From an uncultured Enterobacteriaceae bacterium (GTDB lineage Bacteria > Myxococcota_A > UBA9042), in assembly GCA_964356325.1 (NCBI GenBank), contig CAYHHL010000002.1, forward strand, positions 21,490 through 85,489: DNA of 64,000 bases. Direction: 5' to 3'. The notes under the pieces were generated by a model that searched no databases, was not told where the DNA came from, and was given only the letters and a program-made list of their open reading frames with translations. This document shows positions 1 through 64,000 of this stretch, one piece after another. Position numbers and translations under genes: made by a program. Positions within the stretch are counted from its first letter, which is position 1, and the number at the start of each line of letters is the position of its first letter.

Positions 1-749
1 TAGATGAGACTAGCGACGATGGCCACGCCCAGCGGCAACACCTCGCGGCGGAAGCGGCTGAGCATGTCGCGCGACCAACTGAACTCCGGCGTGACCACCT
101 GCATCATCAGGCGAATCGTTTGGTACAGGCCCAAGCCGCTGGCAATCGTCATGGCCAAGGCGATGACGACCATAGCGATCGACTTCTCGGCGCCGTGCGG
201 ATCGGCCACGTGCATGAGCTGCAGCGCGCCGAACACCAGCACGAGTTGGGCCGCGGCGAAGAAACTGCCCGACCGGGCCTCGAGCTCCAGGCGCTGGATG
301 CCGCGAAACACCTGGCAGATCGCCTCGATGGACGACGCCGCCAGACTCGAAATGCCGCACAGGGCAATGGTGAAGGCGACCGCCGAGGCGTGGTGACGGG
401 GCACGAGTTCGAAACGGGCGTAGGGATCGACGAAATGCCACCAGGTCAGGGCCACCATCAGCACCAGGTAGACGCCGGCCAGCGCGGCCTTGATCGACAG
501 GACCTGGCCGATCAGGCGCGGTGGCGGCACGTCGGACCGGGCGATCTCGCGCGCGAGGAACAGGCCCAGGCCCATGTCCGTGATCTGCACGCACAACAGG
601 CCCACGGTCATCGCGTAGGTGTACTGGCCGTAGATCCTGGTGCCGAGCGCGCGCGCCACCATCGCCACGAGCAAGAGCCGCAGCCCCTTCTCGACGCCGA
701 TGCCTAGGGCTTTCCAGCCGATATTCTTGCGGATGCGTTGGGCGAACAC
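1..749 (-). CDS. Polysaccharide biosynthesis protein, Wzx/PST-family flippase-like. Partial: the C-terminus runs off the left window edge.
   Basis: Minus-strand translation from a GTG at about 749 reads VFAQRIRKNIGWKALGIGVEKGLRLLLVAMVARALGTRIYGQYTY... with multiple hydrophobic segments, typical of the Wzx/PST N-terminus. The track ORFs 10..594(-) and 4..396(+) are off-frame artefacts. Confidence 0.55.
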   Translation of the reverse strand, partial: MFAQRIRKNIGWKALGIGVEKGLRLLLVAMVARALGTRIYGQYTYAMTVGLLCVQITDMGLGLFLAREIARSDVPPPRLIGQVLSIKAALAGVYLVLMVALTWWHFVDPYARFELVPRHHASAVAFTIALCGISSLAASSIEAICQVFRGIQRLELEARSGSFFAAAQLVLVFGALQLMHVADPHGAEKSIAMVVIALAMTIASGLGLYQTIRLMMQVVTPEFSWSRDMLSRFRREVLPLGVAIVASLI

Positions 750-836
750 GGGGGATCTCGCGCGGCAGGGAGGCTCGACAGGCGCGGGATGCTACTCCTC
801 ACGGCGCGGGCCGCAACAGCGTAGCAAACGACGGCA

Positions 837-1616
837 CTATTCGCCGGCGAGCACGGCCGAGAAGGTGCGCACGAAGCAGACCAGGTCCAGCCACAGGGAA
901 AACCGGCGGACGTAGTGGACATCGTACTCGGTGCGGGTCTCGATCGAGACGTTGCCGCGCATGCCGTTGACCTGGGCCCAGCCCGAAAGGCCGGGGCGGA
1001 TGCTGTGGCGCATGTCGTAGTTCGGGATCTGCAGTCGGAAACGCGAAACGAACACGGGCCTTTCGGGGCGCGGGCCGATCCAGCTCATGTCGCCGCTCAA
1101 GACGTTGAGGATCTGCGGCAGTTCGTCCACGCTGGTGCGGCGCAGGATGCCGCCGACCCGGGTGACGCGGGTGTCCTGGCTGCGGGCCCAGCGCGGGCCA
1201 TGGCGCTCGGCGTCGGTGACCATCGAGCGGAACTTGAAGATCTCGAACAACTTGCCGTTCTTGCCGACGCGAACCTGGCGGTACAGCACCGGGCCGTCGC
1301 TGTCCAGCTTGATCGCAAGGCCGATGAGCAGCAGGAACGGCAGTCCCAACATCAGGCAGACCGCGGAAAAGCCGATGTCGAACGCGCGCTTGAGGAACAT
1401 CTGCACCGGCCTGTGCGGCGGACTCTCGGCGGGCGTTTCGTAGACGATGCCCTCGGCGGCCTCGCTGGCGGCGACCTGCTTGGAAGGACCGGCTTTGTCA
1501 TCCCAGGCCGAAGCGTCCACGCGCGCCGCCCCGTCGTCCCAATCCGTGGGCGCGGCGGGAACGGCCGGTTCGGCAGCCTGGGCGGCGCTAGAATTGTTGC
1601 TACGGGCATTGGCCAT
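837..1616 (-). CDS. Bacterial sugar transferase (polyprenyl-phosphate hexose-1-phosphate transferase, PglC/WbaP C-domain type)
   Basis: Contains ...KRAFDIGFSAVCLMLGLPFLLLIGLAIKLDSDGPVLYRQVRVGKNGKLFEIFKFRSM...DELPQILNVLSGDMSWIGPRP, matching the conserved bacterial sugar transferase domain. Confidence 0.8.
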   Translation of the reverse strand: MANARSNNSSAAQAAEPAVPAAPTDWDDGAARVDASAWDDKAGPSKQVAASEAAEGIVYETPAESPPHRPVQMFLKRAFDIGFSAVCLMLGLPFLLLIGLAIKLDSDGPVLYRQVRVGKNGKLFEIFKFRSMVTDAERHGPRWARSQDTRVTRVGGILRRTSVDELPQILNVLSGDMSWIGPRPERPVFVSRFRLQIPNYDMRHSIRPGLSGWAQVNGMRGNVSIETRTEYDVHYVRRFSLWLDLVCFVRTFSAVLAGE

Positions 1617-1637
1617 CGGTGGATCGCCTCGGGAAGT

Positions 1638-2879
1638 TCAGTTCGGCAGTCGTGGGTGCAGCGAGCGGGCTTCTTGGACGGCGGCGCGCATGCGCAGGAG
1701 AAAGGCCGCCCGATCGAAGCGCAGGGCGTTGGCGCGACAGGCCTCGGCCTTCAGGTCCAGACCAGCCAGACGTCGGATCGCCGTCGCGAGCGAATCCGCT
1801 GTCATTTCATGGAAGAACACACCAGTTTGGCCCTCGACGACGCTTTCGAGTGCGCCGCCTCGGCCGAATGCCACCACCGGCACGCCGGCGGCTTGGGCCT
1901 CCAACGGCACGATACCAAAGTCCTCCTCGCCCGGAAAGACGAGGCAGCGGGCGCCCGCGTACCACAGGCTCAGAGCCTCTTCGGCGACTCGCCCGACGAA
2001 GCGGACGTTGCCTGGGGCATGGCGCTGCAAACGCAACCGCTCCGGCCCGTCGCCCACGATGACCAGTTGCCGTTCAGGTAGTTGCCGGTACGCCTCGATG
2101 GCCAGGTCGACCCGCTTGTACGGCACCATTCCGCCGAGCACGAGATCGTAGTCGCGCCGAGCCAGATCGCTCTCCGGATCGGCCGCAACCCCCTGTTCGA
2201 GCACAACCCCCTGCATCCGATCGTATTCCACCGGCGGGGCCACCACGGTCGCGTCGCGGCCATAGAACTCTTTGATCTTGTTGGCGGTGTTCTGACTGTT
2301 GGCCACGAAGGCGTCGACGCGTCCGACCGTCTGCAGGTCCCAGCGCCGCAACCAGCCCGCCGCCGCCCGCAACGCCGGTTTCGCCAGGCGCAGGACCGGA
2401 TGGCTGCCGCGGACGTAATCGTCAGTGCGATCCCAGGCATAGCGAACCGGCGTGTGGCAGTAGCAGACGTGTACGGCGCCTGGCGCGACGATCACCGCCT
2501 TGGCGACGCAATGGCTCGACGACACGACCAGATCGTAGCCGGACAGGTCCAAGGACTCAATTGCGCTCGGGTACAGCGGCAGCAGCCAGCGATGGTGGCT
2601 GCGGGCCAGCGGCAGTCGATCGGCAAAACTGCTGACGTGACGCATGGCTTCGATGCGCGGGGTCGCCACGCCGGGCTCGCGCACCAAAGTGTGCACCGTC
2701 GCGTGCGGAAACAGCTCGCACAGCGCGTCGAGCACGCGTTCGCCGCCGCGCAAGGTCACGAGCCAGTCGTGTACCAGCGCCACGCGCAGACCCTGCCAGT
2801 CGTCACTGCGCGCGTCGTCACTGCGCACGTCGTCAGGCGGCGAATCCGGGCTGTGCTGGCGGTGCGAAGTGTCGAGCAT
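1638..2879 (-). CDS. Glycosyltransferase family 4 (GT-B fold)
   Basis: N-terminus LRVALVHDWL..GGERV is typical of GT4. The C-terminal region has the E-x7-E-like motif FPGEEDFGIVPLEAQAAGVPVVA. Confidence 0.8.
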   Translation of the reverse strand: MLDTSHRQHSPDSPPDDVRSDDARSDDWQGLRVALVHDWLVTLRGGERVLDALCELFPHATVHTLVREPGVATPRIEAMRHVSSFADRLPLARSHHRWLLPLYPSAIESLDLSGYDLVVSSSHCVAKAVIVAPGAVHVCYCHTPVRYAWDRTDDYVRGSHPVLRLAKPALRAAAGWLRRWDLQTVGRVDAFVANSQNTANKIKEFYGRDATVVAPPVEYDRMQGVVLEQGVAADPESDLARRDYDLVLGGMVPYKRVDLAIEAYRQLPERQLVIVGDGPERLRLQRHAPGNVRFVGRVAEEALSLWYAGARCLVFPGEEDFGIVPLEAQAAGVPVVAFGRGGALESVVEGQTGVFFHEMTADSLATAIRRLAGLDLKAEACRANALRFDRAAFLLRMRAAVQEARSLHPRLPN

Positions 2880-2903
2880 GGTCCTTCCCGGCTGCGAACG
2901 GCG

Positions 2904-4385
2904 TCAAGGTAATGGTTGCCCTGGCCCCGGCGCAACGGTGAAGTGCGCAAGTGCTGGCGCCACCGCACGTTCGTACAGGTCGGTCGCCAGCAGCCCGTCC
3001 GGGTCCAGCGTCTGGCGCAGGCGCGCGAACTGCTGCAACGCTTCGGGCGGGAACATCGCCGCCACGGTTTCGGGCTGCAGCGTCGCGTCCTTGGCGAAGT
3101 AGAACCTGCCGCCGGCCTGCACCACCAACCGCTCGATTTCGTGGCACATATCCCAAAGCCTGGCGCGATTTCCCGGCGTGACCGGAAAGTCCAGGGCGAG
3201 CGACCAGCCGTCCATCCCGTGCGTCATCAGGAACGGATCCGGGCGATGGCGCTTCATCACCGCCAGCCAGGAGGGCATGCCGCGCGCCTGGGTCAGTTCC
3301 AGGATCGCCCGGAACACGCGCAACCCCTCGGCATGCGGCACGAAGCTCTGGTGCTGGATGAGCCCGCCCGGCCGATAGATCCACTTCCAGTTCGGCACGT
3401 AATCGAGCAGGAAGTGGAACCCCGCGTGACTCTGGCGGTAACGCTTGCCGTGCTCCAGAAGCTTGCCGGACATGTACTTGGCGAGGTTGATCAGGCGCAT
3501 GCCTGGACCGTTGGCGAACGGCTTGAGCAGCGCCCACATCCACGACTTGGGAATGACGCCGAACAGACGCGACGGCAACTCCTGGCTGGCGACCTGCAGC
3601 GTGTGCGAAGCGTTGCGATCCATGTACTTGCCCAGCTGGTGACCGGTGTGCACCAGACCGCGGCCCAGGGACTTGCCGGTCGCGAAGCCGTCGATCCAGC
3701 CGACCGCGTAATCGCTCTTGGGCAGTTCCCGCTCGAAGATCGCCAGCATTTCCTGGAGGTTGGCCGCCGAGATCGCATGGATCTGCATCTGCCCCGAATA
3801 CACGCGCTTGAGGTGCAGATCGACCCGGGTGATGACCGCCAGCTCGCCGAAACCGCCGATGATCGCGTGGAAAAGCTCGGGCTCCGCAGTCCGCGAAAGT
3901 TCCAGCAGCCTGCCCTCGGGATGCTCGACGGTCGGCGGGGTCAGGACCTGCAACGCCTCGACGTGATCGCCGATCGTCCCGACTGCAAAGGCATTCTTGC
4001 CGTGGATGTTCATCGAGACCGCGCCGCCCAGGGTCGGCTCCATCGTTCCCGACACCACTGGCGGCCACCAGCCCTGCGGCAGCGCGCTTTGCCAGACCTG
4101 GCGCAGCGTGACGCCCGACTGGCAGCGCACCAAACCCGAGTTCGCGTCGAAGTCGAGGATCTGGTTGAACTGCGTGAGGTCGACGACCAGCTTGCCGGTG
4201 CCACAGGACGCGTCGCCATAGGAACAGCCTGAACCGCGCAAGACCACGCGCACGTTACGCTTTTTTGCTTCAACGAGCGCGGCGCGGATGCCGTCGATCG
4301 TCGTGGGCCGCAGCACCAGCGCCGGACCGCCGACCGCCATGCCCCAGCCCGAGACGTCTTGCGTCACCGCGAGGTCCGCGCTCAT
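2904..4385 (-). CDS. FAD-dependent oxidase of the DprE1 family (decaprenylphosphoryl-beta-D-ribose 2'-oxidase-like)
   Basis: VVLRGSGCSYGDAS and TLGGAVSMNIHGKN match DprE1 signatures. The C-terminus GGRFYFAKDATLQPETVAAMFP resembles the DprE1 tail. The internal start MSADL overlaps the upstream stop as ATGA. Confidence 0.8.
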   Translation of the reverse strand: MSADLAVTQDVSGWGMAVGGPALVLRPTTIDGIRAALVEAKKRNVRVVLRGSGCSYGDASCGTGKLVVDLTQFNQILDFDANSGLVRCQSGVTLRQVWQSALPQGWWPPVVSGTMEPTLGGAVSMNIHGKNAFAVGTIGDHVEALQVLTPPTVEHPEGRLLELSRTAEPELFHAIIGGFGELAVITRVDLHLKRVYSGQMQIHAISAANLQEMLAIFERELPKSDYAVGWIDGFATGKSLGRGLVHTGHQLGKYMDRNASHTLQVASQELPSRLFGVIPKSWMWALLKPFANGPGMRLINLAKYMSGKLLEHGKRYRQSHAGFHFLLDYVPNWKWIYRPGGLIQHQSFVPHAEGLRVFRAILELTQARGMPSWLAVMKRHRPDPFLMTHGMDGWSLALDFPVTPGNRARLWDMCHEIERLVVQAGGRFYFAKDATLQPETVAAMFPPEALQQFARLRQTLDPDGLLATDLYERAVAPALAHFTVAPGPGQPLP

Positions 4386-5122
4386 ATCGACAACTTCCTG
4401 AACAGGAACGAGGGTATCCACTGGACGATGGTCATGATCACGCGCCATCGCGCCGGCACGTACACGGTGTGAGAGCCGCATTCGATGGCGCGCGCGATGC
4501 GACGGGCGGCGAGATCGACCGGGTAAAGACCACCGGGCTTGGCTGGCGCGGCCCTGGCCATCGGCGTGTCGGTGGGTCCGGGCTTGACCGTGACGACGCG
4601 GATGCCGTGCACGGACAAGCGGTTGCGCAATGATTCCAGGAAAGTGTGCAGCGCGGCTTTGGACGCTCCGTAGGCGGGCGCGAGCCGGCGGCCGCGATCA
4701 CCGGCGACCGAGCCGATGCCGCAGATCGTGCCGTGACCTTGGCGCAGGAAATCCGTGGCGGCGCAATCGAGCCAGGCCATGGCGCCGATGACATTGGTTT
4801 CGATGATCGCGCGGTCCTTGACGATGTCGAACTCGTCGGCGGCGATCGTAGGCATGATTCCGGAAGCGTAGACGATCGTGTCGATCCCGCCCATCGCTTC
4901 CCAAAGACTGCGCCAGGCGGCCAGGACATCGGCATCGCGTGTCGCATCACAGGCTTGCACGACGGCGCGGCCCCCCTTGGCGGTCACGGCTGCGGCTGTA
5001 GCTTCCAAGGCGTCCTGGCGGCGGGCGACCAGGCCGATCGTGCGACCCGCGCGCGCCATTTCGACGGCCAGGGCAGCGCCGATGCCCGACGATGCGCCTA
5101 CGATGAGGATTCGCTCTGACAT
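4382..5122 (-). CDS. Short-chain dehydrogenase of the DprE2 family (decaprenylphosphoryl-2-keto-ribose reductase-like)
   Basis: MSERILIVGASSGIGAALA is a Rossmann TGxxxGxG-type N-terminus. The C-terminal tail ...IVQWIPSFLFRKLSI is nearly identical to the M. tuberculosis DprE2 tail ...RHIPRSIFRKLPI. The gene is translationally coupled to the DprE1-like gene. Confidence 0.8.
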   Translation of the reverse strand: MSERILIVGASSGIGAALAVEMARAGRTIGLVARRQDALEATAAAVTAKGGRAVVQACDATRDADVLAAWRSLWEAMGGIDTIVYASGIMPTIAADEFDIVKDRAIIETNVIGAMAWLDCAATDFLRQGHGTICGIGSVAGDRGRRLAPAYGASKAALHTFLESLRNRLSVHGIRVVTVKPGPTDTPMARAAPAKPGGLYPVDLAARRIARAIECGSHTVYVPARWRVIMTIVQWIPSFLFRKLSI

Positions 5123-5388
5123 CAAGGACCTCGAACGCGCGGTGCGGGACCGGCTCGGCGCAGTATGGTAGGCGCACCCGGCCGCGCGGGCAAGCCATTG
5201 ACGCTTCGAGGCCAAACGGACGGATCCGAGCGGTGCGCCGCAAGTTGCGCGCCATGCCGAACCATGGCAGGCTCCGCGCCCGCTCGGTTCCGGACCCCCT
5301 TTGCGGTCCGCGACCTTGCAGTTCAAACCCCTGAGTTGACAGACGTTTCGTCGACCAGACGATCCCTTCGACACGGAGCCCGAGCGCG

Positions 5389-7536
<2,148 letters not shown>

Positions 7537-7542
7537 GCGCCG

Positions 7543-9252
7543 ATGCTGGCCGCGCCCCGCCAGTCGCTCGTCGGAGGACGGTGGCAAGCTGGCCTCCTGA
7601 CGCTGCTGACGGTGGGCTACGCGTACCTGTTCCCCTGGTCCGAGCCGACCAACAATCCCAACGAAAACGTGCGCCTCTACATGACTCGGGCCATCGCCGA
7701 GCAGGGCACCTACGCGATTGGCCAGCGCACGCGTCTGCCGACCGGCGGCTATGTCGATCGCGGGCCGGTGTACGACAGTTGGGGCTACGTCAACGACAAG
7801 GCGCTGACGTGCGACGATGGTGGCAAAGCCCCTGATTGTACGGGGCGATTGTACGCGGGCAAAGCGCCGGGCCTCTCGTTGCTGGGCGTGCCTCCGCTGC
7901 TGGCGTTGAACAAGGCGTTCCAGGTCGTCAAGCACGCGCCGCCGTCCAAGGCCTTGATAGTCTGGTGGTTGCGCTTCTGGTGCGTAGTGCTGCCGACCGT
8001 TCTCGGGTTGTGGTGGCTCGCCCGGCACCTGACGCGGACGCTGACCCGGCCGCGGCTGGGCATCGCTGTCGTGCTGGTCGCGGCTTTCGGTTCGTTGTCG
8101 CTGACTTATGGGCAGATGTTCGCCGGCCACCAGACGTCGGGCCTGGCGCTGCTGTGGTGTTTCGCCGCCATCGTTCGGGCTGATCGGCAACCGCGCGGCT
8201 GGCTGATCGTTCAAGCCGGGTTTGCCGCGGCGCTGGCGGCGCTCGTCGAGTTTCCCGCCGGTCCTGCCGCCGTGGTCCTGTTGGGTTGGCTGCTGCTCCG
8301 GCGCAAACGCTGGCAGGATCTGGGCTGGTTGACGCTGGGCGCCGCCCTGCCCAGCGCGGCTCTCGCGCATTTCGACGCGGTGGCGTTCGGCGCGCCCTGG
8401 CACCTGCCCTACGGCCATTTGGAAAACGCCGGTTTCGTGCAGGACATCGCCCCCGGCCTGTTCGGCATCTCGTTTCCCAACCTGGCGAAGACCTCGGGAT
8501 CCTTGCTTTCTCCCTACACGGGCCTGTACTTCTGGGCGCCGTGGATGGTCCTGGCATGGCTCGGCTTCCTGGCGATCCGCAAGCCGGCGCTTGGCCAACC
8601 CGGGCAGCCGGATCGGCGTGGCGAGGCCCTGGTCGCCTCGCTGGTTTGCTTGTATTTCCTGTACTTCCAGTGCTCGCACAGCTTGTGGCGCGGCGGCTGG
8701 GTGGTCGGGCCGCGCTACATCACCGCGATGGTGCCGTTCGCAGCGATCGCGGTTGGCCACGGCGTGGATTCCCTGTCGCCGCGCGCGTTTCGGCTCGCGT
8801 CCCTGACCCTGGCGGTCACGGGCACGGTGGCGATGGTGGTGACCGGCCTGGCGAGCGTCGTCTCCCAGGGCTTTCCGTTCGAGATCTACAACCCGCTGCC
8901 CGAAGTCGTCGGCCCGCTTCTGCGCAACGGCTGGGTCGTCAACAACCCCCTGATGCATATCGGGATTCCGGGGCCGTGGAGTGCCCTGCCCTGGTTCCTG
9001 GCGTTGGCGATCGCGATCGTGTGGGTGGTGCTGCTTCTCGAACCGGAGCCATTGCGGCGCGAGCGCTGGCCGTTGCGCCTGTCTGGCGTCCTGTTCGTGC
9101 TGGCTTTGACAGCCTTGGGCGTGGCGGGGCTGTGGAAGGTCGGTCCGGGGCGATCGGCGCACACCGACAAGACCTTGCATTTCCTCATGACCGTGTGGAC
9201 GCCGGCGAATCCGCCCGGTGCGCGCGTGCCCAAGGACCTGCCGCCGCTATAA
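7543..9252 (+). CDS. GT-C fold membrane glycosyltransferase, ArnT/PMT (GT83/GT39)-like
   Basis: About 12 predicted TM segments. The first periplasmic loop reads ..WSEPTNNPNENVRLYMTRAIAEQG.., resembling the ArnT/PMT 'DExRYAEIAREM' region with N in place of D. The gene starts 6 nt after the hppA stop. Confidence 0.55.
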   Translation: MLAAPRQSLVGGRWQAGLLTLLTVGYAYLFPWSEPTNNPNENVRLYMTRAIAEQGTYAIGQRTRLPTGGYVDRGPVYDSWGYVNDKALTCDDGGKAPDCTGRLYAGKAPGLSLLGVPPLLALNKAFQVVKHAPPSKALIVWWLRFWCVVLPTVLGLWWLARHLTRTLTRPRLGIAVVLVAAFGSLSLTYGQMFAGHQTSGLALLWCFAAIVRADRQPRGWLIVQAGFAAALAALVEFPAGPAAVVLLGWLLLRRKRWQDLGWLTLGAALPSAALAHFDAVAFGAPWHLPYGHLENAGFVQDIAPGLFGISFPNLAKTSGSLLSPYTGLYFWAPWMVLAWLGFLAIRKPALGQPGQPDRRGEALVASLVCLYFLYFQCSHSLWRGGWVVGPRYITAMVPFAAIAVGHGVDSLSPRAFRLASLTLAVTGTVAMVVTGLASVVSQGFPFEIYNPLPEVVGPLLRNGWVVNNPLMHIGIPGPWSALPWFLALAIAIVWVVLLLEPEPLRRERWPLRLSGVLFVLALTALGVAGLWKVGPGRSAHTDKTLHFLMTVWTPANPPGARVPKDLPPL

Positions 9253-10272
9253 ACTCTGCCGCCAGACCGCCGACATCCGCCGCAGACTCGCTTCGATGCG
9301 CCAGTCGATGTTCAGGTGCCCGCCATCGAACTCCTCGACTTCACAAGCTATCCCCAGTTCACGCAGCCGACTCGCCACACGCCTGTGGCCGACGTCGAGG
9401 CACCACTCGTCGCTCGTTCCGGCATCCAGGAACAGCAGCTTCAGGGACCGCAGCGCTTCGACGTGATGTTCAGCCATGTGCAGGGGATCACAGGCGAGCC
9501 AGCGTTGCCAGACCTCGTGCCGAAACGCGCCGGTCTCCAGATCGATGGGCAGATCCGCATGGATCTCCGCTATGTCCAGGTTGGGCGAGTAGCACTGCGC
9601 GTAACACAGCACCATCAGCGCGGTCAGGTCCTGGGAGGCCTTCTGGCGCTTGGCCTCGAACTGACGCACGAACGCCGCGGGCCCCCCCGCCTTGCGGAAC
9701 GCCTGGAACGCCTTGCCGAGATCGGCGGCCATCGTCAGCTCGAAGTGGCAATCGCCCGCGGTCGAGCACACCAGACCGAACACTTCCGGGCGGGTCATGC
9801 CGAGCACCAGCGCGCCGTAACCTCCTGAACTCTTGCCCATCACCCCGCGGTGTTCGCGATCGGGCCGGGTGCGAAACGCGGCGTCCACCGCTGCAACCAG
9901 TTCATCGCACACGTGATCCGCCCACTGCCCCGTCGCCGGCGAGTTGCGGTACTGCGTGCCTCCCATGGCCGTGAAGCAATTCGGGAAGGCGACGATCGTC
10001 GGTTCCAGCTCGCCCGACGTCATCAACCGATCGAATTGCCCGGCCAGCGGTTCCTCCCACGCCTTTTCGGCGCCCAACTTCATGCCGCCCCAACCGCTCC
10101 AGCCGGCGAGATAAAACGCCACGGGAAAGCGACGTTGCCGATCGGTGGCGTACTGGGGTGGCACGTACACCGGCAGCATGCGCAGGCAGGACGCGCCGGC
10201 CAGGTTGCCGCGCAGGAGTTTGCTGTCGACCTGAATCTGCTGGTACGGCAAGTAGTTGCTCGGCTCGGTCAT
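9247..10272 (-). CDS. Putative esterase, alpha/beta-hydrolase (esterase D/enterochelin-esterase-like)
   Basis: Contains a GKSSGG nucleophile elbow (GxSxG). Start MTEPSNYLPYQ is preceded by GGGGAGA. The track ORF is N-terminally over-extended. Confidence 0.7.
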   Translation of the reverse strand: MTEPSNYLPYQQIQVDSKLLRGNLAGASCLRMLPVYVPPQYATDRQRRFPVAFYLAGWSGWGGMKLGAEKAWEEPLAGQFDRLMTSGELEPTIVAFPNCFTAMGGTQYRNSPATGQWADHVCDELVAAVDAAFRTRPDREHRGVMGKSSGGYGALVLGMTRPEVFGLVCSTAGDCHFELTMAADLGKAFQAFRKAGGPAAFVRQFEAKRQKASQDLTALMVLCYAQCYSPNLDIAEIHADLPIDLETGAFRHEVWQRWLACDPLHMAEHHVEALRSLKLLFLDAGTSDEWCLDVGHRRVASRLRELGIACEVEEFDGGHLNIDWRIEASLRRMSAVWRQSL

Positions 10273-10590
10273 CGAATCTCCCCTGGTCGCGAATCCGCCA
10301 AGCGCAAGGTTGGCACAGCTCGTGCACCTCCAGCAATCGTGCCATCGGCACGGGCCGGAGCTGAGCGCTCGCGATTTGCTGCAGATTTCTTGCCCTTTGC
10401 GCAAGTCCTGTTACAAGGCGGGCGATTGGCTCGCCTCGACCGTAGCCGTGGCCAAGCGCGCACGGCAAAGCGACACGAGCCGTGACCGGAGCAGCCATGC
10501 TCCACTGGAGTAGCCCTACTCCACCCATGTGGCCACCTGCCACGAGACTTGCCCGGCCAGCGTACCAAGACGCCGCCGCACCTGGACGCC

Positions 10591-11862
10591 ATGCCGAAGA
10601 TTCGCGTGTGCGACATCAACGACTTCTTCTGCCTCACGGGCGGTGGTGTTCGGCGCTATCACCTGGAGAAGTTGCGGTATATGTCGCGGCGCGATGACGT
10701 CGAATACCACTTGCTGTTGCCCAGCGATCACGCCGGCATCGAAGTCCACGGCAACGCGCGCATCCACCACGTGCCGGCGCTGCCCCTGGGTCGATCGGGC
10801 TACCGGTTGATGTGGAATCCCTTGCGGTTGCGCAAGATCCTCCGGCAGATCCGCCCCAACGTCGTCGAAGTCGGCAGCCCGTACAACACCCCGGATTGGG
10901 TACGCTTTGCCTTGCGCGGGCTGTCCTGCCAGGTGGTCGGCTTCTGGCACGCCAACTACCCGGTCACCGATGTCGGCCGCTCGATGGGCACGATCAGCCG
11001 CAAGCTGGGCCAGTGGGGCGAGAAAGCCGCGTGGTGGTGGGCACGGCGCACGTTCGGAGCGTTTTCCGCGACGATGGCGGCGACGCACGTGATGGTCGAT
11101 CTGCTCGGCAAGAACGGCGTCGACAACGTCGTGCACACGCCGCTGGGCGTCGACACGCAGATGTTCCACCCGCGCCACCGCGACGCCGAACTGCGCAAGA
11201 GTTGGGGCGCGGGACCCGACGACGTGGTGATGTGCTACCCGAACCGGCTGAGCGAAGAGAAGAACTTCCGCCCGCTGCTCGAAGCCTACGAGCGGCTGCG
11301 CGCGACGACCGACGTCAAGCCGATCCTGGTGGTGGCGGGCCACGGTCCGGGCGTCGAAGAAGTGCGCGCGCTGGCGGCGAAGTACCCGGAAGTGCACTAC
11401 GTTGGCTTCCTGGACAAGCCGCGTGACATGGCCAGGCTGCTCGCGTCGACCGACGTGGTGGCGGTGCTGTGTCCTTACGAGACGTTCGGTCTGGCCGCGG
11501 TCGAGGCGATGGCGAGCGGCGCGGCGTTGCTGGGCTCGGCGCACATGAGCATCGGCGAACTGCTGCAGACCTGTCGGTGCGGCATCGCGCTGGAGCAGAC
11601 GACCGCCGAAACCGTAGCGGGTGCGTGGTTGGAACTGATGAAGCCCGGTCGAGCGGCGCTGCTCGGGGCGCGCGGTCATGCCGAGGCGGGCCAGCGCTAT
11701 AGCTGGAAGGACACCTTCGCCCGAATCGTCGCGGTGTACGAGCAGGTGCTCGCCCGCGCCAGGTCTCAGAACAGCCCGCAACCAGAGACGATCGCGGGCT
11801 TGCTGGGGGAAGAGCAAACGCCTCTGCCCGTGCGGCCGGGGCGCTTGAAGGGCATGTTGTAG
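10591..11862 (+). CDS. Glycosyltransferase family 4
   Basis: Starts MPKIRVCDINDFF with GGVRRY, a GT4 N-terminus. The C-domain has the EAMASGAALLGS donor-binding region. Confidence 0.75.
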   Translation: MPKIRVCDINDFFCLTGGGVRRYHLEKLRYMSRRDDVEYHLLLPSDHAGIEVHGNARIHHVPALPLGRSGYRLMWNPLRLRKILRQIRPNVVEVGSPYNTPDWVRFALRGLSCQVVGFWHANYPVTDVGRSMGTISRKLGQWGEKAAWWWARRTFGAFSATMAATHVMVDLLGKNGVDNVVHTPLGVDTQMFHPRHRDAELRKSWGAGPDDVVMCYPNRLSEEKNFRPLLEAYERLRATTDVKPILVVAGHGPGVEEVRALAAKYPEVHYVGFLDKPRDMARLLASTDVVAVLCPYETFGLAAVEAMASGAALLGSAHMSIGELLQTCRCGIALEQTTAETVAGAWLELMKPGRAALLGARGHAEAGQRYSWKDTFARIVAVYEQVLARARSQNSPQPETIAGLLGEEQTPLPVRPGRLKGML

Positions 11863-11927
11863 CGACTGGTTCGCGAGCGTTGGACCAACTCTTCTGAATG
11901 ACAGGAGTTATTGTTCCTCCCTAGGAT

Positions 11928-11962
11928 TTGACACCTCGGCGGTAACCTTTACACTACCGCCG
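11928..11962 (+). promoter_or_regulatory. Candidate sigma-70-type promoter (TTGACA, 17-nt spacer, TACACT) upstream of the Cys-rich lipoprotein gene
   Basis: An AT-richer intergenic island reads ggatTTGACAcctcggcggtaaccttTACACTacc, about 100 nt before the ATG at 12069. Confidence 0.25.
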
Positions 11963-12068
11963 CTTTCCGCACGAACCCCCACCGGTTCCGTGCACAGGCG
12001 ACGCGCATTGGGCGCGGATCGCCGCAACCACTTGCCCAGGTCAACCCTGGGCGCGAGGAAATCTACAC

Positions 12069-12617
12069 ATGAAGAAGTTCCAAAGCCTGCTCGCGCTCGC
12101 GGCCGTTGCCATCCTGGCCGTAGCTTGCGACGACGCTGCGAAGTCCTCCGGTACGCCGACCCCCACCACTGACACCGTCAGCGGCGACATCGCTGCTGCC
12201 GATGTTCCGACCACCGCCGATGTGCCCGCCGATGTGGCCGCCGCGGCGACCGGCTGCACCGCTGCCGCGGATATGGCCTACCTCGGCGGTCTCGCCAAGG
12301 ATCAGGCGGCTGCCGACAAGTTCCAGGACGACATCAAGGGCTGCCTGCTCGGCAAGGGCGCTTCCAAGCCGGACCAGAAGAGCGGCTCCGAGGCCATCGG
12401 CACCTGCGTAGTCGTCGACAAGAAGTACCCCATCACCGAGACCTGCGCCACCTGCTACGGCATCCGCGCCTACTGCGCGTTCAAGAACTGCGTGGCCAAC
12501 CCCGCCGAGGCGCCGACCGCCAAGTGCCTGGACGCGCCGGGTGGCGTTCCGTGCATCGACTGCCAGACCAAGTACAAGTGCATCGAGGCTTCCGAAAGCT
12601 GCAAGGCCGGCAAGTAG
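12069..12617 (+). CDS. Cys-rich secreted lipoprotein, function unknown
   Basis: Signal peptide MKKFQSLLALAAVAILAVAC is lipobox-like. A Thr/Pro/Ala linker precedes a C-terminal domain with about 10 Cys (TCATCYGIRAYCAFKNC...CLDAPGGVPCIDCQTKYKC). Confidence 0.6.
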   Translation: MKKFQSLLALAAVAILAVACDDAAKSSGTPTPTTDTVSGDIAAADVPTTADVPADVAAAATGCTAAADMAYLGGLAKDQAAADKFQDDIKGCLLGKGASKPDQKSGSEAIGTCVVVDKKYPITETCATCYGIRAYCAFKNCVANPAEAPTAKCLDAPGGVPCIDCQTKYKCIEASESCKAGK

Positions 12618-12830
12618 CCCCAGCCGGTTGCCCCGCGCAACTGGACATCGAGACCTGACCGGGGGGTTCGTGGCGCAAGCTGCGGGCCCCTCGGCCGTTT
12701 TTGCCCCGCCGTGCGCCGCCGTCCACGACCGCGCCCCGTCGCCGACCGGGGTCTTGGCGGATGGCGTCGCATCTGGCAGGGTACGCACGCCAGCCCGACC
12801 GTTGAACCCACTGTAGCCGCGAGGATCCTG

Positions 12831-14258
12831 ATGAAAACCCTGCTTCGTCGCACCGCCGTCCTGAGCTGCCTGACCGCCTCCATCCCGTCCATGGCATGGG
12901 CGGCCGGCTACGACACCCCGATGCTCTACAGCGCGCGCCACATGGGCATGGGCGGCACGGCTATCGGCGCGGTCGACGATCCGAGCTCGATCTTCCACAA
13001 TCCCGCGGGCATGTCCCACATCAAGGGCGGTATGCTGCTCCTGGATTTCTCGCCGCTCATCGGCACGATCCACGGCAGCCCGTCTGGCCACGGTGTTTCG
13101 GAGAAAGACAAGTCGATCTCGCACCCGGGCCTCGACATCACCTCGAACACGACTTTCGCACCGTTCTTCATGGCGGGCGGCGCCTACACGCTGCACAAGT
13201 ATCTGACGCTCGGTTTCGCTGTGTATCCGGTGGCCAGCGCGGGGGCGAGCTACACTTACGCGGTGGAGGCAAACGGTAACGAGAAGGTCGACATCAAGGA
13301 CCACACCAAGCTTGCGTTCATCGACTTCGCGCCGGCGATCTCCGCGCAATTGCTGCCTAACCTGCGCATCGGCGCGGCGTATCGGTACTCCACGGTCGAC
13401 TTCGAACGCCAGCGCATCAACCCGGACGCCACTGGCACGCCGTCCCCGATCGATTTGACGATGAAGGGCAGCAACGCCGCCGGCTTCCGGGTCGGCGGGC
13501 AATACACCTACGGAGCGCTCGATCTCGGCCTGACCTACCGGCACAAGACCCAAACGGTCGTGAAGGCGGCGACCGGCGTGGTCAACAACCAGAACGGCAC
13601 CGACCTCGAGTATGAGTTCGTGCTGCCGTCCAAGCTCGGCTTCGGTGTGCAATTCAGGGAACAGATGCTCCGGCTCGCGTTCGACCTCGAGTACACGTGG
13701 CAGGAGCAGAACCGTACGACCAGCCTCAAGGGAAGTGCGGTGCTATTCGGCCAGCCGTCGTCGGTGGCGGTGAGCAACGTAGCGAACTGGCAGAACACGA
13801 TGACGGCTCGCGTCGGCGCCGGCTACAAGATCGGCAGTGCCGAGGTGCGCGCTGGCTACACGCACGACTCCCAAGCCTCGCAAATCAATTACCCTTCGGC
13901 ATTCGGCACGCCCCCCGGCTCCACGCAAGTGTTCACCGCAGGCCTGGGCTACGAGATCAGCGACAGGTTGGACTTTTCGCTGGCTGGCGCCTACCGCACC
14001 GGTTCGGCCACCGTCACCAAGGCCGACGCCCCGACGGACTGCCCGCTGTGCGGCAGAGAAGGAAGCTACAATATCAAGCTGTTCGGCGCGTATCTGGACA
14101 TGCGCTGGAAGTTCGGCGCGCCCAAGGCCGCTGCCGCCCCGGCGATCGAAGAGGTCAAGGAGCCCACGCCGGCCGTCGAGACTGCACCGTCGCCCGCGCC
14201 TGCGGCTCCTACCGCGGCCGCCCCCGAACCGGCCAACGCTACGCAACCACAAGCCTGA
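12831..14258 (+). CDS. Outer-membrane transport protein, OMPP1/FadL/TodX family
   Basis: Signal peptide MKTLLRRTAVLSCLTASIPSMAWA precedes AGYDTPMLYSARHMGMGGTAIGAVDDPSSIFHNPAGM, a FadL-type N-terminal hatch with NPA. The body has beta-strand periodicity. The tail is Ala/Pro-rich. Confidence 0.75.
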   Translation: MKTLLRRTAVLSCLTASIPSMAWAAGYDTPMLYSARHMGMGGTAIGAVDDPSSIFHNPAGMSHIKGGMLLLDFSPLIGTIHGSPSGHGVSEKDKSISHPGLDITSNTTFAPFFMAGGAYTLHKYLTLGFAVYPVASAGASYTYAVEANGNEKVDIKDHTKLAFIDFAPAISAQLLPNLRIGAAYRYSTVDFERQRINPDATGTPSPIDLTMKGSNAAGFRVGGQYTYGALDLGLTYRHKTQTVVKAATGVVNNQNGTDLEYEFVLPSKLGFGVQFREQMLRLAFDLEYTWQEQNRTTSLKGSAVLFGQPSSVAVSNVANWQNTMTARVGAGYKIGSAEVRAGYTHDSQASQINYPSAFGTPPGSTQVFTAGLGYEISDRLDFSLAGAYRTGSATVTKADAPTDCPLCGREGSYNIKLFGAYLDMRWKFGAPKAAAAPAIEEVKEPTPAVETAPSPAPAAPTAAAPEPANATQPQA

Positions 14259-14275
14259 GCCAGCGCTACCAACGC

Positions 14276-14320
14276 AAACGGCCGCCGGTACCCAGTCGAG
14301 GTCCCGGCGGCCGTTTTCGC
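14276..14320. terminator. Bidirectional intrinsic terminator between two convergent genes
   Basis: A perfect 13-bp inverted repeat AAACGGCCGCCGG / CCGGCGGCCGTTT encloses a 15-nt loop. It is followed by TTTCGCTTCTG on one side and lies between convergent stops. Confidence 0.6.
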
Positions 14321-14332
14321 TTCTGACGGCGT

Positions 14333-14737
14333 CTACTTGCCGGCGGGCTTGGCTTCCTTGGCCGGCTTGGGCTCCTTGGCCGGCTTGTCCTTGGCCGGAG
14401 CCGCGGGCGCAGCGGCATCAGCGGCGCAGATGTCGGCCTTCTTGCACGCGCAATGCTCGCGCTTGGTGCACTTGGCGTCCTTGGCGATGCACGACCCGCC
14501 GCAAGGCTTGCCGTCCTTGCAGTCCTTCGCCTTGATCGTGCAGGTCTTTCCGGCGGGCAGGCAGGTGTCGCCGCACGGCTCGCCCTTGTCGCAGACCTTG
14601 CAGCACTCGGCCTTGGGCACGCAGGCGCCGGGTGCAGCCGACTTCGCCAAGCTGTCCTGCGCCTGGAACATCAGGCCCACCGCGACGGCAAGGGCGAACA
14701 AGGGGGCGAGGATGCGGGCGGAATACGATGAACTCAT
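14333..14737 (-). CDS. Small secreted Cys-rich, Lys-rich protein (about 134 aa), function unknown
   Basis: Start MSSSYSARILAPLFALAVAVGLMFQAQDSLA (signal peptide) is preceded by GGAGG. The mature part has about 18 Cys in CxxC/CC arrangements and a C-terminus AAPAAPAKDKPAKEPKPAKEAKPAGK. The track ORF 14333..15010 over-extends across tRNA-Phe. Confidence 0.55.
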   Translation of the reverse strand: MSSSYSARILAPLFALAVAVGLMFQAQDSLAKSAAPGACVPKAECCKVCDKGEPCGDTCLPAGKTCTIKAKDCKDGKPCGGSCIAKDAKCTKREHCACKKADICAADAAAPAAPAKDKPAKEPKPAKEAKPAGK

Positions 14738-14952
14738 GGAACCTCCGGCGCTGGGTAGTGGGGCGCGGGCGCGAGTGTAGGTGCGTGGCGGTCGGGCGTC
14801 CAACAACCGCAACAGGACGAACCGGTTTGACCCGCGCGGCGGCCGGAAGGAAAAGTCGTCGTGGCGGCGCGCGGCCTTCTTGACACGCTTGCAGCGATGC
14901 CACAGACTCCGCACCCGCTCCGGCGCCCTGTGCGGGCTGGTCGGCGGTCGAG

Positions 14953-15025
14953 GCCCAGGTAGCTCAGTTGGTAGAGCAGTGGACTGAAAATCCACGTGTC
15001 GGCGGTTCAAATCCGCCCCTGGGCA
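14953..15025 (+). tRNA. tRNA-Phe (anticodon GAA)
   Basis: GCCCAGGTAGCTCAGTTGGTAGAGCAGTGGACTGAAAATCCACGTGTCGGCGGTTCAAATCCGCCCCTGGGCA forms a cloverleaf with a 7-bp acceptor stem, a CTGAAAA anticodon loop and a TTCAAAT T-loop. CCA is not encoded. Confidence 0.9.
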
Positions 15026-15150
15026 CTGGGTAGCACACTGCCCGTGACGTCAAGTCAGGGATAGGAAGCCAGAAGTGACATGATGAAGTCAGGACGGTGG
15101 CGTTTGGCCACCTCCACCCGCCGCCGGTCGTGCACAACGACTTTCGCGAC

Positions 15151-15226
15151 GGGCCGGTAGCTCAGCTGGGAGAGCGCTGCGTTCGCAATGCAGAGGTCAG
15201 GGGTTCGATCCCCCTCCGGTCCACCA
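15151..15226 (+). tRNA. tRNA-Ala (anticodon CGC)
   Basis: GGGCCGGTAGCTCAGCTGGGAGAGCGCTGCGTTCGCAATGCAGAGGTCAGGGGTTCGATCCCCCTCCGGTCCACCA has the G3:U70 Ala identity pair and a TTCGCAA anticodon loop. CCA is encoded. Confidence 0.9.
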
Positions 15227-15280
15227 ACATAGCCCGTCCGGGATGCCATGGGGCACAGGAAACGGGGCATGTGACGGCGC

Positions 15281-15319
15281 AAAGGCCATTCGTTCGCGCG
15301 AATGGCCTTTGTGGTTTTT
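15281..15319 (+). terminator. Rho-independent terminator downstream of tRNA-Ala
   Basis: A perfect 12-bp stem AAAGGCCATTCG / CGAATGGCCTTT with a 6-nt loop is followed by GTGGTTTTTG. Confidence 0.65.
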
Positions 15320-15396
15320 GGCCGCCGTAACCCCTTGTGGTGGCCGTCTCGACGAAAAACCCTGTGGCTTCAGAACCCTGCCACACCGGAGCCCGC

Positions 15397-16866
15397 ATGG
15401 CCTCGATCGAACTGACCGCCAGCCTCGCCGACCTGACCACCGACGCGCACACCCTGGTCGTCGTCGCCCGCAAGGCCGATCTCGTGGACGGCTGGCCGCT
15501 GCACGACTTGCCCGAGGCCATCCGCAACGTCGGCTCGATGCTCGCCCAGGATGCCAAACCCGGTGCGGGCGCTGTCGTTTCCTCGCTGTTGCCGCCCGGA
15601 CAAGGCCTGCCGCGCGCGCTCGTTCTGGTGGCGCTGTACGACAAGGTCTCGCGGCACCTGTCGGATACCCGATCCTATGAGATCTATCAGGCTTTGCGTG
15701 GGATTGCGCGCACAGAAGGCGGCAAGGTCGGCGTGTTGATCGCGCTGGCCGAAGAAGCCCATGCCCTGGGCGCCACCTTGGGCGTCGTGCGCAGCTACCC
15801 GTTGTATTCGCGCAAGTCCGGCAACAAGAACGCCGAAGGTCAGGTTCGCATCGGCCTGCGCACGCGGGCCGGCCTGATCACCCAGGGTTTCGGGCAGTTG
15901 ATGCACGCACGCGACTCGGTCCGGCTGGCCGCGCGCCTGGTCGACATGCCCACGGCCGAACTGGACGCGCAGGTGTTCGAGCAGGAGGCCCGCAACGCCG
16001 CCGCCGGTATCGCCGACGTGCACGTCGAGTCCATCGTCGGCGACGACCTGCTGACCCACGGGCTGCGCGGCCTGCACGCGGTCGGTCGCACCGCCATGGT
16101 GCCGCCGCGACTGGTGATCCTCGATTACGATCCGGCCGGAGTCACGGGCGAGCCCATCGCGCTGATCGGCAAAGGACTCGTGTACGACACCGGCGGGTTG
16201 TCGCTGAAGATCGTCGGCGAGCGAATGCTGACGATGAAGTGCGACATGGGCGGCGGCGCGGCGGTGCTGGGCGCGTTCCTGACGCTGGCCAAGTCCGGGA
16301 TCAAGCGGCGGATCATCGCGGCGTTGTGCATCGCCGAGAACAGCATCGGCCCCAACGCGTACCGACCCGACGACGTGATCGAGATGCACAGCGGCAAGAC
16401 CATGGAAGTGAACAACACCGACGCCGAGGGTCGCATCGCCCTGGCGGACGGCGCTTCGTACGTGGCGCGCAAGTACAAGCCCGAGGTCCTGATCGACGCG
16501 GCGACTCTGACTGGCGCGCAACTGGTGGCGACGGGCAAATGGCACGCCGGCATCGTGTCGAATGATGGCGACTTGGAACGGCGCTGCCTCGAAGCGGGCC
16601 TGCAGAGCGGCGATCACTGCATGCCGCTGCTGTTCAGCCCCGAACTGCACACCTCGGAATACAAGAGCACGGTCGCGGACATGCGCAACAGCGTCGCCGA
16701 TCGCAACAACGCCTCGTCGAGCGCGTCCGGGCTGTGGGTCTACCTGCACATCGACGACTTGAACCTGCGCTGGTTGCACATCGACCTGGCTGGACCGGCG
16801 TTCATCGACAACCGCGGCACCGGCTACGGCGTGGGCCTGCTGCACGCGCTGGTATCGGCGCTGTAG
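15397..16866 (+). CDS. pepA: Leucyl aminopeptidase (peptidase M17)
   Basis: Carries the NTDAEGRIALADG (NTDAEGRL) signature, plus LIGKGLVYDTGG and MKCDMGGGAAVLGA metal-site motifs. The true start is MASIELTA; the track ORF is over-extended. Confidence 0.9.
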   Translation: MASIELTASLADLTTDAHTLVVVARKADLVDGWPLHDLPEAIRNVGSMLAQDAKPGAGAVVSSLLPPGQGLPRALVLVALYDKVSRHLSDTRSYEIYQALRGIARTEGGKVGVLIALAEEAHALGATLGVVRSYPLYSRKSGNKNAEGQVRIGLRTRAGLITQGFGQLMHARDSVRLAARLVDMPTAELDAQVFEQEARNAAAGIADVHVESIVGDDLLTHGLRGLHAVGRTAMVPPRLVILDYDPAGVTGEPIALIGKGLVYDTGGLSLKIVGERMLTMKCDMGGGAAVLGAFLTLAKSGIKRRIIAALCIAENSIGPNAYRPDDVIEMHSGKTMEVNNTDAEGRIALADGASYVARKYKPEVLIDAATLTGAQLVATGKWHAGIVSNDGDLERRCLEAGLQSGDHCMPLLFSPELHTSEYKSTVADMRNSVADRNNASSSASGLWVYLHIDDLNLRWLHIDLAGPAFIDNRGTGYGVGLLHALVSAL

Positions 16867-17023
16867 CTCGCACAGGAGTTGCGCCGCGAGTGTTGAAATT
16901 TTCCACATGCGGGGATTTTCGACACTGCGAGCGGCCTGCAGCCTGTTGGCGGGCCGGTGTGGTAGCAGTGTAATCTGCCGTGAACACGCCTGGTTATAAC
17001 AAACACTCTGTCAAAGTGCGAAC

Positions 17024-17039
17024 TGGCACGGAACCTGCT
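17024..17039 (+). promoter_or_regulatory. Sigma-54 (RpoN) promoter, -24/-12 elements
   Basis: TGGCACGgaacCTGCT matches TGGCACG-N4-TTGCW with correct GG/GC spacing. It sits about 90 nt upstream of the ATG at 17129 in an AT-richer intergenic region. Confidence 0.55.
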
Positions 17040-17128
17040 ACACCTAGAACGTGTCGGCGGGCAGGCGCCTTTCCGGCAAGCGCGGACGCGGCAGCGGACT
17101 TGGACGGAAGCAGAACTGGAGGGACGAG

Positions 17129-18340
17129 ATGAACTGGATGAAAGCGAGCTGTACGCTGGTCGTGAGCCTGACTGCGGTCCTGGGCGCAAGCTCGGCCATG
17201 GCCTTGGAATCCTGCAACGACACCAAGGTCTGCTCCAAGGCGAGCGACACGTGCCATGGCGGCGTGTGCGTGCCCAAGGATCGCCTGTGCAAGACCGACG
17301 CCGGCTGCAAGGGCTGGCAAGTGTGCGACATGACCTGCCCGGGCGTCAGCAGCAGCCCCACCAGCGGCGGCGGCACGAGCACCCCCGGTAGCACCGGCTG
17401 CGCCAGTTCGGACGGGGACGCGTGCAGCACCAGTCCTGCGCCCTCGACCGATGGCGGCAGCAGCGGTGGCGCACGAAAGCCCAAGAGTGACGGTGGCAGT
17501 TCCGAAGATCAGGCCTTCGAGCCGGACGCCAGCGGCCTGGTGCAGCCGCCCGACGCCAGCCAGACGCCCCCGTGCCCCAAGGATCAGGGCATTTGCGTGC
17601 CCGACCTCAAGAAGGTCACAGCCCAGCCGGGTTGCGCCGAGTTCTGCAAGTCCGTGGTCACGTGCGATTTCTTGGGCGGCGACGACAGCGGCGGCGGCTC
17701 CGGCGGCTCCGGCGGCACCGAGCCGAGCCCTCCGCCGCCCGGGCCCAAGGACGGCGGCAGCAGCGGCGCACCCCAGGAGATCGACGCCGGCTCGACGGGC
17801 CAAGATCCGATGCCGGACGCCGGCGCCAAGAAGATGCCCAGCGACGCGGCCGGATTCGTGGCTCCAGATGCCGGTCCGAAGCAGGGCGACATCGACCAAT
17901 GCGTGCAGATGTGCAGCGTATGGAAGCTCGAAGGCGTCGCCCAGCCCGAGTTCACCGCCCTGGCCATGTGCGTCGCCGGCAAGAGTGGCGTGTGCAACGA
18001 GATGGAACTGGCCTGCAAGGACGCCGGCGATGCGTTCATCAACGCCGCGAAGGCCAACGACTTCTGGATGATCGCCCTGCAGGGTAGCGTCGCGGTTGGC
18101 GGCTCCAACGGCACCGGCGAGACCAAGGGCGCCGACGCGGTGGGCACGACCACACCGCAGGGATCGGACGTCAAGACCGGGGGCGATGCGGTCGCCAACA
18201 CCGGCGCGGCCAGCGGCAGTGGCAACAGCACGACCAGCGGCTGCACGGCCGGACCGACCGCCAATGGCACGCCGTGGGGCCTCGCCCTGCTGAGCCTGCT
18301 GGGACTCGGGATGGTGTTCCGGCGCCGCAACGTGGTGTAA
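17129..18340 (+). CDS. Secreted Cys-rich, Gly/Ser/Pro-rich protein with a MYXO-CTERM sorting signal
   Basis: Signal peptide MNWMKASCTLVVSLTAVLGASSAMA is followed by a Cys-rich N-domain. The C-terminus ...SGCTAGPTANGTPWGLALLSLLGLGMVFRRRNVV has the pattern GC, hydrophobic stretch, RRR, typical of MYXO-CTERM. RBS is GGAGGG. Confidence 0.75.
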   Translation: MNWMKASCTLVVSLTAVLGASSAMALESCNDTKVCSKASDTCHGGVCVPKDRLCKTDAGCKGWQVCDMTCPGVSSSPTSGGGTSTPGSTGCASSDGDACSTSPAPSTDGGSSGGARKPKSDGGSSEDQAFEPDASGLVQPPDASQTPPCPKDQGICVPDLKKVTAQPGCAEFCKSVVTCDFLGGDDSGGGSGGSGGTEPSPPPPGPKDGGSSGAPQEIDAGSTGQDPMPDAGAKKMPSDAAGFVAPDAGPKQGDIDQCVQMCSVWKLEGVAQPEFTALAMCVAGKSGVCNEMELACKDAGDAFINAAKANDFWMIALQGSVAVGGSNGTGETKGADAVGTTTPQGSDVKTGGDAVANTGAASGSGNSTTSGCTAGPTANGTPWGLALLSLLGLGMVFRRRNVV

Positions 18341-18375
18341 TCGAAGGTATCTGACCATGGCTCCAGGCTAAGCTG

Positions 18376-18529
18376 CCGGAGCCGTGGCCGGAGCCGAGGC
18401 CGGAGCCGGGAGCCCACGGCGGGAACGGACCTACGCCCGAACCCGAACCCGAACCCGAACCCGTTCCCGAGCCCGAACCCGTTCCCGAACCCGAACCCGT
18501 ACCCGAACCCGTGCCCGTCCCCGTCCCCG
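18376..18529. repeat. Intergenic hexanucleotide microsatellite: (GGAGCC)n followed by (CCGAAC/CCGTTC)n
   Basis: Reads gccggagccgtggccggagccgaggccggagcc...cccgaacccgaacccgaacccgaacccgttcccgagcccgaaccc..., abutting the rlmN stop. Its reverse complement is (GGTTCG)n(GGCTCC)n. Confidence 0.7.
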
Positions 18530-19702
18530 TCAACCCAGGGCCTTCTCCCCCGCCAACTGCCCACAAGCCGCGCCGATGTCTTGCCCTTTGGACTCGCGCA
18601 GGCTCACCGACGCACCGTGACGCCGCACCGTCTCCGCAAACGCCCGAATCACCGCGCGTTCCGGCCGCTGGTAGTCCGAGCCCGGCCAAGCATTGAACGG
18701 GATGACGTTGACGTGCGCGTTCAGTTCCAGCGCCATCTTCGCCAACCGTCGCGCGTCGTCCTGGCTGTCGTTCACGCCCTTGAGCAACGCGTATTCGAAG
18801 GTGATCTTACGGCTCTGGCTCGGCGGCAGATCGCGCAGGACCTGGACCATCCGCTCGATCGGTACGCCCTTGTTCACCGGCATCAGGCGGTCGCGCACCT
18901 CGTCGGTCGTCGCCGTCAGCGACCAGGCGAGATTGATGTGCGGATGCGCGGCGGCCAGCTTCGGCACGTTCTTGGCCAGGCCTGAAGTCGAGACCGTGAT
19001 GCGCCGCGGCGAGAAGTCGTAGCCCTTCGGATCGCAAAGGATGTCCAGGGCATCGAGCAGGGCCGCCAGGTTGTCCAGCGGTTCGCCCATGCCCATGAAC
19101 ACCAGGTTGTGCGGCCGCGCCGACAGCGGCCCATCCTGCCCGCCCGCCACGCCGCCGCGCCCCTGCCCTTGCGCGAACTGCAGGCGGCACGCGACAGCCA
19201 CCTGCTCGACGATTTCACCCGCGGTCAGGTCGGCCCGGTCGGGAATCCGCGCCGTCGCACAGAAGTCGCAGCCCATCTTGCAGCCGACCTGCGAGGAAAG
19301 GCATTGAGTCACAGTACTTGCGTCCGTTTCGCCGGTGTTCGCCTCCATGGGCATGATGACGGTCTCGATGCCGTGGCCTGCGCCGGTCGTGAGCACCAGC
19401 TTCTGCGAACCGTCGAGCTGCGATTGTCGATCCATTGTCATCGTCAAGACTTGCAGCGGCCGACTGAAGGCAAGCTGGCTGCGCAGGGCCGCGGGCAGGT
19501 CGGTCATCAGCGCCCAGTCGCGCACCAACCGCGCGTGCAGCCAGCGAAACACCTGCTCGGCCCGAAACGCCTTCTCGCCCGCCGCCACGAACGCCTGCAC
19601 CAGCTTGGGGCGCGGCAGCGAAAGCAAGTCCAGATCGCGAAAGGGCAAGTCCGTCTGTGGCGTTGGCGTCTGAATCGCGGTCGGTGGCAGGGCTGCGGGC
19701 AT
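18530..19702 (-). CDS. rlmN: 23S rRNA m2A2503 / tRNA m2A37 methyltransferase, radical SAM
   Basis: Carries the radical-SAM cluster motif GCKMGCDFCAT, MGMGEPLDN, and a C-terminus ...GQDIGAACGQLAG typical of RlmN. Start MPAALPPT. Confidence 0.9.
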   Translation of the reverse strand: MPAALPPTAIQTPTPQTDLPFRDLDLLSLPRPKLVQAFVAAGEKAFRAEQVFRWLHARLVRDWALMTDLPAALRSQLAFSRPLQVLTMTMDRQSQLDGSQKLVLTTGAGHGIETVIMPMEANTGETDASTVTQCLSSQVGCKMGCDFCATARIPDRADLTAGEIVEQVAVACRLQFAQGQGRGGVAGGQDGPLSARPHNLVFMGMGEPLDNLAALLDALDILCDPKGYDFSPRRITVSTSGLAKNVPKLAAAHPHINLAWSLTATTDEVRDRLMPVNKGVPIERMVQVLRDLPPSQSRKITFEYALLKGVNDSQDDARRLAKMALELNAHVNVIPFNAWPGSDYQRPERAVIRAFAETVRRHGASVSLRESKGQDIGAACGQLAGEKALG

Positions 19703-19964
19703 GAACGAATCCGTGTGCGTGGAGTGCGAATCCGCCAGCGTACCTCGGGACCTGCGTGCATGCCACGGCAACTTGGGGGCGCGATTCTACCTCGGTGTGT
19801 CGAAGTGTGTGGGCGCGGACCAGACGGGGCCCCAAGTGCATCGAATCGAGACAGTCCGGCTTGCGGCGCAGGGGAGCATGGGCTACTCTATGTCTCAAGT
19901 TGAAACAGAAAACCCGCAGCGACCCCTGGTCGCCCGGCAAACCTTGCGAATGGCGGAGGCCATC

Positions 19965-21527
19965 ATGCCCGGCGTGCCCCCTATCGGCACCGTGCTCATC
20001 GTCGAAGACGACGCGGGCATCGTCGAAGTCATCGAAGAATTGCTGCGCAGCAATGGTTACGCGGTGGAGAGCGTTACGACCGCGCGCCGGGCCGAGGCCG
20101 TGGTCAAGGCCGGCCTGAACGGCGTCATCCTGTTGGATCTCAGCTTGCCGGACAGCGAGGGCCTGGATCTGTTCGAGCGCCTGAAGACCGTCGCACCAAA
20201 GAACCGCATCATCATCATGACCGCCTACGGTGACCTCGAAAACGTCATCGGCGCGACGGCTGCCGGTGCTTTCGACTTCATCACCAAGGGCAACGACCTG
20301 ATGGAGCGGGTGCGCGTCACCGTGCGCAACGCGTTCAACTCCATCGCCCAGGAACAGCAGGTCGCCGAACTGGCCAACTCGCTGATGCGCCGCGACCGCT
20401 TCGCCAGGCTGATCTCGCAATCGCCGCAAATGGACGTGGTGCGCGACGCGATCGACAAGCTCTCGACTTCCAAGGTGAATGTGCTCATCACCGGGCAGTC
20501 GGGCACCGGCAAGGAAGTCGTCGCCCGCACCATCCACGATGCCGGGCCGCGCCACTTGCAGCCGTTCGTGGCGGTCAACTGCGCGGGCATTCCCGACGCC
20601 CTGTTGGAATCCGAGCTGTTCGGCTACGAGCGCGGCGCCTTCACCGGGGCTGTCGCGCGCAAGATCGGCAAGTTCGAGGCGGCGAGCGGCGGCACGCTGC
20701 TTCTGGACGAGATCGGCGAGATGTCGCTGACGTTGCAGGTCAAACTGTTGCGCGTGCTGCAGGATGGCAAGTTCGAGCGGTTGGGCGGCAATACTGAAGT
20801 GCAGCCCGACGTGCGCGTCATCACCGCGACCAACCGCGACCTGCCGGCGATGGTCAAGCAGGGCACCTTCCGGGAGGACTTGTTCTATCGTATCGCGGTG
20901 TTCACCCTGGAACTGCCGCCGCTGATCGAACGCAAGGGCGACATCTCGATCCTGGTCGAGCACTTCGTGCACTCCGCCGCGCGCGAAGAAGGCAAGGACA
21001 TCCGAGGTGTTGCGCCTGAGGTCATGCGCCTGTTCGAACTGCATCCTTGGCCCGGCAACGTCCGGCAACTGCAAAACGTCGTCGCGCGCTCGGCGGTGGT
21101 GTGCAACACCGAGGTCATTTCACTGCGCGACCTGCCGGACAGTTTCGTGGCGGAACTCCAGCAGTTGCAGTCGAGCGAAGCCCAGGCGGCGGCGGCGCGG
21201 GCCAACGAGGAGCGCGCCAACCAACCGCACGCGATCGCGGGCGTCCCGCCGCTGCCAGCTGCGCTGGAGCGCCTGCGCCAAGGCACGGTCCCGGAACGCT
21301 TGGATTATATGCTGGCGCTGGCCTTCCCGGACACCGAGACCCTGCCGCGCGTGGACGACCTGGAGGCGGCGGGTATCCGGCTGGCGATGCATCGGCTAGG
21401 CGGCAACCTGCAACTGACCGCCAGGCGTTTGAACATCAGCCGGGCGACGTTGTATCGGCGCCTGGACACCGCGCAGATCCATCGCGCGCCGACGCCTTCC
21501 GGCGACGAACCTTCGACGGTGTCCTGA
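19965..21527 (+). CDS. Sigma-54-dependent response regulator (NtrC family: REC, AAA+ sigma-54 activator, Fis-type HTH)
   Basis: REC domain GTVLIVEDD...LLDLSLPD, Walker A GQSGTGKE, the GAFTGA motif as YERGAFTGA, and a C-terminal HTH ...[31 protein letters not shown] precedes ATG 19965; an alternative ATG lies at 19950. Confidence 0.9.
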
Positions 21528-21533
21528 GCTGCC

Positions 21534-22439
21534 CTAGCGCGGTCCTAGCACCGCATGCAGCGCCGCGATCCGTTCCGCGGGCAATTGCCCGGTCGCCTCG
21601 ACCAGCGCCAGCAAGCGCCGGGACAGCAGCGCATGGACCTGCCGGGTCTCGGGATCCAGCGCCGCCAGATGGCGGGTCAGCGTCTCCGCATCGCCGCGAG
21701 CCACCGCACCGGTCAGGCCAAAAGCCAAGGGAGTCGCCGGGTCCAGCCGTGCCAACGCGTGCAGTGACGTCGCGGCGAGGTGCAGCAGGCCCTGGCGTAT
21801 CGGCGCCTCGGGCAGCCCCGCGCCCTGACAGGCAAGGCCAGCCGCAGCGATCAAGGCCACGAGATCGTTGGCGACCAGCGCCGCGGCCGCGTGGTAGATC
21901 GAACGCGCTTCGGCTGGCACGACCAGGGCGACACCGCCCAACGCTTCGGTCAGTTGCCCAGCGATGTCCAGGGCTTGCGGATCGCCGTCGAGAGCCATCA
22001 GCGCCCCGCGCAACGGCAGCACCGTCTGCTCGGCATCGAGGTGCGCCGCCACCGGGTCCGGCAACGCGCACAAGGGGTGCAACGTCCCTACCACATTGTC
22101 GTTTCCCTCCACGCGCAGGATCGCGGCCGGCAAGGCGCCCGACAGGTGCAAGCGCACGGTCTGGGCGGGCAGGTGGGCAAGTTGCTGCGCCAGCGCGGCA
22201 ATCTCGCGATCGGGAACGGCCAGCAGCAGCGTGCGCGCGGGGCCGACGCGGTCCAGATCGGCCACGACGCGCACCGACCTCGGCAGTTCCAGCGTAGCAA
22301 GCCAATGCTGAATCGCCTCACGACGTTGCGGCCTACGCACGACCAGCGTCGCAGCGATGCCAGCCAGGGCCAGGCCGCACGCCAAGCTGCATCCTGCCCG
22401 ACCGCCACCGAAGATCGCGACTGGTTCCAAGGAGTTCAC
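21534..22439 (-). CDS. Rossmann-fold NAD(P)-binding protein, DUF2520-like
   Basis: N-terminus MNSLEPVAIFGGGRAGCSLACGLALAG is a GxGxxG-type dinucleotide fold. Overlaps the nadD stop by 4 nt. Confidence 0.45.
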   Translation of the reverse strand: MNSLEPVAIFGGGRAGCSLACGLALAGIAATLVVRRPQRREAIQHWLATLELPRSVRVVADLDRVGPARTLLLAVPDREIAALAQQLAHLPAQTVRLHLSGALPAAILRVEGNDNVVGTLHPLCALPDPVAAHLDAEQTVLPLRGALMALDGDPQALDIAGQLTEALGGVALVVPAEARSIYHAAAALVANDLVALIAAAGLACQGAGLPEAPIRQGLLHLAATSLHALARLDPATPLAFGLTGAVARGDAETLTRHLAALDPETRQVHALLSRRLLALVEATGQLPAERIAALHAVLGPR

Positions 22440-23017
22440 AGCTGCCCTGCCCTGCCGTCGGCTACCGGATGGTCGCGCAGCCAGTCGGCCACGGCCACCG
22501 GCACGCGACCGCGGACGTCACGGCCCGCTTGCAGGTCGGCGCGCAGCTGGGTCGAACTGACGTCGGGCAGTTGCACGGGGGCGGCAAAGCGCGCGAACGC
22601 CGGGTCGATCGGAAAGCCCGCGCGCCCGAGCACGAGGGGCGGCGCCAGTTCGCACACGCGCTCGAAGGCCCGCCACCGGTCGCGCTGGGCCAGGACGTCA
22701 CTGCCGATGACGAGGCGAAACGTCGTGTCGGGGTGCTGGGTTCGCAGTCGTTCGAGCAGATCCACCGTGTAGCCGGTCGCCTCGGGCAAGGCGTCGTCGT
22801 CGCGGACCTGAACCCGCGCGCCGAAAAGGGCAAACGCCAGCCGGCACAGGTGCATGCGCCGGGACAGGCTCGCGACCTGCTTGCCCAGGACATGGTGTCC
22901 GACCGGCAGCACCCACACGGCTTCGACGTCCGCCGCCGAAAGCACGTAGGCCACGGCCAGCACGTGCGCCACGTGCGGCGGGTCGAAACTGCCTCCGTAG
23001 AGCGCGATCGTCGTCAT
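22436..23017 (-). CDS. nadD: Nicotinate-nucleotide adenylyltransferase
   Basis: Starts MTTIALYGGSFDPPHVAHV, the (H/T)xGH nucleotidyltransferase signature of NadD. Has ATGA overlaps with both neighbours. Confidence 0.9.
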   Translation of the reverse strand: MTTIALYGGSFDPPHVAHVLAVAYVLSAADVEAVWVLPVGHHVLGKQVASLSRRMHLCRLAFALFGARVQVRDDDALPEATGYTVDLLERLRTQHPDTTFRLVIGSDVLAQRDRWRAFERVCELAPPLVLGRAGFPIDPAFARFAAPVQLPDVSSTQLRADLQAGRDVRGRVPVAVADWLRDHPVADGRAGQL

Positions 23018-24261
23018 GGGCGCGAAACGTCAGCCAGCAGCCCCGCTTGCCGGGCGTATAGCAGGTGCGGCCTGGCGCGGGTGGCAAAAGCCTGCTCGCC
23101 GCCCGCGAAATCCGCAGTCATTTCGTCGAGAGTGCCACCCTGCTCCAGGACCTCGCGGGCCAGCGTGCCGCCCATCAGCAGGTCGATCGCCAGGCGATCA
23201 CTCACGAATTCATAGGTTTCCGTGCGCCATTGGAAGCGGTCCGGGCCGAGCGACCGCGCCGCTGCCAGCACTGCCAGCCCGGCGCGTACCGCCGGAAATT
23301 GCTGGCGATCGGTGACTTCCAGGGCGATGCCGCCGATGACCTGGCCCGCGTACTTCTGGAAGGTCGGCTCGAACAGCATCGGCCGGGCGTGCAACCCCGG
23401 GATGTGCAACGCGAGCACCGCCTCGGCAAACCGACGGGCGTCGAGCCAGTCCGCGCCGATTAGTTCAAAAGGTCGAGTTGATCCGCGACCTTCCGAGAGG
23501 CGCGTGCCTTCGACCAGGCAAGTGCCCGGATACAGGACCGCGGTCGCCACCGTCGGCATGTTCGGCGAGGGGGCGTACCAGGTCGTGCCGCCGGGACCGA
23601 AGGCCTGTTCGTCCAGGTACTTGCCCACTTGCCAACTGGTGCAACGGACGACATCCAGGCGCACGTCGAGGCCCTGCTCGGCGGCGTACAGTCGACCGAT
23701 CTCGCCCACCGTCAGGCCGTGGCGCTGCGGAATGTCGAGGAAGCCAACGAAACTGCGGTACTTCTCCTCAACCTGATTGCCCTCGACCACCTCGCCGCCC
23801 AGTGGGTTGGGCCGATCGAGGACGACGACTTCGACGCCGACGCGGGCGCAAGTCTGCAAAGCCATGCACAAAGTCGCGGCATAGGTGTAGTAGCGGCTGC
23901 CGACGTCCTGCACGTCGAACACCAGCGTGTCGATGCCTGCCAGCGCGTCCGGATCCGGGGTCAGTGAGTCGACCGAACGGCCGTACAGCGTGCGAACCTC
24001 CAGATTGAACACGGGATCCTGGCCCTCGTCCACCGCGATCAAGTCTTGCGCCGTCGCCCAGAGGCCGTGCTCGGGCCCGAACAGCCGGACGATCTGCACG
24101 CCGGCCGCGCGCAGCACGTCGACCAGATGGTGGCGCACGCCGGGACGATTTGGATCCCTCAGCAGCGAACTGGGGTTGCACAGCACGGCGACACGGCGCC
24201 CGAGCAACCGTGCAAAGCCCTGCTCAGCCGCGACTTCTGCACCGGTGCGAAGGTGGGCCAT
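23014..24261 (-). CDS. DUF1343 family protein (NamZ-like exo-beta-N-acetylmuramidase family)
   Basis: VQIVRLFGPEHGLWATAQD matches the DUF1343 'FxPEHG' core. About 415 aa. Confidence 0.6.
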   Translation of the reverse strand: MAHLRTGAEVAAEQGFARLLGRRVAVLCNPSSLLRDPNRPGVRHHLVDVLRAAGVQIVRLFGPEHGLWATAQDLIAVDEGQDPVFNLEVRTLYGRSVDSLTPDPDALAGIDTLVFDVQDVGSRYYTYAATLCMALQTCARVGVEVVVLDRPNPLGGEVVEGNQVEEKYRSFVGFLDIPQRHGLTVGEIGRLYAAEQGLDVRLDVVRCTSWQVGKYLDEQAFGPGGTTWYAPSPNMPTVATAVLYPGTCLVEGTRLSEGRGSTRPFELIGADWLDARRFAEAVLALHIPGLHARPMLFEPTFQKYAGQVIGGIALEVTDRQQFPAVRAGLAVLAAARSLGPDRFQWRTETYEFVSDRLAIDLLMGGTLAREVLEQGGTLDEMTADFAGGEQAFATRARPHLLYARQAGLLADVSRP

Positions 24262-24264
24262 GGT

Positions 24265-24495
24265 CTAGTGCTCGTTGTCGGGAAACCGGAGCAGGCGCAG
24301 TTCGCCCTCGCCCTCGGGCCTGAACACTTCGATTTCCTTGACATTCGTCAGGTTCACGTAGAGCGACGGCGCCGACTCCCGCTCATTGCGCAGGGCGATG
24401 AAACCCGTATCGACCGCGTCCACGATGCCGATGACCGACGTGTCCTCGTCGTCGAACTGGATCACCCAAACCTTCTGGCCTACGAGTCGCTGCAT
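24265..24495 (-). CDS. Small conserved hypothetical protein (76 aa), possibly Sm-like beta-barrel
   Basis: MQRLVGQKVWVIQFDDEDTSVIGIVDAVDTGFIALRNERESAPSLYVNLTNVKEIEVF, with RBS GGAGGG. It is the first gene of the namZ-nadD operon. The track ORF is N-extended. Confidence 0.4.
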   Translation of the reverse strand: MQRLVGQKVWVIQFDDEDTSVIGIVDAVDTGFIALRNERESAPSLYVNLTNVKEIEVFRPEGEGELRLLRFPDNEH

Positions 24496-24716
24496 GGTCC
24501 CTCCGAAGCGCGCGATGCTAAGAGCGAGTCCGACGATTGTCCAACGGCCTGTCGCAATGGCAGGCGGTGCACGGCAAACTGGCGCCTGGCCGGACGGCTC
24601 GCCAAGCACGCACGCCGCCGCGACATTTTCCACAGGGGTTTGACACGCTCGTGCGGAAAGGCCAATTTCCCGCCCTTCGCGAGTTTGCAGATCGCCACAG
24701 CGCAGGAGAGTGGATC

Positions 24717-26489
24717 ATGGACTTCGACACCGACGACCGCCCCGAAAGCGTGGTTCCCGCGGATTTTGACAATCGTTACTCGCAGTTGAGCGATATGGAC
24801 GAGTTCGTGCAGCGGACCCAGGACTACGCGGCCGGCCTGATCCCGACCGAGGTGTACCGCCAGTACCGACTGACCCGCGGCGTGTACGGCCAACGTCAGG
24901 ACAACGTGTACATGATGCGCATCAAGATGCCTGGCGGGATCGTCCTGCCCGACCAGTTGCGCGCCGTGGCCGAAGTGGTGGATCACGCGCCGGAACGCCT
25001 GGGCCACATCACGACGCGCGAAAACATCCAGATCCACTACATGCAGCTCGCGGACGTGCCGAAGTGGATGGCCCATCTGGCGCACGCGGGCCTGACCATG
25101 ACCGACGCGTGTGGCAATGCCGTGCGCAACATCACGCAGGATCCCTACGCGGGTCTGGCGCAGGACGAGGTGTTCGACACGACCCCGCACATGCAGGCGA
25201 TCGTTCGGTTTTTTCTGCGCAATCCCAGGGCGATGGGCCTGCCGCGCAAGTTCAAGATCGCGGTCTCGACCTCGCCGGCGGACCGCGGTTTTGCCTCGAT
25301 CCATGACGTCGGCCTCGTGGCGGTGCGCGGCGCGGTGTCGGCGGAATTCCCCCATGGCGAACCGGCGTTCAAGGTGATGGTCGGCGGCGGACTGGCGTCG
25401 ATGCCGCGGTCGGGGCTGGTGGTTCACGAGGCGTGGCCGGCGCGCGACATCCTGACGCCGATGCTGGCGGTGATTGATTTCTTCCAGGTGCACGGCAATC
25501 GCAAGGTGCGTTCCAAGGCCCGGATCAAGCACGTGCTGCGCAAGATGGGCGACGCGGCGTTCCTGGCCAAGTACCAGGAATACCTGGAGATCGTCCTCAA
25601 GGATCCGCCGCGCGTGCTGACCGAGATCGAAGTGGTGTACCCGCAAGTCGAGCCGTGGCATTTCGCGCGGCCGACCGACGAGATCGCGGTGGCGAATGGT
25701 TTCGCTGCGTGGGCCAACACTTGCGTGCGGGAGACGCGGATCCCGGGCAAAGTGTTCGTGACCCTGCGCTGTGATCGCGGCGGTGAAGTGAGTCCGCAGA
25801 ACCTGCGTGATTTCGCGATGCTGACCGAGAGCTTCGGCGAGGGCAAGCTGCACTTCACGCCGACACAGAACGCGGTGCTGCGCGCGGTGCCGGTGCAACG
25901 GCTGCCCGAGTTGTACGCGACGTTGCGGACCATGGGCCTGGCGCAATCGGGCGCCGACACGCTGGCGGACATCACGAGTTGCCCGGGCGTGTCGACCTGC
26001 AACCTGGGTGTGACGTACTCGCGCAATCTCGCGGAAGAACTGAAGGAACTGGTGGCGAAGCGTCCCGACACGGACACGACCATCAAGATAAGCGGCTGCC
26101 ACAACAGCTGTGGGCAGCACCACATCGGCACGATCGGCCTGTTCGGGGCGCTGCGCCGCGTCGCGGGTCGGCCAGCGCCACACTACCGGCTGATGGTCGG
26201 TGGCGGAATCCATCCGCACGGCGCGGTGTTCGGCGACGACGTGGGTCTGGTGCCCGCGCACCGGGTCGCGCAGGCCGTGTCGCGCTTGCTGGATCATGCA
26301 GATGGCGAGAAAACTGCCGGCGAGACGGCGGGCGACTATTTGCGGCGGGTGGACAAGGACCTGCTCAAGCCGGTGATCGCGGACCTGCTCGACATCGCCG
26401 ACGACGCAGCGATCGAGAAGGATTTCTGGGATATCGGCGCGACGACGCCGTTCAGGGTCGAGGAACGCGAGGGCGAATGTGCAGCATAG
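24717..26489 (+). CDS. Ferredoxin-dependent sulfite/nitrite reductase (siroheme-[4Fe-4S] hemoprotein, NirA/Sir type)
   Basis: Siroheme/Fe-S ligand motifs TSCPGVSTCNLG and SGCHNSCGQHHIG. Two repeated NiR/SiR ferredoxin-like halves. Start MDFDTDDR. Confidence 0.85.
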   Translation: MDFDTDDRPESVVPADFDNRYSQLSDMDEFVQRTQDYAAGLIPTEVYRQYRLTRGVYGQRQDNVYMMRIKMPGGIVLPDQLRAVAEVVDHAPERLGHITTRENIQIHYMQLADVPKWMAHLAHAGLTMTDACGNAVRNITQDPYAGLAQDEVFDTTPHMQAIVRFFLRNPRAMGLPRKFKIAVSTSPADRGFASIHDVGLVAVRGAVSAEFPHGEPAFKVMVGGGLASMPRSGLVVHEAWPARDILTPMLAVIDFFQVHGNRKVRSKARIKHVLRKMGDAAFLAKYQEYLEIVLKDPPRVLTEIEVVYPQVEPWHFARPTDEIAVANGFAAWANTCVRETRIPGKVFVTLRCDRGGEVSPQNLRDFAMLTESFGEGKLHFTPTQNAVLRAVPVQRLPELYATLRTMGLAQSGADTLADITSCPGVSTCNLGVTYSRNLAEELKELVAKRPDTDTTIKISGCHNSCGQHHIGTIGLFGALRRVAGRPAPHYRLMVGGGIHPHGAVFGDDVGLVPAHRVAQAVSRLLDHADGEKTAGETAGDYLRRVDKDLLKPVIADLLDIADDAAIEKDFWDIGATTPFRVEEREGECAA

Positions 26490-26490
26490 C

Positions 26491-26524
26491 CGCGTGGCGC
26501 CACGCGACTTTGTTTCGCTGCGCT
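26491..26524 (+). repeat. 34-bp element (copy 1) with a 16-bp perfect palindrome CGCGTGGCGCCACGCG; terminator-like hairpin and candidate operator
   Basis: cgcgtggcgccacgcgactttgtttcgctgcgct lies 1 nt after the reductase stop and about 31 nt before the lipoprotein ATG. It is identical to the reverse complement of 27866..27899. Confidence 0.6.
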
Positions 26525-26555
26525 CAGGTAAGAACCAGTCGGAGCTAGACCACCC

Positions 26556-27164
26556 ATGCTTCGAGTCAATATTTCTTTGGCGATTTGCCTTGTCATCTTG
26601 GGTTGTTCCGGCGCCCAGGTGTTGACTCCTGTGCCCGAGGACTTGCCCAAGGCCGACGGGCAGCGCCACTCGCTCGCCAATAGTCGCGCAAGTCTGCAGG
26701 CGCCCGTGCCATTTCGCGTGGTCGACGCGACGACGTGGGTGCTGCCGTTGGCGCCTGGCTCGGGCATCCTCGTGCACGTGCAGCGGGTCCAGGAGCCAGC
26801 CGAGGGGGCGATGGGCCACCTCGACAAGATGATCGCGGACCTGCAGAGGCAGGGCGAGGCCGATGTCGAGCGCGACGAGAAGATCCTGCTCGGCGATCTG
26901 GACGGCCGCTTCGTGCGGGCGCTGGAACTGCGAGCCAAGCCCGCCAAAGGGCTCTGGATGGTCGTGACAGTAGCCGAGGACGGCATGTACACGGTGACCG
27001 CGGCGGGCCCGCTGACCGCGCTGCGCGAACGGCAGGCCTTGCTGGAGTCGTTCCTGCTGTCGCTGCGCGTAGATCCGCCCGAAGGCACGGCGCGGCCGGT
27101 GCACAAGCAGGCCATCGCCGAAGACATCGACCTGCCGCAGCCCACCAGCCCGACGCAGCCGTAA
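26556..27164 (+). CDS. Lipoprotein, function unknown
   Basis: MLRVNISLAICLVILGCSG is a signal peptide plus lipobox ILGC. The gene starts with AT-richer codons. About 202 aa. Confidence 0.6.
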   Translation: MLRVNISLAICLVILGCSGAQVLTPVPEDLPKADGQRHSLANSRASLQAPVPFRVVDATTWVLPLAPGSGILVHVQRVQEPAEGAMGHLDKMIADLQRQGEADVERDEKILLGDLDGRFVRALELRAKPAKGLWMVVTVAEDGMYTVTAAGPLTALRERQALLESFLLSLRVDPPEGTARPVHKQAIAEDIDLPQPTSPTQP

Positions 27165-27171
27165 GGTCGGG

Positions 27172-27837
27172 TCAGAAAGCCCAGCCGACCGAGGCGCGGA
27201 CGTAGGGCACGATGCTGATTTCCTGGGCGGTCGCGGCGGGCGTCGAGGGATTGCGCGTGAACTTGTCGAGGAAGGCCACGGCGGCGCCAGCGGTGCCCTC
27301 CACGGTCAGGCCCAACGGCAGGATGGTGCGCGCGCCGACGAACAATCCGCCTGCCTTGCCGCTACCTTCCGAATACAGGGTGGTACCGAGATCGTGGTGG
27401 GTATCGATGGCGAAGACCGTGCCGCCGACCTTGACGCCATGGTCGAACGTGCCCAGCAGATAATACGCGCCCTCCAGACCGATGGTGATGCTGCGCACGC
27501 TGGCCAGGGTCGCATCGGTGCCGTCGCCCTTGCCGTACAGGCTGAGCAGGTAGCGATCGTCGTAGCCCAAACCAACGTAGCCGCTGAAGGTCAACTTCGG
27601 GTCCTGCGCCCATTCGCCGTGCAGCGTGTAACTCAAGGAAAGCGGGTTCTTGTAGTCGTCGCCGTAGCGCGTGCCGAGGCCGATCGCCAGCCAATGCGGC
27701 TTGGACGGCCTGGACCGCTCGACCGGGGTGTCGGCGTCGGTCTTGCCCCAGTTGTCATCGTTGGCGAACGCGGGCAACGCGAACAGCGCCAAGGCGAGCA
27801 GCACGGTCGAGAAGGTATTGAATCTGCGGCAATCCAA
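27172..27837 (-). CDS. Outer-membrane beta-barrel protein (about 221 aa)
   Basis: TTG start with GAGGTG RBS. Signal peptide (M)DCRRFNTFSTVLLALALFALPAFA. Alternating beta-strand pattern and a C-terminal ...SVGWAF with terminal Phe. Confidence 0.55.
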   Translation of the reverse strand: MDCRRFNTFSTVLLALALFALPAFANDDNWGKTDADTPVERSRPSKPHWLAIGLGTRYGDDYKNPLSLSYTLHGEWAQDPKLTFSGYVGLGYDDRYLLSLYGKGDGTDATLASVRSITIGLEGAYYLLGTFDHGVKVGGTVFAIDTHHDLGTTLYSEGSGKAGGLFVGARTILPLGLTVEGTAGAAVAFLDKFTRNPSTPAATAQEISIVPYVRASVGWAF

Positions 27838-27865
27838 AAAAGCACCTCGACTTAGCTCTCGAAGC

Positions 27866-27899
27866 AGCGCAGCGAAACAAAGTCGCGTGGCGCCACGCG
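27866..27899 (-). repeat. 34-bp palindromic element (copy 2, inverted orientation)
   Basis: The reverse complement equals copy 1 exactly. It lies about 28 nt upstream of the OMP TTG start and 17 nt downstream of the MFS stop. Confidence 0.6.
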
Positions 27900-27916
27900 G
27901 AAACAATGCTCGCGAC

Positions 27917-29365
27917 TTAGTGCCCGCCCCGACCGGGCCTGACGTTCCAGAGCTGGGAGATGATCGCGCAACCCATCAGCGCGAAGAGGATAGGCGCGAA
28001 GGCCCACACTTTCCAACCGTAGCCGTCCAGCAGCTTGCCCATGCCGATGCCGACGATGCTGCCCGCCAGGTATTGCGCGCCGTCGAACAGGCCCGCGGCC
28101 GTGGCGACTGCCTTGCGCCCGCCGAAGTCCATCGACGCCGCGCCGCCGACCATCGAGTGCGCGCCTTGGATGCACATCGACACCAGGACCAACATCGTCA
28201 TCGAGATCCACGGTGAAGGCGCGTAGTTGTCCGCGAGGCCGAGGATCGCCAAGCACACCGCCTGGCCGATGAAGGCGAACGCGATGACCGGCGCGCGGCG
28301 GGCTCCGAACACGCGATCCGACAAGTTGCCGGCGATCAGGCCTCCGCAGATGGCGGCGATCGGCATGCCCACCGAGGCGATCTGGTACGGCAAGAAGCTG
28401 CCCAGCTCCCTGGGGTCGATGTGATAGACATTGCTGAAGTATTTCGCCCACCAGTGATCGACGGAGTTGCGCACGAAGCCGATCATCATCGAGGCCATCG
28501 CGATGGTCCACGCCGCCCGGCTGGCGAACACCTTGCGCAGCACGAAGCGGAGCGTGGCGGGCGCGGCAGCCTCCTCCTTGGTCTGGTCGCCGGTGTCGAA
28601 CTCGCCCAAGCCCGCGTCGGCAGGGCTGTTTTCGACCAACGCCTTGTTCAGCACGAACAGGATGGCCAGCGCAGTAGCCGGGACCCAGAAGACATACTGC
28701 CACGGCAACAAAGCGAGCAGGATCGGGCCGATGGAGAACGCGAGCGTGCGGCCGCCCTGGATCATGATGCCGAAGATGCCGGCGAACGAGCCGCGCTCGG
28801 TGACGTGGAACCAGTGGGCGTTGATCTTGACGATGGAAAGGGCGCCGAAGCTCTGGAAGTAGTGATTCAAGCCCCAGATGATGGCGAACACGTTGATCGC
28901 GGCGGCGGCGGACAGGCCGTATTCGAGCACGGCCGGCGAGATCAGGGTCTTGTTGTCGGGCGTCCACACCGCGGACTTGGACAGCATCAGGTAGCCGAAG
29001 CCGAACAGCAGGTTGAAGACCGCCGAGCCGAGGCTGCCGATCAAGATCGCGCGCTTGCCGCCGATCTTGTCCGCCAGAGGCCCGTTCATGAACACCGAAA
29101 AGGCGTAGACGATGGTACCGGCGGAGATGACGGTGCCCAACTGCGCGTTGGTCCAGCCGAATGTCTGCGCGAGGTAGGCCGAGACCGCGCTGAAGTTGTA
29201 GCGGCCCATGTAGAAGAAGCCGTACATGAGGCCGAGGAAGACCCAATTCTGCGCGCGCCGGCGGCGGAAAGCGGGCGTCAGGCGGTCGGCCAAGGTGGGC
29301 GGGTTGCCGCCCAGGGCGAGGATCTCGGACGGTGTCGGGTGGGCCTGGCTCACGGTCAACTCCAC
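27917..29365 (-). CDS. MFS transporter (12 TM; OFA/sugar-phosphate-antiporter-like)
   Basis: A 482-aa protein with 12 hydrophobic segments. Contains MFS motif-A-like GPLADKIGGKR and LSDRVFGARR. Confidence 0.85.
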   Translation of the reverse strand: MELTVSQAHPTPSEILALGGNPPTLADRLTPAFRRRRAQNWVFLGLMYGFFYMGRYNFSAVSAYLAQTFGWTNAQLGTVISAGTIVYAFSVFMNGPLADKIGGKRAILIGSLGSAVFNLLFGFGYLMLSKSAVWTPDNKTLISPAVLEYGLSAAAAINVFAIIWGLNHYFQSFGALSIVKINAHWFHVTERGSFAGIFGIMIQGGRTLAFSIGPILLALLPWQYVFWVPATALAILFVLNKALVENSPADAGLGEFDTGDQTKEEAAAPATLRFVLRKVFASRAAWTIAMASMMIGFVRNSVDHWWAKYFSNVYHIDPRELGSFLPYQIASVGMPIAAICGGLIAGNLSDRVFGARRAPVIAFAFIGQAVCLAILGLADNYAPSPWISMTMLVLVSMCIQGAHSMVGGAASMDFGGRKAVATAAGLFDGAQYLAGSIVGIGMGKLLDGYGWKVWAFAPILFALMGCAIISQLWNVRPGRGGH

Positions 29366-29612
29366 GGCAAAAGACGACGGCTAGTAGTGCGTGACGCTCT
29401 GGCTGTGTCAAGCGGCCGGGAAACTTGCGGTGATTGCGTGAATCCGGCTGAGAGTTCGCACGTCTGAACTGGCGGACCGGCAGGAATCCGTTAGGATGGC
29501 CGGTGGAGGCGAGCGCTTCCCCGTTTTCCCGGCAAGCATTTCGAATCCACGGGCATCGATTCCACCTGCAGTCATCGACCGCAACGGACACCAGGGTAGG
29601 GAGGAGATCGGC

Positions 29613-31256
29613 GTGGCGGACGTCATCCAGTTGGACAGCGCGCGCACCGGAATGCCTGGCCCCGAGCCCGCCCCGAAGCCGTACCTGCGCATGAACGTGC
29701 ATGATCGTTCCCGCGTCGAGTGGGTCGCGACCGTGCCCGTGGCGCCCGCAGGTCAGACGCACACCTGGGAAGTCCAGTTCGAGGCCGAGATCGCCGATCA
29801 GATGTGGGTGCCGCATCAACCCTGGGAGCACTTCCAGGTGCGCACGCGGTTGACCAGCCCGGTGCTGGCGCCCGGCCGCCGCATGGGTGGTTTGCCGATC
29901 GACCAGTTGCGCCGGCGAGCGCTGGCCGCGACCCACGAACTGAAGCTGGCCGCGCGCGGGCCGCTGCACGTGCTGGAAACCGCGCTGCGGCGTGATCGGA
30001 TCCTGCGCGAGGAAGAATCTGCCGAAGTGGTGAAGCGACTGCGCGCGGCCCTGGACAAGGCGCAGGCGGCGCGCGATGCCTGCGACTACCTTCGCGATGC
30101 CCGCGACCCGGCGCTGCAGCGTGAGCAACTGCTCGTGGACGAATGGGTTTCCTCGCACGTCATCTTGCTGGTGACCCGACTGACCGCGGCGCTGCAAGGC
30201 ACGGCGACCCGGCGAGCACCGGCGCAACCGCTCCAGGGCCATGTCGCCCTGGTGGAAGCCGCCCTGCACGACGCGCTGGTGGCCGAGCAGGAGCACCGCG
30301 CGGAAATGGGCATCGGTTCGAGCATGGCGCGCACCCGCCACGACGTCGAGCTGTTCATCAACCGCGCCGCGCAACTGAAGAAGCACTTCCAGCAAGCCCT
30401 GTTTCTCGACGCCCGCGCCTACATGCTCGACAGCCGGCTGCGCAACTGGATCGCGATCGTGATGGCGATGATCGCGTCGACGTTCTACTTCGTGTGGCAG
30501 ATCTACGTGCTGAACGCGGCGATGACCGCGGGATCGACGACGGTTTCGCTCATCATGGCGGGACTCATCGCCGCGCTGGTGTATGCCGCCAAGGATCGCA
30601 TCAAGGAGGTAGGGCGCGACTGGGTGGCCCGGCGGCTCAAGCATGGCTACGCGGACCGGGTGGCGCATCTTCACCTGCAAGAGCGCATGGATCCGAACCG
30701 CACCAAGCTGGCCCTGGCGCGCGAGACGATTCACGTGCGCCGGCGCTTCGAACCCGATCGGCTCAATCCGGGCCTGGGCCGCACCACGGTCATGCACCAG
30801 ATCCACGTGCGTGAACTGCTTCGGCATACCGGCCTCAAGCTGCTGCACGATCAGGGCCTGACCGGCATGAAACACGTGTTCCGCTATGACCTTTCGCCGC
30901 TGTTCGACAAGTTGGACGATCACGTCAAGCGCGTGCCGGTGGCGACGGCGACGGGCGTGCGGACCTTGGCGGCGACGCGGGTGTACTCCATTCCGGTCAG
31001 CGTGCGGCTTCGGCAGATAGGTGTCGAGAATCCGGTGGAGATCTGCGAGCGCGGTCTGGTGCTGGTGCGCAGGCGCGGCCTGGAGCGGTTCGTGCGCGGG
31101 CCTGAAGCGCTGGATCTGGTGCGCAGTGGCTTCGGTCAGGCGGACTCGACGCCGTTGCCGGTCGCGGGCGTGGCAGCGATCCCCGCCAAGTCCCTGGCCG
31201 CACGGATTCGCGGTAACAAGGCCGAGCCTTCGCCGGCCGCCAAGACCGCGAGCTAG
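29613..31256 (+). CDS. Hypothetical protein with a central 2-TM hairpin (about 547 aa), partner of the XPB-like helicase
   Basis: GTG start preceded by GGGAGGAG. A helical N-region is followed by NWIAIVMAMIASTFYFVWQIYVLNAAMTAGSTTVSLIMAGLIAALVYAA (two TM helices) and a 230-aa C-domain. Its TAG is directly abutted by the helicase ATG. Confidence 0.5.
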   Translation: MADVIQLDSARTGMPGPEPAPKPYLRMNVHDRSRVEWVATVPVAPAGQTHTWEVQFEAEIADQMWVPHQPWEHFQVRTRLTSPVLAPGRRMGGLPIDQLRRRALAATHELKLAARGPLHVLETALRRDRILREEESAEVVKRLRAALDKAQAARDACDYLRDARDPALQREQLLVDEWVSSHVILLVTRLTAALQGTATRRAPAQPLQGHVALVEAALHDALVAEQEHRAEMGIGSSMARTRHDVELFINRAAQLKKHFQQALFLDARAYMLDSRLRNWIAIVMAMIASTFYFVWQIYVLNAAMTAGSTTVSLIMAGLIAALVYAAKDRIKEVGRDWVARRLKHGYADRVAHLHLQERMDPNRTKLALARETIHVRRRFEPDRLNPGLGRTTVMHQIHVRELLRHTGLKLLHDQGLTGMKHVFRYDLSPLFDKLDDHVKRVPVATATGVRTLAATRVYSIPVSVRLRQIGVENPVEICERGLVLVRRRGLERFVRGPEALDLVRSGFGQADSTPLPVAGVAAIPAKSLAARIRGNKAEPSPAAKTAS

Positions 31257-32798
31257 ATGGAGCGACTCGACAAAGGTGTGTTGATCGCGGGTCTGGTGGT
31301 GCCGGGATCGGGCTCGCTGCAACTGGAGATCGACACCCACCTGACGATAGCGTCACCGCCGTGCCCGCCCGAGACGTTCGCGGCCTTGAAAGCCTGGGCG
31401 CTCGAGCGATTCGTCATCGACAACCCCTTGTATTGGCAAGCGCGTTTGCACCGGCGGCCCTGCAAGCACCTGCCCCAGCAAATCGCGATGGCCACGGCGG
31501 ACGACTTCCAGTTGGTGCTGCCGCGCGGGGCCAACGTCGAACTGAAGAAGCAACTCGCGGTGTTGTGCCCGCAACTGCCTGTGGTGGTGGTGGATCGACG
31601 GGCCGCGCCGTTGCTGAGCGATCCCCTGATGTTGCGCGTGGCCCTGCGGCCGTACCAGCAGGCGGCGGTGGACCAGATGGCGGCACGGCGCGACGGCGTG
31701 GTGGTGGCGCCGACAGGTTCGGGCAAGACCATGATGGCCATGGGGATCATCGCGCGCCTGGGGCTCAAGTCGCTGATCGTGGTGCACACCCGCACGCTGC
31801 TGGACCAGACCTGCGCGGTCGTCGAACAAACGCTGGGCATCCAGGCCGGACGGCTGGGCGGCGGGCAGGACGATGTGCGCGATGTGACCGTGGCGACTGT
31901 GCAAACGTTGGCGCGGCAGGACAGTCTGGCGTTGCGCGACGCCTTCGGTCTGGTGTTGCTGGACGAGGCGCACCACTGTCCGGCGGCGACGTTCACCGAT
32001 GTCCTGCAGGGCTTTTCCGCGCGGCATCGAGTCGGGCTGACGGCGACGCCGGAGCGCGCGGACCAGTTGCATCCGTTGATGTACGCGACCTTGGGCCCGG
32101 AGCTGTTCCGCGTGCGGCCGGGCGCGATGGTCGACATCGGCTCGATGGTGGCGCCCATCGTAGTGCCGGTGGAGACGGCTTTTCGCGGCGGGCGCGTGAT
32201 GAACCACGTCGAGATGGTCAGCCGGCTGTGCGACGATCCGGAGCGCAACCTCCAGGTGATCATGACGATCCAGGCTACGCGAGGTCGGCGCGCGCTGGTT
32301 CTGTCCGAACGCGTGCAGCATTGCCAGGAATTGGTGCGGATGCTGGAAAAACGCTCGATTCCCGCGCACCTGCTGGTCGGGCACATGACAGTGGAGGCGC
32401 GGCGGGCGGCGCTCGAGGCGTTCCTGACCGGTCCAGACGGCGTGCTAGTGGCGACGGGATCGCTGCTGGGCGAAGGCTTCGACTGTCCGGCGCTCGACAC
32501 GCTGTATCTGGTGGTTCCTTCGGGCAACCTCACCCGCACGACGCAGGCCTTGGGGCGGGTCTTGCGACCTCAGCCTGGCAAGCCGGCTCCGCGGGTCTAT
32601 GACTTCGTGGACGCGCAAACGCCTGGACTGTTGCGCAGTTTCAAGCACCGCGTGGCCGTGTACCACAAGCATCGCGCCGAGGTTCAGGCGGCGCGGCCCG
32701 CCACGACCTTCGATCCGGAGGCGGCCCAACCGCTTCCGATGCCGGCGGCACCTCCGGGCCAGGACACCTTTGCTGTGGCCAAGATCCCCCAGGCGTAG
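31257..32798 (+). CDS. SF2 DNA helicase, XPB/Rad25(ERCC3)-like
   Basis: Motif Q LRPYQQAAV, motif I APTGSGKT, motif II LLDEAHH, motif III with a RED-like insertion GLTATPERADQ, and motif VI TQALGRVLRP. A 120-aa N-terminal domain precedes the core, like the XPB damage-recognition domain. Confidence 0.8.
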   Translation: MERLDKGVLIAGLVVPGSGSLQLEIDTHLTIASPPCPPETFAALKAWALERFVIDNPLYWQARLHRRPCKHLPQQIAMATADDFQLVLPRGANVELKKQLAVLCPQLPVVVVDRRAAPLLSDPLMLRVALRPYQQAAVDQMAARRDGVVVAPTGSGKTMMAMGIIARLGLKSLIVVHTRTLLDQTCAVVEQTLGIQAGRLGGGQDDVRDVTVATVQTLARQDSLALRDAFGLVLLDEAHHCPAATFTDVLQGFSARHRVGLTATPERADQLHPLMYATLGPELFRVRPGAMVDIGSMVAPIVVPVETAFRGGRVMNHVEMVSRLCDDPERNLQVIMTIQATRGRRALVLSERVQHCQELVRMLEKRSIPAHLLVGHMTVEARRAALEAFLTGPDGVLVATGSLLGEGFDCPALDTLYLVVPSGNLTRTTQALGRVLRPQPGKPAPRVYDFVDAQTPGLLRSFKHRVAVYHKHRAEVQAARPATTFDPEAAQPLPMPAAPPGQDTFAVAKIPQA

Positions 32799-32855
32799 CG
32801 AAAATTCGTTGCCGCCCCGGGTCGTGCGCGCTACAAGGACGCCGGGGGAAATTCA

Positions 32856-33311
32856 GTGGACGTCCAACAGCGCACCTATCCCGCCATTCACATGGCGTTC
32901 CGGAGTTTTTCCGGGCCCGTGGACGACATCGTCGCGGCGGTGCGCACTTTGGTCGATTCGGTGCGGGCGTCAGGCGAAACACCGCTCGGGCCCCCGGTCG
33001 TCGTCTATCCGAGCGCCGCGCAGGATCCCCAGGCTGTGGTCGCGCGCATCTGCGTGCCGGTGCCGGCGGGATTCCACGGTCAGGACGATCTGCGCACGTT
33101 GACCATGGATGCCGTCGAGGTCGCCGTGGCCCGGCACGTCGGCCCGCACGCGGAAATCGGCAAGGCTTACGAGGCGATCTCGACGTGGGTCGACGAGCAT
33201 GGCCGGTCGCTGGCACAGGGCGCGTCCGAAACCTTCGTGATCGGTCCGCACACCGGCGCGCCGCCCGAAACCTGGCAGACCGATGTGGCCGTGCGTCTCA
33301 AGCCGCGCTAA
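32856..33311 (+). CDS. GyrI-like small-molecule-binding domain protein
   Basis: 151 aa. GTG start with GGGGGAA RBS. A two-lobed GyrI/AraC-effector-like pattern ..PAIHMAFRSFSGP..GPPVVVYPS..ETFVIGPHTG. Confidence 0.5.
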   Translation: MDVQQRTYPAIHMAFRSFSGPVDDIVAAVRTLVDSVRASGETPLGPPVVVYPSAAQDPQAVVARICVPVPAGFHGQDDLRTLTMDAVEVAVARHVGPHAEIGKAYEAISTWVDEHGRSLAQGASETFVIGPHTGAPPETWQTDVAVRLKPR

Positions 33312-34391
33312 TCATTTGTGTTTCACGGCCAGCTTGCGGAACAGCGCGCGCACGTTGTCGCCCAGCAACCCGCACGTCACCGGTTCAGGCAGCCCCGCCG
33401 CCAGCAAGGCCTCGACCAGGTTGGGCAATTGCCGCACCGAGCGCAGATCGTCGGGCGCCAGGATGTCGCCGTCGAAATCGAGGCCCAGCGCCAGCACCGC
33501 GTCACCACCCACCTGACGAACGTGTTGGACCTGGCGCACGAGGTCGGCGGTCGTGCACCGCGATCTGCCCGCCGCGAAAGGACAATGCGCGTTCAGGCCG
33601 ACGACGCCGCCGGAACGCGCGATGGCAGAGATCAGATCGTCGGGCAGGTTGCGCGCGTGCTGGACGACCGCGCGGGCGTTGGAATGCGTTGCTATCACAG
33701 GCAGTTTGCTCGAGGCCAGCATCTGCCGCGCGGTCGCGTCCGAGGCATGCGAGACGTCCAGGAGCACGCCCATTTCGCCAGCGATGCGCACGAGCTTGCG
33801 GCCTTGCGCCGAGAGTCCGCTGTGCAGCTTTCGACCGCGCGCCGCATCAGCAAAGGCATTGCTTTTGTTCCAGGTGGGCGCCACCGCCAGCAGGCCTTCC
33901 TGGCCCCACCCGCGCAACGCTTCGGCCCGCCCGCCCAGCGCCTCACCGCCTTCGATCGAAACGATGACCAGGGGTTGCTCGCCAGCTGAGGCCGCCAACC
34001 GCTTGGCCTCGGCCCGCACCAGGCCGCATTGCGCCAGCCGGGCGATGGCAACCAGTGCCTCGCGAGCCGCCCGCACGCCGTCTTCGCGCCCGGGCCGGGT
34101 CCAGACCGCATAGACCTGCGCCCCATAACGGGAATCGCGCAGACCAGCGGGATCGGCCTGCAGCGGTTCGCTGCAACGCCACGCTTGCTTGCCGACCGGC
34201 CGCTTGCGCACCTGCCAAGCCGTGTCGGCGTGCAGATCGATCGGCCGACAACGGGCGATCAGTTCCTTCGCCCTTTCACTGGCCTGCACCGGAGCGTGCG
34301 CTGCCGCGAGAGCTAGCGCGACGGCGACGGCTTGCATCGCCGCCCTCGCGACCGGCACACTGCGCCTCCGTTTCGCCACGGCCTTTGCCAC
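33312..34391 (-). CDS. Membrane dipeptidase (peptidase M19, renal dipeptidase family), secreted
   Basis: Metal-ligand motifs IDLHADT, SIEGGEAL, LDVSHAS and VIATHSNARA. The N-terminal signal peptide is KRRR plus a hydrophobic stretch. The start is GTG at 34391 or ATG at 34337. Confidence 0.8.
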   Translation of the reverse strand: MAKAVAKRRRSVPVARAAMQAVAVALALAAAHAPVQASERAKELIARCRPIDLHADTAWQVRKRPVGKQAWRCSEPLQADPAGLRDSRYGAQVYAVWTRPGREDGVRAAREALVAIARLAQCGLVRAEAKRLAASAGEQPLVIVSIEGGEALGGRAEALRGWGQEGLLAVAPTWNKSNAFADAARGRKLHSGLSAQGRKLVRIAGEMGVLLDVSHASDATARQMLASSKLPVIATHSNARAVVQHARNLPDDLISAIARSGGVVGLNAHCPFAAGRSRCTTADLVRQVQHVRQVGGDAVLALGLDFDGDILAPDDLRSVRQLPNLVEALLAAGLPEPVTCGLLGDNVRALFRKLAVKHK

Positions 34392-34433
34392 CTACAGCTC
34401 GCATGCACGCAAGCACGCACGCAGGACACGCGC

Positions 34434-34775
34434 ATGAGAATCGTCGACAAGCCCTGGGGCCACGAGGAGATCTGGGCCGAGACCAGCCGTTATGCCGGCA
34501 AGTTCCTGATCATCCGGCGCGGCGAGATGTTGTCCCGGCAGTACCACGAGCGCAAGGAAGAGACGATTTGCGTGCTGGAGGGCACATTGCTGCTCGAGGT
34601 GGGCCGCGCGCCGGCCGAGCAGCTGCGCCTGGGCCCGGGCGAGGTGTTCCACGTCCTGCCGGGCACCGTGCACCGTTTTTGCGCCGAGGAAAGCGACGTA
34701 CGCCTGGTCGAGGTCTCGACCCCCGAACTCGACGACGTGGTGCGGCTCGAAGACAAGTACGCGCGCAAGGGTTGA
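34434..34775 (+). CDS. Cupin domain protein (mannose-6-phosphate isomerase type II C-domain-like)
   Basis: MRIVDKPWGHEEIWAE...GEMLSRQYHERKEETICVLEG...GEVFHVLPGTVHRF carries cupin motifs 1 and 2. Confidence 0.7.
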   Translation: MRIVDKPWGHEEIWAETSRYAGKFLIIRRGEMLSRQYHERKEETICVLEGTLLLEVGRAPAEQLRLGPGEVFHVLPGTVHRFCAEESDVRLVEVSTPELDDVVRLEDKYARKG

Positions 34776-34937
34776 GAAACGGGGCCAAAGTTTCGAACTC
34801 ACTGGCCAACGGCGCAGGGGCCGCGAGGCGCCATGCACGGCGCACCAGGTTGGACATTACTCCGACAGGCTCCTAGACTCGATCTCCCCATCTGCAAGCG
34901 CGCGGATCTTCGGACGCACGCCGACCACGGAGCCTCG

Positions 34938-37900
34938 ATGCTGCACGCCTCCGGAGCCTTGCTGCCGCCCAGCACGGCTGACGTCCAGAAGCTGATCGCC
35001 CAGTTGCGCGACGATCTGAGCCAGGACGTGCGCACCGAAGTCGCCGATCGCCTGCTGCAACTGGTCGCTGCCGAACCGCATCCTGCCGTCCAGGCCGCCC
35101 TGCTCGAGCGCGCCGCCCGGCTCGTCGTCCCGCACGACCGCGATCGCGCCGTGGGGTTGTTGCGCGAATCTTTCCGGCAGTTCCCGACCCCGTCCGCCGG
35201 ACGCCGCCTGCGGCACCTGGCCGAAGACGATCCGACGATGGCGCGCCTGGGCCGCATGGGTCACCTCGTCGATGCAGTGGCCGAACTGAGCAAGGATCCA
35301 GCGCAACGTGCGACGGCGTGGCTGGACGCGGCGCGCATGCACATTCAGCTCGGCCGCGGCAGGTCCGCCCAGGTCGCTGCGCAGCGTTTGCAGGAATTGC
35401 AGCCGGAGCATCCCGACCTGCCAGAACTATTTGAGATCGCCGAACAACAGCAGGCGGCCCGCGCCGAAATGCTGGCGGCCCAGCGCATGGCGATTGGCGA
35501 GGCGGACGATGCCGAGCGCCCCCTGGCGCTGCTGGCCTACGCCGAACTGCTGCTGACTGGGGAGGAACCGCTTGCCGACGCCGCCGCGGTGCTGGCCGAT
35601 GCGGTCGATACCGGCGTGCCGCTGCACGAAGTGGCGCCGCTGTGGGTGGAAGTGGCCCGGGCGATGGGCGATCGACAGGAAATCGTGCGGTCGCTGACGG
35701 CGGCGCTGCAGGCCGGCGATGCCCTGCCCCAGCGCCTGCAATACGCGGATGAACTGGCTAATATTGCTGGAATCGATCGCACCGAGCCAGCGGTGGCGCT
35801 GCAGGCCCTGACCGCGCTGACCGAAGCCCTGCCGGACGACCTGACGCTGCAGTCCCGGCGCGAGGTAGCCCAGGCGCTGACCGGCGGCGATCAGCGCGAG
35901 ATGCTGTTGGAGGACCTGCGGCAAAAAGCCCTGCAATCGCGCAATCGTGACGGCGAGGCGGTCGTGTGTCTGGCGCTCGCTTGGGTGGCCCAGGAGCAAG
36001 GCGAGGCGGACAAGGCCGAGCGACAGTTCCGGCGCGTGCGGACGTTGGCGCCCCAGAATGCCGAGGCGCTGGACTTCTTCGAGGGCTGGTATCGCGCCCA
36101 GAACGATCACAAGCGCTTGCTGGTCGCGCTGACCCAGCGGCTGGCGATCAGCGAAGGTCGCGAGACCGTGCGTATCGCTACGGAGATCGCGCAGTTGTGC
36201 GAGGGTCCGCTGGCTACGCCCGAACGCGCGGTGGAAGCCTGGCAGCGCGTGCTGGCCGTGCAGCCGGACCATCCGGACGCGGCGACCGCCCTGGAACGCC
36301 TGTACCACCAGCATGGCCGCTGGCATGCACTGCGCGACCTGCTGGATCGGGCGGCGCGGATGCAACTGGCCCGTGCGTCTGTGGATCCGACGGCGCAGGA
36401 GCAAGCGGCGGCCCTGCTGTCCCGGCTGGCGGCGCTGCACGAAAGCGCGGGCAAGCTGCCCGACCCCGAGATGGCGCTGGCAGCGTGGCGACAAGTGCTG
36501 TCGGTGCAACCCCGGCATCCGCAAGCGCTCGCGGCGATCGTGGCCGATGCTCAGGCGCACGGCGAGGCAGGCGCGGCCCTGCACGCCATCGAACAGGCGG
36601 CCAACGCGGCGACCGAACCGGCGGAAGTCGCCGACCTGGCCGAGCGCGCGGCGATGCTGCACACGAGCGCGGGCCGACACGAGGCGGCGGCGGACTGGCT
36701 GCATCGCGCGGTGCAGGCGAGCCCGGACCGTCCGGATCTGGCCGCGCGCGTTGTGGAATCCAGCCGGCAACGGGGCGACGACGCGGCCCTGCTCGACGCG
36801 CTGCTCGGGCAGTTGCGCGCACTATGGCGGACGGCGCCCGAAACGCTGATGCCTGAGCAGGTCGCGGCGGTGCAGGCCCGGGACGAAGCGCAAGATGCGG
36901 TCAGCGTTCTGGAAGAGGCGGCGGCTCTGGCCGAGGCGCTCGATCGGCAAACGCTGGCGGTGCACCTGTACAGCCTGTTGGCGGCCGCGCAACCCGGCCA
37001 CATGGCAGCACTCTTGGGCCTAGGGCGGCTCTGCGTCAAGCCAGATCAGGCGGCGATGTTGGCCAGACTGCTCGAGGCCGAACTGGCGCGCGAGCCATGC
37101 CCTGACGATCGGCGCATCTTCGTGCTCGAACAGCTGGCGACGCTTCAAGTTTCCGCCTTGCGCGACCCGGCCGCGGCAGAGAGGACGGCGGCGCAGTTGG
37201 CGCTTCTGGCACCGGATTCGACCGTGGCGCAGTCGATTCGCGCCCGATCGTTGGTGGAACGCGGCGATCTCGGGGCCTTGCGGGCTCTCTATCCCGACAC
37301 GCCGGCCGGCAATGCGGCGTTCGCGGAGTCTGCCCTGGCGGCGGCCCCGCAGCAGGCTGGTGCGGCGCAAGTCCCCTTGCTGCTTGCGGCGGGCAAGGCG
37401 CTGGCCGGGCAAGAAGGTCAACACGAACGGGCGGCGATGGTGCTGGGCGACGCGCTGCGTGCCGCGCTGGAAGTGGCTAGGCCTGCGCCCGATGCCTTGG
37501 TGGCGGAGACGGCCGAAGCCCTGCTGGACCAGGCGCGGGCCGCGGGTCTGGTGGGCCTGCAACGCGAAGCTCTGGACGCGCTGACCCAGCACACCTCCAG
37601 CGAAATCTCCCTGCGTTGGCAACGGCTGCGGGTAGATCTGTGCGACGACGCAGGGTTGGATGCCGAAGCGGCGGCAGCGGCGGCTGAACTGGCCGAGGAG
37701 TTGCTGGTCGGCGAGCGCTGGGCGGAACTGCCGGAGATGGCCCGTCGTTACGCGTCCTTGAACGCCCGCGCCAGTGAAGCGGGCTCCGAAGCCGCGGCGG
37801 GTTCCGAGGCCGCCGAACGCATCGCCGCGTGGGCTGAAATCGCCGGGGATTCACCCGCTGCCCAGGAAGCGGTCGCGGCGTTGTGGCACGAGTCGGCGCG

Positions 37901-40900
37901 CCTGGCCTTGAACCACGGCGACCTGACCATGGCGCGGCGCGCGGTCGACGGCGCCCTGCACTTGCGCCCCGAAGACGCGACGATCCTGCTGCAGCGCGAG
38001 CGCATCGCCACCGAACAGGAAGACTGGCCAGCCGTGGTCGACAGCTTGGAACGTCTGGCCCGCGTGGCTCCGCCCGAGCAACGAGCCGACCTGCTGTTGC
38101 GCGCGGCCGGACTGAACGATCTCTCGATGGGCGATCCGCTTGTGGCCGAGCGGATGTACCGCGCGGTGCTGGCCGAGCGCCCCGATTCGCTGGAGGGCCA
38201 CGCCGGCCTGCTGGCCGCCCTGCGCCAGCTCGGTGCGGCGCAACCCATGGCGGCAGCGCTGGACGCCTACCTGAAGTTGCCCGCCGTGGGTCGGGAAAGC
38301 CTGGCGCACGCGGCGCTCGAGCGCATGGAACTGGCCGCGGCCGCTGGTGATCCGCAGCCGCTGCGGCCCGTGCTCGCCATCGTGGGCAAGCTGGCCGATC
38401 ACGCCCACCTGGACGAAGACGAAACGACGCTGCTCGCGGTGGCGGTCGCCCAGCTCGACGTGGCCGAAGCAGCTGCTGAAACGGCAACCGCCCTGCTGCC
38501 GGTCCTGCGCAAGCACGGCCGGGACGACGAAGCCTTGCGTTGCCTGGAGTTGCTGGCAGATGCGGCGCCAACGCCCACGGATCGCAGCCACCGGTACATC
38601 GAGGTGGCGGATCTGGTCGAAAGAGAAGCGCCGGAGCGGGCCTACGCGGCGATCCGCGCGGCGCTGGCGAACACGCCCGAAGTGACGGATCTGGCCGAGC
38701 GCGCGGTGCGGTTGGCGGGCAAGACCGGCATGGACGCCGACCTGGATGTGCTGCTGTTGGCGCTGGGTGGCGAGGCGGAGCTGCCGGGCGTGCGGCCCGT
38801 GGAAGATCCGCAAGTTCGGGCCAGGCTGCTGACCTTGCGCGCGCAGCGAGCGTTGCGCGGTGGCGATGCGGCGACGGCGGCAAACCTCTACACTTTGCTG
38901 AACGCGCTTTCGCCGCAAGATCTGGGACCTCTGGAGTCGTTGGAGGCCTTGTACCGCGAGGCTGGCGATCTGGACGCGGTGGCGGTGACCCTGGAGGAGC
39001 GGCTGCAAGCCCGCGTGCCCGGCGACGACCGCATGACCTTGTGGATGCGCTTGGCGAGCCTGCACGGCGACGAGCGCGGCGTCGAGGCGGAGGCCGAGGA
39101 GGTCCTGGCCCGCGCCGTGGCAGAACTGCCGGACAATCAAGACTTGTGGAACGTGTGGCTGGCGACCTTGCGCGACCTGGGCGACCGCAAGAAGCTGGCG
39201 GAAGCGCTGCAGCGACGTCTCGCGCAACCCCGCGCTCAGACGGAGGATGTCGAGGATCGCCAGGCGGCCCGGCTGGAAGTGGCCGACTTGTTGGAACAGG
39301 GCGACGACCACACGTCGGCGCTGCAGCACTGGCTCGAGGCGTTGGAGGTCGATCCGGCGGACGATCACGCGGCCGTGCGAGCTACTGAGACCTGGCTGAG
39401 CCTGGCCGAGCGCGGCTTGCCCGTGGAATTGGAGCAGGCGGCAGAACGGCTGGAAACAGTGCTGGACGCGCGCGGCGATTTCCAGGCGCTGGATCGGGTG
39501 CTGTCAGCCCGGGCGCGCCACCTACAAGACGCGGCGAAGAAGGCGATCCTGTTGCGCCAGGCATTCTTGCGCGAGCGCGGGCTGACCGAGCCAGGTCTGG
39601 CCTTCGAGTCCCTGGGTGCAGCGCTGCGGCTGGATCCGAGCGATCCCGTGGTATTGGCGGACGTACTGAGGTTGGGCGCGGGCGGCACCGAGGCGCATCC
39701 GCCAGCCCTGGCGGTGGGCCGTGTCCTGGCCCAAGCGGCCAACGAACTGAAGGATCCCAGCGCGCGCCGAGCATTGCGTCTGCAGGCGCTGACTTGGCTG
39801 ACGGGCGAGGCCGAAGGCGAAGGCCAGATCCTGCGCCGGGACACCTACGATGCGATGCTCAAGGACAATCCGGGTGATTCCGATGCCCTGGACGGCCTGG
39901 AACGCCTGACGTTGCAGACAGGCGACGATCGGGCGCGGCTGTCGGTCCTGGCGGCGCGGGCCAAGGTGGCGCCGAGGGAGGCTCAACACCGTCTCCTGCT
40001 CGAACACGCCCGCCTGCAAGCGCAACTCGGCGACGAAGTCCCTGCGATCAAGAGCCTGCGCGGCATCCTGGGCAGCGGCGACGCGGAAATGCGCCACGAA
40101 GCGGCGGCCACTTTGTGCGAGTTGCACGAGCGCCGCGGCGAACAGCGGGAACTGGCCGATGCCTTGATGGTCCTGTGCGGAACCATGGATGATCCGGACG
40201 CCCGGCGCCAGTTGACCCTGCGCGCGGCCCTGGTGCTGGCCCACTACGGCGACGGCGAGCGGGCGCGGACGATGCTGCTCGGCGAACGCATCGAGCATCC
40301 ACGCGATCGCGAAATCCAGGCCACCCTGGAGGACCTCCTGCGTTCGAGCGGCGATCAGGCGGCGCTGGCCGATCACCTGAAGCACGGCTGGACACAGGTC
40401 TTCACCGGCGAAGGCGATGCGGTTGCGCGCCTGCAGGTGGCACTGCAGTGGCTGGACGTACGGCAACACCTGGTCGGTCTGGCGGCGATCTGGCCGGACG
40501 TGCAGGCGGTGCTGGACGCCGGTTTGCGCGGGCCCGAGCTCGATGCGGTGCTGGAATCGCTCGAGGGTTGCAAGGATGCTGAGGTCTCGCTGGCGGCGAC
40601 CCGGCGTCACATCGCGCTGCACCGGGAAGCGGGCGACGCGGCGGGCGAAGTGGCGGTGCGCCTGGATCTGTTGGATCGCTGGCCGGAATCGGCGGATGCG
40701 CGCACTGAACGGGGCGTCGTCGCACACCTGCTGGAGGTCGACCTGGGCGACCCCGAGTCGGCGCTCTCGCAGTGGCAGGTCCTGTTGGCGACCGCGCCAT
40801 GGCACGAACACGTAGTGGCAGAGGCCCAGCGGTTGGCCGACGGTCTCTTGCGCGGCGCCGAGATCGACGAGGAAGTGCGCGCGGCGATGCTGAGACTGCC

Positions 40901-43900
40901 GACGGCGGCGGAGCGCAATGCCGTGCGAATGCATCTGGTCGAGCGAGCTTATGGCCGCGACGAGATGGGGCGGATGGCGGACGTGCTGGACGAGGTGCTG
41001 CGCGACGAGCCGGGCCACCCCGAAGCTTTCTCCATGCGTGGCGCGGTCTTGACGGAACTGCCGGAGTGGCACCACACAGATCGGCTGGCGGCGCACTGGC
41101 GTCACGGCATCGAGCACGCCGCGAGCGCGGTCGAGAAGCGCACGGCCAGGCTGGAACTGGCTAGATTGCTTCACGATCACCTGGGCGGAAGCGGAGTGGC
41201 CTTTGACCTGGTGCGCGACGAACTGGCTGAGCATCCGGACGCAGCCGACGCGGCAGAACTCATTGCGCTGGCACGGACGTACGGCGACGCGGCGGGTCGC
41301 GGCCGGGACGTCCTGGCGCTGCTGCGGGCCGAAGCCGAACGGGCGCCGTCGGGTCAGGCGCGGGCCGACCAGTTGCTGGCGCTGGCAGAGCGCTGTCTGG
41401 ATCAGAGCGGGGACGCTGAATCTGCACGGCTTTTTGCTGAACAAGCTTGGCAGGAAGCAGGGCCGAGCGCCCGGGCGTTCGCGGTGCTGGACAAGGCCGT
41501 GGATCGCTTGGAGACCCCCCCGCCGGAACTGCTCGTGCAACTGGCCGAACACCACGGGCAGAAGGAACCGGCGAAGGCGGCGCGACTCTTGCTGCGGGCC
41601 CAGCACCAGGCTTCGGACCCGGCTCTACTGAGGACGATTCTCCGTCAGCTGGCCACGGTGGCGCCGGCTGCGCGGCAAGCGGGGGTGGACCTGGACGCCC
41701 TGGGTCTGGCGCGCGACCTTGCCTTGGCCGAGCCGGAAGTACCCGAGAACTGGCAGGTGCTCGACAAGGCGGCGCAGGATCGGTCCGAGACGTTGATCGT
41801 GGCGCTGCTGCAAGCGGCCCAGGCGACAGAGGATCTGGCGTTGCGTCACGAGTTGCTCACGCGGGCGGCGCGCAAATGCGAAGCTACCGGCGATACGCAA
41901 CGCGGGCTGGCGGTCTACAAGCAGCTGGCGACGTTGCGCCCGGATGACGCGGCGCTGGCCGACCTGTACCTGACTGCCCTGCACGCGGCGGGCGACCCGT
42001 ACTACGGCGAGGCGCTGGCCAATGCCGTCGATCTGGCACGCAAGGCGGGCGAAACCCAGCGTCTGGCCAGGCTTCTGGAGCCCCACCTGCGGCTGGCGAC
42101 CACGGCCAAGCAACGCCACGGCATCCTGGGTGAATTGCGCACCCTGGGCGTACAAACCGAGGAAATGCGCGCGACGCTGGCCGCGCTCGCGGAAGATACC
42201 CAAGGTCTCGATGAGTTGGCGACGCGGGAAGTCAATGCGTGGCGCTTGCTCGACCTGGACCCAGAGCGCGAGCCGGAGGCCTGGCTGGCGGCTCGGTTGC
42301 AGGCGCTGGACACCATCGAAGACGCGGCGGTGCGGCAGGCGACCTGGCTCGACGTCGCCCGACACGCGCGCCAGCGGATGCAAGAGCAGGCGCAAGCTTT
42401 GGAATGGACGCTGCAGGCGCTCGATCCCGCTCCGGCGCCGGACACCTTGGCGGAACTGCCGGATCTGGTGCAGGACGAAGACGGCGCGCGCACGGTACTG
42501 GCCGCGCTGGAGCTTAGGCTTGGCGAAGAACGTTCGGATCACGGGCAGTTGGCGACGCTCGGTTTCGAGATCGGTCGACAGTTCCTCGGTCTGGACGCGG
42601 CCGTGGCGGCGTTCGCCCAGGCCTTGGCGGCCGACCGGCTCGATGCCGTGCAGTGGCTGGAGGACGCGGCGCGGTTGCAGGGCGACCTGACCGAAGCCCA
42701 GCGCCTGCTGCGGCTCGTGGCGCAACGGTTGGAAGCGACCGATCCGGCGGCGGCGGTTCAGGCCTGGCTGCGACTGGCCGACGAGACGGTGGGCACCGCG
42801 CAAGGGCAAGAAGCGCTGCAGCGAGTGCTGGCGCTCGAGCCCAAGCACGTTGGAGCGCTGCGACAAAGCCTGCAGGCGGCGGTCGCCGCGAACGATGCCG
42901 CGCGCCTCGTTCAACTGGCGGAAGACTTGGGTGAAAACGCGACGACTCAAGAGCGTGTCGCGATGGCGAAGGGCCTGCGCTCGCTCGGTCGCGAACAGGC
43001 GGCCCAGGCTGCGCTGACGGCGGCCCTGGCGCAGACCCCCGATGACGAGTCGGCCCTGCGGTTGCGCGCCGAACTGCAGGGCGCGACGCTGCACCTCCTG
43101 CCCGCTGCCGAACGGGGCGTGGCGACTCGGGCGTTGGCGGGCACCCTGGCGGCACTGGGCCAGGCGGATGAGGCGATCGATCTGCTGCTGAAGTGGGCGC
43201 GCCAGGCCTCTGACCCTCTGGAAGCCATTGAACAGGCGGGAGATATTGCGCGTGCGGCGGGTCGCTTGGACCTGTGGGTCGACGGCGTGTCCGATCTCGT
43301 GAGCAACGAAGATCTGCCGGTCGAGGCGGTCGCGCCGGCGGTGGCGCTGGCGGCGGCGGCGCTGGCCGAAAGTGGCGATCCCGGACGCGCGGCGGACTTG
43401 TGGCAGGCGGCGTGGGACCAGGATTCGGACAACCAGGACGCGTTGGAAATGGTGCTGGCCTTGCGGCGCGAGGCGGGCGATCTGCCCAGGCTGGCGCGTG
43501 ATCTCGAGCGGGCCCTGATGCTGGGCGGCGGCGAGGCGCAGACGCTGCGTCTGGAACTGGCTGAATTGAAGCGCACCGTGCTGGGCCGACCGCGCGAAGC
43601 GCTGCGTTTGGTGCTCGAAGTGTTGGCAGCGGATCCGCATGCGGCCGATGCCCTGACCCTGGCCGGCCAGTTGATGCGCACGCCAGCGGTGGCGGACGAG
43701 GCGCTGGCTGAACTGGAGCCCCTGTTTCGTGGTGCGCGCCAATGGCAAGGCGTGGCGACGGTGCTGCAAGCGCGCTTGGATCGGACCCAATTGCCGGCGG
43801 AACGGGCGATCTTGGCTGCGGAACTGGCGCGGGTGCAGTCCGAGCACATCGGCGACCACACGCAATCGGTGCGGTCCCTGGCGGTCGCGGTCCAGGCCCG

Positions 43901-45896
43901 ACCGTCGCTGCCGACGCTGACGGCCCTGCTCGCGGTGGCCAAGCCCGAGGACGCGGCAGTGGCAGCCGAGGCCCTGCAGCGCGTGCTGGCGGCGAGCCTT
44001 CCTCCAGCGCAACTGGCGGAAGTTTTGCGCAAAGCGGCGGCCTTCGAGGACGGGCGCGGCGAAGAAGCGATGGCCGAACGGCACCTGCGCGACCTGGTCG
44101 ACCTGATGCCCGACGACGCGGAGGCCTTCGAGCAACTCGAAAGTCGCCTGGACGCGAGCGGGCGCTGGGACGACGTGATTGCCCTGTGGCGGCGCCGACT
44201 TGACCAGACGCGCGACGTGGATGCCCGGCGCGTCGGTCTGCATCGACTGGCCGGGATCGCGCGTGCGGTGGGCCGCCAGGACGTGGCGATGCAGGCGCTG
44301 CAGGACCAGGCCAAGCTCGATCCGACTGACCCGGATCCGCACGTTGCGATGGTGGAAATCCTGCGCGACTTGGACCAGCCGGCGCAACTGGCGGACGCCC
44401 TGGTTGGCCTCGGTCGGGTGTTGAGCAAGCCCCATGATCGCGCCGAGGCGTTGTGCGAGGCGGCGCGCTTGTACCAGCGTGTGCTGAAGTCCGCTGAAAA
44501 GACGGCGGATGCCTATGACGAGGCGTTCCGGGCCGATCCGACGCACGACGAGGCCTTCGTGTTCCTGGAGCGCCAGGCCGGCCACGAATCGCGCAGGCTC
44601 GAGCCGCTGTACGCACAGCGTGCGGCGGCGCTGCCTCCCGGTCCGACGCGGACCCTCATGTTGCGCCGGCTTTCCCAGGCCTGTGCCGATCGCGGCGACG
44701 GCGAAGGGGCTTGCCTGGCGCTCGAACGGGCGCTGGACGACGATCAGGCCAACACGGTGGTACTGGACGATCTGCTGCGGCTGAGCGAACACCACCGCGT
44801 GTGGCCGAGCTTCGTCAAGGCGGCCGAACTCAAACTGGCGGACGCGGCGGGGGCAGTGCGGCGCGAAACCCAGGTCTCGCTGCACGGCCATCTGGCGCGC
44901 ATCGCCATGACCGAACTGCCTGATGCGCCAGCAGCCCTGCGCCACGTCGCGGCCCTGCAACTGTTGGCGCCCGGCGAGGCGGTGACGCGGCACCTGCAGG
45001 CGCTGGCCCAGGCGCACAGCGGCGATCCGCAGGAGGCGGCGACGGGTCTGGAGAAGATGATCCGCGAGGCCGAGGACGTGCCGACGCAGATTTCCCTGCA
45101 CCAACAGCTGGCCGACCTGTACGCAGGCCCGTTGCAGAACCCGGCCAAGGCTGTTCGCGAGTATCAGAAGCTACTTTCGCTCGATGGGCGGCGTTGGCCG
45201 GCGCGCCGCAAGCTGTGCGATCTGTATGCCGCGCGGCAATCGCCCGAGGCACAGGCGGAATGCTTGCGCCAGTGGATCGGCGCACTGGCCGAAGGCGACG
45301 GTCGCGGCACGATGAGGATGCAGCTGGGCGGTGAACTCGTCGGTTTGTATGCGGAACTGGGCGAGGTGCTGCTGGTGCTGGGCCAGACTGCCGAAGCCAT
45401 GCAAAACCTGCGTCAGGCCCATGCGCTGGGCGGGGACGAGTTGCGCATCGACACGGCGTTGATGCCGCTTCTGGAGCAGTCAGGCGACTTTGCCGGCGCA
45501 TTGAAGCTGGAGGAGTGGCTGCTGACGCACGTCGACGAAGGTCTGGCGGAGCGGCAGATGCACGCAGGCCTTCTGGCGGAACAGGCGCACGAGCCGGGCA
45601 AGGCCCGCGATCACTTCCGCAAGGCGCTTGACCTGATCCCGGACGACGACGATGCGACGCTCGGTTGCGGGCGGGCGCACCTGGCGCTGGGCGAGACCGA
45701 CCGGGCGATGCGCCTGTTCGACGCGGTGGGCAGACGGGCGAGCGCGACCGTGGCGAGGCGGGCGCAGGCTTTGGTCGGCCTCGGGCGTTGCCGGGCGATG
45801 CGGGCGCAACCGGCGCAGGCGCGGGCGTGTTACGACGAGGCGTTGGCACTGGTGCCGGGTCTTCCGGACGCGCTGGCGGCTAAAGCGGAACTGTAA
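34938..45896 (+). CDS. Giant all-alpha TPR-like repeat protein (3,652 aa), no recognisable catalytic domain
   Basis: A single uninterrupted 10,959-nt frame. Codon usage matches its neighbours. Composition is dominated by A/L/R/E/D/Q with recurring ...ALxLDPxxxxAL..LxxLY... TPR/HAT-like units throughout. ATG with GGAG RBS. No signal peptide. Confidence 0.8.
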   Translation: MLHASGALLPPSTADVQKLIAQLRDDLSQDVRTEVADRLLQLVAAEPHPAVQAALLERAARLVVPHDRDRAVGLLRESFRQFPTPSAGRRLRHLAEDDPTMARLGRMGHLVDAVAELSKDPAQRATAWLDAARMHIQLGRGRSAQVAAQRLQELQPEHPDLPELFEIAEQQQAARAEMLAAQRMAIGEADDAERPLALLAYAELLLTGEEPLADAAAVLADAVDTGVPLHEVAPLWVEVARAMGDRQEIVRSLTAALQAGDALPQRLQYADELANIAGIDRTEPAVALQALTALTEALPDDLTLQSRREVAQALTGGDQREMLLEDLRQKALQSRNRDGEAVVCLALAWVAQEQGEADKAERQFRRVRTLAPQNAEALDFFEGWYRAQNDHKRLLVALTQRLAISEGRETVRIATEIAQLCEGPLATPERAVEAWQRVLAVQPDHPDAATALERLYHQHGRWHALRDLLDRAARMQLARASVDPTAQEQAAALLSRLAALHESAGKLPDPEMALAAWRQVLSVQPRHPQALAAIVADAQAHGEAGAALHAIEQAANAATEPAEVADLAERAAMLHTSAGRHEAAADWLHRAVQASPDRPDLAARVVESSRQRGDDAALLDALLGQLRALWRTAPETLMPEQVAAVQARDEAQDAVSVLEEAAALAEALDRQTLAVHLYSLLAAAQPGHMAALLGLGRLCVKPDQAAMLARLLEAELAREPCPDDRRIFVLEQLATLQVSALRDPAAAERTAAQLALLAPDSTVAQSIRARSLVERGDLGALRALYPDTPAGNAAFAESALAAAPQQAGAAQVPLLLAAGKALAGQEGQHERAAMVLGDALRAALEVARPAPDALVAETAEALLDQARAAGLVGLQREALDALTQHTSSEISLRWQRLRVDLCDDAGLDAEAAAAAAELAEELLVGERWAELPEMARRYASLNARASEAGSEAAAGSEAAERIAAWAEIAGDSPAAQEAVAALWHESARLALNHGDLTMARRAVDGALHLRPEDATILLQRERIATEQEDWPAVVDSLERLARVAPPEQRADLLLRAAGLNDLSMGDPLVAERMYRAVLAERPDSLEGHAGLLAALRQLGAAQPMAAALDAYLKLPAVGRESLAHAALERMELAAAAGDPQPLRPVLAIVGKLADHAHLDEDETTLLAVAVAQLDVAEAAAETATALLPVLRKHGRDDEALRCLELLADAAPTPTDRSHRYIEVADLVEREAPERAYAAIRAALANTPEVTDLAERAVRLAGKTGMDADLDVLLLALGGEAELPGVRPVEDPQVRARLLTLRAQRALRGGDAATAANLYTLLNALSPQDLGPLESLEALYREAGDLDAVAVTLEERLQARVPGDDRMTLWMRLASLHGDERGVEAEAEEVLARAVAELPDNQDLWNVWLATLRDLGDRKKLAEALQRRLAQPRAQTEDVEDRQAARLEVADLLEQGDDHTSALQHWLEALEVDPADDHAAVRATETWLSLAERGLPVELEQAAERLETVLDARGDFQALDRVLSARARHLQDAAKKAILLRQAFLRERGLTEPGLAFESLGAALRLDPSDPVVLADVLRLGAGGTEAHPPALAVGRVLAQAANELKDPSARRALRLQALTWLTGEAEGEGQILRRDTYDAMLKDNPGDSDALDGLERLTLQTGDDRARLSVLAARAKVAPREAQHRLLLEHARLQAQLGDEVPAIKSLRGILGSGDAEMRHEAAATLCELHERRGEQRELADALMVLCGTMDDPDARRQLTLRAALVLAHYGDGERARTMLLGERIEHPRDREIQATLEDLLRSSGDQAALADHLKHGWTQVFTGEGDAVARLQVALQWLDVRQHLVGLAAIWPDVQAVLDAGLRGPELDAVLESLEGCKDAEVSLAATRRHIALHREAGDAAGEVAVRLDLLDRWPESADARTERGVVAHLLEVDLGDPESALSQWQVLLATAPWHEHVVAEAQRLADGLLRGAEIDEEVRAAMLRLPTAAERNAVRMHLVERAYGRDEMGRMADVLDEVLRDEPGHPEAFSMRGAVLTELPEWHHTDRLAAHWRHGIEHAASAVEKRTARLELARLLHDHLGGSGVAFDLVRDELAEHPDAADAAELIALARTYGDAAGRGRDVLALLRAEAERAPSGQARADQLLALAERCLDQSGDAESARLFAEQAWQEAGPSARAFAVLDKAVDRLETPPPELLVQLAEHHGQKEPAKAARLLLRAQHQASDPALLRTILRQLATVAPAARQAGVDLDALGLARDLALAEPEVPENWQVLDKAAQDRSETLIVALLQAAQATEDLALRHELLTRAARKCEATGDTQRGLAVYKQLATLRPDDAALADLYLTALHAAGDPYYGEALANAVDLARKAGETQRLARLLEPHLRLATTAKQRHGILGELRTLGVQTEEMRATLAALAEDTQGLDELATREVNAWRLLDLDPEREPEAWLAARLQALDTIEDAAVRQATWLDVARHARQRMQEQAQALEWTLQALDPAPAPDTLAELPDLVQDEDGARTVLAALELRLGEERSDHGQLATLGFEIGRQFLGLDAAVAAFAQALAADRLDAVQWLEDAARLQGDLTEAQRLLRLVAQRLEATDPAAAVQAWLRLADETVGTAQGQEALQRVLALEPKHVGALRQSLQAAVAANDAARLVQLAEDLGENATTQERVAMAKGLRSLGREQAAQAALTAALAQTPDDESALRLRAELQGATLHLLPAAERGVATRALAGTLAALGQADEAIDLLLKWARQASDPLEAIEQAGDIARAAGRLDLWVDGVSDLVSNEDLPVEAVAPAVALAAAALAESGDPGRAADLWQAAWDQDSDNQDALEMVLALRREAGDLPRLARDLERALMLGGGEAQTLRLELAELKRTVLGRPREALRLVLEVLAADPHAADALTLAGQLMRTPAVADEALAELEPLFRGARQWQGVATVLQARLDRTQLPAERAILAAELARVQSEHIGDHTQSVRSLAVAVQARPSLPTLTALLAVAKPEDAAVAAEALQRVLAASLPPAQLAEVLRKAAAFEDGRGEEAMAERHLRDLVDLMPDDAEAFEQLESRLDASGRWDDVIALWRRRLDQTRDVDARRVGLHRLAGIARAVGRQDVAMQALQDQAKLDPTDPDPHVAMVEILRDLDQPAQLADALVGLGRVLSKPHDRAEALCEAARLYQRVLKSAEKTADAYDEAFRADPTHDEAFVFLERQAGHESRRLEPLYAQRAAALPPGPTRTLMLRRLSQACADRGDGEGACLALERALDDDQANTVVLDDLLRLSEHHRVWPSFVKAAELKLADAAGAVRRETQVSLHGHLARIAMTELPDAPAALRHVAALQLLAPGEAVTRHLQALAQAHSGDPQEAATGLEKMIREAEDVPTQISLHQQLADLYAGPLQNPAKAVREYQKLLSLDGRRWPARRKLCDLYAARQSPEAQAECLRQWIGALAEGDGRGTMRMQLGGELVGLYAELGEVLLVLGQTAEAMQNLRQAHALGGDELRIDTALMPLLEQSGDFAGALKLEEWLLTHVDEGLAERQMHAGLLAEQAHEPGKARDHFRKALDLIPDDDDATLGCGRAHLALGETDRAMRLFDAVGRRASATVARRAQALVGLGRCRAMRAQPAQARACYDEALALVPGLPDALAAKAEL

Positions 45897-45914
45897 GGTA
45901 ATCAGGAGATTCAC

Positions 45915-46982
45915 ATGAAGACGGAACTGCCCCGGCCCACGCGAGTGGCCGTGGTTGGCGCGACGGGCTACGGCGGTGCCGAACTGCTGCGCCATTTGCT
46001 CGGGCATCCTCACATTCGGGTGACGCGTCTGGTGGCCAAGGACAATCTAGGCAAGCGCCTGGATCAAGTGCACTTGTCGCTGGCGGGACTGACCGACTTG
46101 CGCATCGAGGACCTGACGCCCGAACAGGTGGTGCAAGACGCCGATCTGGTCTGCGTCGGTCTGCCGCATCGGGTCAGCGCGGCGATCGTGGCGAGATACG
46201 TGGACTTGGGTGTGGCGGTCATGGACTTGTCGGGCGACTACCGGCTGCTCGACGTCGCGCAGTACGAGCACTACTACGAGGCGAAACACCCGGAAGCGCA
46301 CCGGCTTGGCACCTTCGTATACGGCATGCCGGAATTGCACCGCGAAAAGATCCGCACGGCTCGGCACGTCGCCAGTCCCGGCTGCTTTGCCACTGCGATT
46401 ACGCTGGCTTTGCTGCCCCTGGCCAAGGCGGGCGTGTTGCAAGGTCGCGTGCGGGTGGCGGCGCTGACCGGCTCCTCGGGCTCGGGCGCGAATCCGGCGC
46501 TGGGCACGCACCATCCGTTGCGCGCGCAGACGCTGCGGCCGTACAAGCCCTTGACGCACCAGCACGTTCCCGAAATCGAGATGAACCTCGGGCAGAACGG
46601 CGCGCGCGACCTGACCTTGGACCTGGTGCCGATTTCGGCGCCGCTCGTGCGCGGGATCCTGACCACTTGCTTTGCGGAAATCGACGCTTCGGTGCCGGTC
46701 GAGCGGCTGCAGCAGGCCCTGCACGAATGCTATGCGACCGAGAAGCTGCTGCGTGTCCTGGACGATAGGCTGCCCGAAGTGAATGCGGTGGCGGGCACGA
46801 TGTTCGTGGAACTGGCGATGACCATAGGCGATCTGACTCCTGATGGCCGGCGGACCGTGGTGATGCACAGCGCGCTGGACAACCTGGTGAAGGGCGGCGC
46901 CGGCCAGGCCATGCAGTCGATCAACCTGATGTTGGGCGTGGACGAGCACTTGGGGCTGCTGGCGCCGAAGGCCTGGCCTTGA
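45915..46982 (+). CDS. argC: N-acetyl-gamma-glutamyl-phosphate reductase
   Basis: VAVVGATGYGGAELLRHL is the NAD(P) fold. Active-site ASPGCFATA carries the catalytic Cys. RBS AGGAGA. The gene starts 18 nt after the giant gene's stop. Confidence 0.95.
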   Translation: MKTELPRPTRVAVVGATGYGGAELLRHLLGHPHIRVTRLVAKDNLGKRLDQVHLSLAGLTDLRIEDLTPEQVVQDADLVCVGLPHRVSAAIVARYVDLGVAVMDLSGDYRLLDVAQYEHYYEAKHPEAHRLGTFVYGMPELHREKIRTARHVASPGCFATAITLALLPLAKAGVLQGRVRVAALTGSSGSGANPALGTHHPLRAQTLRPYKPLTHQHVPEIEMNLGQNGARDLTLDLVPISAPLVRGILTTCFAEIDASVPVERLQQALHECYATEKLLRVLDDRLPEVNAVAGTMFVELAMTIGDLTPDGRRTVVMHSALDNLVKGGAGQAMQSINLMLGVDEHLGLLAPKAWP

Positions 46983-47800
46983 TGCGCCGGGTCCTGGTCA
47001 AGGTGGGCGGCGAAACGCTGTTGGATCCGCAAGATCGCGCGCGGCTAGCGGCGGATCTCGCCGGGGTCCGGGCCCAGGGCGTGCAGCTGTGCGTGGTCCA
47101 CGGCGCGGGTCCGCAAATCACTGCGCTCGGTGCAAAGCTGGGCATACACTCGACCTTTCGCGGCGGCCGGCGCGTGACCGACGCGGCGATGCTCGAGGCC
47201 GTGGCGATGGCGATGGCCGGGCAAGTCGGGCCCCTGCTGCTGGCCTCGTGTCTGGCGGCGGGGCTGCCAGCGGTGTCGACTCCAGCAGCTTCAGCGGGTT
47301 GCGTGGTGGGCCAGAAGCGCCCGCCGCGACCGGTGCCGGGCGAAGCGGAGCCGGTGGACTTCGGCCTGGTCGCGGACGTGGCTCGCGTCGACCCGACGTT
47401 GCTCGAGGCGCTGTGGCACGCGGACCTGGTGCCGCTGCTGTCCTCGCTGGTCGCCGATCCTCAAGGTCAACTGCTGAACCTGAATGCGGATACCATGGTG
47501 ACGGCGCTGACCGAGGCCGTACGTTTCGACGACGTGGTGTTGCTGACCGGAGTGCCGGGCGTGTTTCGCAATCTCGCCGATCCGAGCAGTCACTTGCCTG
47601 AACTGGCGGCGCGTGACCTGAAACCGCTGCTCGCGTCCGGCGCCATCCAGGGCGGCATGATCGCCAAACTGGAGGAGGTCGGCGCCATCCTGGAGCGCGG
47701 GGCAAAGGCCGTGTGGATCGTGGGTTACAAGGACGCGGGCGCGGTGACCTCGGCGCTTTCGGGGCGGGCTGGAACGCGCACGGTGGTGCGGGCCGATTGA
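46979..47800 (+). CDS. argB: Acetylglutamate kinase
   Basis: KVGGE, VVHGAGPQI and LNLNADT are amino-acid-kinase family signatures. The start overlaps the argC stop. Confidence 0.95.
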   Translation: MMRRVLVKVGGETLLDPQDRARLAADLAGVRAQGVQLCVVHGAGPQITALGAKLGIHSTFRGGRRVTDAAMLEAVAMAMAGQVGPLLLASCLAAGLPAVSTPAASAGCVVGQKRPPRPVPGEAEPVDFGLVADVARVDPTLLEALWHADLVPLLSSLVADPQGQLLNLNADTMVTALTEAVRFDDVVLLTGVPGVFRNLADPSSHLPELAARDLKPLLASGAIQGGMIAKLEEVGAILERGAKAVWIVGYKDAGAVTSALSGRAGTRTVVRAD

Positions 47801-47874
47801 ACGGCGGTGAAATGCCCCGGCGTCATTGCGCAGGCGCGCGCTTTCGTAGCAAGCTGGGCATCACCGGAGGAACC

Positions 47875-48552
47875 TTGGGCCATTTCGTCTGCAGCACCGC
47901 CCGCGAGGCATTCGATCGGCGCGCCAGTGCCGTGTCGGGGCTCGGCTGCGTTTGCCTGGTCGCCGTGCTCGCCTGCATGGTGCCGAGAGCCGCCGACGCC
48001 ATGAACGTCGACGGCAAGCTCGGCGTCGGCTTCGAGGAGACCCTGACCGGCATCGGCGTGCGCCAGGCCCAAAGCGTGGACGATCACGCGAGCGGCGGCA
48101 CGCCCTTGCCCGACATGAGCGCATCTGGACTCGCTTTCCGGTACTATACCGGCAACTTGGGATTCGAGGTCATTCTAGGCGCGGCCCTGCACCATCCCAC
48201 CGGCCACGACTTCGAGTACTCGCTGCTCATCTCGCCCGCCGTGTTCTACAACGTCTTTCGCGCCCCGACCGTCAACCTTTCGCTCGGCGCCCGCTTCCTC
48301 AACGGCTGGTCGCAGTTCAACGACGCGCAGGGCAACGCCGCCAATGGAAGATACGGCTTCGCTGTGGAAATTCCCTTGCGCGCCGAGTACTTCTTCGCCG
48401 GTGCGTTTGCCATCAGCGGCGCCGTCGGTCCGGTCATCATCCACAACGGCGCGCGTGGCAACCCGTTGACCGGCAACGCCAACTCGACGGACGTCTCCCT
48501 GACCCGCGGTGGCTTTTCGGGCGGCGTCGGCTTCACCTACTACATCAACTGA
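47875..48552 (+). CDS. Small outer-membrane beta-barrel protein (about 225 aa)
   Basis: TTG start after GGAGG. Signal peptide ...RRASAVSGLGCVCLVAVLACMVPRAADA. Alternating aromatic/Gly-rich strands; ends ...GVGFTYYIN. The track ORF 47713.. is N-extended, and the start codon is uncertain. Confidence 0.45.
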   Translation: MGHFVCSTAREAFDRRASAVSGLGCVCLVAVLACMVPRAADAMNVDGKLGVGFEETLTGIGVRQAQSVDDHASGGTPLPDMSASGLAFRYYTGNLGFEVILGAALHHPTGHDFEYSLLISPAVFYNVFRAPTVNLSLGARFLNGWSQFNDAQGNAANGRYGFAVEIPLRAEYFFAGAFAISGAVGPVIIHNGARGNPLTGNANSTDVSLTRGGFSGGVGFTYYIN

Positions 48553-48578
48553 ATTCCCTACTTGAACAAGAGGTTCCC

Positions 48579-49637
48579 ATGCTGCGGATTGCGCTGCTGC
48601 CCGGCGATGGCATTGGCACGGAAGTCATCGGTGCTGCGGTCCAAGTGCTCGAGCGCGCGGCGGAAGTGTTCGGCTTCGAGATCGCGACGACCTGGTTCGA
48701 CCTGGGCGCGGATCGCTACCTGAAGACCGGCGACACGCTGCCGGAACCGGAATACGTGAGCCTGCGCGATGACTTCGACGCCATCTTGCTGGGCGCGTTC
48801 GGCGATCCGCGCGTGCCGACCAACATCCACGCCAAGGACATCCTGCTCGGGTTGCGCCAGCGGCTGGACCTGTACGTGAACCTGCGGCCGGTCAAGCTAC
48901 TGGATTCACGGCTGTGTCCACTGAAGGGCGTGGAGCCGGGCGACCTCGACATGGCCATCGTGCGCGAGAACACCGAAAGCGTGTACGTGGGCATCGGCGG
49001 CTCGTTCAAGTACGGGACCGCCGACGAGATTGCCCAGAACATGATGCTGTCCAGCCGCAAGGGCGCGGACCGCCTGCTGCGCTTTGCCTTCGAATTGGCG
49101 CGGACGCGGCGGCAGCGGCTGGTGCTGTGCGACAAGGCCAACGCCATCGAGAGCGCGCACGGTTTGTGGCGGCGGGCGTTGGCGGAAATGGCGCCGCTTT
49201 ACCCCGACGTGGACGCGCGCACGCTGTATGCCGACGTGGCGGCGATGCGGATGGTGACGCACCCGAGCGAGTTCGACGTGGTGGTCGGCGACAACATGAT
49301 CGGCGACATCCTGAGCGATCTCGCGGCGGCGCTGGTGGGCGGACTGGGATTGGCGCCGAGTTCGTCGACGCATCCTGGGCGGGTGGCGATGTACGAACCG
49401 GTGCATGGCAGCGCGCCCGACATCGTCGGCACCGGCAAGGCCAACCCGCTGGCAGCGATCTTGAGTGCGGCGATGTTGCTGCGAGATTTTGGTCAGGTGC
49501 CGGCGGCCGACGCGATCGATCAGGCCTGCACGGCGAGCGTGCGCGAGTTGGCGGTCACGCCGGATCTGGGCGGCAGGCTGACGACGACGCAGGTGGCGGA
49601 GCGGCTTTGTGGCGCGTTGGCAGTTCCGGCGTCCTGA
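48579..49637 (+). CDS. Isopropylmalate/homoisocitrate/tartrate dehydrogenase family (LeuB-like)
   Basis: [20 protein letters not shown] and the [14 protein letters not shown] signature of the beta-decarboxylating dehydrogenases. RBS AGAGG. Confidence 0.85.
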
Positions 49638-49756
49638 ACTCTGATGGTCGCTTGCGGACGACGCCGGCCGCGCTTGACAGGCTCGCCAGCGCGGACTAGC
49701 AGCACGTGCCTTCGCGTCCTATGCTGGACGTGTGCGCGCCACTGCCTCGGAGACCC

Positions 49757-51772
49757 ATGACCTACGCCGCGACTTCCAGCCCGATGCGCCCCAAAGATGC
49801 CTCTCGCGACACGCCCGCCGGCGAGCCGACCGTGCGATTCGATGGAAGAATCCTGGTCCTGTACGAGGACGGCGAGCAAATCCGCGCCCAGTTGAACGGC
49901 CAAGAGGTCGCTTGGGATCCGCACGCCAAGCGGGTCGACAACATCTCGACCGACGAGATCACGCCGGCCTGGGTCTGCTTCTACTTCGACGAAACCCTCG
50001 GCGACTACAGCCTCGTGGGCCTGCGCGGCGGCGTGGTCGAGGCGGGCGCCGTCAAGAAGGGCGGGTTTTCCGTCATCGTTTCAGGCAAGTCCAAGGGTTG
50101 CGGCAGTTCGCGCGAGACGGCGCCGTTCTCCGAGCAGGCGGCCGGCGTCAAGCTGGTCATCGCGGAGAACATCGAGAAGATCTACGGCCAAAACTGCCAG
50201 AACATCGGCCTCTTGACCTCGACCGACCTCGGCCTGGTCGAACGGATCCAGCGCGGCGAGGCGATTCCGCTGTCCGAGTTCACCAAGGGCCTGGATGCCG
50301 TCGCGACCGACATCGTCCGCATGGGTGGGCTGTTCGCCTACAATCGCGCGAGGTTGGCTGGCGAGCTGCATCCGCCGGTGCTCAAGACCCTGTCGCGGCC
50401 GATGACGCTGGTCGAAAAGATCATCGCGCGCAACACCATCCAGGACGCCTCGACCGGAGTGCTGGGCGCGCCGGCAGTCAAGCCCGGTGACGCGGTATTC
50501 GTGCGGACCGACGTGCGGTTCTCTCACGATTACACCACGGCGATGGCGCAGGTCGCGTTCAAGGGCGCGCTCGGCCAGGAGGCAAAGGTCAACGATCCCG
50601 GCAGTGTCTACGCCTTTCGCGACCACTTGACGTTCTTGCCACAGGTGATGAGCGACAAGCACAAGGCGATGGGCCTGGACAAGCAGGCAGCGCTATTGCC
50701 CGAGATCCAGCGGCAATTTTGCCACGAGCAGGGCATTCGCCTCTACGATGAAAAGGCCGACGGTTCCGGCAGCGAGGCGATCTGCCACAACGCCGTGCTC
50801 GAGGACATCGCGTTGCCCGGCGACATCGTGGTCGGCACGGACAGCCACACCTGCACGGCGGGCGCGCTGGGCACCTTCGCGTTCGGCGTCGGCTCCACGG
50901 ACATGGCCAACACTTGGTACACCAAGGACATCCGCGTGTCGGTGCCCGAGAGCGTGCGGTTCCACGTCACCGGCACGTTGCAGCACGGTGTGGTGGCCAA
51001 GGACATCATGTTGCGGATCATGGCCACGCCGTTCATCCGCGACGGCAAGGCGATCGGCAAGGTCCTGGAATTCACCGGTCCTGGCGTGCAGGCCCTGTCG
51101 ATGGACGAGCGCGCGACGCTGACGAACATGGCGGTCGAAGCAGGCGCGACCACGGGTATCATCGAAGCGGACGACACGGTCCTGCACTACCTGGCGAAGA
51201 TGCGTCCGGGCGTGGACGTCGAGGCGTTGCGACCGCGTTTGCTGAAGTCCGATCCCGGCGCGCACTACCTCGCGACCTTCGAGATCGACCTGGACCACCT
51301 CGCACTGATGGTCGCGACCCCGGGCGATCCGCGCAATGGCGTGCCGCTGCGCGAACTTCCGGGCCCGGTCAAGGTCGACGTGGCATACGGCGGATCGTGC
51401 ACGGGCGGCAAGATGGCCGACATGGACATGTACGCGTCAGTGCTGCGGGTGGCGGTCGAAAAGGGCCTGAAGGTCGCGGAAGGCGTGCAGTTGTACATCC
51501 AGTTCGGCAGCCAGAAGATCAAGCAGTACGCGGCGGGCCGAGGCTACATCGAGCTGTTCGAGCTGGCCGGCGCCCACGTGATCGATCCGAGCTGCGGCGC
51601 CTGCATCAACGCGGGCCCCGGCGTTTCGAAAACCGCGGAAACGGTGACGGTCTCGGCGATCAACCGCAACTTCCCGGGGCGCTCGGGCCCGGGCAAGGTG
51701 TACCTGGCGAGTCCACTGGTGGTCGCGGCGTCGGCTATCAAGGGCTTCATCTGCGGACCGGACGATCTGTGA
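49757..51772 (+). CDS. Aconitase-family hydro-lyase with reversed domain order (N-terminal LeuD-like swivel plus C-terminal LeuC-like catalytic domains)
   Basis: N-terminus GKSKGCGSSRETA is the LeuD swivel motif. C-terminus has GTDSHT, AYGGSCTGG and DPSCGACINAG, the aconitase Fe-S cysteine ligands. Confidence 0.8.
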   Translation: MTYAATSSPMRPKDASRDTPAGEPTVRFDGRILVLYEDGEQIRAQLNGQEVAWDPHAKRVDNISTDEITPAWVCFYFDETLGDYSLVGLRGGVVEAGAVKKGGFSVIVSGKSKGCGSSRETAPFSEQAAGVKLVIAENIEKIYGQNCQNIGLLTSTDLGLVERIQRGEAIPLSEFTKGLDAVATDIVRMGGLFAYNRARLAGELHPPVLKTLSRPMTLVEKIIARNTIQDASTGVLGAPAVKPGDAVFVRTDVRFSHDYTTAMAQVAFKGALGQEAKVNDPGSVYAFRDHLTFLPQVMSDKHKAMGLDKQAALLPEIQRQFCHEQGIRLYDEKADGSGSEAICHNAVLEDIALPGDIVVGTDSHTCTAGALGTFAFGVGSTDMANTWYTKDIRVSVPESVRFHVTGTLQHGVVAKDIMLRIMATPFIRDGKAIGKVLEFTGPGVQALSMDERATLTNMAVEAGATTGIIEADDTVLHYLAKMRPGVDVEALRPRLLKSDPGAHYLATFEIDLDHLALMVATPGDPRNGVPLRELPGPVKVDVAYGGSCTGGKMADMDMYASVLRVAVEKGLKVAEGVQLYIQFGSQKIKQYAAGRGYIELFELAGAHVIDPSCGACINAGPGVSKTAETVTVSAINRNFPGRSGPGKVYLASPLVVAASAIKGFICGPDDL

Positions 51773-51802
51773 GGCATTGGCCCTCGTGACCAAAGGAACT
51801 GC

Positions 51803-53218
51803 ATGACCTGCCTGGGACTTCGGCGCCTCCTCATCGCGGTGTGCCTGCTGACTGCAGGGCTCGCTCAAGCGGCGGAGCCCAAGGCTCAGGGCGCGCCTGA
51901 CGTCGACGCCGCCGTCGCCGCTCGCAAGGCCGGGCGCTACGAGGAGGCCGCGCAAATCCTGCTCGACTGGACCGCGGCGCATCCCAGCGATGCCAAGGCA
52001 TTGCATGAACTCGGCGTCTTGTACGCGCTGCATGGCCAGCTGCGCGATGCCGCCGCCCGGTTCGAAGCGACCCTCGCGCTGAATCCGGACGCGACCGAGA
52101 CACGTCGCAACCTGGCGGAAGTCCTGCGCGCCGACAATCGCTGTACGCAGGCGCTGCCGCACTACCGGACGCTGACGGGCGCGGACCTGAACGATCAGGT
52201 GGCCTTGCGCGGCATGGTGCTGTGTCGCCAGACGATGGGCCAAACCGACGCAGCGCTGCTGGTCTGTGCGGAAATCGAGCAACGCTTCGCCCAGACGCCG
52301 TTCGCGGAGTGGGCTCGCCAGCGTGCCGCGCAGATTCGCGCCCTGGCCCAAGCCGGAGCGGTGACTCCGCAGCAAGCCGACGCCGAAGGGGCTGCCCTGT
52401 TTGCAGAAAGGCGTTACGCGGATGCGGCGGCCTGGCTGGCCAAGGCGCTGGCGCTGCAACCGACTGCGGACCGGAGCTATCGCCTGGCGATGGCGCAGCT
52501 GGGCGCGGGGGACATGCTGCCGGCATTGGCCAGTCTGCAGCGGGCGTTGCAGATCGATTCGCACCACGTCGCGTCGCTTTCCGCGTGGCCGACCGTGGCC
52601 AAGGCCCTGCGTCTGCAAGGCAATGGCGGTGTCGACGTCGAGTTCGCGCGCCAGACGCGGACCCCGGTGCAAAGGGTGGCCAACGCGCTGGCCGAAGGCG
52701 ATCTGGTCCTGGCGCGACAACTGCTGAAAACGACACTGCAACCGGCCAAGGACGGCGACGGCAAGCTGCCGCCGGGCGCGGTGCTGGCGGTGCTGAACGG
52801 CGAAGTCCTGTTGCGCGAAGGCAAGCTGGCGCAAGCGGTGCAGGCATTCCAGGACGCGTTGCTGCAGCGACCCAAGTACCCCGCGGCGATCAAGGGGCTG
52901 GCAGCGGTGTACGTGTTGCAGGGCAGATACCAGGACGCAAGGGATCTCGCCAAGTTGCCAGCGCAAGCCAATGTCGCGCCTGACCACGCCCAGGACGATC
53001 TGCAGCGCTACGTGGCCCTGCGCCGCGCCGAGCTGATGCACCAGTTGCAGATGGCGGACGATCCAGGCCTGAAGCCCTTGCCGGCGCTGGTCGATCAGGT
53101 GGCCGATGCCACGCCGCCGCCACCTCCGCCGCCGCCACCTGCCGTTGAACCGGCGCCCGAGCCCGTCAAGGCCAAGGGCAAGGCGGCGACCAAGGGCAAG
53201 GCGGGTCGACGCAAGTGA
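51803..53218 (+). CDS. Secreted TPR-repeat protein with a Pro/Lys-rich tail
   Basis: Signal peptide MTCLGLRRLLIAVCLLTAGLAQA. Multiple TPR units (..AKALHELGVLYALHGQLRDAAARFEATLALNPD..). C-terminus [34 protein letters not shown]. Confidence 0.7.
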   Translation: MTCLGLRRLLIAVCLLTAGLAQAAEPKAQGAPDVDAAVAARKAGRYEEAAQILLDWTAAHPSDAKALHELGVLYALHGQLRDAAARFEATLALNPDATETRRNLAEVLRADNRCTQALPHYRTLTGADLNDQVALRGMVLCRQTMGQTDAALLVCAEIEQRFAQTPFAEWARQRAAQIRALAQAGAVTPQQADAEGAALFAERRYADAAAWLAKALALQPTADRSYRLAMAQLGAGDMLPALASLQRALQIDSHHVASLSAWPTVAKALRLQGNGGVDVEFARQTRTPVQRVANALAEGDLVLARQLLKTTLQPAKDGDGKLPPGAVLAVLNGEVLLREGKLAQAVQAFQDALLQRPKYPAAIKGLAAVYVLQGRYQDARDLAKLPAQANVAPDHAQDDLQRYVALRRAELMHQLQMADDPGLKPLPALVDQVADATPPPPPPPPPAVEPAPEPVKAKGKAATKGKAGRRK

Positions 53219-54618
53219 GTTCAAGGCCAGCGGATTCACCCGACGTTCAAACGGACGGCAGCGGCAGCTTGCGCGGCACGGTGCTCATGCCGGCGGCGGA
53301 CGGCTCGGTAGGGTTGCTGGAGGATGCGGTCATCCGGTGGGAATCTGGGCGGATCGTGGGGGTCGAACCTTCGGGGTCGGGGTCGGGTTCGGGATCGGGT
53401 TCGGGTTCGGGTTCGGGTGCGGGTTCGGGTTCGAGTTCGGGTTCGGGCATGAGTTCCGGCTCCGGTTCCGGCTCCGGTTCCGGCTCCGGCCCCGGCTCCG
53501 GTTCCGGTTCCGGCTCAAGCTCCGGCGAGTGGCTCCTCCTGCCCGGCTTCGTCGACCTGCACTGCCACTGGCCGCAAGCCCACGTGCGCGGTCAGTTTTC
53601 TGGCCAGCTGCTGCCCTGGCTGCGCGAGTCGATCTGGCCTGCCGAAGCCGCCTTTGCCGATGCCGAGGTCGCGCGCGTGCGGGCCCAGGCGTTCCTGCGC
53701 GAGGCGATTGCGGCTGGCACTTGCGCCGGGCTGCTGTTCGGCCCGCCGTTTCTCGAAGCGAGCTTGCAGTTCCTGAGGTTGGCGCCGCGCGGCTTCTTCG
53801 ATGGCCCGGCGCTGATGGAGGCGCACGCTCCCGAAGCGCTGTTGCGACCGGCCGCGCACACGCTGGACGCCCTGGCCGGCCTGCCGCCCGAAGTGCGCGA
53901 ACGCCTGGTGATTTCTCCCCGTTTTGCCCCGAGCCTGACCGCCGAGGGGCTGGTGCAGTGCGGAGCGGCGGTGCAGGCGTTGGCACTGGCCGCGCAAAGC
54001 CACCTCTCGGAGAACCTGGACGAGATCGCCTGGGTGCGCGAGCTGTTCCCACAAGCCATTGATTATACAGACGTCTATGATCGCGCCGGCTTGCTGGGCC
54101 CGCGCACGGTGATGGCCCACGGCGTGCATCTGTCCGCGCGCGAACTGGATCGGCTGGCGGCGACCGGCACGATGCTCGCGCACTGCCCGACCAGCAACGC
54201 GGCGCTGGGCAGCGGTCGCATGCCCCTGGAACTCATTCGTAAACACGGGGTGGACTGGGTGCTGGCAACCGACGTGGGTGCGGGCCCCTTGCTCAGCCAA
54301 TTGGACGTGATGCGCGCCTGCCTGGAGCAGCACGCCGGGCACGCCGAGATCGCCGCGACGGAAGCGTTGAGCCGCAGCACGGCGATTCCAGGCGCATTCC
54401 TGGCACGGCTGGATCCGACGCTGGCCGGTCTGGGCACCTTCGAACCTGGAGCGCCCGCCCACATCGTCGCGCTGCCCCGGCCCGCAGGGCGCGCCGATGC
54501 CGAAGGTCTGCTGCGATCGCTGCTGAAGACGCCGCGCGAGGCCTTGGAGACGTTGCCGCTTCAGGTGGTGTCGTGGGGCGTGACGCAAGGTCCCGAGGCG
54601 CTGCACCGGCCGCTGTGA
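53215..54618 (+). CDS. guaD: Guanine deaminase (amidohydrolase superfamily) with an internal Ser/Gly repeat insertion
   Basis: [12 protein letters not shown] is the HxH site. [37 protein letters not shown] and ATDVGAG align closely to E. coli GuaD. A 52-aa (SG)n insert lies between the N-terminal beta-sandwich strand and the HxH motif. GTG start overlaps the upstream stop. Confidence 0.85.
53371..53526 (+). repeat. Coding hexanucleotide microsatellite (GGGTTC)n(GGCTCC)n, frame-neutral, encoding (SG)n
   Basis: tcggggtcggggtcgggttcgggatcgggttcgggttcggg...ggctccggttccggctccggttccggc. Same unit family as the intergenic repeat at 18376..18529. Confidence 0.8.
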
Positions 54619-54734
54619 GCTTGACGCAGGCGCCGTGCTGGCCCGACACTCCCGGCGCCGGGCGGCATGCCCTTCCCTGCCGTCACTTGGACACCCGTTA
54701 TCGCCACCCCTTACCGACATCAGGACTGACAGAC

Positions 54735-56003
54735 ATGAGCGAACGCAAGAAGGTGGTCCTGGCCTATTCCGGCGGCTTGGACACGTCGGTGATGTTGCAC
54801 TGGCTCAAGTACGACCAGGGCTATGACGTCGTGTGCATGACGGCCGACGTCGGCCAGGGCGAAGAGCTCTCCGGTCTTCACGAAAAGGCCATGAAGTCAG
54901 GGGCCGTGGGCCTGCATGTCCTGGACCTGCGCGAGACTTTCGTGCGCGACTACGTGTTTCCCTCGCTCATGGCCAACGCCGTGTACGAAGGCTACTACCT
55001 GCTCGGCACGTCGCTGGCACGCCCGCCGATCGCCAAGGCGCTGGTCGAGGTCGCGGTACAGGAAGGCGCGTTCGCGATCGCCCACGGTTCGACGGGAAAG
55101 GGCAACGATCAGGTAAGGTTCGAGCTGGGTGCCTACGCGCTCAAGCCCGACATCCAGGTCATCGCGCCGTGGCGGACGTGGGAGTACAAGTCGCGGTCGG
55201 ACCTGATCGGCTACTGCAAGAAGCACGACATCCCGATCACCGCAACTGCCGAGAAGCCTTACTCGACTGACCGCAACCTGCTGCACATCAGCTTCGAGGG
55301 CGGCATCCTCGAGGATCCTTGGCTGGCCCCGCCCGAGGACATGTACCGCCTCTCGGTCAATCCCAAGAACGCGCCGGACGAAGCGGAAGACGTAGAGATC
55401 GCGTTCGAAGACGGCATCCCGGTGTCGGTGAACGGCAAGAAGCTGGGCGCGGTCGAACTGCTCGAGGTCTGCAACGCCCTGGGCGGCAAGCACGGCGTCG
55501 GTCGCGTGGACATCGTCGAGAACCGCTATGTCGGCATCAAGTCGCGCGGCGTGTACGAAACCCCAGGCGGCACGCTGCTTTACCACGCCCATCGCGCCGT
55601 CGAATCGCTGGTGCTCGATCGCGAGGTCATGTCCATGCGCGACGGCCTGGTGCCGCAGTTCACCCGCCTGATCTACAACGGGTATTGGTTCTCACCGGAG
55701 ATGAGCCACCTGCTGAAGTTCATGAAGGACGTGCAGAAAGGCGTCACCGGCGTCGCGCGCCTGCAGCTCTACAAGGGCGGCTGCGTCGTGACCGGTCGGC
55801 GTGCGCGCAACTCGCTGTACAACCCGGAATACAGCACGTTCGAGGCAGATCGCGTGTACAACCAGGCGGACGCGGACGGCTTCATCAAGCTGAACTCGCT
55901 GCGCCTGAAGCTGAACACCTACCGCGATCAGGCCATGCTTTCGCACCCGACCGCCGCCGTCACCGAAGAAATCGCGGAACTGCGCCAGGGCTTCATCGAG
56001 TAA
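54735..56003 (+). CDS. argG: Argininosuccinate synthase
   Basis: MSERKKVVLAYSGGLDTSV is the PP-loop. Also GTSLARP and NRYVGIKSRGVYETPGGT. Confidence 0.95.
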   Translation: MSERKKVVLAYSGGLDTSVMLHWLKYDQGYDVVCMTADVGQGEELSGLHEKAMKSGAVGLHVLDLRETFVRDYVFPSLMANAVYEGYYLLGTSLARPPIAKALVEVAVQEGAFAIAHGSTGKGNDQVRFELGAYALKPDIQVIAPWRTWEYKSRSDLIGYCKKHDIPITATAEKPYSTDRNLLHISFEGGILEDPWLAPPEDMYRLSVNPKNAPDEAEDVEIAFEDGIPVSVNGKKLGAVELLEVCNALGGKHGVGRVDIVENRYVGIKSRGVYETPGGTLLYHAHRAVESLVLDREVMSMRDGLVPQFTRLIYNGYWFSPEMSHLLKFMKDVQKGVTGVARLQLYKGGCVVTGRRARNSLYNPEYSTFEADRVYNQADADGFIKLNSLRLKLNTYRDQAMLSHPTAAVTEEIAELRQGFIE

Positions 56004-56045
56004 CGCAACATCGGATAGCGCAACATCGGATAGCGCAATATCGAG
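56004..56045. repeat. 15-bp tandem direct repeat (2.8 copies) in the argG-prs intergenic region
   Basis: cgcaacatcggatag | cgcaacatcggatag | cgcaatatcgag, immediately before the prs RBS GAGGG. Confidence 0.6.
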
Positions 56046-56051
56046 GGCTCC

Positions 56052-56987
56052 ATGAACGCTCATATCAAGATCTTCGCAGGTTCCAGTCACCCCGCGTTGG
56101 CCCAGGCGATTTGCGACAACTTGGACGTGCCGCTGGCAAAGAGCGAGACGGTCAGGTTTTCCAACGAGAACCTGATGGTCAAGATCCAGGAGAACGTTCG
56201 CGAATGCGACGTCTTCTACATCCAGACCTCGGCCACCCCGGTGCACGATGTCATCATGGAGATGCTGATCGCCATCGATGCGCTCAAGCACAGTTCGGCG
56301 GCCCGGGTCACCGCGGTGCTGCCCTACTTCTTCTACGCCCGGTCGGACAAGAAAGACCGGCCGCGCATCTCGATCACCGCGCGGCTGATGGCCGACCTGC
56401 TGCAGACGGCCGGCGCCGATCGCGTGCTGACGATGGACCTGCACTCGCCGCAAATCCAAGGCTTCTTCCGCGTTCCAGTCGACCAGCTCGTGGCCGCGCC
56501 GATCCTGTGCGCGCACCTGCGCCGGGAAGATCTGACCGACCACGTGCTGGTGGCGGGCGACGTCGGTGAAGCCAAGGAACTCGGGCGGTTCGCCAACCTC
56601 TTGCACCTGCCCGTCGCCATCGTCGACAAGCGGCGCTATGGCGACGACGACAAGGCCGTGGCCACCAACCTCATCGGCGATGTCGAACGCAAGCATGCGA
56701 TCATCGTGGACGACGAAATCGCCACGGGCGGCACGATCATCGAGGCCACGAACTTCCTCATGGATCGCGGAGCCTTGTCCGTGCGCGTCATGGCCACCCA
56801 CGGCGTGCTGAGCGGTCCCGCGGTCGATCGCATCAACCATTCGGTCATCTCGAGCGTCTTGGTCACCGACACGATCCCGCTGCGCGACAAGCAGTCGGAC
56901 AAGATCAAGGTCCTGTCGGTCGCGCCGGTATTCGCCAAAGCCATCCGCCGCATCCACGACGGCGACTCGGTCAGCGACTTGTTCTGA
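56052..56987 (+). CDS. prs: Ribose-phosphate pyrophosphokinase
   Basis: The PRPP-binding loop HAIIVDDEIATGGTI and the typical Prs N-terminus IKIFAGSSHPALAQAI. Confidence 0.95.
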   Translation: MNAHIKIFAGSSHPALAQAICDNLDVPLAKSETVRFSNENLMVKIQENVRECDVFYIQTSATPVHDVIMEMLIAIDALKHSSAARVTAVLPYFFYARSDKKDRPRISITARLMADLLQTAGADRVLTMDLHSPQIQGFFRVPVDQLVAAPILCAHLRREDLTDHVLVAGDVGEAKELGRFANLLHLPVAIVDKRRYGDDDKAVATNLIGDVERKHAIIVDDEIATGGTIIEATNFLMDRGALSVRVMATHGVLSGPAVDRINHSVISSVLVTDTIPLRDKQSDKIKVLSVAPVFAKAIRRIHDGDSVSDLF

Positions 56988-57070
56988 ACCCTCGGACATC
57001 TCGGGTGGTTCGGTTTGGCGAGGGCACTTCGCCCTTGACCCGGTCCCGCCGGAGACCTAGGGTGACTTGC

Positions 57071-58189
57071 ATGAGGGCTGACCAACGCGGCCGGGATGTT
57101 CTTCGTTACGCGCTGGCGCTGCCGGTAGCCTTGTTGCTGGTTCTCCTGCTGACGTGGGGACTTGCACACCTGCTGCAGGCGGACGCGGTGCCGCGGCGGG
57201 CGATCGCGCAACACGGCAAGCTGGCAACGGCGGACGGTCGAGCCGGCAAGGGCGCCAAGACCCACGTCCGTTTCGTCGGCAAGACCGTGGCCGAGAAAGA
57301 CAAGCCCAAGGAAATCAAGACACCTCCAGTCGTCGACCTGAACGGTCAAGTGGTCGACTCCGCACGGCCGATGCGCGAGGAGCGCCCCGACAACGCCAGG
57401 TATCTGGGCCGTTACGACTCGAAGGTGGCCAAGGAGCAAAAGAGTCTGGGGCGCAAGATGCTCGGCAAGGACCTGGGCAAGATGCCGCTCGACAACCCTT
57501 CGCCGATCCAGAGCCCGCAATCGGCCAGCAAGGCGCCGACGCAGATTCCCAAGCACGAACCCAAGGTCGTCAAGGGCACGTCGGGGGCGCCGGACAAGAG
57601 TGCGGACAAGGTCAGACCGCTAGACGGTCCGGGCGCGGCTGCGGTGGCGGATGCAGGCGAGACGGCGCGGCGTGGTTCGCCGGTGGTGCGCGGCAAGGAT
57701 GACGGCCTGCTGCTGCCCGCCACCTCGCCGGGCAACATCATGCACAACATCCAGGCCCTTGCCGGCAATCCGGGCGGCAACGACTACTTGCCGGACGTCG
57801 AGGACGAGGGCGACACCAACCTGCTGAATACGCGGCGCTTCAAGTACTGGGACTTCTTCCAGCGGGTCAAGGACCGGGTCGCGAGCGAGTGGGAGCCCGG
57901 CACGGTCTGGCGCGGGCGCGATCCGAGCGGCAATCGCTACGGCGTGCGGCCCAGACTGACCATCCTGCGGGTGAAGCTGGATCCGGAAGGCGCGGTCAAG
58001 CACATGGACATCGCGAAAAAATCTGGCTTGGAGTTCCTTGACGACGAGGCAGAACGCGCCTTCTCTGCTGCTGGACCGTTTCCCAACCCGCCGCGCGACA
58101 TGATGCGCAATGGCGAGATCGAGTTCCAGTTTGGCTTCATGTTCGAAATCACCTCGCAAAAGTTCAAGTTCTTCCGAGTTCCACAGTGA
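57071..58189 (+). CDS. TonB-family C-terminal-domain protein (N-terminal TM anchor, Pro/Lys linker)
   Basis: N-terminal TM LRYALALPVALLLVLLLTWGLAHLL, a low-complexity K/P-rich linker, and a C-terminus ..GVRPRLTILRVKLDPEGAVKHMDIAKKSGLEFLDDEAERAFSAAGPFPNPP.. resembling the TonB-C fold. Confidence 0.5.
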   Translation: MRADQRGRDVLRYALALPVALLLVLLLTWGLAHLLQADAVPRRAIAQHGKLATADGRAGKGAKTHVRFVGKTVAEKDKPKEIKTPPVVDLNGQVVDSARPMREERPDNARYLGRYDSKVAKEQKSLGRKMLGKDLGKMPLDNPSPIQSPQSASKAPTQIPKHEPKVVKGTSGAPDKSADKVRPLDGPGAAAVADAGETARRGSPVVRGKDDGLLLPATSPGNIMHNIQALAGNPGGNDYLPDVEDEGDTNLLNTRRFKYWDFFQRVKDRVASEWEPGTVWRGRDPSGNRYGVRPRLTILRVKLDPEGAVKHMDIAKKSGLEFLDDEAERAFSAAGPFPNPPRDMMRNGEIEFQFGFMFEITSQKFKFFRVPQ

Positions 58190-58265
58190 TCTCGGGGGTA
58201 TCCTTGTCCCTTCCGCGATCGGGCCGACCCTGACGCGGATCATTCGGCACCTGCGTCGGGGTGTT

Positions 58266-59336
58266 GTGTGGCTCGCATTTGCGCTGATGCTGACCGCCGC
58301 GTCCGCCAACCCGGCGCACGCCCAACAGGTCCTGCGGCCCGAACCCGGCGCTCTGCGGTTGCACGTGGAATTGCACGAAGTCGACGCTGATCGCCGCAAG
58401 CCGTTGGAAAAACTGACGCGGCAGGCGCTGGCGCAGGTCGAGGAAGACCTGATGACCGGGCTGTCGGGCGACCTGCACGTCGATTACGTCGGCAGTCCAG
58501 AGGCTTTCAAGCGCGTGATGGAAGCCCACGGCGCCCGCGGTTGGCCGGAGAACTGGATCGCCGGGCTGGCGTTGCTCGACCAGGATCGCATCATCGTCGA
58601 GGTCAACGGGCCCGGCGCGTTGCTGACCAGCGAAGTGGTTCGGCACGAACTGGCGCACATCGCGCTGCACGCGCTTTCGGGCAACGTGTACCTGCCTCGT
58701 TGGTATCACGAGGGAATCGCGATGTACCTGGCGGGCGAGGCGACCTACGAGCGGTTGCGGCAGCAGGCTGGCGCCTCGGCCTTTGGCGAGCTCGACAGCC
58801 TGGCCCAGCTCAACCGCGGGTTCGGCAACGACAACCAGGTGGCGGCGCAACGGTCCTACGCGGTCTCGGCCGGCTTCGTGCGCTTCGCGGTGCTGCGGGC
58901 GGGCGATCGACGGGCGATCCTGCATCTTCACGCCAGGATGCGCGCCGGCCTGGACTTCCCGGCGGCGTTCACCGCGACCTTCGGCATGCCAGTGGAATCG
59001 CTATACTCCTTGTACGGCGCGCACATCGGTCAACATGCCTCGCGCTGGACCCTGCTGCTGACCGACTCGGCGCTGTGGGGTCTGGTGTCGGTGTTGGCCC
59101 TGCTCGCGATGTCGATGGCCTGGCGCAACCGCGCTCGCTTCGAGGCGGACGGCGAACCGCTCGATCTGGAGGCCATCGCACTCGAAGGCGAATTGGCCTT
59201 GCGCCCCTGGAAGCGCCGCGACTTCGCGCAACAGCCGTTCGAGGTTGCTGAGGCCGATGGCTCGCTTGCGGAGACCGCGGCAAAGGCTGAGGAACCGGCG
59301 CGCGAACCGTCCGAGAACGGCCACACAATCCACTGA
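58266..59336 (+). CDS. Putative MA-clan zinc-metallopeptidase-like protein with a C-terminal TM segment
   Basis: HExxH as VVRHELAHIALHAL, plus WYHEGIAMY (Peptidase_MA_2-like). A C-terminal hydrophobic helix WTLLLTDSALWGLVSVLALLAMSMAW. The start codon is uncertain (GTG about 58266; an alternative is further upstream). Confidence 0.4.
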   Translation: MWLAFALMLTAASANPAHAQQVLRPEPGALRLHVELHEVDADRRKPLEKLTRQALAQVEEDLMTGLSGDLHVDYVGSPEAFKRVMEAHGARGWPENWIAGLALLDQDRIIVEVNGPGALLTSEVVRHELAHIALHALSGNVYLPRWYHEGIAMYLAGEATYERLRQQAGASAFGELDSLAQLNRGFGNDNQVAAQRSYAVSAGFVRFAVLRAGDRRAILHLHARMRAGLDFPAAFTATFGMPVESLYSLYGAHIGQHASRWTLLLTDSALWGLVSVLALLAMSMAWRNRARFEADGEPLDLEAIALEGELALRPWKRRDFAQQPFEVAEADGSLAETAAKAEEPAREPSENGHTIH

Positions 59337-59426
59337 ATACACTAGCGATTATCCGATACTCGCCAGACTGGTGAACTGAATTGACAGCACCCACGGTGCC
59401 GCGTACAAGCGCCAGACCTGCCGAAA

Positions 59427-60707
59427 GTGAAGCCGGCGTTTCCCCACAAGGCCATGCTCCAAGCGACCGTCCAGTTCCGGCCGTACCTGATGCGTACCGC
59501 GCATTTGCGTCTGCTCGTAGGCGCCGTTGAACTGGCGCAGGACGCGCTCGACGAAGTGCCGGTGTTGCGGGCGGCGGCTCGGTTCTTTCACCGCCCGTTC
59601 GCGGATCGCAGCGCGCTCGAGGCGCATCTGGCCGAACGGGACGCCCACAGCCAGTTCTTTCCGTGGCTTCTATGGGATGCCGACCTGCCCGACGGCCCGC
59701 TGGGCATGCGCCTGCTGGCAACCAAGCGGACCGCGGTGGACCGTGAAGTGCTGCTGGGCCTGCTCGCGACCCAACCGGATGTCTTCCAAGTGGTCGGCAC
59801 CAGTGCGCAAAGTACTGTGCTGGAACGGGTGGCCGACGGTCGCTGTGTGGCCGTCATCGAGCCTGTGCTGCGCGCGGTGGCGACGCGCGGCGAGTTGTAC
59901 GTGGCGCGGGTGGTCGAGTGTGGCGATTGCTGCCTGCTCGACGCCGTGCACGCCTGCTTGCCCGCGACGGCACGGCGATCGCTGGTGCGGGCGGCGCGGC
60001 GAACGCGGGAACTGGAGCCGGAACAAGCACTTGCGCACTTACTGACCACCAGCGCGCGGGCGATGCGGCGCGTCGAGGTGCCGACCGAGCCCTGGCGCCA
60101 AGGCGACCCGCTGCTGCATGCAACCCTGGCTTTCGAGGTGCTGGATCCGCGCGCCCTGGACGCTGCCCTGAATGCGGCTGTGGCGGCGAACCGCTTGGAA
60201 CGAGGGTCTTCTCGACGCTTCTCGATCTTGGACGCGATGTTTGGTCCGGTCGGGGCGGTCCTGCGTCTGGCCGGGGCACGGCTCTACGCGGCAACGACGG
60301 CTCAGCGCGTGGACGATCTGCAGGCGGCGGTCATGCACGCGCTGCCCGGTTTGCGCCATGCCTGCACGCTGTTCCGCGATCCGGACGTCCTGCTGGATCC
60401 CTCGCGGTGGCCGACGGCGCAGAACCGAGGCGAGCCGGTAAGTCAGCCTGCTCGAGCCCGCGACGGCTGGCAATCCGACGAATTGCAATCCTTTGCTCGC
60501 GATTGGATCGGCGAGTGCCTTGCGACTTTCCACGACACCGCGCACCCCTGGCTGGGCGGGGTCACGCCGCGGGAAGCGATTCGCACGCCGGCCGGGCGAT
60601 CGCAGGTTCGCGCCTGGCTGCGCACGGTCGAGCAGGTGACCGCGGTGGCGGGACCGGGCTACGAAAGCGCGCTGCAGTCGATCTGGCGCGACCTGTCCGG
60701 GACGTAG
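59427..60707 (+). CDS. Hypothetical protein with a C-terminal DUF2384-like segment (Xre/MbcA/ParS antitoxin toxin-binding-domain-like)
   Basis: The C-terminus ..FHDTAHPWLGGVTPREAIRTPAGRSQVRAWLRTVEQV resembles the DUF2384 consensus W..P...LgG.tP.e.l.t..G...V...L..ie.G. The start is GTG at 59427 or ATG at 59454. Confidence 0.45.
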   Translation: MKPAFPHKAMLQATVQFRPYLMRTAHLRLLVGAVELAQDALDEVPVLRAAARFFHRPFADRSALEAHLAERDAHSQFFPWLLWDADLPDGPLGMRLLATKRTAVDREVLLGLLATQPDVFQVVGTSAQSTVLERVADGRCVAVIEPVLRAVATRGELYVARVVECGDCCLLDAVHACLPATARRSLVRAARRTRELEPEQALAHLLTTSARAMRRVEVPTEPWRQGDPLLHATLAFEVLDPRALDAALNAAVAANRLERGSSRRFSILDAMFGPVGAVLRLAGARLYAATTAQRVDDLQAAVMHALPGLRHACTLFRDPDVLLDPSRWPTAQNRGEPVSQPARARDGWQSDELQSFARDWIGECLATFHDTAHPWLGGVTPREAIRTPAGRSQVRAWLRTVEQVTAVAGPGYESALQSIWRDLSGT

Positions 60708-60723
60708 CGGTTCTGGCGCCGGA

Positions 60724-60981
60724 CTACGCGCCGTCGGCTTCGAACGACTTGCAAAACACCGGTTCACCCTTGGTATCCAGGGCATCGACGGCGTCGATCA
60801 GGTTCGCGTTCGGCCAACCGGTCGAGCACGCGCCGTTCCCCATCAAGAACACGCAGTCGCGGCAACGCCAGGCCAATCGCCAGGTTTCGACCTGCTCATG
60901 AAACTGGGCGTTGAGTGTGGCGATGTCGTCCCCGCGCGCGAGGTCGACCAGGAACATGCTGCGACCACGGGCAAAACTCAA
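60724..60981 (-). CDS. Small Cys-containing hypothetical protein (85 aa)
   Basis: The minus-strand translation gives MSFARGRSMFLVDLARGDDIATLNAQFHEQVETWRLAWRCRDCVFLMGNGACSTGWPNANLIDAVDALDTKGEPVFCKSFEADGA. A TTG start overlaps the upstream TGA as TTGA, suggesting translational coupling. The ORF track lists this ORF as '+', but the + strand at 60724 (cta cgc gcc...) does not encode it. Confidence 0.4.
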   Translation of the reverse strand: MSFARGRSMFLVDLARGDDIATLNAQFHEQVETWRLAWRCRDCVFLMGNGACSTGWPNANLIDAVDALDTKGEPVFCKSFEADGA

Positions 60982-61727
60982 GGCGTCCTCGTCAGCAGGG
61001 CTTCCACCCTCGTCATCAGCGCGGGATCTTCGGGGCGAGCGACTGACTTGCGCGCCTCGGCCAGCCAGACCGTCCGTTTCGCCGCGTCCGTTTCAGCCAG
61101 CGCCCGCAACAGCAGCACGCGCACCCCGGCATCCTCGGGGGTCAGCACCGCCACGCCCGCGCTCCAGCGACCGGTCCTCTGCGCCAAGGCCACCGCCAGG
61201 GCCAGGCGCGCCGCCGTCCCATCGGCCGAACCGGGCCGCGCTGCACCAGCGATTTCCGCCAAGAACGGCAGCGCCAAGTCGCCGCGATCCGCCCGAATGC
61301 ACGCGTCGACTGCGATCGCCCGGAAGCCGGCCGCCGGACTGAAGACGTCGAGCGGCAACTCCAGAAGCGGCATCTTTCCGCGCACGTAAGCGTCAAGAAA
61401 GCGTTCGATCCCGTCGACGTCGCCGCCCTTCTTGCGGTCCGGCGCGTAGAACAGCTTGGCCGCGGTCCGCATCAACTCACTGCGCAAAGCCTCGGCCGAG
61501 TCACAAGCCTGCTGCCACTTCTGCTTGCCATGCAGGGCCGCGGCAGGACGCAACTTCGGTGCGATCTCCTCGGTACGCACGGTTCGCGGTCGCAAGGGCT
61601 GCAACTCCACCAGCAAATCCAAGGGCAAGCGATCCGCCGCGCTCGCTTCGAAGCCAAGGAACTGCCCCAGGACGAAGAGGCCCGGCACCAGCCGCGAAAT
61701 CGCCAACAGTCTACAATTCTTCCCCAT
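60978..61727 (-). CDS. Hypothetical Ala-rich protein with an N-terminal hydrophobic segment
   Basis: Start MGKNCRLLAISRLVPGLFVLGQFLGF, possibly a signal peptide or anchor. The body has high GC3 and a plausible composition. The track ORF 60978..61970 is N-extended. Confidence 0.35.
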   Translation of the reverse strand: MGKNCRLLAISRLVPGLFVLGQFLGFEASAADRLPLDLLVELQPLRPRTVRTEEIAPKLRPAAALHGKQKWQQACDSAEALRSELMRTAAKLFYAPDRKKGGDVDGIERFLDAYVRGKMPLLELPLDVFSPAAGFRAIAVDACIRADRGDLALPFLAEIAGAARPGSADGTAARLALAVALAQRTGRWSAGVAVLTPEDAGVRVLLLRALAETDAAKRTVWLAEARKSVARPEDPALMTRVEALLTRTP

Positions 61728-61929
61728 GGTTACCCGCCGATTCAATGGCACCTTGACAGCCCGCCCGAGCATCCTAACGTGCGGACGCCGCCTGCGACAG
61801 CCCTGGTTTTGGCCATGCCGCGTCGGCACGTCGGGATGCCAGGGAATAGTGCGCACGCTTGCATCTGTTGTCCCGCCCGGTTCCCTCCTTCGTTCTTGAC
61901 CGCAGCAGTAGCCACAGGAAGCGAAACAC

Positions 61930-62892
61930 ATGACGGCCGAATCCGTGATCCAGGTCCGCAACCTCGTCAAGCGCTATGAGACCAAGACCGCGCTGCAAGG
62001 CGTCTCATTCGATGTGCACGCCGGTGAAATCGTGGGCCTGTTGGGGCCCAACGGCGCGGGCAAGTCCACGAGCATGAAGATCCTGACGACGTACTTGTCG
62101 GCGACTTCGGGCCAGGTGATCGTCGACGGCATCGATCTGGCCGCCGATCCGGTGCGGGTGCGCGCGATGCTCGGCTACCTGCCCGAGTCGACGCCGCTCT
62201 ACAGCGATATGGTGGTGTACGATTACTTGCTGTACGCCGGTGAAATGCGTGGGTTTTCGCGCGCTGCCTGCCAGAAGCGCATCGCCGAAGTCGCGGTCAC
62301 GGTCGGGTTGCGCGAAGTGCTGGCTATGCAGATCAGCCAATTGTCCAAGGGATACAAGCAGCGCGTCGGGCTGGCTCAAGCGCTCTTGCACAATCCCAAG
62401 ATCCTGATCCTGGACGAGCCGACCTCGGGTCTGGACCCGAACCAGATCGTGGAGATTCGCCACCTGATTCGCCAACTCGGCAAGAACCACACGGTCATTC
62501 TGTCGAGTCACAATCTCGCGGAAGTGCGCCAGATTTGCGATCGTATCGTGATCATCCACCGCGGCACCGTGGTAGCGGACGGCACGGTCGACGAACTCGA
62601 GGGCAGGGTCGCGCAGACGCACCGTCTCCTGGTGGGTATCGCGCCGAAAGCGGGCGCGACGACGGCCACGGTCCTGGCCGGCCTGGGCGCTCTGCCCCAA
62701 GTCAAGTCCGCGATCGTGAACCACGAATCGACGACGCCGCTGGCCCACGCGACCTTCGAGCTGGACTGCGAGGCCGACATCCGCGCGGCGGTTTTCCGCC
62801 ATGTCGAGCAAGCCGGTCACACCCTGGTCGAGTTGCGGCGCAAGACCATGGATCTCGAAGGTATCTTCCAGTCCTTGACACAAGATCCGTAG
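61930..62892 (+). CDS. ABC transporter ATP-binding protein (ABC-2/GldA-like)
   Basis: Walker A GPNGAGKST, the LSKGYKQRV signature, Walker B ILILDEPTSGLD, and an H-loop SSHNL. Confidence 0.9.
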   Translation: MTAESVIQVRNLVKRYETKTALQGVSFDVHAGEIVGLLGPNGAGKSTSMKILTTYLSATSGQVIVDGIDLAADPVRVRAMLGYLPESTPLYSDMVVYDYLLYAGEMRGFSRAACQKRIAEVAVTVGLREVLAMQISQLSKGYKQRVGLAQALLHNPKILILDEPTSGLDPNQIVEIRHLIRQLGKNHTVILSSHNLAEVRQICDRIVIIHRGTVVADGTVDELEGRVAQTHRLLVGIAPKAGATTATVLAGLGALPQVKSAIVNHESTTPLAHATFELDCEADIRAAVFRHVEQAGHTLVELRRKTMDLEGIFQSLTQDP

Positions 62893-62979
62893 CGATGCCC
62901 GCCTCTGCCGATGCTGCCCGTGCACCAGCCGCGAACCGGGCCTGAATCGAACCTGCGAATTTCCTGGGAGAACCTGCGC

Positions 62980-63711
62980 ATGAAACCCGTCTGGACGATT
63001 GCCCGCCGCGAGATGGCCGCGACCTTCGACTCCCCGATCGCCTACATCGCCGGCGCGGTGTTCCTGGTGGCGACCGGCATCCTGTTCTTCTTTGGCGTGG
63101 GCGGCGGTGACGACTACTTCGCGGCGCGCGAGGCGACGTTGCGACCGCTGTTCGACCACGCGCCCTGGGTGTTGGCCGTGATCCTGCCCGCGGTGACCAT
63201 GCGTCTGGTGGCTGAAGAGAAGAAGTCCGGGACCTTGGAACTGCTGGTCACCCTGCCCGTCACCGACCTGCAGATCATCCTCGGCAAGCTGCTCGGCGCC
63301 ACGGGCTTCCTGCTGGTGGCGCTGGCCCTGACGCTGGTGCTGCCCGCGATGGTGCTGACGGTCGGCAGTCCGGATCTCGGCGCGATCGCAGGTGGTTACG
63401 TCGGGCTGGTGCTGATTGGCGTGGCGTTCCTGGCGCTGGGGCTGATGACTTCGACCTGGACACACAACCAGATCATCGCCTTCATTCTCGGGCTGTTGCT
63501 GTGCATGTTCTTCTGGACCGCGACCGATGCGATTCTGCGCCTGGCCTTCGATCAGCCGCCGATGGCCTTGCAGTTGTTCAGCTTCCAGACGCAGTTCCAG
63601 GACTTCGCCAAAGGTGTCGTGGACTTGCGCAACGTCTTGTACTTCCTGTCGGTGACGGCTGTGGCGGTCGTCGCGTCGACCTACTCGCTGCAATCGCGAC
63701 ATTGGAAATAG
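62980..63711 (+). CDS. ABC-2 type permease (GldF-like)
   Basis: Start MKPVWTIARREMAATFDSPIAY with GGGAGAA RBS. Six predicted TM helices, 243 aa. Confidence 0.75.
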   Translation: MKPVWTIARREMAATFDSPIAYIAGAVFLVATGILFFFGVGGGDDYFAAREATLRPLFDHAPWVLAVILPAVTMRLVAEEKKSGTLELLVTLPVTDLQIILGKLLGATGFLLVALALTLVLPAMVLTVGSPDLGAIAGGYVGLVLIGVAFLALGLMTSTWTHNQIIAFILGLLLCMFFWTATDAILRLAFDQPPMALQLFSFQTQFQDFAKGVVDLRNVLYFLSVTAVAVVASTYSLQSRHWK

Positions 63712-63735
63712 CTGCAAGTAGCTGCAAGTAGCTGA
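63709..63735. repeat. 10-bp tandem repeat (TAGCTGCAAG x2.7) overlapping the permease stop codon
   Basis: aaaTAGCTGCAAGTAGCTGCAAGTAGCTGAtcg places stops in several frames between the permease and GldG-like genes. Confidence 0.4.
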
Positions 63736-63790
63736 TCGCTCCGTAAACGCTGTCCGTACCTGACCCGCTGAGAAGACTAGAGGTTCCCTC

Positions 63791-64000
63791 ATGGCTGACA
63801 CGAAATCCGCGCCCACGAAATCGGCAACGCTGCGCAGTCGGACCGACGCCCTGGTCATGGTCGTGGCCACGATCGGCATCGCCGTGGTGGTGAACGCCCT
63901 GGCGACGCAGACCTCGGTGCGCGCTGACCTGACCGAACAGCAAGTACACACGCTTTCGGACGTTTCCATCGAAGCGGCGCGGTCCCTGGACGGTGTCACG
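63791..64000 (+). CDS. ABC-transporter-associated GldG-like protein (N-terminal 70 aa only; truncated by window end)
   Basis: MADTKSAPTKSATLRSRTDALVMVVATIGIAVVVNALATQTSVRADLTEQQVHTLSDVS matches the GldG N-terminal TM plus 'DLTEnk.ytLS' pattern. RBS AGAGG. Confidence 0.55.
   Translation, partial: MADTKSAPTKSATLRSRTDALVMVVATIGIAVVVNALATQTSVRADLTEQQVHTLSDVSIEAARSLDGVT

Follow-up and report, generated by a model that had tools for sequence, protein, structure and literature searches.

A putative DprE1/DprE2-family epimerase pair of a divergent clade at the head of a Wzx/Wzy-type operon in a Myxococcota-type bacterium

The decaprenylphosphoryl-beta-D-ribose 2'-epimerase of Mycobacterium tuberculosis is composed of DprE1 (Rv3790), an FAD_binding_4 oxidase, and DprE2 (Rv3791), a classical short-chain dehydrogenase/reductase (SDR). 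The two genes are adjacent and translationally coupled, and they lie in the arabinogalactan locus with GT-C glycosyltransferases nearby. The DprE1/E2-type concept has already been published for Gram-negative bacteria, in P. aeruginosa (the PA7/Pa5196 pilin D-Araf pathway) and in O-antigen systems, among the three-component pentofuranose systems of Kelly et al. 2024 (PMC11127046). The original prediction for the locus described here pointed to a non-actinobacterial lineage; in view of these reports, such an occurrence is not in itself new. Canonical clusters with the layout PPPRS-GtrA-DprE1-DprE2-GT-C, in which PPPRS is a UbiA-type polyprenyl-phosphate phosphoribosyltransferase, are carried on plasmids of Tateyamaria, Rhizobium etli, Azospirillum, Cereibacter and Kovacikia. 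Of these, the four alphaproteobacterial clusters include GtrA, which was not detected in Kovacikia.

We analyzed a 64-kb stretch of DNA (the window) from a Myxococcota-type diderm, in which a DprE1/DprE2-like gene pair sits within a Wzx/Wzy-type operon and not, as in M. tuberculosis, in an arabinogalactan locus. The pair resembles that of M. tuberculosis in its combination of an FAD_binding_4 oxidase with a classical SDR, in the adjacency and translational coupling of the genes and in the proximity of a predicted GT-C enzyme. However, the identity to the M. tuberculosis proteins is only 29–30%, the SDR gene comes first, the position of DprE1 Cys387 is occupied by Ala, and the proteins fall in a separate clade. 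The likeness to the Gram-negative and cyanobacterial clusters would extend to their logic, in which a pentofuranose donor on a lipid carrier is combined with an auxiliary epimerase of the DprE1/E2 type and a GT-C enzyme in the periplasm. In those clusters, whose proteins are 30–34% identical to the window pair, PPPRS is adjacent and the oxidase gene precedes the SDR gene, whereas the window has the reverse order and contains neither PPPRS nor GtrA in its 64 kb. The features considered are as follows.

1-749, minus strand: Wzx-type flippase (Pfam Polysacc_synt), cut by the window edge
837-1616, minus strand: Bac_transf polyprenyl-phosphate phosphoglycosyl transferase (PGT), 259 aa; Pfam Bac_transf, E 3e-66
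1638-2879, minus strand: GT4 glycosyltransferase, 413 aa; Pfam Glycos_transf_1 and Glyco_transf_4; 24 bp downstream of the oxidase gene
2904-4385, minus strand: DprE1-like FAD-dependent oxidase, 493 aa; Pfam FAD_binding_4 and ALO C-terminal domain
4382-4385, minus strand: ATGA overlap of the SDR stop and oxidase start codons, read from the sequence; translational coupling
4382-5122, minus strand: DprE2-like SDR, 246 aa; first gene of the operon
5389-7536, plus strand: membrane H+/Na+-translocating pyrophosphatase, 715 aa; Pfam H_PPase, E 7e-231
7543-9252, plus strand: polytopic 569-aa protein, a predicted GT-C fold glycosyltransferase whose family is undescribed
9247-10404, minus strand: esterase-family protein (PF00756; Pfam Esterase, E 9e-17), convergent with the GT-C gene

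DprE1 was the sole full-length match to the oxidase in both NCBIfam and the PDB. The NCBIfam DprE1 model scored 289 bits (cut-off 500), with the next family at 64 bits, and M. tuberculosis DprE1 matched residues 10-473 of 493 with 183 bits in the PDB search. The signatures on which the assignment was originally based, GSGCSYGD and NIHGKN, are both present, and the active site is conserved: the equivalents of Y60, H132, K134, Q334, Q336, K367, Y415 and K418 are invariant in an alignment of 31 sequences of the window's clade and 6 canonical sequences. The Ala at the Cys387 position is shared by 5 of the 6 canonical sequences. The SDR displays the GASSGIG and YGASK motifs and matches Pfam adh_short with E 1e-41; PRK07102 (NCBIfam) and the DprE2 model align to it end to end, with 194 bits (cut-off 267) and 132 bits (cut-off 250), respectively. 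The window translation ends in ...WIPSFLFRKLSI*, and the claim of a DprE2-type C-terminus holds, as the tail IPSFLFRKLSI is conserved across 70 SDRs of the same clade and in canonical PPPRS-linked SDRs, with the common pattern IPxxIF[KR][KR]Lx[IL].

These sequence comparisons support membership of the pair in the DprE1/DprE2 family. Orthology with canonical DprE1/DprE2 was rejected: the proteins belong to a deep sister clade, which we call clade W and which was split from canonical DprE1 in 200 of 200 bootstraps, and they fall far short of the curated cut-offs. For comparison, canonical homologues from Gram-negative bacteria and cyanobacteria reach 417–467 bits against the 289 of the oxidase, and 316–373 bits against the 194 of the SDR, thereby passing the PRK07102 cut-off. 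Clade-W pairs, ordered SDR then oxidase and about 50% identical (45–63%), occur in Myxococcota, Leptospira (the L. interrogans example is protein P0109), Planctomycetota, Armatimonadota, Chlorobiota, Sumerlaeota and Acidobacteriota, among others; all are uncharacterized, and a literature search returned nothing on them. They share the gene order and invariant residues of the window pair, and their neighbors vary by lineage. Because the SDR gene lies directly upstream of the oxidase gene in 64–68 of 80 genome loci, spanning at least 8 phyla, the pair can be regarded as one conserved unit, with the inverted order that had been noted from the sequence. The ATGA overlap had been described as a hallmark of the coupling; it is present, but a 4-bp overlap was found in just 23 of 70 related pairs. 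Short stop/start overlaps are common in operons in general. It is reasonable to call the locus "myxobacterial", since uncultured Myxococcales MAGs, at 58–63% amino-acid identity, are its closest genome matches.

Downstream of the pair, the same strand carries the GT4, PGT and Wzx genes, separated by gaps of 21–88 bp, in agreement with the co-orientation originally noted. The oxidase, GT4 and PGT genes lie only 21–24 bp apart, which indicates co-transcription, and the pair heads a Wzx/Wzy-type surface-sugar operon. The PGT is predicted to be the initiating enzyme and scores 305 bits against NCBIfam EPS_sugtrans, above the cut-off of 295.55. A second assembly of this contig (L001), which adds 8.9 kb beyond the window start, carries the full Wzx gene (442 aa), followed by a 586-aa Wzy_C protein and thiS/thiG. 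The order of the GT4 gene is conserved in the Myxococcales loci L008-L013. The original prediction was drawn around 2904-9252, a range that takes in the pyrophosphatase gene without mention of it and leaves the co-transcribed GT4, PGT and Wzx genes outside.

The pyrophosphatase gene, whose product scores 936 bits against NF001961 (NCBIfam), above its cut-off, is divergent from the SDR gene and ends 6 bp upstream of the GT-C gene. In L008-L012 it separates the pair from the GT-C gene, and it was not called in L007, L013 or L014. The polytopic protein encoded at 7543-9252 has no Pfam match and no PDB match by sequence profile. Its AlphaFold model (pLDDT 91.2, pTM 0.93) supports a GT-C fold, as the top Foldseek matches in the PDB are all GT-C enzymes: ArnT (E 3.9e-6), EmbA/B/C, ALG9/12, STT3 and PMT. 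ArnT (GT83) and EmbA/B/C (GT53), matched with probability 1.00, share the fold and a multi-helix membrane domain with the model, yet identities are 13–17% and TM-scores 0.41–0.46, and the large periplasmic C-terminal domain is missing from the window protein. GT-C enzymes of the ArnT/Emb kind take polyprenyl-phosphate-linked donors. By sequence, the sole relative of the window protein is the unstudied Leptospira LA_3751/LA_3752 family, a weak link (NCBIfam E 5e-6, hhalign probability 75%). The model bears out the GT-C transferase predicted 2 kb away as to fold; the gene starts 2.4 kb from the SDR start, on the opposite strand and behind the pyrophosphatase gene.

The best-supported reading, to which we assign a probability of roughly 0.6, is that the pair carries out ribose-to-arabinose epimerization on a lipid-linked sugar. 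The SDR and oxidase would act as a two-enzyme DprE1/DprE2-family epimerase on a sugar carried by polyprenyl (undecaprenyl) phosphate. The oxidase would oxidize the 2'-hydroxyl of polyprenyl-phospho-beta-D-ribofuranose to a 2'-keto intermediate, which the SDR, with NAD(P)H, would reduce from the opposite face to yield polyprenyl-phospho-D-arabinofuranose. The lipid-linked donor would then be flipped to the periplasmic face and used by a GT-C enzyme, for which the 7543-9252 protein is a candidate, to decorate the glycan built by the co-transcribed PGT, GT4, Wzx and Wzy_C. The identity of the sugar, the acceptor and the flippase are parts of the scheme that we infer, as is a phosphoribosyltransferase encoded elsewhere in the genome.

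The original prediction of a lipid-linked 2'-epimerized pentose donor had named a search for PPPRS as its test. Neither PPPRS nor GtrA was detected by tblastn and two HMM searches of the window, the additional 8.9 kb in L001, and the surroundings of the pair, to a distance of 10 kb, at 86 related loci; the same tblastn PPPRS queries did pick up a cyanobacterial PPPRS. Three metagenomic clade-W loci (L120, L151 and L169), however, carry the operon UbiA-SDR-oxidase, in which the UbiA protein (PF01040) is PPPRS-like with hmmsearch E values of 1e-60 to 1e-71. In a fourth, L097, a PPPRS homologue 40% identical to that of Kovacikia lies 4.7 kb from the pair. Among the informative metagenome loci, 3 of 45 have PPPRS directly upstream of the pair, compared with 0 of 60 genome loci, and PPPRS is linked in ~3% of clade-W loci. 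The ribose-to-arabinose reading is backed by the three operons in which a PPPRS-type UbiA gene immediately precedes the SDR and oxidase genes. Two further points favor it. GT-C genes adjoin the pair in three phyla, represented by Leptospira (c26, a LA_3751-family protein and an AftB-like protein, E 1e-20 to 1e-22), Kapaibacteriota (an ArnT-like gene) and Myxococcales (the family of 7543-9252). In addition, the genome scan found the pair in many Leptospira species, and Leptospira LPS contains 20–36% arabinose (PMC4628369). The predicted donor retains the support of family membership, active site and these operons, and is weakened by the local absence of PPPRS and by clade-W pairs coupled to GT2 genes.

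The latter loci, in which the coupled genes encode GT2 polyprenyl-phosphate-sugar synthases, show how the sugar could differ. In that case the same chemistry would act on a polyprenyl-phosphate hexose or pentopyranose. A GtrB/AglJ/DPM1-type GT2 would make this lipid-linked sugar from a nucleotide sugar rather than from PRPP, and a GT-C enzyme would use the epimerized form. In pathogenic Leptospira the order SDR-oxidase-GT-C-GT2 is found on one strand, with a GT2 that resembles AglJ, dolichyl-phosphate hexose transferase and PpgS. A fusion of a sugar-1-phosphate nucleotidyltransferase with an AglJ-like GT2 immediately precedes the SDR and oxidase genes in L034/L006 and L097; in L099 the fusion is divergent from a canonical-type pair, and in L098 a YfhO GT-C gene comes after it. 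The rarity of PPPRS linkage and several clade-specific substitutions in the DprE1 flexible-loop region (such as R325 unconserved and N324 to K) point in the same direction. A substrate of this kind is nevertheless unlikely, as the catalytic pocket has the same residues as in DprE1, PPPRS leads the pair's operon in three clade-W loci and accompanies the fusion in L097, and no such GT2 is present in the window or in most loci. The position of the fusion beside a canonical-type pair in L099 also shows that it does not discriminate the two clades. A soluble alcohol or sugar as the substrate of a vanillyl-alcohol oxidase/sugar-lactone oxidase superfamily enzyme and a generic SDR would fit the sub-cut-off scores of both proteins and the weaker matches to sugar-1,4-lactone oxidases and GlcD. 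Those matches cover only the FAD-binding half of the oxidase at 40–64 bits, against 183–289 bits for DprE1 over the full length; together with the conserved active site, the DprE2-specific tail and operon links to PPPRS, GT-C and polyprenyl-phosphate GT2 genes, they make this explanation highly improbable.

The pair might also be a genuine lipid-linked sugar epimerase serving a different envelope glycan, for instance LPS; its place beside the Wzx/Wzy and GT-C genes would then be synteny inherited in one Myxococcales lineage, with no functional link. In most phyla the two genes stand alone among unrelated housekeeping genes, flanked by fumarase, Cys/Met PLP enzymes, ThuA, a MiaB-like protein or arginyl-tRNA-protein transferase. 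Within clade W, its place at the head of a GT4-PGT-Wzx-Wzy_C operon, opposite a pyrophosphatase-GT-C operon, is confined to the window's Myxococcales lineage, with the GT4-PGT-Wzx-Wzy_C neighborhood seen only in relatives at >=58% identity. The adjacency of this GT-C gene to the pair is limited to the same single lineage: its homologues at 41–46% identity adjoin no pair and retain the esterase, its most widely conserved neighbor, where the pair is absent (L089-L091). We consider mere synteny distinctly unlikely given the tight same-strand spacing of the oxidase, GT4 and PGT genes, and the presence near the Leptospira pair of Wzy_C and an LA_3751-family distant GT-C relative, an independent recurrence.

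Genes were chosen by codon-position G+C, the window having a G+C content of 64–71%. The DprE2-like SDR is the first gene of a tight minus-strand operon that also holds the DprE1-like FAD oxidase, and the genes around them are arranged as follows.

1-749, minus: Wzx (Polysacc_synt), truncated by the window edge, same operon
837-1616, minus: Bac_transf phosphoglycosyl transferase, same operon as SDR and oxidase
1638-2879, minus: GT4 glycosyltransferase, same operon as SDR and oxidase
2904-4385, minus: FAD oxidase, 493 aa, Pfam FAD_binding_4 and ALO
4382-5122, minus: SDR, 246 aa, first gene of the operon
5389-7536, plus: membrane H+/Na+-pyrophosphatase (PPase), divergent from the SDR gene
7543-9252, plus: polytopic GT-C-fold protein, 569 aa, without a Pfam match, 6 bp after the PPase gene
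9247-10404, minus: esterase gene (PF00756), after the GT-C gene
10549-11862, plus: second GT4 gene, after the esterase gene

The genes downstream of the oxidase in the minus-strand operon are separated by gaps of 21–88 bp. On L001, a second assembly of the same DNA, Wzx is followed by a 586-aa Wzy_C protein and then by thiS and thiG, indicating that the glycan operon ends there. The motifs quoted in the original prediction were all read in the translations: WIPSFLFRKLSI followed by the stop codon at the SDR C-terminus, and GSGCSYGD and IHGKN in the oxidase.

The window SDR is a classical SDR, with GASSGIG dinucleotide and YGASK catalytic motifs and a Pfam adh_short match (E 1e-41). It aligned end to end with the DprE2 model (NF053786) at 132 bits, below the cut-off of 250, and scored higher, at 194 bits, on PRK07102 (NF005489), again below the cut-off (267). 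In arabinose-type clusters of Gram-negative bacteria and cyanobacteria, PRK07102 proved to be the model that describes the DprE2-like partner. The term canonical is used here for the enzymes of M. tuberculosis and for the homologues linked to a UbiA-family polyprenyl-phosphate phosphoribosyltransferase (PPPRS) in Tateyamaria, Rhizobium etli, Azospirillum, Cereibacter and Kovacikia; the canonical non-actinobacterial SDRs reached 188–200 bits on the DprE2 model and 316–373 bits on PRK07102. The C-terminal tail of the window SDR fits the pattern IPxx[IL]F[KR][KR]Lx[ILV]-COOH. Across 71 clustered SDRs, the window protein included, the tail consensus is IPSFIFRRLxI, with the P conserved in 68/71, the F in 65/71 and the L in 60/71; the canonical tails read IPETIFKKLSL in Tateyamaria and IPESIFKRLRL in R. 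etli. It is this tail that sets DprE2-type SDRs apart from other SDRs.

The family assignment of the oxidase follows the same pattern. In a PDB search, residues 10–473 of its 493 aligned with 12–457 of the DprE1 chain 21gq_A (183 bits). Families other than DprE1 covered just the FAD-binding N-terminal part, approximately the first 230 residues, leaving DprE1 structures as the only full-length PDB relatives. DprE1 (NF053785) is likewise its sole full-length NCBIfam relative, at 289 bits over model positions 3–446 of 449, with the next family at 64 bits; this score is below the equivalog cut-off of 500. On the same model, canonical non-actinobacterial oxidases scored 417–467 bits and a Leptospira protein from the clade described below 277 bits.

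An alignment of 37 oxidases, 31 of them from that clade (clade W) and 6 canonical, revealed that the equivalents of Y60, H132, K134, Q334, Q336, K367, Y415 and K418 (M. tuberculosis numbering) are invariant. From DprE1 structures, we take the active site to comprise the essential Lys418 together with His132/Lys134, Gln334/Gln336 and Tyr60. The window oxidase is predicted to oxidize polyprenyl-phospho-ribose to the 2′-keto sugar, as DprE1 does. Clade-W oxidases differ in the same alignment by replacement of N385 with Ser and of C387 with Ala, the Cys387 position being Ala in the non-actinobacterial canonical enzymes as well. Cys387 is the DprE1 residue bound by benzothiazinones, and because Ala replaces it, the clade-W enzymes should be naturally insensitive to these drugs.

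Clade W is a deep sister clade of canonical DprE1/DprE2. A scan of one genome per species, seeded on the oxidase, returned 80 loci from uncultured Myxococcales (58–63% identity), many Leptospira species, Planctomycetota, Armatimonadota, Chlorobiota/Kapaibacteriota, Sumerlaeota and Acidobacteriota. Identity within the clade is ~50% across phyla. Against M. tuberculosis DprE1 it is 29–30% and against the plasmid-borne alphaproteobacterial homologues 30–34%, while M. tuberculosis DprE1 and those alphaproteobacterial enzymes share 37%. In a neighbour-joining tree of 37 oxidase sequences, canonical enzymes and clade W were split in 200/200 bootstraps, with mean distances of 0.77 within W, 0.92 within the canonical group and 1.58 between them, and the window oxidase fell outside the clade of characterized or PPPRS-linked enzymes. 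Both proteins are similarly displaced on the actinobacterial models, where clade W scores 277–289 bits (oxidase) and 132–143 bits (SDR) against 417–467 and 188–200 bits for the canonical non-actinobacterial proteins; the two have diverged together. Branching inside clade W largely tracks taxonomy, which suggests vertical inheritance.

The pair itself is well conserved, the SDR lying immediately 5′ of a DprE1-type oxidase in 64–68 of the 80 genome loci. This order, SDR then oxidase, is the reverse of that in canonical clusters. The ATGA coupling exists in the window, where the end of the SDR gene overlaps the start of the oxidase gene by 4 bp, but it is not a hallmark: the overlap is frequent, occurring in 23 of 70 clade-W pairs. 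Unsupervised clustering of neighbours at the 80 loci yielded no family besides the SDR-oxidase pair that is common across phyla, which led us to abandon the notion that a larger operon is conserved everywhere. The commonest neighbours in the representatives examined are unrelated housekeeping genes, and seeded iterative HMM searches found GT-C, GT2, PPase and Wzy_C families in just 1–8 loci each. Among the returned records, L010 (CAMDBH010000011.1), titled 'MAG: Klebsiella pneumoniae', is a Myxococcales-type locus of 59% G+C containing esterase, GT-C, PPase, the pair, GT4, PGT, Wzx and Wzy_C genes, and is probably mislabelled or mis-binned.

The closest published precedent is Gram-negative periplasmic pentofuranose glycosylation, in which DprE1/DprE2 homologues act as auxiliary epimerases alongside a PPPRS, a flippase and a GT-C enzyme (Kelly et al. 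2024, PMC11127046); that paper also cites the P. aeruginosa pilin D-Araf pathway. The canonical plasmid clusters of Tateyamaria, Rhizobium etli, Azospirillum and Cereibacter encode, in order, a UbiA-family PPPRS, GtrA, the oxidase and the SDR, followed in all but Azospirillum by a large hypothetical membrane protein; on the Kovacikia plasmid, just PPPRS, oxidase and SDR were detected. The general idea of a DprE1/DprE2-type epimerase outside Actinobacteria is therefore not new (PMC11127046). What goes beyond the original prediction is clade W itself, a broad and conserved group that occurs in many Leptospira species and is experimentally untouched. Our literature search found no relevant work on clade W, Leptospira DprE1 homologues or Myxococcus.

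The original prediction had made a PPPRS its decisive test. Using canonical-cluster sequences as tblastn queries and HMMs, we found neither PPPRS nor GtrA in the 64-kb window or in L001, nor at distances of up to 10 kb from the pair in 86 clade-W loci. The same tblastn queries picked up cyanobacterial PPPRS at E 1e-14 to 1e-25, and all polytopic ORFs of the window are otherwise assigned, as Wzx, PPase, the 569-aa GT-C protein, an MFS transporter and an ABC-2 permease. Taken alone, these negatives speak against conversion of lipid-linked ribose to lipid-linked arabinose (polyprenyl-phospho-D-arabinofuranose) by the oxidase and SDR. They had earlier led us to favour the alternative that some pairs epimerize a polyprenyl-phosphate sugar which a GT2 enzyme derives from a nucleotide sugar. 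In pathogenic Leptospira the gene order is SDR, oxidase, GT-C, GT2, and the GT2 resembles AglJ, dolichyl-phosphate hexose transferases and PpgS. A sugar-1-phosphate nucleotidyltransferase-GT2 fusion lies directly 5′ of SDR and oxidase in L034/L006 and in L097, a locus with a divergent clade-W oxidase. In L099, the fusion is divergent from a canonical-type pair, and in L098 a YfhO GT-C gene comes after it. The fusion genes are located as follows.

L006/L034, 7774-9270: nucleotidyltransferase-GT2 fusion
L097, 6001-7443: nucleotidyltransferase-GT2 fusion
L098, 10001-11443: nucleotidyltransferase-GT2 fusion
L099, 10001-11467: nucleotidyltransferase-GT2 fusion

A metagenome scan seeded with the L097 oxidase reversed this ranking. 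Among the 80 further loci that it returned, L120, L151 and L169 belong to clade W (44–46% identity to the window oxidase, ~30–33% to canonical enzymes) and carry a UbiA/PPPRS gene immediately 5′ of SDR and oxidase on the same strand, called by hmmsearch at E 1e-60 to 1e-71 together with a Pfam PF01040 match. In L097, a PPPRS homologue 40% identical to that of Kovacikia, with the motif NDLRDRDED, lies 4.7 kb from the pair. Direct PPPRS linkage was seen in 3 of 45 informative metagenome loci and in 0 of 60 in the first (genome) sample; in clade W it is rare, but real and in operon form. These operons inside the clade, a catalytic pocket unchanged from that of DprE1 and the lack of such a GT2 in the window all count against the nucleotide-sugar alternative, which we now rate lower than ribose-to-arabinose conversion. 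Clade W, on sequence evidence, most probably acts on polyprenyl-phospho-ribose, like DprE1/DprE2.

Ribose-to-arabinose conversion is the best-supported reading for the window pair, with a probability of about 0.6: the pocket residues and the PPPRS operons of clade W favour it, and the lack of a PPPRS in the window weighs against it. In this scheme, the PPPRS of the window organism would be encoded elsewhere in its genome. We consider it unlikely that clade W represents an ancient, vertically inherited envelope function of at least eight diderm phyla, including Leptospira, in which some lineages draw the substrate from the nucleotidyltransferase-GT2 fusion or an AglJ-like GT2 rather than from PRPP and UbiA, giving a PRPP-independent route to epimerized polyprenyl-phosphate sugars for undescribed GT-C families (LA_3751/LA_3752 and that of 7543-9252).

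Three-component pentofuranose systems include a flippase dedicated to the polyprenyl-phosphate sugar, of GtrA, SMR or MATE type. The only flippase-like gene of the window is wzx (Polysacc_synt), no GtrA homologue having been found there. Wzx is normally assigned to polyprenyl-diphosphate-linked units and shares its superfamily with MATE transporters. A gene for ribose-phosphate pyrophosphokinase (PRPP synthetase) lies at 56034-56987 (plus), 50 kb from the pair and adjoining an argininosuccinate synthase gene. The enzyme makes the donor needed by PPPRS, but it is a universal housekeeping gene product, and with this neighbour no linkage to the pair is implied.

The 569-aa protein encoded at 7543-9252 had been predicted to be an ArnT/PMT-like GT-C enzyme. 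It has no Pfam match, and because a profile of its family also retrieved nothing from the PDB, structure prediction was needed. An AlphaFold model built on a 40-sequence alignment (pLDDT 91.2, pTM 0.93) gave ten best Foldseek matches that are all GT-C, including ArnT (E 3.9e-6), EmbA/EmbB, ALG9 and STT3 of a human oligosaccharyltransferase complex; lower matches were EmbC, ALG12, ALG3 and Pmt4. The TM-scores of the matches are moderate (0.41–0.46). The assignment is thus borne out at the level of fold. N38, P39, N40, E41, D72 and D85, which follow the first predicted helix (residues 13–27), are invariant in 40 homologues. GT-C enzymes have one or more conserved acidic residues in the first extracytoplasmic loop. 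By its fold the protein is a GT-C glycosyltransferase, and it may use a lipid-linked donor, as in the three-component systems. At the sequence level, its family is linked weakly to the Leptospira LA_3751/LA_3752 putative glycosyltransferases, by an NCBIfam hit of E 5e-6 and by an hhalign match spanning 278 columns at 75% probability. In hhalign comparisons with 39 polytopic neighbour families, only the Leptospira LA_3751-type family matched and the other GT-C-like neighbours gave no link, so that LA_3751/LA_3752 is the only sequence link of an otherwise unannotated family.

Linkage of this GT-C gene to the pair is kept in the Myxococcales lineage of the window, with or without an intervening PPase gene. 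More distant homologues, at 41–46% identity (L089, L090 and L091), have no adjoining pair and keep an esterase-like gene and a MacB-type ABC transporter. A functional link between the GT-C protein and the epimerase pair is plausible, but its basis is one lineage; the independent recurrence of a GT-C gene next to the pair in Leptospira adds some weight. Compared with the system of Kelly et al. (2024), the window has the GT-C fold, but PPPRS and GtrA were not found in it. The interpretation as first put forward is partly supported: it stands in its protein families and GT-C fold, and is weakened by placement in a sister clade below curated cut-offs, by the missing PPPRS in the window and by the lineage-specific GT-C linkage.

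The PPase and GT-C genes, 6 bp apart, seem to form a single operon. Myxococcales loci L008–L012 show this arrangement too, while in L007, L013 and L014 no PPase is called and the GT-C gene is directly opposite the SDR gene. A place for the H+-PPase in the pathway, clearing PPPRS pyrophosphate, is unsupported given its absence between GT-C gene and pair in those three loci, and a role in removing pyrophosphate from either the PPPRS or the nucleotidyltransferase reaction is a guess. The most widely kept neighbour of the GT-C gene is the esterase-like gene (window 9247-10404, minus, PF00756; L089–L091); PF00756 is also the Pfam family of the mycobacterial antigen-85 mycolyltransferases.

In Leptospira interrogans (L002/L003, 9206-21466), the locus comprises the pair, a 493-aa GT-C protein, an AglJ-like GT2, an LA_3751/LA_3752-family protein, a 661-aa Wzy_C protein and an AftB-like GT-C protein. 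The Leptospira protein c26, beside the pair, has matches to two models, MT1671 mannosyltransferase and Agl23. A true LA_3751-family member (272 bits) also lies by the pair, and the AftB-like protein matches the mycobacterial beta-(1,2)-arabinofuranosyltransferase model at E 1e-20 to 1e-22. In a Kapaibacteriota MAG, an ArnT-like gene is directly 3′ of the oxidase. Leptospira LPS is reported to contain 20–36% arabinose and ~20% xylose (PMC4628369). These pentoses, together with the pair in many Leptospira species, fit a lipid-linked pentose route, and our literature search yielded no biosynthetic route for the LPS arabinose. Were clade W to make lipid-linked D-arabinofuranose, this abundant arabinose (PMC4628369) would be accounted for. 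The target pathway of the anti-tuberculosis benzothiazinones would then extend to Myxococcota, Planctomycetota, Armatimonadota, Chlorobiota and other phyla, an undescribed GT-C family would gain a function, and one more Wzx/Wzy operon would be known to incorporate a periplasmic pentofuranose side-branch system. Should the substrate come from the GT2 fusion instead, a new class of lipid-linked donor chemistry would result. Taken by itself, the window offers a modest gain: for an uncultured organism, an annotation that is well supported and a prediction that can be tested.

Several further features were observed. The AglJ/DPM1-like GT2 fusion is ~480 aa long and highly conserved (68–87% identity among 120 cluster representatives). 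It adjoins DprE1/E2-like pairs of both clades in 3 of 6 examined loci and a YfhO GT-C gene in a fourth, and PF00884 (sulfatase/phosphoethanolamine-transferase-like) genes lie near it in several loci. In L097, the PPPRS-type UbiA gene is co-oriented with GalE-like NAD-dependent epimerase and methyltransferase genes (439-3529, minus), and a second NAD-dependent epimerase gene with a PMT_2 GT-C gene lies downstream (11111-13443, minus); the layout resembles the published Ribf-to-Xylf epimerase arrangement, and by analogy this locus could make both arabinose and xylose donors. The window GT4 at 10549-11862 (plus) scored 193 bits over positions 2–360 of 361 of the N-acetylglucosaminyl phosphatidylglycerol synthase model (cut-off 480) and may act as a glycolipid synthase instead of building a polysaccharide. 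At 34776-45896 (plus), one ORF of ~3,700 codons encodes an Ala/Leu/Arg/Glu-rich product that looks like an all-alpha solenoid, with TPR repeats recognizable mainly at the C-terminus (residues ~3440–3700). The long opposite-strand frames across it are shadow ORFs due to the high G+C content. Directly 5′ of this ORF, a small cupin protein (34317-34775, plus) weakly matches D-lyxose isomerase and mannose-6-phosphate isomerase domains.

Follow-up and report, generated by a model that had tools for sequence, protein, structure and literature searches.

Two compound hexanucleotide arrays in one bacterial genome: an in-frame repeat varying between near-identical strains within a probable guanine deaminase gene, and a probably related copy behind rlmN

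The window analysed here, a 64-kb stretch of DNA, carries a compound hexanucleotide repeat twice, once directly behind the rlmN gene and once, 35 kb away, inside the coding sequence of a metabolic enzyme. This raises the question of whether both arrays descend from a common source and whether either of them has a function. Tandem Repeats Finder (TRF) detects strong period-6 arrays at exactly two loci of the window (18375-18530 and 53371-53526; Table 1). On their G-rich strand, both are made up of (GGGNNC)n followed by GGCTCC-type units. All 22 matches to (GGGTTC)3, with three mismatches at most, fall within these two loci, as do all 12 matches to (GGCTCC)3, where shuffled sequences lead to an expectation of 0.06 and 0.38 matches, respectively. 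A generic period-6 scan saw no third array in the 64 kb, and a further ~13 kb of this organism (L139, L141) and ~38 kb of its relatives proved to be free of hexamer arrays. These analyses confirm the two-copy repeat that had been noticed in a previous sequence-only reading of the window; the search for further copies that it proposed covered about 77 kb of this genome and yields these two arrays. The window, whose GC content is 67% (range 65-71%), comes from a myxobacterium: a neighbour of locus 1 encodes a MYXO-CTERM sorting signal at its end, and the close homologues of both genes studied here are all from uncultured Myxococcales/Myxococcota assemblies. One candidate for a third array, a 100-N scaffold gap in L139 (6271-6370, ERZ4201063) that lies just past the right end of the window within an ABC_transp_aux gene, was rejected, as L140 (ERZ4201064) shows non-repetitive coding sequence there.

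Table 1 Positions in the window of the two hexanucleotide arrays and of the genes that contain or border them
Feature	Position	Strand	Description	Evidence
MYXO-CTERM secreted protein gene	17129..18340	+	Low-complexity protein; convergent to rlmN	NCBIfam TIGR03901, 26.2 bits (cut-off 20)
Locus 1, block 2	18375..18414	-	About 3 copies of the 12-nt GGCTCC-GGCCNC	TRF (18375-18414: period 6, 6.5 copies; period 12 fits better, 2.8 copies, 95% matches); pattern matches
Locus 1, junction	18415..18435	-	21 nt; degenerate units GGGCGT AGGTCC GTTCCC GCC	
Locus 1, block 1	18436..18529	-	About 16 GGGNNC units, consensus GGGTTC	TRF (18436-18530: period 6, 15.8 copies); pattern matches
rlmN	18530..19702	-	Dual-specificity RNA methyltransferase	NCBIfam TIGR00048, 320.6 bits (cut-off 290)
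Guanine-deaminase-family amidohydrolase gene	53215..54618	+	Probable GuaD, 467 aa	Pfam Amidohydro_1; NCBIfam and PDB matches
Locus 2, block 1	53371..53448	+	(TCG GGT)13-type, in frame, 26 aa	TRF (53370-53447: 13.0 copies); pattern matches; translation
Locus 2, junction	53449..53454	+	ATG AGT (Met-Ser); kept in the L002 allele	
Locus 2, block 2	53455..53526	+	(TCC GGY)12-type, 24 aa	TRF (53455-53526: 12.0 copies); pattern matches; translation

The coding array (locus 2) interrupts a gene whose product is probably a guanine deaminase. The best NCBIfam families of this protein are guanine deaminases (TIGR02967 and NF006679), with scores below their cut-offs (249.6 versus 351 bits and 247.5 versus 375.4 bits, respectively), partly because the insert splits off the N-terminal 65 positions of the profile. 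The catalytic and metal-binding motifs (HxH...Q, H-x-x-E, the distal His, CPTSN and the Asp) are present and align with those of the E. coli GuaD (6ohb), and the residues H116, H118, Q121, H263, E266, H302, C324-N328 and D353 are invariant in an alignment of 31 sequences. Among PDB sequences, the best match is 6ohb (E = 2.4e-45), followed by the yeast, Clostridium, Bradyrhizobium and human enzymes, and the top 13 Foldseek matches of the model consist of guanine deaminases and a design based on one of them (TM 0.72-0.77). The name guaD that the sequence-only reading gave to this gene is reasonable by its motifs and its best PDB relatives, but remains under the curated cut-offs of NCBIfam; based on motifs and model, the enzyme belongs to the guanine deaminase family and is probably GuaD.

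The array measures 156 nt, that is, 52 codons in frame, and encodes a Ser-Gly loop that corresponds to residues 53-104 of the deaminase; the translation of 52 residues that had been given for it is an exact match. The alignment, the AlphaFold2 model and the PDB match also agree with the position originally proposed for the insert, in an otherwise conserved enzyme, after the N-terminal beta-strands and ahead of the HxH motif. None of the 30 aligned homologues (55-70% identity) has the Ser-Gly insert, and they display at this point a loop of 5-20 residues with variable sequence. The array is lacking in the 400-aa deaminase of L138, where the same genes (those for a TPR protein, the deaminase, argG and prs) are found in synteny, and likewise in the syntenic orthologue of L137. 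The alignment of guaD orthologues that had been suggested as a check thus shows the insert to be lineage-specific. The AlphaFold2 model, built with the homologue alignment, has a mean pLDDT of 88.8 (about 97 in the core, with most blocks at 96-99), and its residues ~53-102 have a pLDDT of 45-49 and no secondary structure. This low-confidence segment bridges the strand 46-52 and the strand 106-110, the latter running into the HxH motif. The model, a check that the sequence-only reading had suggested, fits a disordered, exposed and flexible loop, and the intact motifs and open reading frame suggest that the enzyme tolerates it. The Gly codons of the array are GGT in 52% of cases, compared with 16% in the genes of the window; this excess is consistent with a single seed unit having been amplified, as opposed to selection on codons. 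The deaminase gene starts with a GTG that overlaps the TGA stop codon of the upstream TPR-protein gene (GTGA, 53215-53218); L137, a relative, has this 4-nt overlap too, and the two genes may thus be translationally coupled.

A search for exact matches to ArgG, which is encoded next to the deaminase, retrieved two metagenome contigs from ENA that come from two samples and carry the array, L001 (ERZ4201063) and L002 (ERZ4201064). The array of L001 is the same as that of the window, and L002 provides the single alternative coding allele, in a contig that begins inside the repeat and therefore misses its 5' part. The flanks of the L002 array differ from the window at 3 of 4,024 nt (99.93% identity), and all three differences are synonymous. 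Yet, between the internal Met and the GEW motif, L002 has 33 codons and the window 25 (+24 nt, or four units), and the reading frame is preserved. Moreover, the blocks are rearranged: the L002 array holds several Pro-Gly units, and where the window has the 3' part of the TCC-GGY block, it has another (GGT TCG)n block in which the GCG variant of block 1 recurs. The idea that the 6-nt unit would allow in-frame changes of length, for which a comparison of copy numbers across strains had been recommended, is borne out by these alleles over the part that can be compared. Since the L002 array is rearranged and its flanks are near-identical to those of the window, the coding array is hypermutable, with unit gain and block duplication far outpacing the substitutions in the flanks and with the frame kept.

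Some other differences were observed in L001, a contig of the same strain as the window, where the gene caller placed the start of the deaminase at the Met within the repeat. Three of the four differences between L001 and the window over 8.2 kb lie in the deaminase gene. They include a 1-nt deletion in a C4 run that shifts the frame (L001 3911-3912, window ~53927) and a change of GCG to GAG that replaces Ala by Glu in the near-invariant TDVGAG motif (L001 4265, window ~54281). These changes could mean that, in part of the population, selection on the gene is relaxed or the gene is becoming a pseudogene, but they could also be errors at 5x coverage.

The second array (locus 1) is situated in a 189-nt spacer that is bounded by two convergent genes, rlmN and the gene of a MYXO-CTERM protein, and it does not code for protein in the current arrangement of the genes. 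The stop codon of rlmN (TGA) occupies 18532-18530 on the minus strand and the repeat begins at 18529, in agreement with the earlier description of a non-coding copy that abuts this codon. The two-block architecture that was said to be shared with the coding copy stands as regards the order of the blocks on the G-rich strand; it is weaker as regards block 2, which has only about three GGCTCC units in locus 1 and is far shorter and more degenerate than the 12-unit block of the deaminase gene. The junction holds both blocks of locus 1 in a single reading register, and translation reveals a Ser/Thr-Gly frame that is open across both. Among 15 GGGNNC units of block 1, the 12 deviations all affect two of the six positions, which in this frame are the third codon position of Gly and the first codon position of Ser/Thr; the GGG tracts are invariant and the loop positions vary. 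Seven units are of the Thr type (ACG), which is found in neither deaminase allele. Judged from the sequence, this pattern of variation and the common frame resemble the footprint of a coding sequence, although the DNA is non-coding today. The exact RlmN protein also occurs in an independent ENA contig, L003, in which block 1 is identical and the gene call also includes the MYXO-CTERM neighbour. The MYXO-CTERM protein is itself rich in Gly/Ser/Pro low-complexity segments (GGGSGGSGG, PSPPPPGP) and has no Pfam domain.

The age of the intergenic array can be approached through the relatives of RlmN, among which the search found one protein with 93% identity (P0121) and one with 85% (P0122). The genome of the former (contig L123) has a 123-nt spacer without the hexamer array. 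In the latter (L124-L128), the gene order matches that of the window over 20 kb, and the spacer has 590 nt and contains three tandem copies of an unrelated element of ~180 nt at which several contigs break. Since both relatives lack it, the array of locus 1 is recent in this lineage. When the window is aligned with L123, block 1 has no counterpart, and the last GCTCCGGC of block 2 and the next 32 nt align with GCTCCGGCGCGTTCG... of L123, at an equal distance from the stop codon of the neighbouring gene as in the window. Block 2 of locus 1 may thus be partly ancestral. The C-terminal tails of RlmN after AGE(K/Q) differ in all three genomes (EKALG, EKRA and EQAPAPSL), and the last codons and stop codon of rlmN in the window resemble a degenerate edge of the repeat (GGGTTGAC). 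We infer that the array replaced some 60-80 nt of the ancestral spacer together with the original stop codon of rlmN, and did so in this lineage only. The ~180-nt element of the 85% relative (L124 11176-11700, also in L125-L128, with two contigs ending within it) has no Rfam match and is not found in the window; each of its copies opens with a hairpin that has a 13-bp stem (gagaggttgtgaa atcttcg ttcacaacctctc).

Whether the two arrays are related was evaluated against the background of similar repeats. A scan for (GGGTTC)3 using one genome per species found at least 119 loci in Actinomycetota, Myxococcota, Proteobacteria and other groups. Most of the 119 arrays listed are in long ORFs, where their reading frame is EP, SG, GF or PN, and compound arrays with blocks of GGCTCG/GGCTCC are numerous. 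The hexamer unit itself is therefore widespread in GC-rich bacteria and this type of repeat is not special. Three landmarks, chosen after seeing both arrays of the window and defined so that both have them, are rare among the independent arrays listed: two GGGGNC units at the 5' edge occur in 1 of 119, the junction GGGC[AG]T[AG][AG]GT.?CC in 0 of 119, and at least three GGCTCC units downstream with none upstream in 2 of 119, a rarity that overstates their significance because of this post hoc choice. The junction of locus 1 resembles that of the deaminase gene (GGGCAT GAGTTCC), and the junction motif is present in 8 contigs of the whole JGI metagenome set, all of them from unrelated organisms. 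When units were shuffled within blocks, 47 of 2000 shuffles reached the observed alignment score for the whole array (~p = 0.02); for block 1 alone, 287 of 2000 shuffles scored as high, which is not significant.

Two main scenarios may explain the similarity of the arrays. One possibility is that they descend from each other or from a third array. The sequence-only reading had preferred such a common origin; the rare landmarks, the shuffles of the whole array, the coding-like variation in locus 1 and the absence of further arrays from the sequence covered are in its favor, whereas the post hoc nature of the landmarks, the result for block 1 and the ancestral end of block 2 in locus 1 weigh against it. 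In particular, the 3' end of this block appears to be homologous to the ancestral spacer, so the two-block likeness may be partly coincidental. In addition, since the Thr-type ACG units are in neither deaminase allele, the deaminase array would not be the direct donor of locus 1 unless they diverged later. All in all, common descent appears moderately probable. Alternatively, each array could have grown in place by slippage from a local seed, a scenario which is tenable but seems rather unlikely to us. In that case, the likeness would result from GGKTCS-type hexamers being favored in GC-rich genomes and from synonymous variants forming blocks. The many loci of the (GGGTTC)3 scan, often compound, would be congruent with this scenario, as would the junction-like motifs that recur in unrelated metagenome contigs and the unit order of block 1, which is not significantly alike. 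L123 also has GCTCCGGC at the position of block 2 of locus 1, which makes it a possible local seed. Nevertheless, these are the sole two period-6 arrays in ~77 kb of this genome, with none in ~38 kb of relatives, and they have in common the unit, the block order and three landmarks, each seen in at most 2 of the 119 arrays listed. The shuffles of the whole array (~p = 0.02) also speak against independent growth, and a non-coding array would have no reason to follow one Ser-Gly frame with codon-silent variation.

On balance, the best explanation seems to be, with moderate probability, that the window holds two related and nearly neutral copies of a hypermutable compound hexanucleotide microsatellite, whose units read as Ser/Thr-Gly on the G-rich strand and as Pro-Glu on the other. 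The deaminase array occupies a surface loop that is variable by nature, with the last strand of the N-terminal beta-sandwich on one side and the strand bearing the HxH motif on the other. Gain, loss and reshuffling of units, by replication slippage or by unequal or intra-array recombination, would then merely change how long a disordered Ser-Gly loop is and what it is composed of, and would leave the frame untouched, since the unit has 6 nt. The outcome, in-frame variation of length and blocks between near-identical strains, is what the L002 allele displays. The intergenic copy, a recent arrival in this lineage, would most likely derive from a coding-type array, either that of the deaminase or a third copy, by ectopic copying perhaps anchored on a pre-existing GCTCCGGC in the spacer. 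Both copies would result from repeat instability and be tolerated, one in a protein loop and the other in the spacer between convergent genes. Their near neutrality is suggested by their lack of conservation, and no sign of a conserved function for either copy was found in the terminator and Rfam searches, the folding analyses or the comparison with relatives.

A related observation comes from a Kofleriaceae MAG (JAGPCY01), in which non-coding compound arrays of the type (TCGGAC)n(TCGGTC)n(TCGGGT)n... are found on two different contigs (L007 1877-2024 and L050 1254-1390). They are ~85% identical, including ~30 nt of the 5' flank, and look like dispersed copies of one array; the first precedes a lipoprotein gene or follows a yrdC-like gene, and the second has the other of these two positions. 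A more speculative scenario, which we find doubtful, is that compound hexamer microsatellites of Myxococcota spread between loci as units, and that a coding array was in this way copied ectopically into the spacer, where it remodelled the end of rlmN. The route may be microhomology-anchored template switching or gene conversion, which would also explain the Kofleriaceae pair. If true, this would be a route without transposase that seeds low-complexity protein segments and G4-prone DNA around GC-rich genomes.

The arrays could also matter as nucleic acid structures. According to this hypothesis, the (GGGNNC)n tracts would form G-quadruplexes (G4) or G.U-rich hairpins, acting as a terminator or insulator between rlmN and the MYXO-CTERM gene and as a translation brake in the deaminase mRNA. 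We consider it improbable. All six motifs of the type G3N1-7 x4 in the window are in the arrays, four of them in locus 1 (minus strand, rlmN sense) and two in locus 2 (plus strand, coding), and the invariant GGG tracts with variable loop positions in locus 1 would suit such structures. The spacer (18341-18529) is also devoid of an intrinsic terminator made of a GC-rich hairpin and a U-tract, and G4 repeats are described in PMC7023247 as unstable and as blocking replication in E. coli. Yet the array is lacking in the two closest relatives, whose spacers are unrelated, and this argues against a required function of the intergenic copy. Folding energies are no better than those of shuffled sequences (z-scores of -1.24 for the RNA of locus 1 and +1.06 for the DNA of locus 2), there is no Rfam match, and the G4 formation is a prediction from sequence. 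A hairpin or terminator function of the spacer was accordingly discarded, given the absence of a terminator-like site and the unremarkable fold z-scores, as was a known RNA family, for which the spacer array has no Rfam match. A structural role of the arrays, or an instability driven by structure, is a possible reading of their sequence.

It is highly improbable that locus 1 is or was translated, be it as a C-terminal extension of RlmN by read-through of the weak TGA-C stop, by frameshift or as a small ORF. The rlmN frame is open for 31 codons past the TGA and read-through would add an Arg-rich tail of 31 aa (Arg-Val/Gly), neither the Ser/Thr-Gly frame (the target of a frameshift) nor the Pro-Glu frame meets a stop codon within the array, and the variation has a codon-like pattern. 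However, open frames are expected in DNA with 67% GC, RlmN ends at an equivalent place in the relatives, and these close relatives lack the array. No start codon precedes the array in the Pro-Glu frame, and a 172-aa ORF on the minus strand overlaps both real genes. It is also hardly credible that the arrays or their differences are artefacts of misassembled short reads at low coverage. In favor of this reading are the coverage of the supporting contigs (~4-5x), the start of L002 within the repeat and the 1-nt deletion that L001 shows in another part of the deaminase gene. Against it, the arrays are imperfect (longest perfect run of 24 nt) and hence can be assembled, the coding one is an exact multiple of 3 that joins two conserved in-frame segments, and both arrays have identical bases in the window and in L001 and L003, even if these two contigs may share the reads of the window.

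As a whole, the repeat is of a known bacterial kind, the in-frame compound hexanucleotide VNTR. As in other bacterial coding microsatellites and VNTRs, 6-nt units are arranged head to tail in an intact ORF and vary between strains without frameshift, and locus 2 has a tandem unit that is a multiple of 3, is polymorphic between strains and is absent from orthologues. Compound and imperfect microsatellites are described in coding regions in PMC4700210, and PMC3013739 presents PSSRdb, a database of polymorphic prokaryotic SSRs. What is less usual is that the array lies within the fold of a metabolic enzyme, that it has a probably related non-coding copy and that it was caught varying between near-identical strains. 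Unlike the surface or virulence proteins of other VNTRs, its host is a housekeeping-type enzyme in which the array is inserted into the catalytic domain, and a copy related in sequence is found in non-coding DNA 35 kb away. The hexamer and its dipeptides are shared with the Ser-Gly and Glu-Pro linkers of secreted proteins from Myxococcota and Actinomycetota, but these linkers connect domains, whereas here the repeat is inserted in an enzyme loop and its second copy is outside genes. For instance, a secreted MYXO-CTERM-like protein from a Haliangiales MAG (L055 121-969) has a (GS)14 linker for which (GGTTCG)n(GGCTCG)n codes, so that the hexamer appears to be an ordinary linker in another myxobacterial lineage.

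The repeat was also compared with three other known systems. In phase-variable contingency loci, repeat instability similarly leads to heritable variation between close strains, but the unit of the window is a multiple of three within an ORF and the intergenic copy is 3' of both convergent genes instead of in a promoter, which rules out a phase-variation switch. The (GGGTTC)n arrays fit the consensus of canonical G4 repeats such as the telomere-like TTAGGG, a consensus that PMC6943126 quotes as (G3+N1-7)4. Contrary to what is reported for bacterial G4 motifs, they have no promoter bias, and they are not conserved in the 93% and 85% relatives. Finally, two related copies in one genome, as in the Kofleriaceae pair, are reminiscent of REP/MITE-like families. 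Nevertheless, one of the copies is coding, and the hallmarks of mobile elements (terminal inverted repeats, shared flanks and target-site duplications) were not found at the two loci of the window, which hold the two copies seen in the ~77 kb of genome covered.

The deaminase array illustrates an early stage in the entry of low-complexity disordered segments into bacterial enzymes, as its loop continues to vary even where strains share 99.9% of their other sequence. Provided that both copies do have a common origin, microsatellite arrays would be movable between coding and non-coding DNA, which would bear on the spread of linkers and of G-rich structure-prone tracts in GC-rich genomes. From a practical point of view, such arrays break short-read assemblies (as in L002, which starts inside one), mislead gene callers and lower the scores of family models below the annotation cut-offs. 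The window contains one more tandem repeat, made up of 2.7 copies of the 15-nt unit CGCAACATCGGATAG (56004-56043), which adjoins the stop codon of argG in the argG-prs spacer. It is not present in the syntenic relative L138, and it is the second tandem repeat of the window that begins directly after a stop codon.

Follow-up and report, generated by a model that had tools for sequence, protein, structure and literature searches.

A locus-specific 35-nucleotide inverted repeat, a candidate intercistronic RNA stem-loop, flanks a convergent pair of envelope genes

In the window analysed here (the whole stretch of DNA, 64,000 nucleotides), two convergent genes for a lipoprotein and a putative outer-membrane protein (OMP) are each separated from the gene upstream by one arm of a perfect 35-nt inverted repeat. 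Sequence comparison establishes this element, its position, its conservation, its restriction to the locus and the operon ancestry of the surrounding genes, and on that basis the element is a real, locus-specific, conserved non-coding unit. Our preferred reading, held tentatively and at somewhat less than an even chance, is that it acts as an intercistronic RNA stem-loop, a weak terminator and/or RNA decay barrier within two operons.

The gene limits at the locus match independent gene calls on the ENA contigs (Table 1). The source genome is uncultured and belongs to a poorly studied, myxobacterium-like, Myxococcota-like lineage. In the lipoprotein, Cys17 and Ser18 are invariant across 8 homologues, and a structure model (pLDDT 80) matches PsbP and DcrB in Foldseek at E ~1e-6. 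The 221-aa product is assigned, with low confidence, as an outer-membrane barrel: its model (pLDDT 63) has 8 strands and matches NspA, OmpW and OmpA in Foldseek. The second, weaker hairpin contains 8 pairs, 3 of them G-C, and is recognised by a consensus match only. Two conserved neighbours of 76 aa and 547 aa, candidate local regulators, have no Pfam match. The G+C content of the segment between the arms resembles that of its surroundings, which speaks against a foreign origin.

Table 1 Features of the locus, with positions in the window.
Feature	Position	Strand	Description
NirA-family nitrite/sulfite reductase-like gene, 590 aa	24717..26489	+	Pfam NIR_SIR and NIR_SIR_ferr; NCBIfam NirA below cutoff; gene call on L001
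Left element copy	26490..26524	+	Palindrome 26491-26506, T-rich linker ACTTTG, conserved tail GTTTCGCTGCGCT; abuts the reductase-like stop codon; covariance model 59.4 bits
Lipoprotein gene, 202 aa	26556..27164	+	Lipobox ILGC|SG; predicted fold akin to PsbP / DcrB / Mog1
Gap of 7 nt between the convergent lipoprotein and OMP stop codons	27165..27171	.	Without terminator; 0-29 nt in relatives
Small outer-membrane beta-barrel gene (putative), 221 aa	27172..27837	-	TTG start, signal peptide MDCRRFNTFSTVLLALALFALPAFA, C-terminal ...GWAF, 8 predicted strands
Second, weaker hairpin	27843..27866	-	Just 3' of the right copy; covers the OMP Shine-Dalgarno GAGG; followed by T6 and the TTG start
Right element copy	27866..27900	-	Same sequence as the left copy; palindrome 27884-27899; 16 nt past the MFS stop; covariance model 61.5 bits
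16-nt stretch GTCGCGAGCATTGTTT between MFS stop and right copy	27901..27916	-	Resembles a partial duplicate of the element-internal CGCGACTTTGTTTC; direct reading
MFS transporter gene, 478 aa	27917..29353	-	Nearest the organophosphate:phosphate antiporter group (GlpT / PgtP), under family cutoffs

The element consists of a 16-bp palindrome, CGCGTGGCGCCACGCG, followed by ACTTTGTTTC. Its two arms are 100% complementary, lie 1341 nt apart and, hexanucleotide arrays aside, form the sole perfect long repeat in the window. The first-pass annotation had described a duplication of 34 nt; the duplication itself stands, with exactly two sites (26491-26524 on the plus strand and 27866-27899 on the minus strand, 0 mismatches), and the length is corrected to 35 nt. 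The 34-mer pair is absent from all 100 dinucleotide-preserving shuffles (0 matches), and the repeat is seen independently in two assemblies, L001 and L002, and is therefore not an assembly artefact. The palindrome has no other site in the window, all other intergenic regions included, and past the 35 nt the left and right intergenic regions show no homology (p = 0.87). The spacings to the neighbouring genes were likewise given correctly. On the left, the 34-mer is separated by 1 nt from the reductase-like stop codon, whose last base is 26489, and by 31 nt from the lipoprotein ATG at 26556; on the right, the MFS stop (27917) and the OMP TTG start (27837) are 17 nt and 28 nt away. The greater stop-codon distance of the right copy is attributable to the apparent partial duplicate GTCGCGAGCATTGTTT. 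A small peptide encoded by the element is rejected on direct reading, as the left copy directly follows a stop codon and has no start codon.

Among relatives, the element is confined to a clade of five genomes (the window genome, L004, L005, L006 and L171), at one or both junctions. Six copies are known: the left and right copies of the window and those of L004 (a left copy), L005, L006 and L171 (contig P0005 is from the same organism as L171 and provides no additional variant). Only one junction carries the element in L005, L006 and L171, and neither does in L009 and L177; the window genome is the only known one with both arms, and these are identical. In every copy the element starts 0-16 nt past the upstream stop codon and is oriented in the sense of the flanking genes, and in 5 of the 6 its end is 28-33 nt from the start codon. 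The 35-mer keeps 26-35 of its 35 positions, whereas the flanking spacers resemble one another no more than expected by chance, even when orthologous right-hand copies are compared; it therefore constitutes a discrete conserved block. Between the window and L006, the 35/36-nt exact match ranks second-longest in 7.1 kb, after a 45-nt run inside the MFS gene. Since the element is kept in relatives, it probably has a function. Changes in the 35-mer number 0 in the window-left, window-right and distant L006 copies, 5 in L004, 4 in L005 and 9 in L171, an unevenness of evolutionary rate that the RNA stem-loop model leaves unexplained. L005 is without a left copy and has an unrelated hairpin of 12 bp (z = -5.1) 2 nt past the same reductase-like stop codon, suggesting that a stem-loop as such is useful at this position; the left junction of L171 shows neither the element nor notable structure.

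In relatives outside the clade (L177 and L180), the genes at these junctions overlap or abut, and intergenic distances of 18-43 nt are found at the right junction of L006 and L009 and at the left junction of L007. Such overlapping, abutting and closely spaced arrangements indicate that the downstream genes were ancestrally co-transcribed with those upstream, and that the element lies inside operons. As read from these spacings, the ancestral state is a pair of tight convergent operons, reductase-lipoprotein and MFS-OMP, and the lipoprotein and OMP genes are thus not an independent unit. The proposal that they form a self-contained, possibly mobile two-gene cassette is contradicted by the relatives, in which the reductase-lipoprotein-barrel-MFS order remains intact with one arm (L005, L006, L171) or none (L009, L177), and among which empty sites of the whole cassette are not found. 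The outer flanks (...GCAGCATAG | element and element | GAAACAATGC) contain no direct repeat that would represent a target-site duplication, and there is no recombinase, transposase or invertase within ~10 kb. Judged by gene order and flanking sequence, the element is no marker of a mobile gene cassette. Inverted recombination sites or terminal inverted repeats enclose the pdif modules of Acinetobacter plasmids and composite or MITE-like elements; the present locus resembles these in having two genes with perfect inverted repeats on both sides, but differs in that the gene neighbourhood is unchanged in relatives whether one arm is present or neither, the enclosed genes share operons with those flanking them, and neither target duplication nor recombinase is seen.

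In the sense-strand RNA, the palindrome forms the stem CGCGUG-GCGC-CACGCG, with 6 pairs (5 G-C), a 4-nt loop and -9.9 kcal/mol, a G+C-rich stem-loop of the kind found in intrinsic terminators. Both copies present this hairpin and then a T-rich run, oriented as the upstream gene, which agrees with the terminator-like reading made in the first pass. Folded within 110 nt of transcript, the RNA is predicted to adopt mainly the palindrome hairpin (mean pair probability 0.86-0.98), and the palindrome-tail alternative has a pairing probability of ~0. Alternative pairings (the 5' half with the tail; GCGA/UCGC) are compatible with the sequence, but were discarded for their absent covariation and negligible probability in context. 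The folding energies of the hairpin are no better than those of shuffled sequence (z -1.3 to +0.4). Across copies, the hairpin is 94% paired: L171 carries one compensatory double change, G-C to U-A, and L004 two G-U/U-G wobble changes that pair only in sense-strand RNA. This covariation lends the hairpin weak support and falls short of significance, being equalled in 75 of 500 shuffles, with 6 sequences only. Directly 3' of the stem, the U-tract of the window and L006 (ACUUUGUUUC) passes a terminator scan (in the window copy, 6 of 10 nt are U) and becomes progressively poorer through L004 (ACUUCGUUUC), L005 (ACCUUGGUUC) and L171 (GAAGAGUUUC); it shows no conservation, with TTTGTTT in the window against CTTGGTT in L005 and AGAGTTT in L171. 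The best-conserved part of the element is instead its 13-nt 3' tail, GTTTCGCYGCGCT (RNA GUUUCGCYGCGCU), which is superfluous for a simple terminator. Terminator-like consensus matches in the window are overall not above chance, and the clear terminators of this genome have 16-bp stems.

According to the intercistronic stem-loop reading, the element would have arisen inside two ancestrally tight convergent operons and come to occupy both junctions of the window genome, the second copy probably through copying within the locus. It would act in the sense-strand transcript, where a G+C-rich stem-loop followed by a U-rich single-stranded stretch would serve as an intrinsic terminator of low strength and/or block 3'-to-5' decay of the RNA, a processing site lying nearby. 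The consequences would be less read-through into each envelope gene from the cytoplasmic or inner-membrane gene preceding it, a protected 3' end for the upstream message, and fewer polymerases entering the terminator-less convergent pair. The position between cistrons, 3' of the upstream one, is found in all six copies, and co-transcription is deduced from the overlapping or abutting orthologues of L177 and L180 and from spacings of 18-24 nt between the genes in L006 and L009. Intercistronic protective stem-loops are an established mechanism, as in malE-malF and puf (PMC5927463). Like the Escherichia coli malE-malF REP hairpin and the Rhodobacter puf stem-loop (PMC5927463), the element sits between co-directional operon genes directly past the upstream stop and is conserved among relatives, and unequal upstream and downstream mRNA levels would be expected. 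It differs from both in being known from sequence alone, in its short stem (6-8 bp), in the 13-nt conserved tail after the hairpin, and in the presence of one 35-nt sequence at two mirrored junctions around a convergent pair. With intrinsic terminators, including leaky intra-operon ones, it shares the G+C-rich hairpin and U-rich run in sense orientation past a stop codon; however, its U-tract decays in relatives while hairpin and tail persist, its hairpin is no stabler than shuffles, and terminators are not normally identical at two sites or between genomes whose neighbour proteins are 54-85% identical.

A DNA operator function, perhaps with a portion of a promoter in the element, ranks second and is unlikely. 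Here the 16-bp palindrome, together with the tail, would be bound by a dimeric regulator co-regulating the lipoprotein and OMP genes from promoters of their own. The dyad is perfect in the window and in L006 and is kept perfect in L171 by a symmetric double change, but it is broken at 2-3 positions in L004 and at 1 in L005. Invariance of the central GCGC and the tail at the sequence level would suit sequence-specific recognition; the palindrome nevertheless recurs in no further intergenic region of the 64 kb, and no regulator gene is specific to the element-bearing clade. The regular 28-33 nt from element end to start codon in 5 of 6 copies also fits, yet it leaves ~30 nt for promoter and leader, and a scan limited to sigma-70 finds no -35/-10-like pair in or after the element, on the correct strand, up to either start codon, nor does direct reading find a GG-N10-GC sigma-54 spacing. 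No convincing promoter match emerged on either strand, whether for sigma-70 in the scan or for sigma-54 and ECF-type sites on visual inspection, and the ancestral gene overlap points to operon transcription.

Next in rank, and doubtful, is a broader proposal in which the 35-mer is a lineage-specific cis motif (hairpin plus the invariant tail GUUUCGCYGCGCU) read by a putative trans factor, a protein or small RNA, that would couple the OMP barrel and the PsbP/DcrB-like lipoprotein to two convergent metabolic/transport operons, or in which the mirrored copies would form, in read-through RNA, a 35-bp duplex triggering RNase III clearance of the convergent transcripts. Either version would account for the whole 35 nt, and not the stem alone, staying identical. 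Below this we place, as improbable, a shared-leader site in which the hairpin and single-stranded tail GUUUCGCYGCGCU would be the target of a small RNA or RNA-binding protein controlling translation or stability of both envelope messages. The tail, needless for a terminator, is the most conserved part of the element, the sense-strand hairpin is maintained, and an identical sequence stands ~30 nt upstream of two envelope genes; but 3 of the 5 clade genomes have the element at one gene only, so that joint control is not conserved, and the window holds no complementary sequence elsewhere, Rfam no match, and the analysis no candidate trans-acting factor.

Quite improbable is a low-copy dispersed repeat family, REP-like or a miniature mobile element, whose copies would insert downstream of stop codons from a master sequence elsewhere in the genome. 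It would fit the identity of window-left, window-right and the distant L006 copy when the nearer L004, L005 and L171 differ at 4-9 positions, as well as the sharp borders of identity, the patchy presence at two junctions and the palindromic extragenic sequence past stop codons. However, all 6 copies, in ~173 kb from at least 10 genomes, lie at the same two junctions among ~100 other intergenic regions, neither target-site duplication nor nearby transposase is seen, and partial local duplications account for the differing stop-codon offsets. With covariance-model filters off, nothing else in the window scores above 24 bits; matches at 24 and 20 bits are the element palindrome on the opposite strand, and the next match has 13 bits. 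The same model adds no copies across ~109 kb of sequence at ten related loci, and within these sequences the element is not a generic REP-like repeat, no third copy occurring in the 64 kb and none away from the two junctions in the relatives. An exact 25-mer search of GTDB species genomes yields 0 matches. The degenerate core CGCGACYTYGKTTCGCTGCG gives 162 matches in all (68 loci listed for genomes, 93 for JGI metagenomes), and those inspected, from among the best-matching ones, all fall by chance within coding DNA of unrelated phyla (RDLGSLR-type codons) and bear no resemblance to the element at the hairpin position; the only double match, L083, belongs to a long inverted repeat of an unrelated kind, and L107 lies in coding DNA. 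Searches with the element of viral contigs and, by blastn, of plasmids find nothing, those of Rfam give sub-threshold noise only, and the literature on the element sequence and on REPs in Myxococcus offers nothing relevant. The element resembles REPs and REPINs, which are mobilised by RAYT transposases, in being palindromic, extragenic, ~35 nt long, located after stop codons and present as an inverted pair. It differs in being undispersed (2 copies in 64 kb at one locus, and in relatives only at orthologous junctions), in arms 1341 nt rather than tens of nt apart, and in the lack of a RAYT (Y1 transposase) gene among the Pfam-annotated genes within ~10 kb.

The least probable reading, and a very unlikely one, is that the arms act as a pair, either as recombination sites inverting the 1.3-kb segment or as a 35-bp dsRNA in read-through transcripts, cut by RNase III to clear convergent read-through: the 35-bp perfect repeats 1341 nt apart, the 7 nt without terminator between the convergent genes, a duplex predicted at -77.8 kcal/mol between the left arm and the antisense of the right and the identity of the arms in the only known two-arm genome speak for it, but three relatives manage with one arm, only one orientation is seen in L001, L002 and every relative (at assembly level), no invertase lies within ~10 kb, inversion would switch off neither gene, and inter-arm pairing leaves the identity with single-arm L006 unexplained.

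For annotation, elements of this kind should not be labelled as mobile-element ends or REPs, and the present one offers transcriptome studies a conserved non-coding motif of small size. No major question is opened by it; only the conserved tail and the uneven rate could lead somewhere new. In conclusion, if the intercistronic stem-loop reading is true, copying would have placed one short RNA element on each side of a convergent gene pair, where it would tune the amount of transcription that the head-on, terminator-less envelope genes receive from the two operons.

The 34-mer described in the first-pass annotation occurs twice in mirrored orientation with 0 mismatches (matched in 0 of 100 shuffles), and the identity runs one base further, giving a perfect 35-nt inverted repeat with arms separated by 1341 nt. 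Each arm consists of the 16-bp palindrome CGCGTGGCGCCACGCG, followed by ACTTTGTTTC and then GCTGCGCT. Hexanucleotide arrays aside, this is the sole perfect long repeat of the 64-kb window, and it is seen in both of two independent assemblies. Both ends of a Logan unitig (L003, 1401 nt) fall inside the arms, the break expected of an assembly graph with k = 31 at a 35-nt repeat; short-read assemblies may be fragmented or mis-joined at this locus. The distances previously reported from the element to the flanking stop and start codons are correct.

Coordinates of the element, its genes and nearby motifs (window positions unless a related locus is named)
Feature	Position	Strand	Context
NirA-family nitrite/sulfite-reductase-like gene	24717-26489	+	upstream of lipoprotein gene
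Element, left copy	26490-26524	+	34-mer at 26491-26524
Lipoprotein gene, 202 aa	26556-27164	+	downstream of reductase
Signal-peptide (barrel) protein gene, 221 aa	27837-27172	-	TTG start; downstream of MFS
Terminator-like hairpin, 8 pairs	27843-27866	-	spans barrel gene Shine-Dalgarno GAGG
Element, right copy	27866-27900	-	34-mer at 27866-27899
GTCGCGAGCATTGTTT	27901-27916	-	just upstream of right copy
MFS transporter gene	29353-27917	-	upstream of barrel gene
Strong canonical terminator	12659-12694	+	16-bp stem, then T5
Strong canonical terminator	15278-15313	+	16-bp stem, then T5
12-bp hairpin	L005 2889-2920		2 nt past reductase stop codon
TCGCGTGCTGGGGCC	L006 374-388		just upstream of L006 copy
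(CCCGAA)n array	18424-18537		convergent intergenic region, 403-aa gene/rlmN
(TTCGGG)n array	53358-53519		(Gly-Ser)n linker near N-terminus of ORF 53215-54618
(CCGGAR)n array	L177 7400-7474		exactly between lipoprotein and barrel stop codons
Intergenic motif	L178 6753-6857		3' of reductase gene
Intergenic motif	L179 3442-3577		3' of reductase gene
Intergenic motif	L180 7368-7506		3' of lipoprotein gene

The lipoprotein has a lipobox with invariant Cys-Ser and a confident predicted model with a PsbP/DcrB/Mog1-like fold, while the model of the 221-aa protein is an 8-stranded barrel of low confidence, similar to NspA, OmpW and OmpA; given these folds, the lipobox and the signal peptide, labelling the two as envelope genes is reasonable. 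Neither matches a Pfam or NCBIfam family, and among 5.8 billion proteins their families are very small, with 8 clusters for the lipoprotein and 3 for the barrel. A Myxococcota-like clade keeps the four-gene neighbourhood, in which the genes of the NirA-like reductase and the PsbP/DcrB-fold lipoprotein run towards those of the GlpT/PgtP-like MFS transporter and the small barrel. Only 7 nt separate the stop codons of the lipoprotein and barrel genes, and this gap contains no terminator. The terminator-like hairpin over the barrel gene Shine-Dalgarno, followed by T6 immediately 5' of the TTG start, could influence translation initiation.

Related contigs, reached via homologues of the lipoprotein, barrel protein and reductase, were grouped by reductase and MFS identity as ((window, L004), (L005, L171)), L006, then more distant lineages. 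The reductase-lipoprotein-barrel-MFS order is kept throughout the element clade and in the element-free L009 and L177. In the distant L177 and L180 the lipoprotein gene overlaps or directly adjoins the reductase gene, and in L177 the barrel gene does the same with the MFS gene, and the intergenic distance is 18-43 nt at the L006 right, L009 right and L007 left junctions; the ancestral state is therefore two tight convergent operons, inside which the element was added later. The proposed self-contained, mobile two-gene cassette fails on this conserved gene order, together with the lack of any target-site duplication around the inverted repeats and of any recombinase or transposase within about 10 kb. 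The G+C content of the flanked segment is unremarkable.

The window is the only genome known to carry the element at both junctions (35/35 at each). At the left junction (reductase to lipoprotein gene), L006 has the exact 35-mer and L004 a copy with 5 changes, whereas L171 lacks it and L005 has an unrelated, very stable 12-bp hairpin instead, within a reductase-lipoprotein intergenic region with z = -5.1 as a whole against shuffles. At the right junction (MFS to barrel gene), copies with 4 and 9 changes occur in L005 and L171, the element is absent from L006, and the L004 contig ends before the junction. Every copy begins 0-16 nt past the stop codon of the preceding gene. At the two sites with larger offsets, window-right and L006-left, there are apparent partial local duplications of part of the element, GTCGCGAGCATTGTTT resembling the element-internal CGCGACTTTGTTTC and TCGCGTGCTGGGGCC the 5' half, which account for the differing offsets and suggest slippage at the hairpin. 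The spacers that separate element and start codon resemble each other only at the shuffled level when a left copy is compared with a right one (p = 0.87), and those of orthologous right-hand copies are likewise no closer, while the orthologous window and L004 left spacers are still alike (p = 0.03); the 35-mer is therefore a discrete block with sharp borders, conserved above its surroundings.

The window copies are identical to that of L006, where amino-acid identity is 71% for the reductase C-terminus and 85% for MFS; this 35/36-nt exact match is second in length to a 45-nt run within the MFS gene. The closer relatives L004, L005 and L171 have 4-9 private changes each, none common to the sisters L005 and L171. 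Gene conversion between the window copies would keep both alike, yet not identical to L006; either constraint would be lineage-dependent or there would be a further source of copies.

Pairing in the palindrome hairpin is 94% across copies, and one change is compensatory (G-C to U-A, L171). Covariation over the six sequences, equalled by 75 of 500 shuffles, is only suggestive of a conserved hairpin. Two alternative pairings fit the sequences and show no covariation; in transcript context the palindrome hairpin has a pairing probability of 0.86-0.98 and the alternatives essentially zero. The earlier terminator-like description holds for the hairpin followed by a U-rich stretch. The hairpin energy is modest (-9.9 kcal/mol), with stability no greater than that of shuffled sequence, and terminator-like consensus matches are not enriched across the window. 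The convincing terminators of the window have 16-bp stems; its two strong canonical ones indicate that the genome does use classical intrinsic terminators, far stronger than the element.

The reading tentatively preferred, at somewhat under even probability, is an intercistronic stem-loop with a U-rich single strand in the sense transcript, serving as a leaky terminator and/or a barrier to 3'-to-5' decay. A DNA operator or promoter, which would fit both an invariant sequence and start codons lying a constant 30 nt or so away, is unlikely and not favoured: no promoter match (sigma-70 by scan, sigma-54 and ECF types by eye) and no other sites in the window were found, and two changes in L004 yield U-G and G-U pairs that preserve pairing in the sense-strand RNA only and break the DNA dyad. 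While the U-rich stretch decays in relatives, the tail GTTTCGCYGCGCT is nearly invariant, as a shared leader site bound by a small RNA or RNA-binding protein would explain; such a site is rather doubtful, having no known partner and standing at just one of the two genes in most genomes.

A low-copy dispersed repeat would account for identical copies in distant genomes and for patchy presence, but is improbable as the six copies found all lie at a single locus. No further copy appeared in the window or relatives' flanks with up to 9-11 substitutions or with the tail alone as query. Trained on the six copies, which score 50-61 bits, a covariance model found, with filters off, nothing else above 13 bits in the window except the palindrome on the opposite strand, and no additional copy across ten related loci totalling 109 kb; the generic REP-like terminator weighed in the first-pass annotation is thus not seen there. 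The exact 25-mer has 0 matches in 185,579 species genomes, a collection that excludes the window's own metagenome-assembled genome, whose search covered the 64-kb window. Viral contigs, plasmids and Rfam gave no match. A degenerate 20-mer core matches 68 loci in genomes and 93 in metagenomes; the best matches that were inspected read as coding DNA and have unrelated sequence in place of the hairpin. Within the window, relatives and public scans, the element is locus-specific and not a generic repeat. Joint action of the two arms, by inversion or as a 35-bp duplex in read-through RNA (predicted -77.8 kcal/mol), is very improbable, since single-arm genomes exist and one orientation only is observed.

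Other motifs occur in this neighbourhood and the window. The more distant relatives L178, L179 and L180 share a hairpin CCC[GA]CCC...GGG[TC]GGG, then TATTCGC, about 9 nt and TTTTGCCGCGG or similar, which may be another conserved non-coding element. The (TTCGGG)n array is 80-88% complementary to (CCCGAA)n.

In conclusion, the sequences show where the element lies, how it is oriented, that it is conserved and that its surroundings are ancestrally operons, and we infer that the intercistronic stem-loop and the adjoining cleavage-prone U-rich stretch would act in the sense transcript, a type of mechanism known from malE-malF and puf (PMC5927463). Expression of the downstream envelope gene would be lowered and uncoupled relative to the upstream gene, and less polymerase traffic would enter the convergent pair that lacks a terminator.

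Follow-up and report, generated by a model that had tools for sequence, protein, structure and literature searches.

A conserved giant TPR-like protein encoded beside argC in uncultured freshwater Myxococcota

Giant solenoids of tetratricopeptide repeats (TPRs) rank among the largest bacterial proteins without enzymatic activity, and to our knowledge a function has been assigned to just one, GltI of the gliding machinery. A reading frame that could encode another such protein lies directly ahead of argC in the 64,000-nt stretch of DNA analysed here (the window; GenBank assembly GCA_964356325.1, contig CAYHHL010000002.1, positions 21,490-85,489 of the forward strand). Is this a genuine gene, to which giant proteins is its product related, and does the product have anything to do with the arginine genes that follow it?

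A real gene under purifying selection

An open reading frame scan of the window gave a stop-free frame spanning 34833..45896 on the + strand, and the following features were assigned at its 5' end.

34851..34879, + strand: candidate sigma-70-like promoter (TGGACA-17-TAGACT), within the 162 nt that separate the cupin and giant genes
34929..34932, + strand: GGAG ribosome-binding site, 5 nt ahead of ATG 34938, read from the sequence
34938..45896, + strand: gene for the giant TPR-like protein, 3,652 codons and the TAA stop (45894-45896)

The promoter candidate, found once against 0.0 expected in shuffled sequences, is a consensus match only and therefore putative. The alternative in-frame ATG at 34833 sits upstream of this site. 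ATG 34938 appears to be the best start choice, because it is preceded by the GGAG, lies on the downstream side of the promoter-like site and yields an N-terminus ('M-L/Q-H/Q-S-x-G...') that is common to the orthologues.

Full-length collinear orthologues of 3,009-3,856 aa, with 37-46% identity, were found in 11 independently assembled Myxococcota MAGs. In comparisons with these orthologues, the window gene as a whole showed a dN/dS of 0.09-0.16, and each of its segments stayed below 0.22. A preliminary description of this DNA had read the region as one gene of 3,652 codons, and the stop-free frame, the full-length orthologues and the low dN/dS all bear this out. That description had also named internal stop codons as a possible flaw; the sense frame has none in the window and nine orthologues, whereas the other five frames contain 4-127.

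A frame of this length might stem from chimeric assembly, or might be a long ORF that is spurious and owed to the high GC content. The GC content of 70% and the GC pattern by codon position, which the sense and antisense frames share, are compatible with the latter. However, the stop counts and a dN/dS of about 0.1 argue against a spurious frame, and the worry that several TPR genes had been concatenated is ruled out by the full-length orthologues in 11 independent assemblies. Long DNA repeats able to collapse in assembly are absent: no DNA repeat exceeds 42 nt and those found are 64-84% identical, so that a repeat-collapse artefact was rejected. The confident AlphaFold2 (AF2) models described below point the same way, and we see virtually no chance that the gene is artefactual. 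The giant gene is real and under purifying selection, and the full-length orthologues in independent assemblies exclude an assembly artefact. The long antisense ORFs within it are indeed artefacts, as had been proposed: their GC1/GC2/GC3 pattern mirrors that of the sense frame, and the antisense frame is interrupted by 64-65 stops in two of the orthologues (L004 and L005).

Fold and modular architecture

The 3,652-aa product contains 20% A, 15.6% L, 9.4% R, 8.4% E and 7.6% D. No TM segment was found in the whole protein (maximum Kyte-Doolittle 19-residue score, 1.58), the N-terminus is unlike a signal peptide, and HExxH, CxxC and GxSxG motifs are absent from the protein. Pfam and NCBIfam scans returned TPR-type matches only and no enzymatic domain. 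These results agree with the earlier reading of a protein lacking catalytic motifs, signal peptide and TM segments, and domain scans of the kind that it had recommended revealed no embedded enzyme. Its statement that there is no P-loop holds for conserved features; a sole Walker-A-like string, AVRLAGKT, is present at residue 1256 and was discounted, being conserved in no orthologue.

The Pfam matches above cutoff were TPR_1 (44.1 bits; cutoff 27.8), TPR_2 (38.4; 27), TPR_11 (34.2; 26.8) and TPR_19 (30.8; 25), and they fall mostly at residues 3327-3641; a weak ARM_TT21_5th match was also obtained. A PDB sequence search found designed consensus TPRs only. AF2 modelling, which drew on database orthologues, covered residues 1-760 and 2753-3652 (45% of the protein). 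The models contain no strand but 92 helices, each about 13-17 residues long, with 42 in the N-terminal part (pLDDT 88.8) and 50 in the C-terminal part (pLDDT 83.6). An 18-residue Pro/Gly periodicity was detected in every 700-aa window, with a helix period of 17.6-18.7 residues; for the middle 55% of the protein, the all-helical repeat build is predicted from this periodicity only. The TPR/HAT-like hairpins that had been read from the translation by eye were thus recovered wherever the protein was modelled.

The best Foldseek matches to both modelled parts were long TPR/HAT scaffolds: CTR9, Ski3, TTC21B, TTC7B, Prp6 and OGT, the C-terminal part matching Ski3, CTR9, TTC21B and TTC7B. Ski3/TTC37, CTR9, TTC21B/IFT139, TTC7B and Prp6, which are non-enzymatic platforms holding multi-protein complexes together, matched with a probability of 1.00 and E-values of 1e-14 to 1e-7. 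These eukaryotic scaffolds are, however, three to five times shorter than the window protein and only 10-17% identical to it, and with global TM-scores of 0.15-0.28 the likeness does not extend beyond the repeat fold. The predicted fold is an all-alpha TPR-like solenoid, and TPR profiles above curated thresholds, together with hairpins resembling solved TPR proteins, place the protein in the TPR-like alpha-solenoid superfamily.

Conservation among the orthologues peaks at residues 1-500 and 2800-3652, and the protein can be divided into the following segments.

34938..35927, + strand: residues 1-330, clade-specific N-terminal module of helical hairpins; 47-63% identity to orthologues
35928..36377, + strand: residues 331-480, most conserved segment, with the landmark and the prototype repeat unit; 58-60% identity
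36378..40937, + strand: residues 481-2000, central portion of the TPR-like rod, with moderate conservation; 24-43% identity
40938..43187, + strand: residues 2001-2750, rod portion of hypervariable length, with indels of 45-349 residues; dN/dS still 0.09-0.22
43188..45893, + strand: residues 2751-3652, C-terminal module, conserved and containing canonical TPRs (about 3327-3641); 39-57% identity

The N-terminal module (residues 1-330) showed almost no internal repeat similarity in a block-versus-block test, and AF2 modelled it entirely as helices with a pLDDT of about 90. Its profile retrieved 22 targets, 20 of which were giants of at least 2,000 aa (orthologues), and the profile search detected no relatives outside the clade. 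The adjoining segment carries a landmark, 'AERQFRRVR...ALDFFEGWY...HKRLL', which starts at residue 360 and was defined by the regular expression AExx[FY]xR[ILV][RKL]...F[FY]E..Y....D[WYH]..L. In the block-versus-block test, blocks 351-700, 981-1120 and 1261-1470 were mutually related as repeats, and residues 481-760 were modelled as hairpins. Indels among the orthologues are confined to residues about 1600-2750, and those of 45-349 residues in the hypervariable part account for the orthologue length range.

A natural mini variant of 995 aa (P0001, locus L001) occupies the same genomic position and consists only of the N- and C-terminal modules with a Pro-rich linker between them; the C-terminal module is also kept in two further proteins, P0036 and P0037. 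As judged from these alignments, the protein is modular, with conserved ends and a length-variable rod.

Relation to GltI and to other giant TPR proteins

The preliminary description had called proteins of this kind rare. An exhaustive profile search contradicted this, yielding 1,610 matches and, below E = 1e-30, 251 clusters at 50% identity, mostly of 3,200-4,200 aa; the build is common in Myxococcota, and one representative, GltI/AgmK, has already been characterised (PMC11761067, PMC3169522). In Myxococcus xanthus, the Agl-Glt gliding machinery includes GltI (MXAN_4863), a giant cytoplasmic TPR protein (PMC11761067, PMC3169522) with 3,822 aa, a length of about 1,100 Å and multiple predicted GltG-FHA binding sites (PMC11761067). 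The window protein, with 3,652 aa and neither signal peptide nor TM segment, is likewise a giant cytoplasmic Myxococcota TPR protein by prediction. The two share their phylum, size class (GltI, 3,822-4,104 aa), all-TPR build, a similar repeat unit and the lack of an enzymatic domain, and a scaffold role is proposed for both, GltI having many binding sites (PMC11761067, PMC3169522).

The window protein might accordingly be read as the GltI/AgmK orthologue of its clade, that is, as a gliding focal-adhesion scaffold whose gene has been relocated from the glt cluster. Besides the common phylum, size, build and predicted location, this reading can draw on the profile matches of GltI-type giants (E about 1e-45 to 1e-69, in about 20 stretches each) and on an N-terminus search that retrieved proteins publicly annotated 'AgmK'. 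The genomic setting and the register of the matches speak against it. The GltI gene lies in or beside the G1 glt cluster (gltD-E-F-G-H-I-J), whereas the window gene lies outside any such cluster: neither the 64-kb window nor any of 13 related loci contains a glt or agl gene. A GltI protein would further be expected to bind the FHA domain of GltG and the GYF domain of GltJ, to be recruited to focal adhesions and to be needed for gliding; no glt partners were identified for the source organism. Sequence comparison was made with one GltI orthologue defined by synteny rather than with the M. xanthus sequence itself; this protein (P0169, locus L026) is preceded by gltD-, gltE-, gltF- and gltG(FHA)-like genes, as recognised by size and order. 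Its matches to the window segment profiles are weak and off-register: the landmark scores 42 bits at residue 2468 and the C-terminal profiles are scattered. GltI-type giants in general match the landmark segment off-register at 38-57 bits.

A different group of giants, of about 3,750 aa, contains the nearest relatives outside the clade (P0124, P0099, P0135, P0139 and P0172, among others), which are annotated only as 'tetratricopeptide repeat protein'. Here the landmark profile scores 70-117 bits at residues about 310-400 (relative position 0.08-0.10), and the strict regular expression places the landmark at a median position of 364 in 81-87 of 160 giants. The neighbours of database accessions further suggest that single MAGs carry both 3,823-aa and 4,227-4,623-aa giants, as would be expected of paralogous families. 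We consequently find orthology with GltI improbable. The window protein resembles GltI in build and is not filed as a GltI member, and the about 3,750-aa family appears to be distinct from GltI.

The window protein and this family are alike in landmark position, fold type and size (family median 3,750 aa, IQR 3,723-3,822), and BLAST alignments with P0135, P0124, P0111, P0172 and P0139 have their best segments in collinear order from the N-terminus through the middle to the C-terminus. On the other side, identity is only about 25%, in repeat-rich sequence, the C-terminal anchors are at the expected position in only 14-55% of 56 family members, and residues 1-330 are without a match. Taken as a whole, the data are best explained if the window protein is a divergent, clade-specific branch of this large Myxococcota family, which we regard as probable from the sequence comparisons. 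We know of no family member whose function is known.

The gene contexts of the family raise another possibility. Three distant family members (L022, L023/L024 and L025) have a PF13699 (eCIS_core/DUF4157) gene of 218-265 aa immediately, or almost immediately, upstream, and the giants might be a cytoskeleton-like or ruler element of an unrecognised system, common to the family and paired in several lineages with this small protein. The tight length distribution of the family would be expected if length matters. The pairing was seen in only three of the six contexts examined, however, and the window gene and its orthologues have a cupin gene upstream, not a PF13699 gene, and argC downstream. Length within the clade is also loose (995 aa and 3,009-3,856 aa). 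A ruler is thus an unlikely reading, somewhat less so than orthology with GltI.

Myxococcota also have a family of TPR proteins about 1,690 aa long (P0009, P0013), which has a repeat unit of about 70-80 residues in common with residues 330-750 of the window protein. It is half as long, lacks the landmark, is not collinear and has a housekeeping gene context in Myxococcus, and was rejected as a true relative. Some of its members are annotated 'Adventurous gliding motility protein K'; the name AgmK on this family is a transferred annotation and not a tested function.

The arginine genes and the proposed role

The giant gene is flanked by the following genes.

34332..34775, + strand: cupin gene, 147 aa (Cupin_2, E = 9.9e-10), syntenic in the clade
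45915..46982, + strand: argC (TIGR01850, 346.8 bits; cutoff 233.6), 18 nt past the giant stop
46979..47800, + strand: argB-like amino-acid kinase (AA_kinase, 1e-37; TIGR00761, 147.6 bits, below the cutoff of 151.3)

The argB-like gene overlaps the argC stop. The cupin gene, placed 160 nt upstream in the preliminary description, ends at 34775, 162 nt ahead of the giant gene, and a cupin gene lies 5' of the giant gene in every locus extending far enough, except L001. The same description had given 18 nt as the distance from the giant stop to the argC ribosome-binding site; the figure is right, but it is the distance to the argC start codon (ATG 45915), with the AGGAG ribosome-binding site (45904-45908) inside the gap. 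The order cupin-TPR-argC-argB is kept across the clade. Beyond these genes, the window holds a helicase, an M19 peptidase, and leuB-like and aconitase-like genes. The conserved block comprises about 10 functionally mixed genes, including the cupin, leuB-like, aconitase-family and guanine-deaminase-like genes and another TPR gene, with argG downstream in the same block. A LysW/aminoadipate lysine cluster, in which argC/argB-like genes would stand with Iso_dh and aconitase genes, was considered and rejected: argC passes an arginine-specific model, the best match of the argB-like gene is argB, and argG follows downstream. Two 586-aa genes, one close to the window giant and the other beside P0139, proved to be unrelated.

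Co-transcription with the arginine genes, as had been suggested, is plausible: argC starts only 18 nt past the giant stop, the gap shows no terminator, and the adjacency is kept. If the coupling were also functional, the giant protein would scaffold or regulate the enzymes of arginine biosynthesis. In favour of this are the short gap with its ribosome-binding site, the TPR-argC-argB order in 13 of 13 related MAG loci and on two metagenome contigs (L001 and the P0036 contig), and the presence of argG in the block. Yet the mixed content of the block suggests a gene order passed down within a narrow clade, and between loci the distance from the TPR gene to argC ranges from 13 to about 160 nt. The survey of homologues and their argCB adjacency, which had been proposed at the outset, showed that distant relatives have unrelated neighbours: outside the clade, the giants are followed by an EPSP synthase gene, an ion channel gene, a PQQ/metallophosphatase gene and others. 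No arg-related domain was found in the protein by the Pfam and NCBIfam scans. The functional tie is therefore weak, and we judge it very unlikely that the protein is coupled to arginine biosynthesis; most likely it is not part of arginine synthesis.

A scaffold role had also been suggested, and this was a reasonable inference. We consider it fairly probable that the protein is a cytoplasmic, non-enzymatic scaffold in the form of an extended modular TPR rod, and scaffolding is its most likely role. About 200 helices, paired in about 100 TPR-like helix-turn-helix hairpins, would make up the whole protein and wind into an extended, rod-like superhelix whose length, on the order of 100 nm, is extrapolated from helix counts and the published GltI model. 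In this layout, the conserved N end (residues 1-500, with the landmark at 331-480) and the conserved C end (about 2750-3652) would be joined by a TPR rod whose length varies by species. The two ends would dock specific partner proteins, while the rod would serve as both spacer and multivalent platform, gathering many copies of a partner into one large assembly. By analogy, GltI has been proposed to organise gliding-motility complexes in this way (PMC11761067).

More broadly, and only tentatively, Myxococcota may possess a second family of about 100-nm cytoplasmic TPR rods, independent of GltI and comprising hundreds of clusters. The window clade would be one divergent branch of this family, set apart by an N-terminal head of its own. 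Such rods would belong to a structural or organising system, with end modules that dock partners and a length tuned by lineage, expressed here on one transcript with argC-argB.

For annotation, the link to the arginine genes is best taken as a gene order inherited in one clade and not as a functional clue. The window protein, carried by uncultured freshwater myxobacteria, is real and strongly conserved. It probably belongs to a very large family of giant Myxococcota proteins, one that has no characterised member and is apparently distinct from GltI. Its conserved ends, variable rod and natural rod-less mini variant offer a concrete design for experiments on what these rods organise.

Reading frame and authenticity of the giant gene

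The giant TPR gene occupies a stop-free frame at 34833..45896 (+) and encodes 3,652 aa, in which A, L, R, E, and D are abundant. The boundaries are as follows.

34938 (+): ATG, judged the best start of the giant gene
45894-45896 (+): TAA, stop of the giant gene, followed by AGGAG
45915 (+): ATG, start of argC, 18 nt past the giant gene stop

We prefer ATG 34938 as the start because GGAG lies 5 nt upstream, a sigma-70-like site (34851-34879) is located 3' of the alternative ATG 34833, and the N-terminus 'MLHASGALLPPS.ADVQKLIAQLRDD' matches the aligned orthologues from the first residues on. These observations support the start chosen in the preliminary description. The upstream cupin gene ends 162 nt before the giant gene.

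The GC contents by codon position (0.81/0.48/0.81) were alike in the sense and antisense frames, and GC3 is therefore unable to distinguish the strands. The antisense frame (34938-45896, minus strand) has open stretches of as many as 1,181 codons, and gene callers relying on GC3 could therefore choose the wrong strand. The sense frame contained no stops in the window gene and nine orthologues, versus 4-127 in the remaining five frames, and the long antisense ORFs were gone in the orthologous loci L004 and L005.

An orthologue scan with the C-terminal alignment as the query, using one genome per species, returned 13 loci, all on Myxococcota-type MAG contigs from freshwater metagenomes. Eleven of these carried a complete ORF (3,015-3,864 codons, stop-to-stop), and the translated orthologues were collinear with the window protein over ~3,000-3,600 residues at 37-46% identity. 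For close pairs, the overall dN/dS (Nei-Gojobori) was 0.09-0.16, and no segment reached 0.22, not even the variable middle. Furthermore, DNA repeats in the giant gene did not exceed 42 nt, which rules out repeat collapse or concatenation as a concern. An assembly artefact is thus rejected by the complete collinear orthologues in 11 loci, the low dN/dS, and the absence of long DNA repeats; the giant ORF is real and had been well described. The MAGs L005 (CAMDBH010000014.1) and L006 (CAYURO010000034.1) bear the record titles 'Klebsiella pneumoniae' and 'Enterobacteriaceae bacterium', respectively, labels that look wrong because their contigs hold the Myxococcota-type syntenic block of the other loci.

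Predicted fold and modular conservation

Pfam and NCBIfam matches of the window protein were exclusively TPR-type, with the significant ones mostly at residues 3327-3641 and a weak TTC21-type match at residues 509-588, and a PDB sequence search returned only designed consensus TPRs. AlphaFold2 models of residues 1-760 (nine aligned sequences; pLDDT 88.8, 42 helices) and 2753-3652 (four aligned sequences; pLDDT 83.6, 50 helices) both consisted solely of helices, each ~13-17 residues long and linked by short turns, and contained no strand. Foldseek searches of the PDB with both models retrieved CTR9, Ski3/TTC37, TTC21B/IFT139, TTC7B, Prp6, and OGT, all long TPR/HAT scaffolds. A Pro/Gly periodicity of 17.6-18.7 residues was present in every 700-aa window, including the middle beyond the models. 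Extrapolated from the models and this periodicity, the whole protein would comprise ~200 helices, or ~100 hairpins, and the published GltI model (PMC11761067) suggests by analogy a rod length on the order of 100 nm. In the window protein, we found no TM segment, signal-peptide-like N-terminus, or metal or nucleophile motif, and its sole Walker-A-like string (residue 1256) is missing in all orthologues. We infer a scaffolding function.

Identity of the window protein to the orthologues peaked at residues 1-500 (47-63%) and 2800-3652 (39-57%) and was moderate at residues 500-2000. Most of the large indels, which give orthologue lengths of 3,009-3,856 aa, fell at residues 2000-2750, with further deletions in L004 starting at approximately residue 1580. 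In a block-versus-block profile comparison, residues 351-700, 981-1120, 1261-1470, and 2800-3220 were repeat-related, residues 1-350 had almost no internal similarity, and 771-980 and most of 2031-2590 had none. The metagenomic relative P0001 (995 aa, L001:5216-8203) contains only an N module of ~380 residues and a C module of ~550 residues, with a Pro-rich linker between them, and its gene lies directly upstream of argC-argB, as does the giant gene. P0001 is a natural deletion of the entire central rod, a 'mini' orthologue. Together with P0001, the conservation pattern points to functional ends separated by a spacer or platform that may be shortened or lost.

Gene neighbourhood

The conserved block runs in the order cupin, giant TPR, argC, argB, a ~220-aa ORF, leuB-like, a fused aconitase-family gene, a TPR gene, a deaminase-like gene, and argG, and the 13 loci kept this order as far as their contigs reached. 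The TPR gene also lies directly 5' of argC-argB on two more metagenome contigs. A LysW-type lysine cluster is rejected, as argC is genuine, argB is close to the model threshold, and argG lies further downstream. No terminator-like site was found between the giant gene and argC, and read-through transcription into argC is therefore plausible. The preliminary description had considered the gene probably co-transcribed with arginine biosynthesis genes. We read the linkage as inherited synteny rather than a functional tie, because the block is functionally mixed, the giant gene-argC gap varies from 13 to ~160 nt among orthologues, and relatives from beyond the clade lie among quite different genes; the proposed link is weak. 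Other genes of the region are listed below.

29496-31256 (+): 586-aa protein with no family match; conserved beside the cupin gene in loci L012 and L015, with a copy in L001; compared with the 586-aa neighbour of the L022 giant, it proved unrelated
~47800-48552 (+): conserved ~220-aa ORF between argB and the leuB-like gene, at the equivalent place in 9 related loci; no family match except a weak OMP beta-barrel hint (E=0.08)
49706-51772 (+): 688-aa aconitase-family protein, a swapped fusion with a LeuD-like small-subunit domain N-terminal to a LeuC-like large-subunit domain; adjoins the isopropylmalate-dehydrogenase-like (leuB-like) gene, which ends at 49637; 76-80% identity across related MAGs
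51803-53218 (+): second TPR protein, of ordinary size (471 aa), between the aconitase-family and guanine-deaminase-like genes of the conserved block

Relation to GltI and the wider family of giants

Myxococcota have one characterised giant TPR protein, GltI (AgmK, MXAN_4863), whose length is 3,822 aa in M. xanthus and reaches 4,074-4,104 aa in Anaeromyxobacter and Stigmatella. Gliding focal adhesions recruit this cytoplasmic protein, which has been modelled as a ~1,100 Å rod with six GltG-FHA binding sites (PMC11761067, PMC3169522). Our reference for comparison was a single synteny-defined orthologue, P0169 (4,114 aa). P0169 was assigned as GltI because its upstream genes fit gltD, gltE, gltF, and gltG(FHA) in size, domains, and order; on its metagenome contig (L026:641-22345), a 310-aa TPR gene comes between these and P0169.

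The window protein is similar to GltI in build and, by analogy, probably works similarly. However, it differs in genomic context and collinear homology, and its identification as GltI is unlikely: no glt or agl genes are present in the window and related loci, and segment profiles of the window clade matched P0169 and other ~4,100-aa giants only weakly and off-register (e.g., 42 bits at residue 2468 for the landmark, a segment within residues 331-480). For the ~3,750-aa family, these profiles gave 70-117 bits, at the corresponding position. A ~1,690-aa family called 'AgmK' in some annotations is rejected as the true relative, since it has only the repeat unit in common with the window protein, lacks the landmark, and lies in a housekeeping context. 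For the proteins P0171/P0193 (3,823 aa) and P0211/P0092 (4,623 and 4,227 aa), the NCBI accession pairs MBU0553488/MBU0550480 and MBU1429516/MBU1433306 have nearby numbers, which suggests two different giants, of 3,823 aa and 4,227-4,623 aa, within single Myxococcota MAGs.

Searched exhaustively with a profile of residues 1-520, a set of 1.84 billion representative proteins yielded 1,610 matches, 251 of them with E<1e-30. The unusualness claimed in the preliminary description was therefore overstated, as this is a large family of giant TPR proteins. Among the matches listed, 147 were giants (≥2,000 aa). The clade-specific residues 1-330 are matched by 20 of these, the orthologues; another 56, with a median length of 3,750 aa, have the landmark at ≥60 bits inside the first 20% of their sequence, and the other 71 show weaker or off-register matches. 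The landmark motif, 'AE..F.R[IV]R ... F[FY]E..Y....D[WYH]..L', begins at window residue 360; as a strict regex, it occurs in 81-87 of 160 giants at a median position of 364. Every member with a name is called 'tetratricopeptide repeat protein' and comes from Myxococcota or related MAGs. Against several ~3,800-aa giants, the best BLAST segments of the window protein were collinear at ~25% identity.

N-terminal segment: query 71-820, subject 101-823
Middle segment: query 1173-2083, subject 1158-2068
C-terminal segment: query 2770-3632, subject 2948-3818

Three distant ~3,800-aa giants have a small PF13699 (eCIS_core/DUF4157) gene of 218-265 aa immediately or almost immediately upstream on the same strand. 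This gene is absent from the window and may be a conserved partner in the family of these giants.

L022:8326-9123, same strand as the giant: PF13699 gene
L023:8941-9597 and L024:142-798, same strand as the giant: PF13699 gene
L025:9177-9836, same strand as the giant: PF13699 gene

On these sequence comparisons, the ~3,750-aa family appears distinct from GltI. The interest lies in this family, which is very large and has no characterised member, and in a clear modular architecture that includes a natural rod-less variant.
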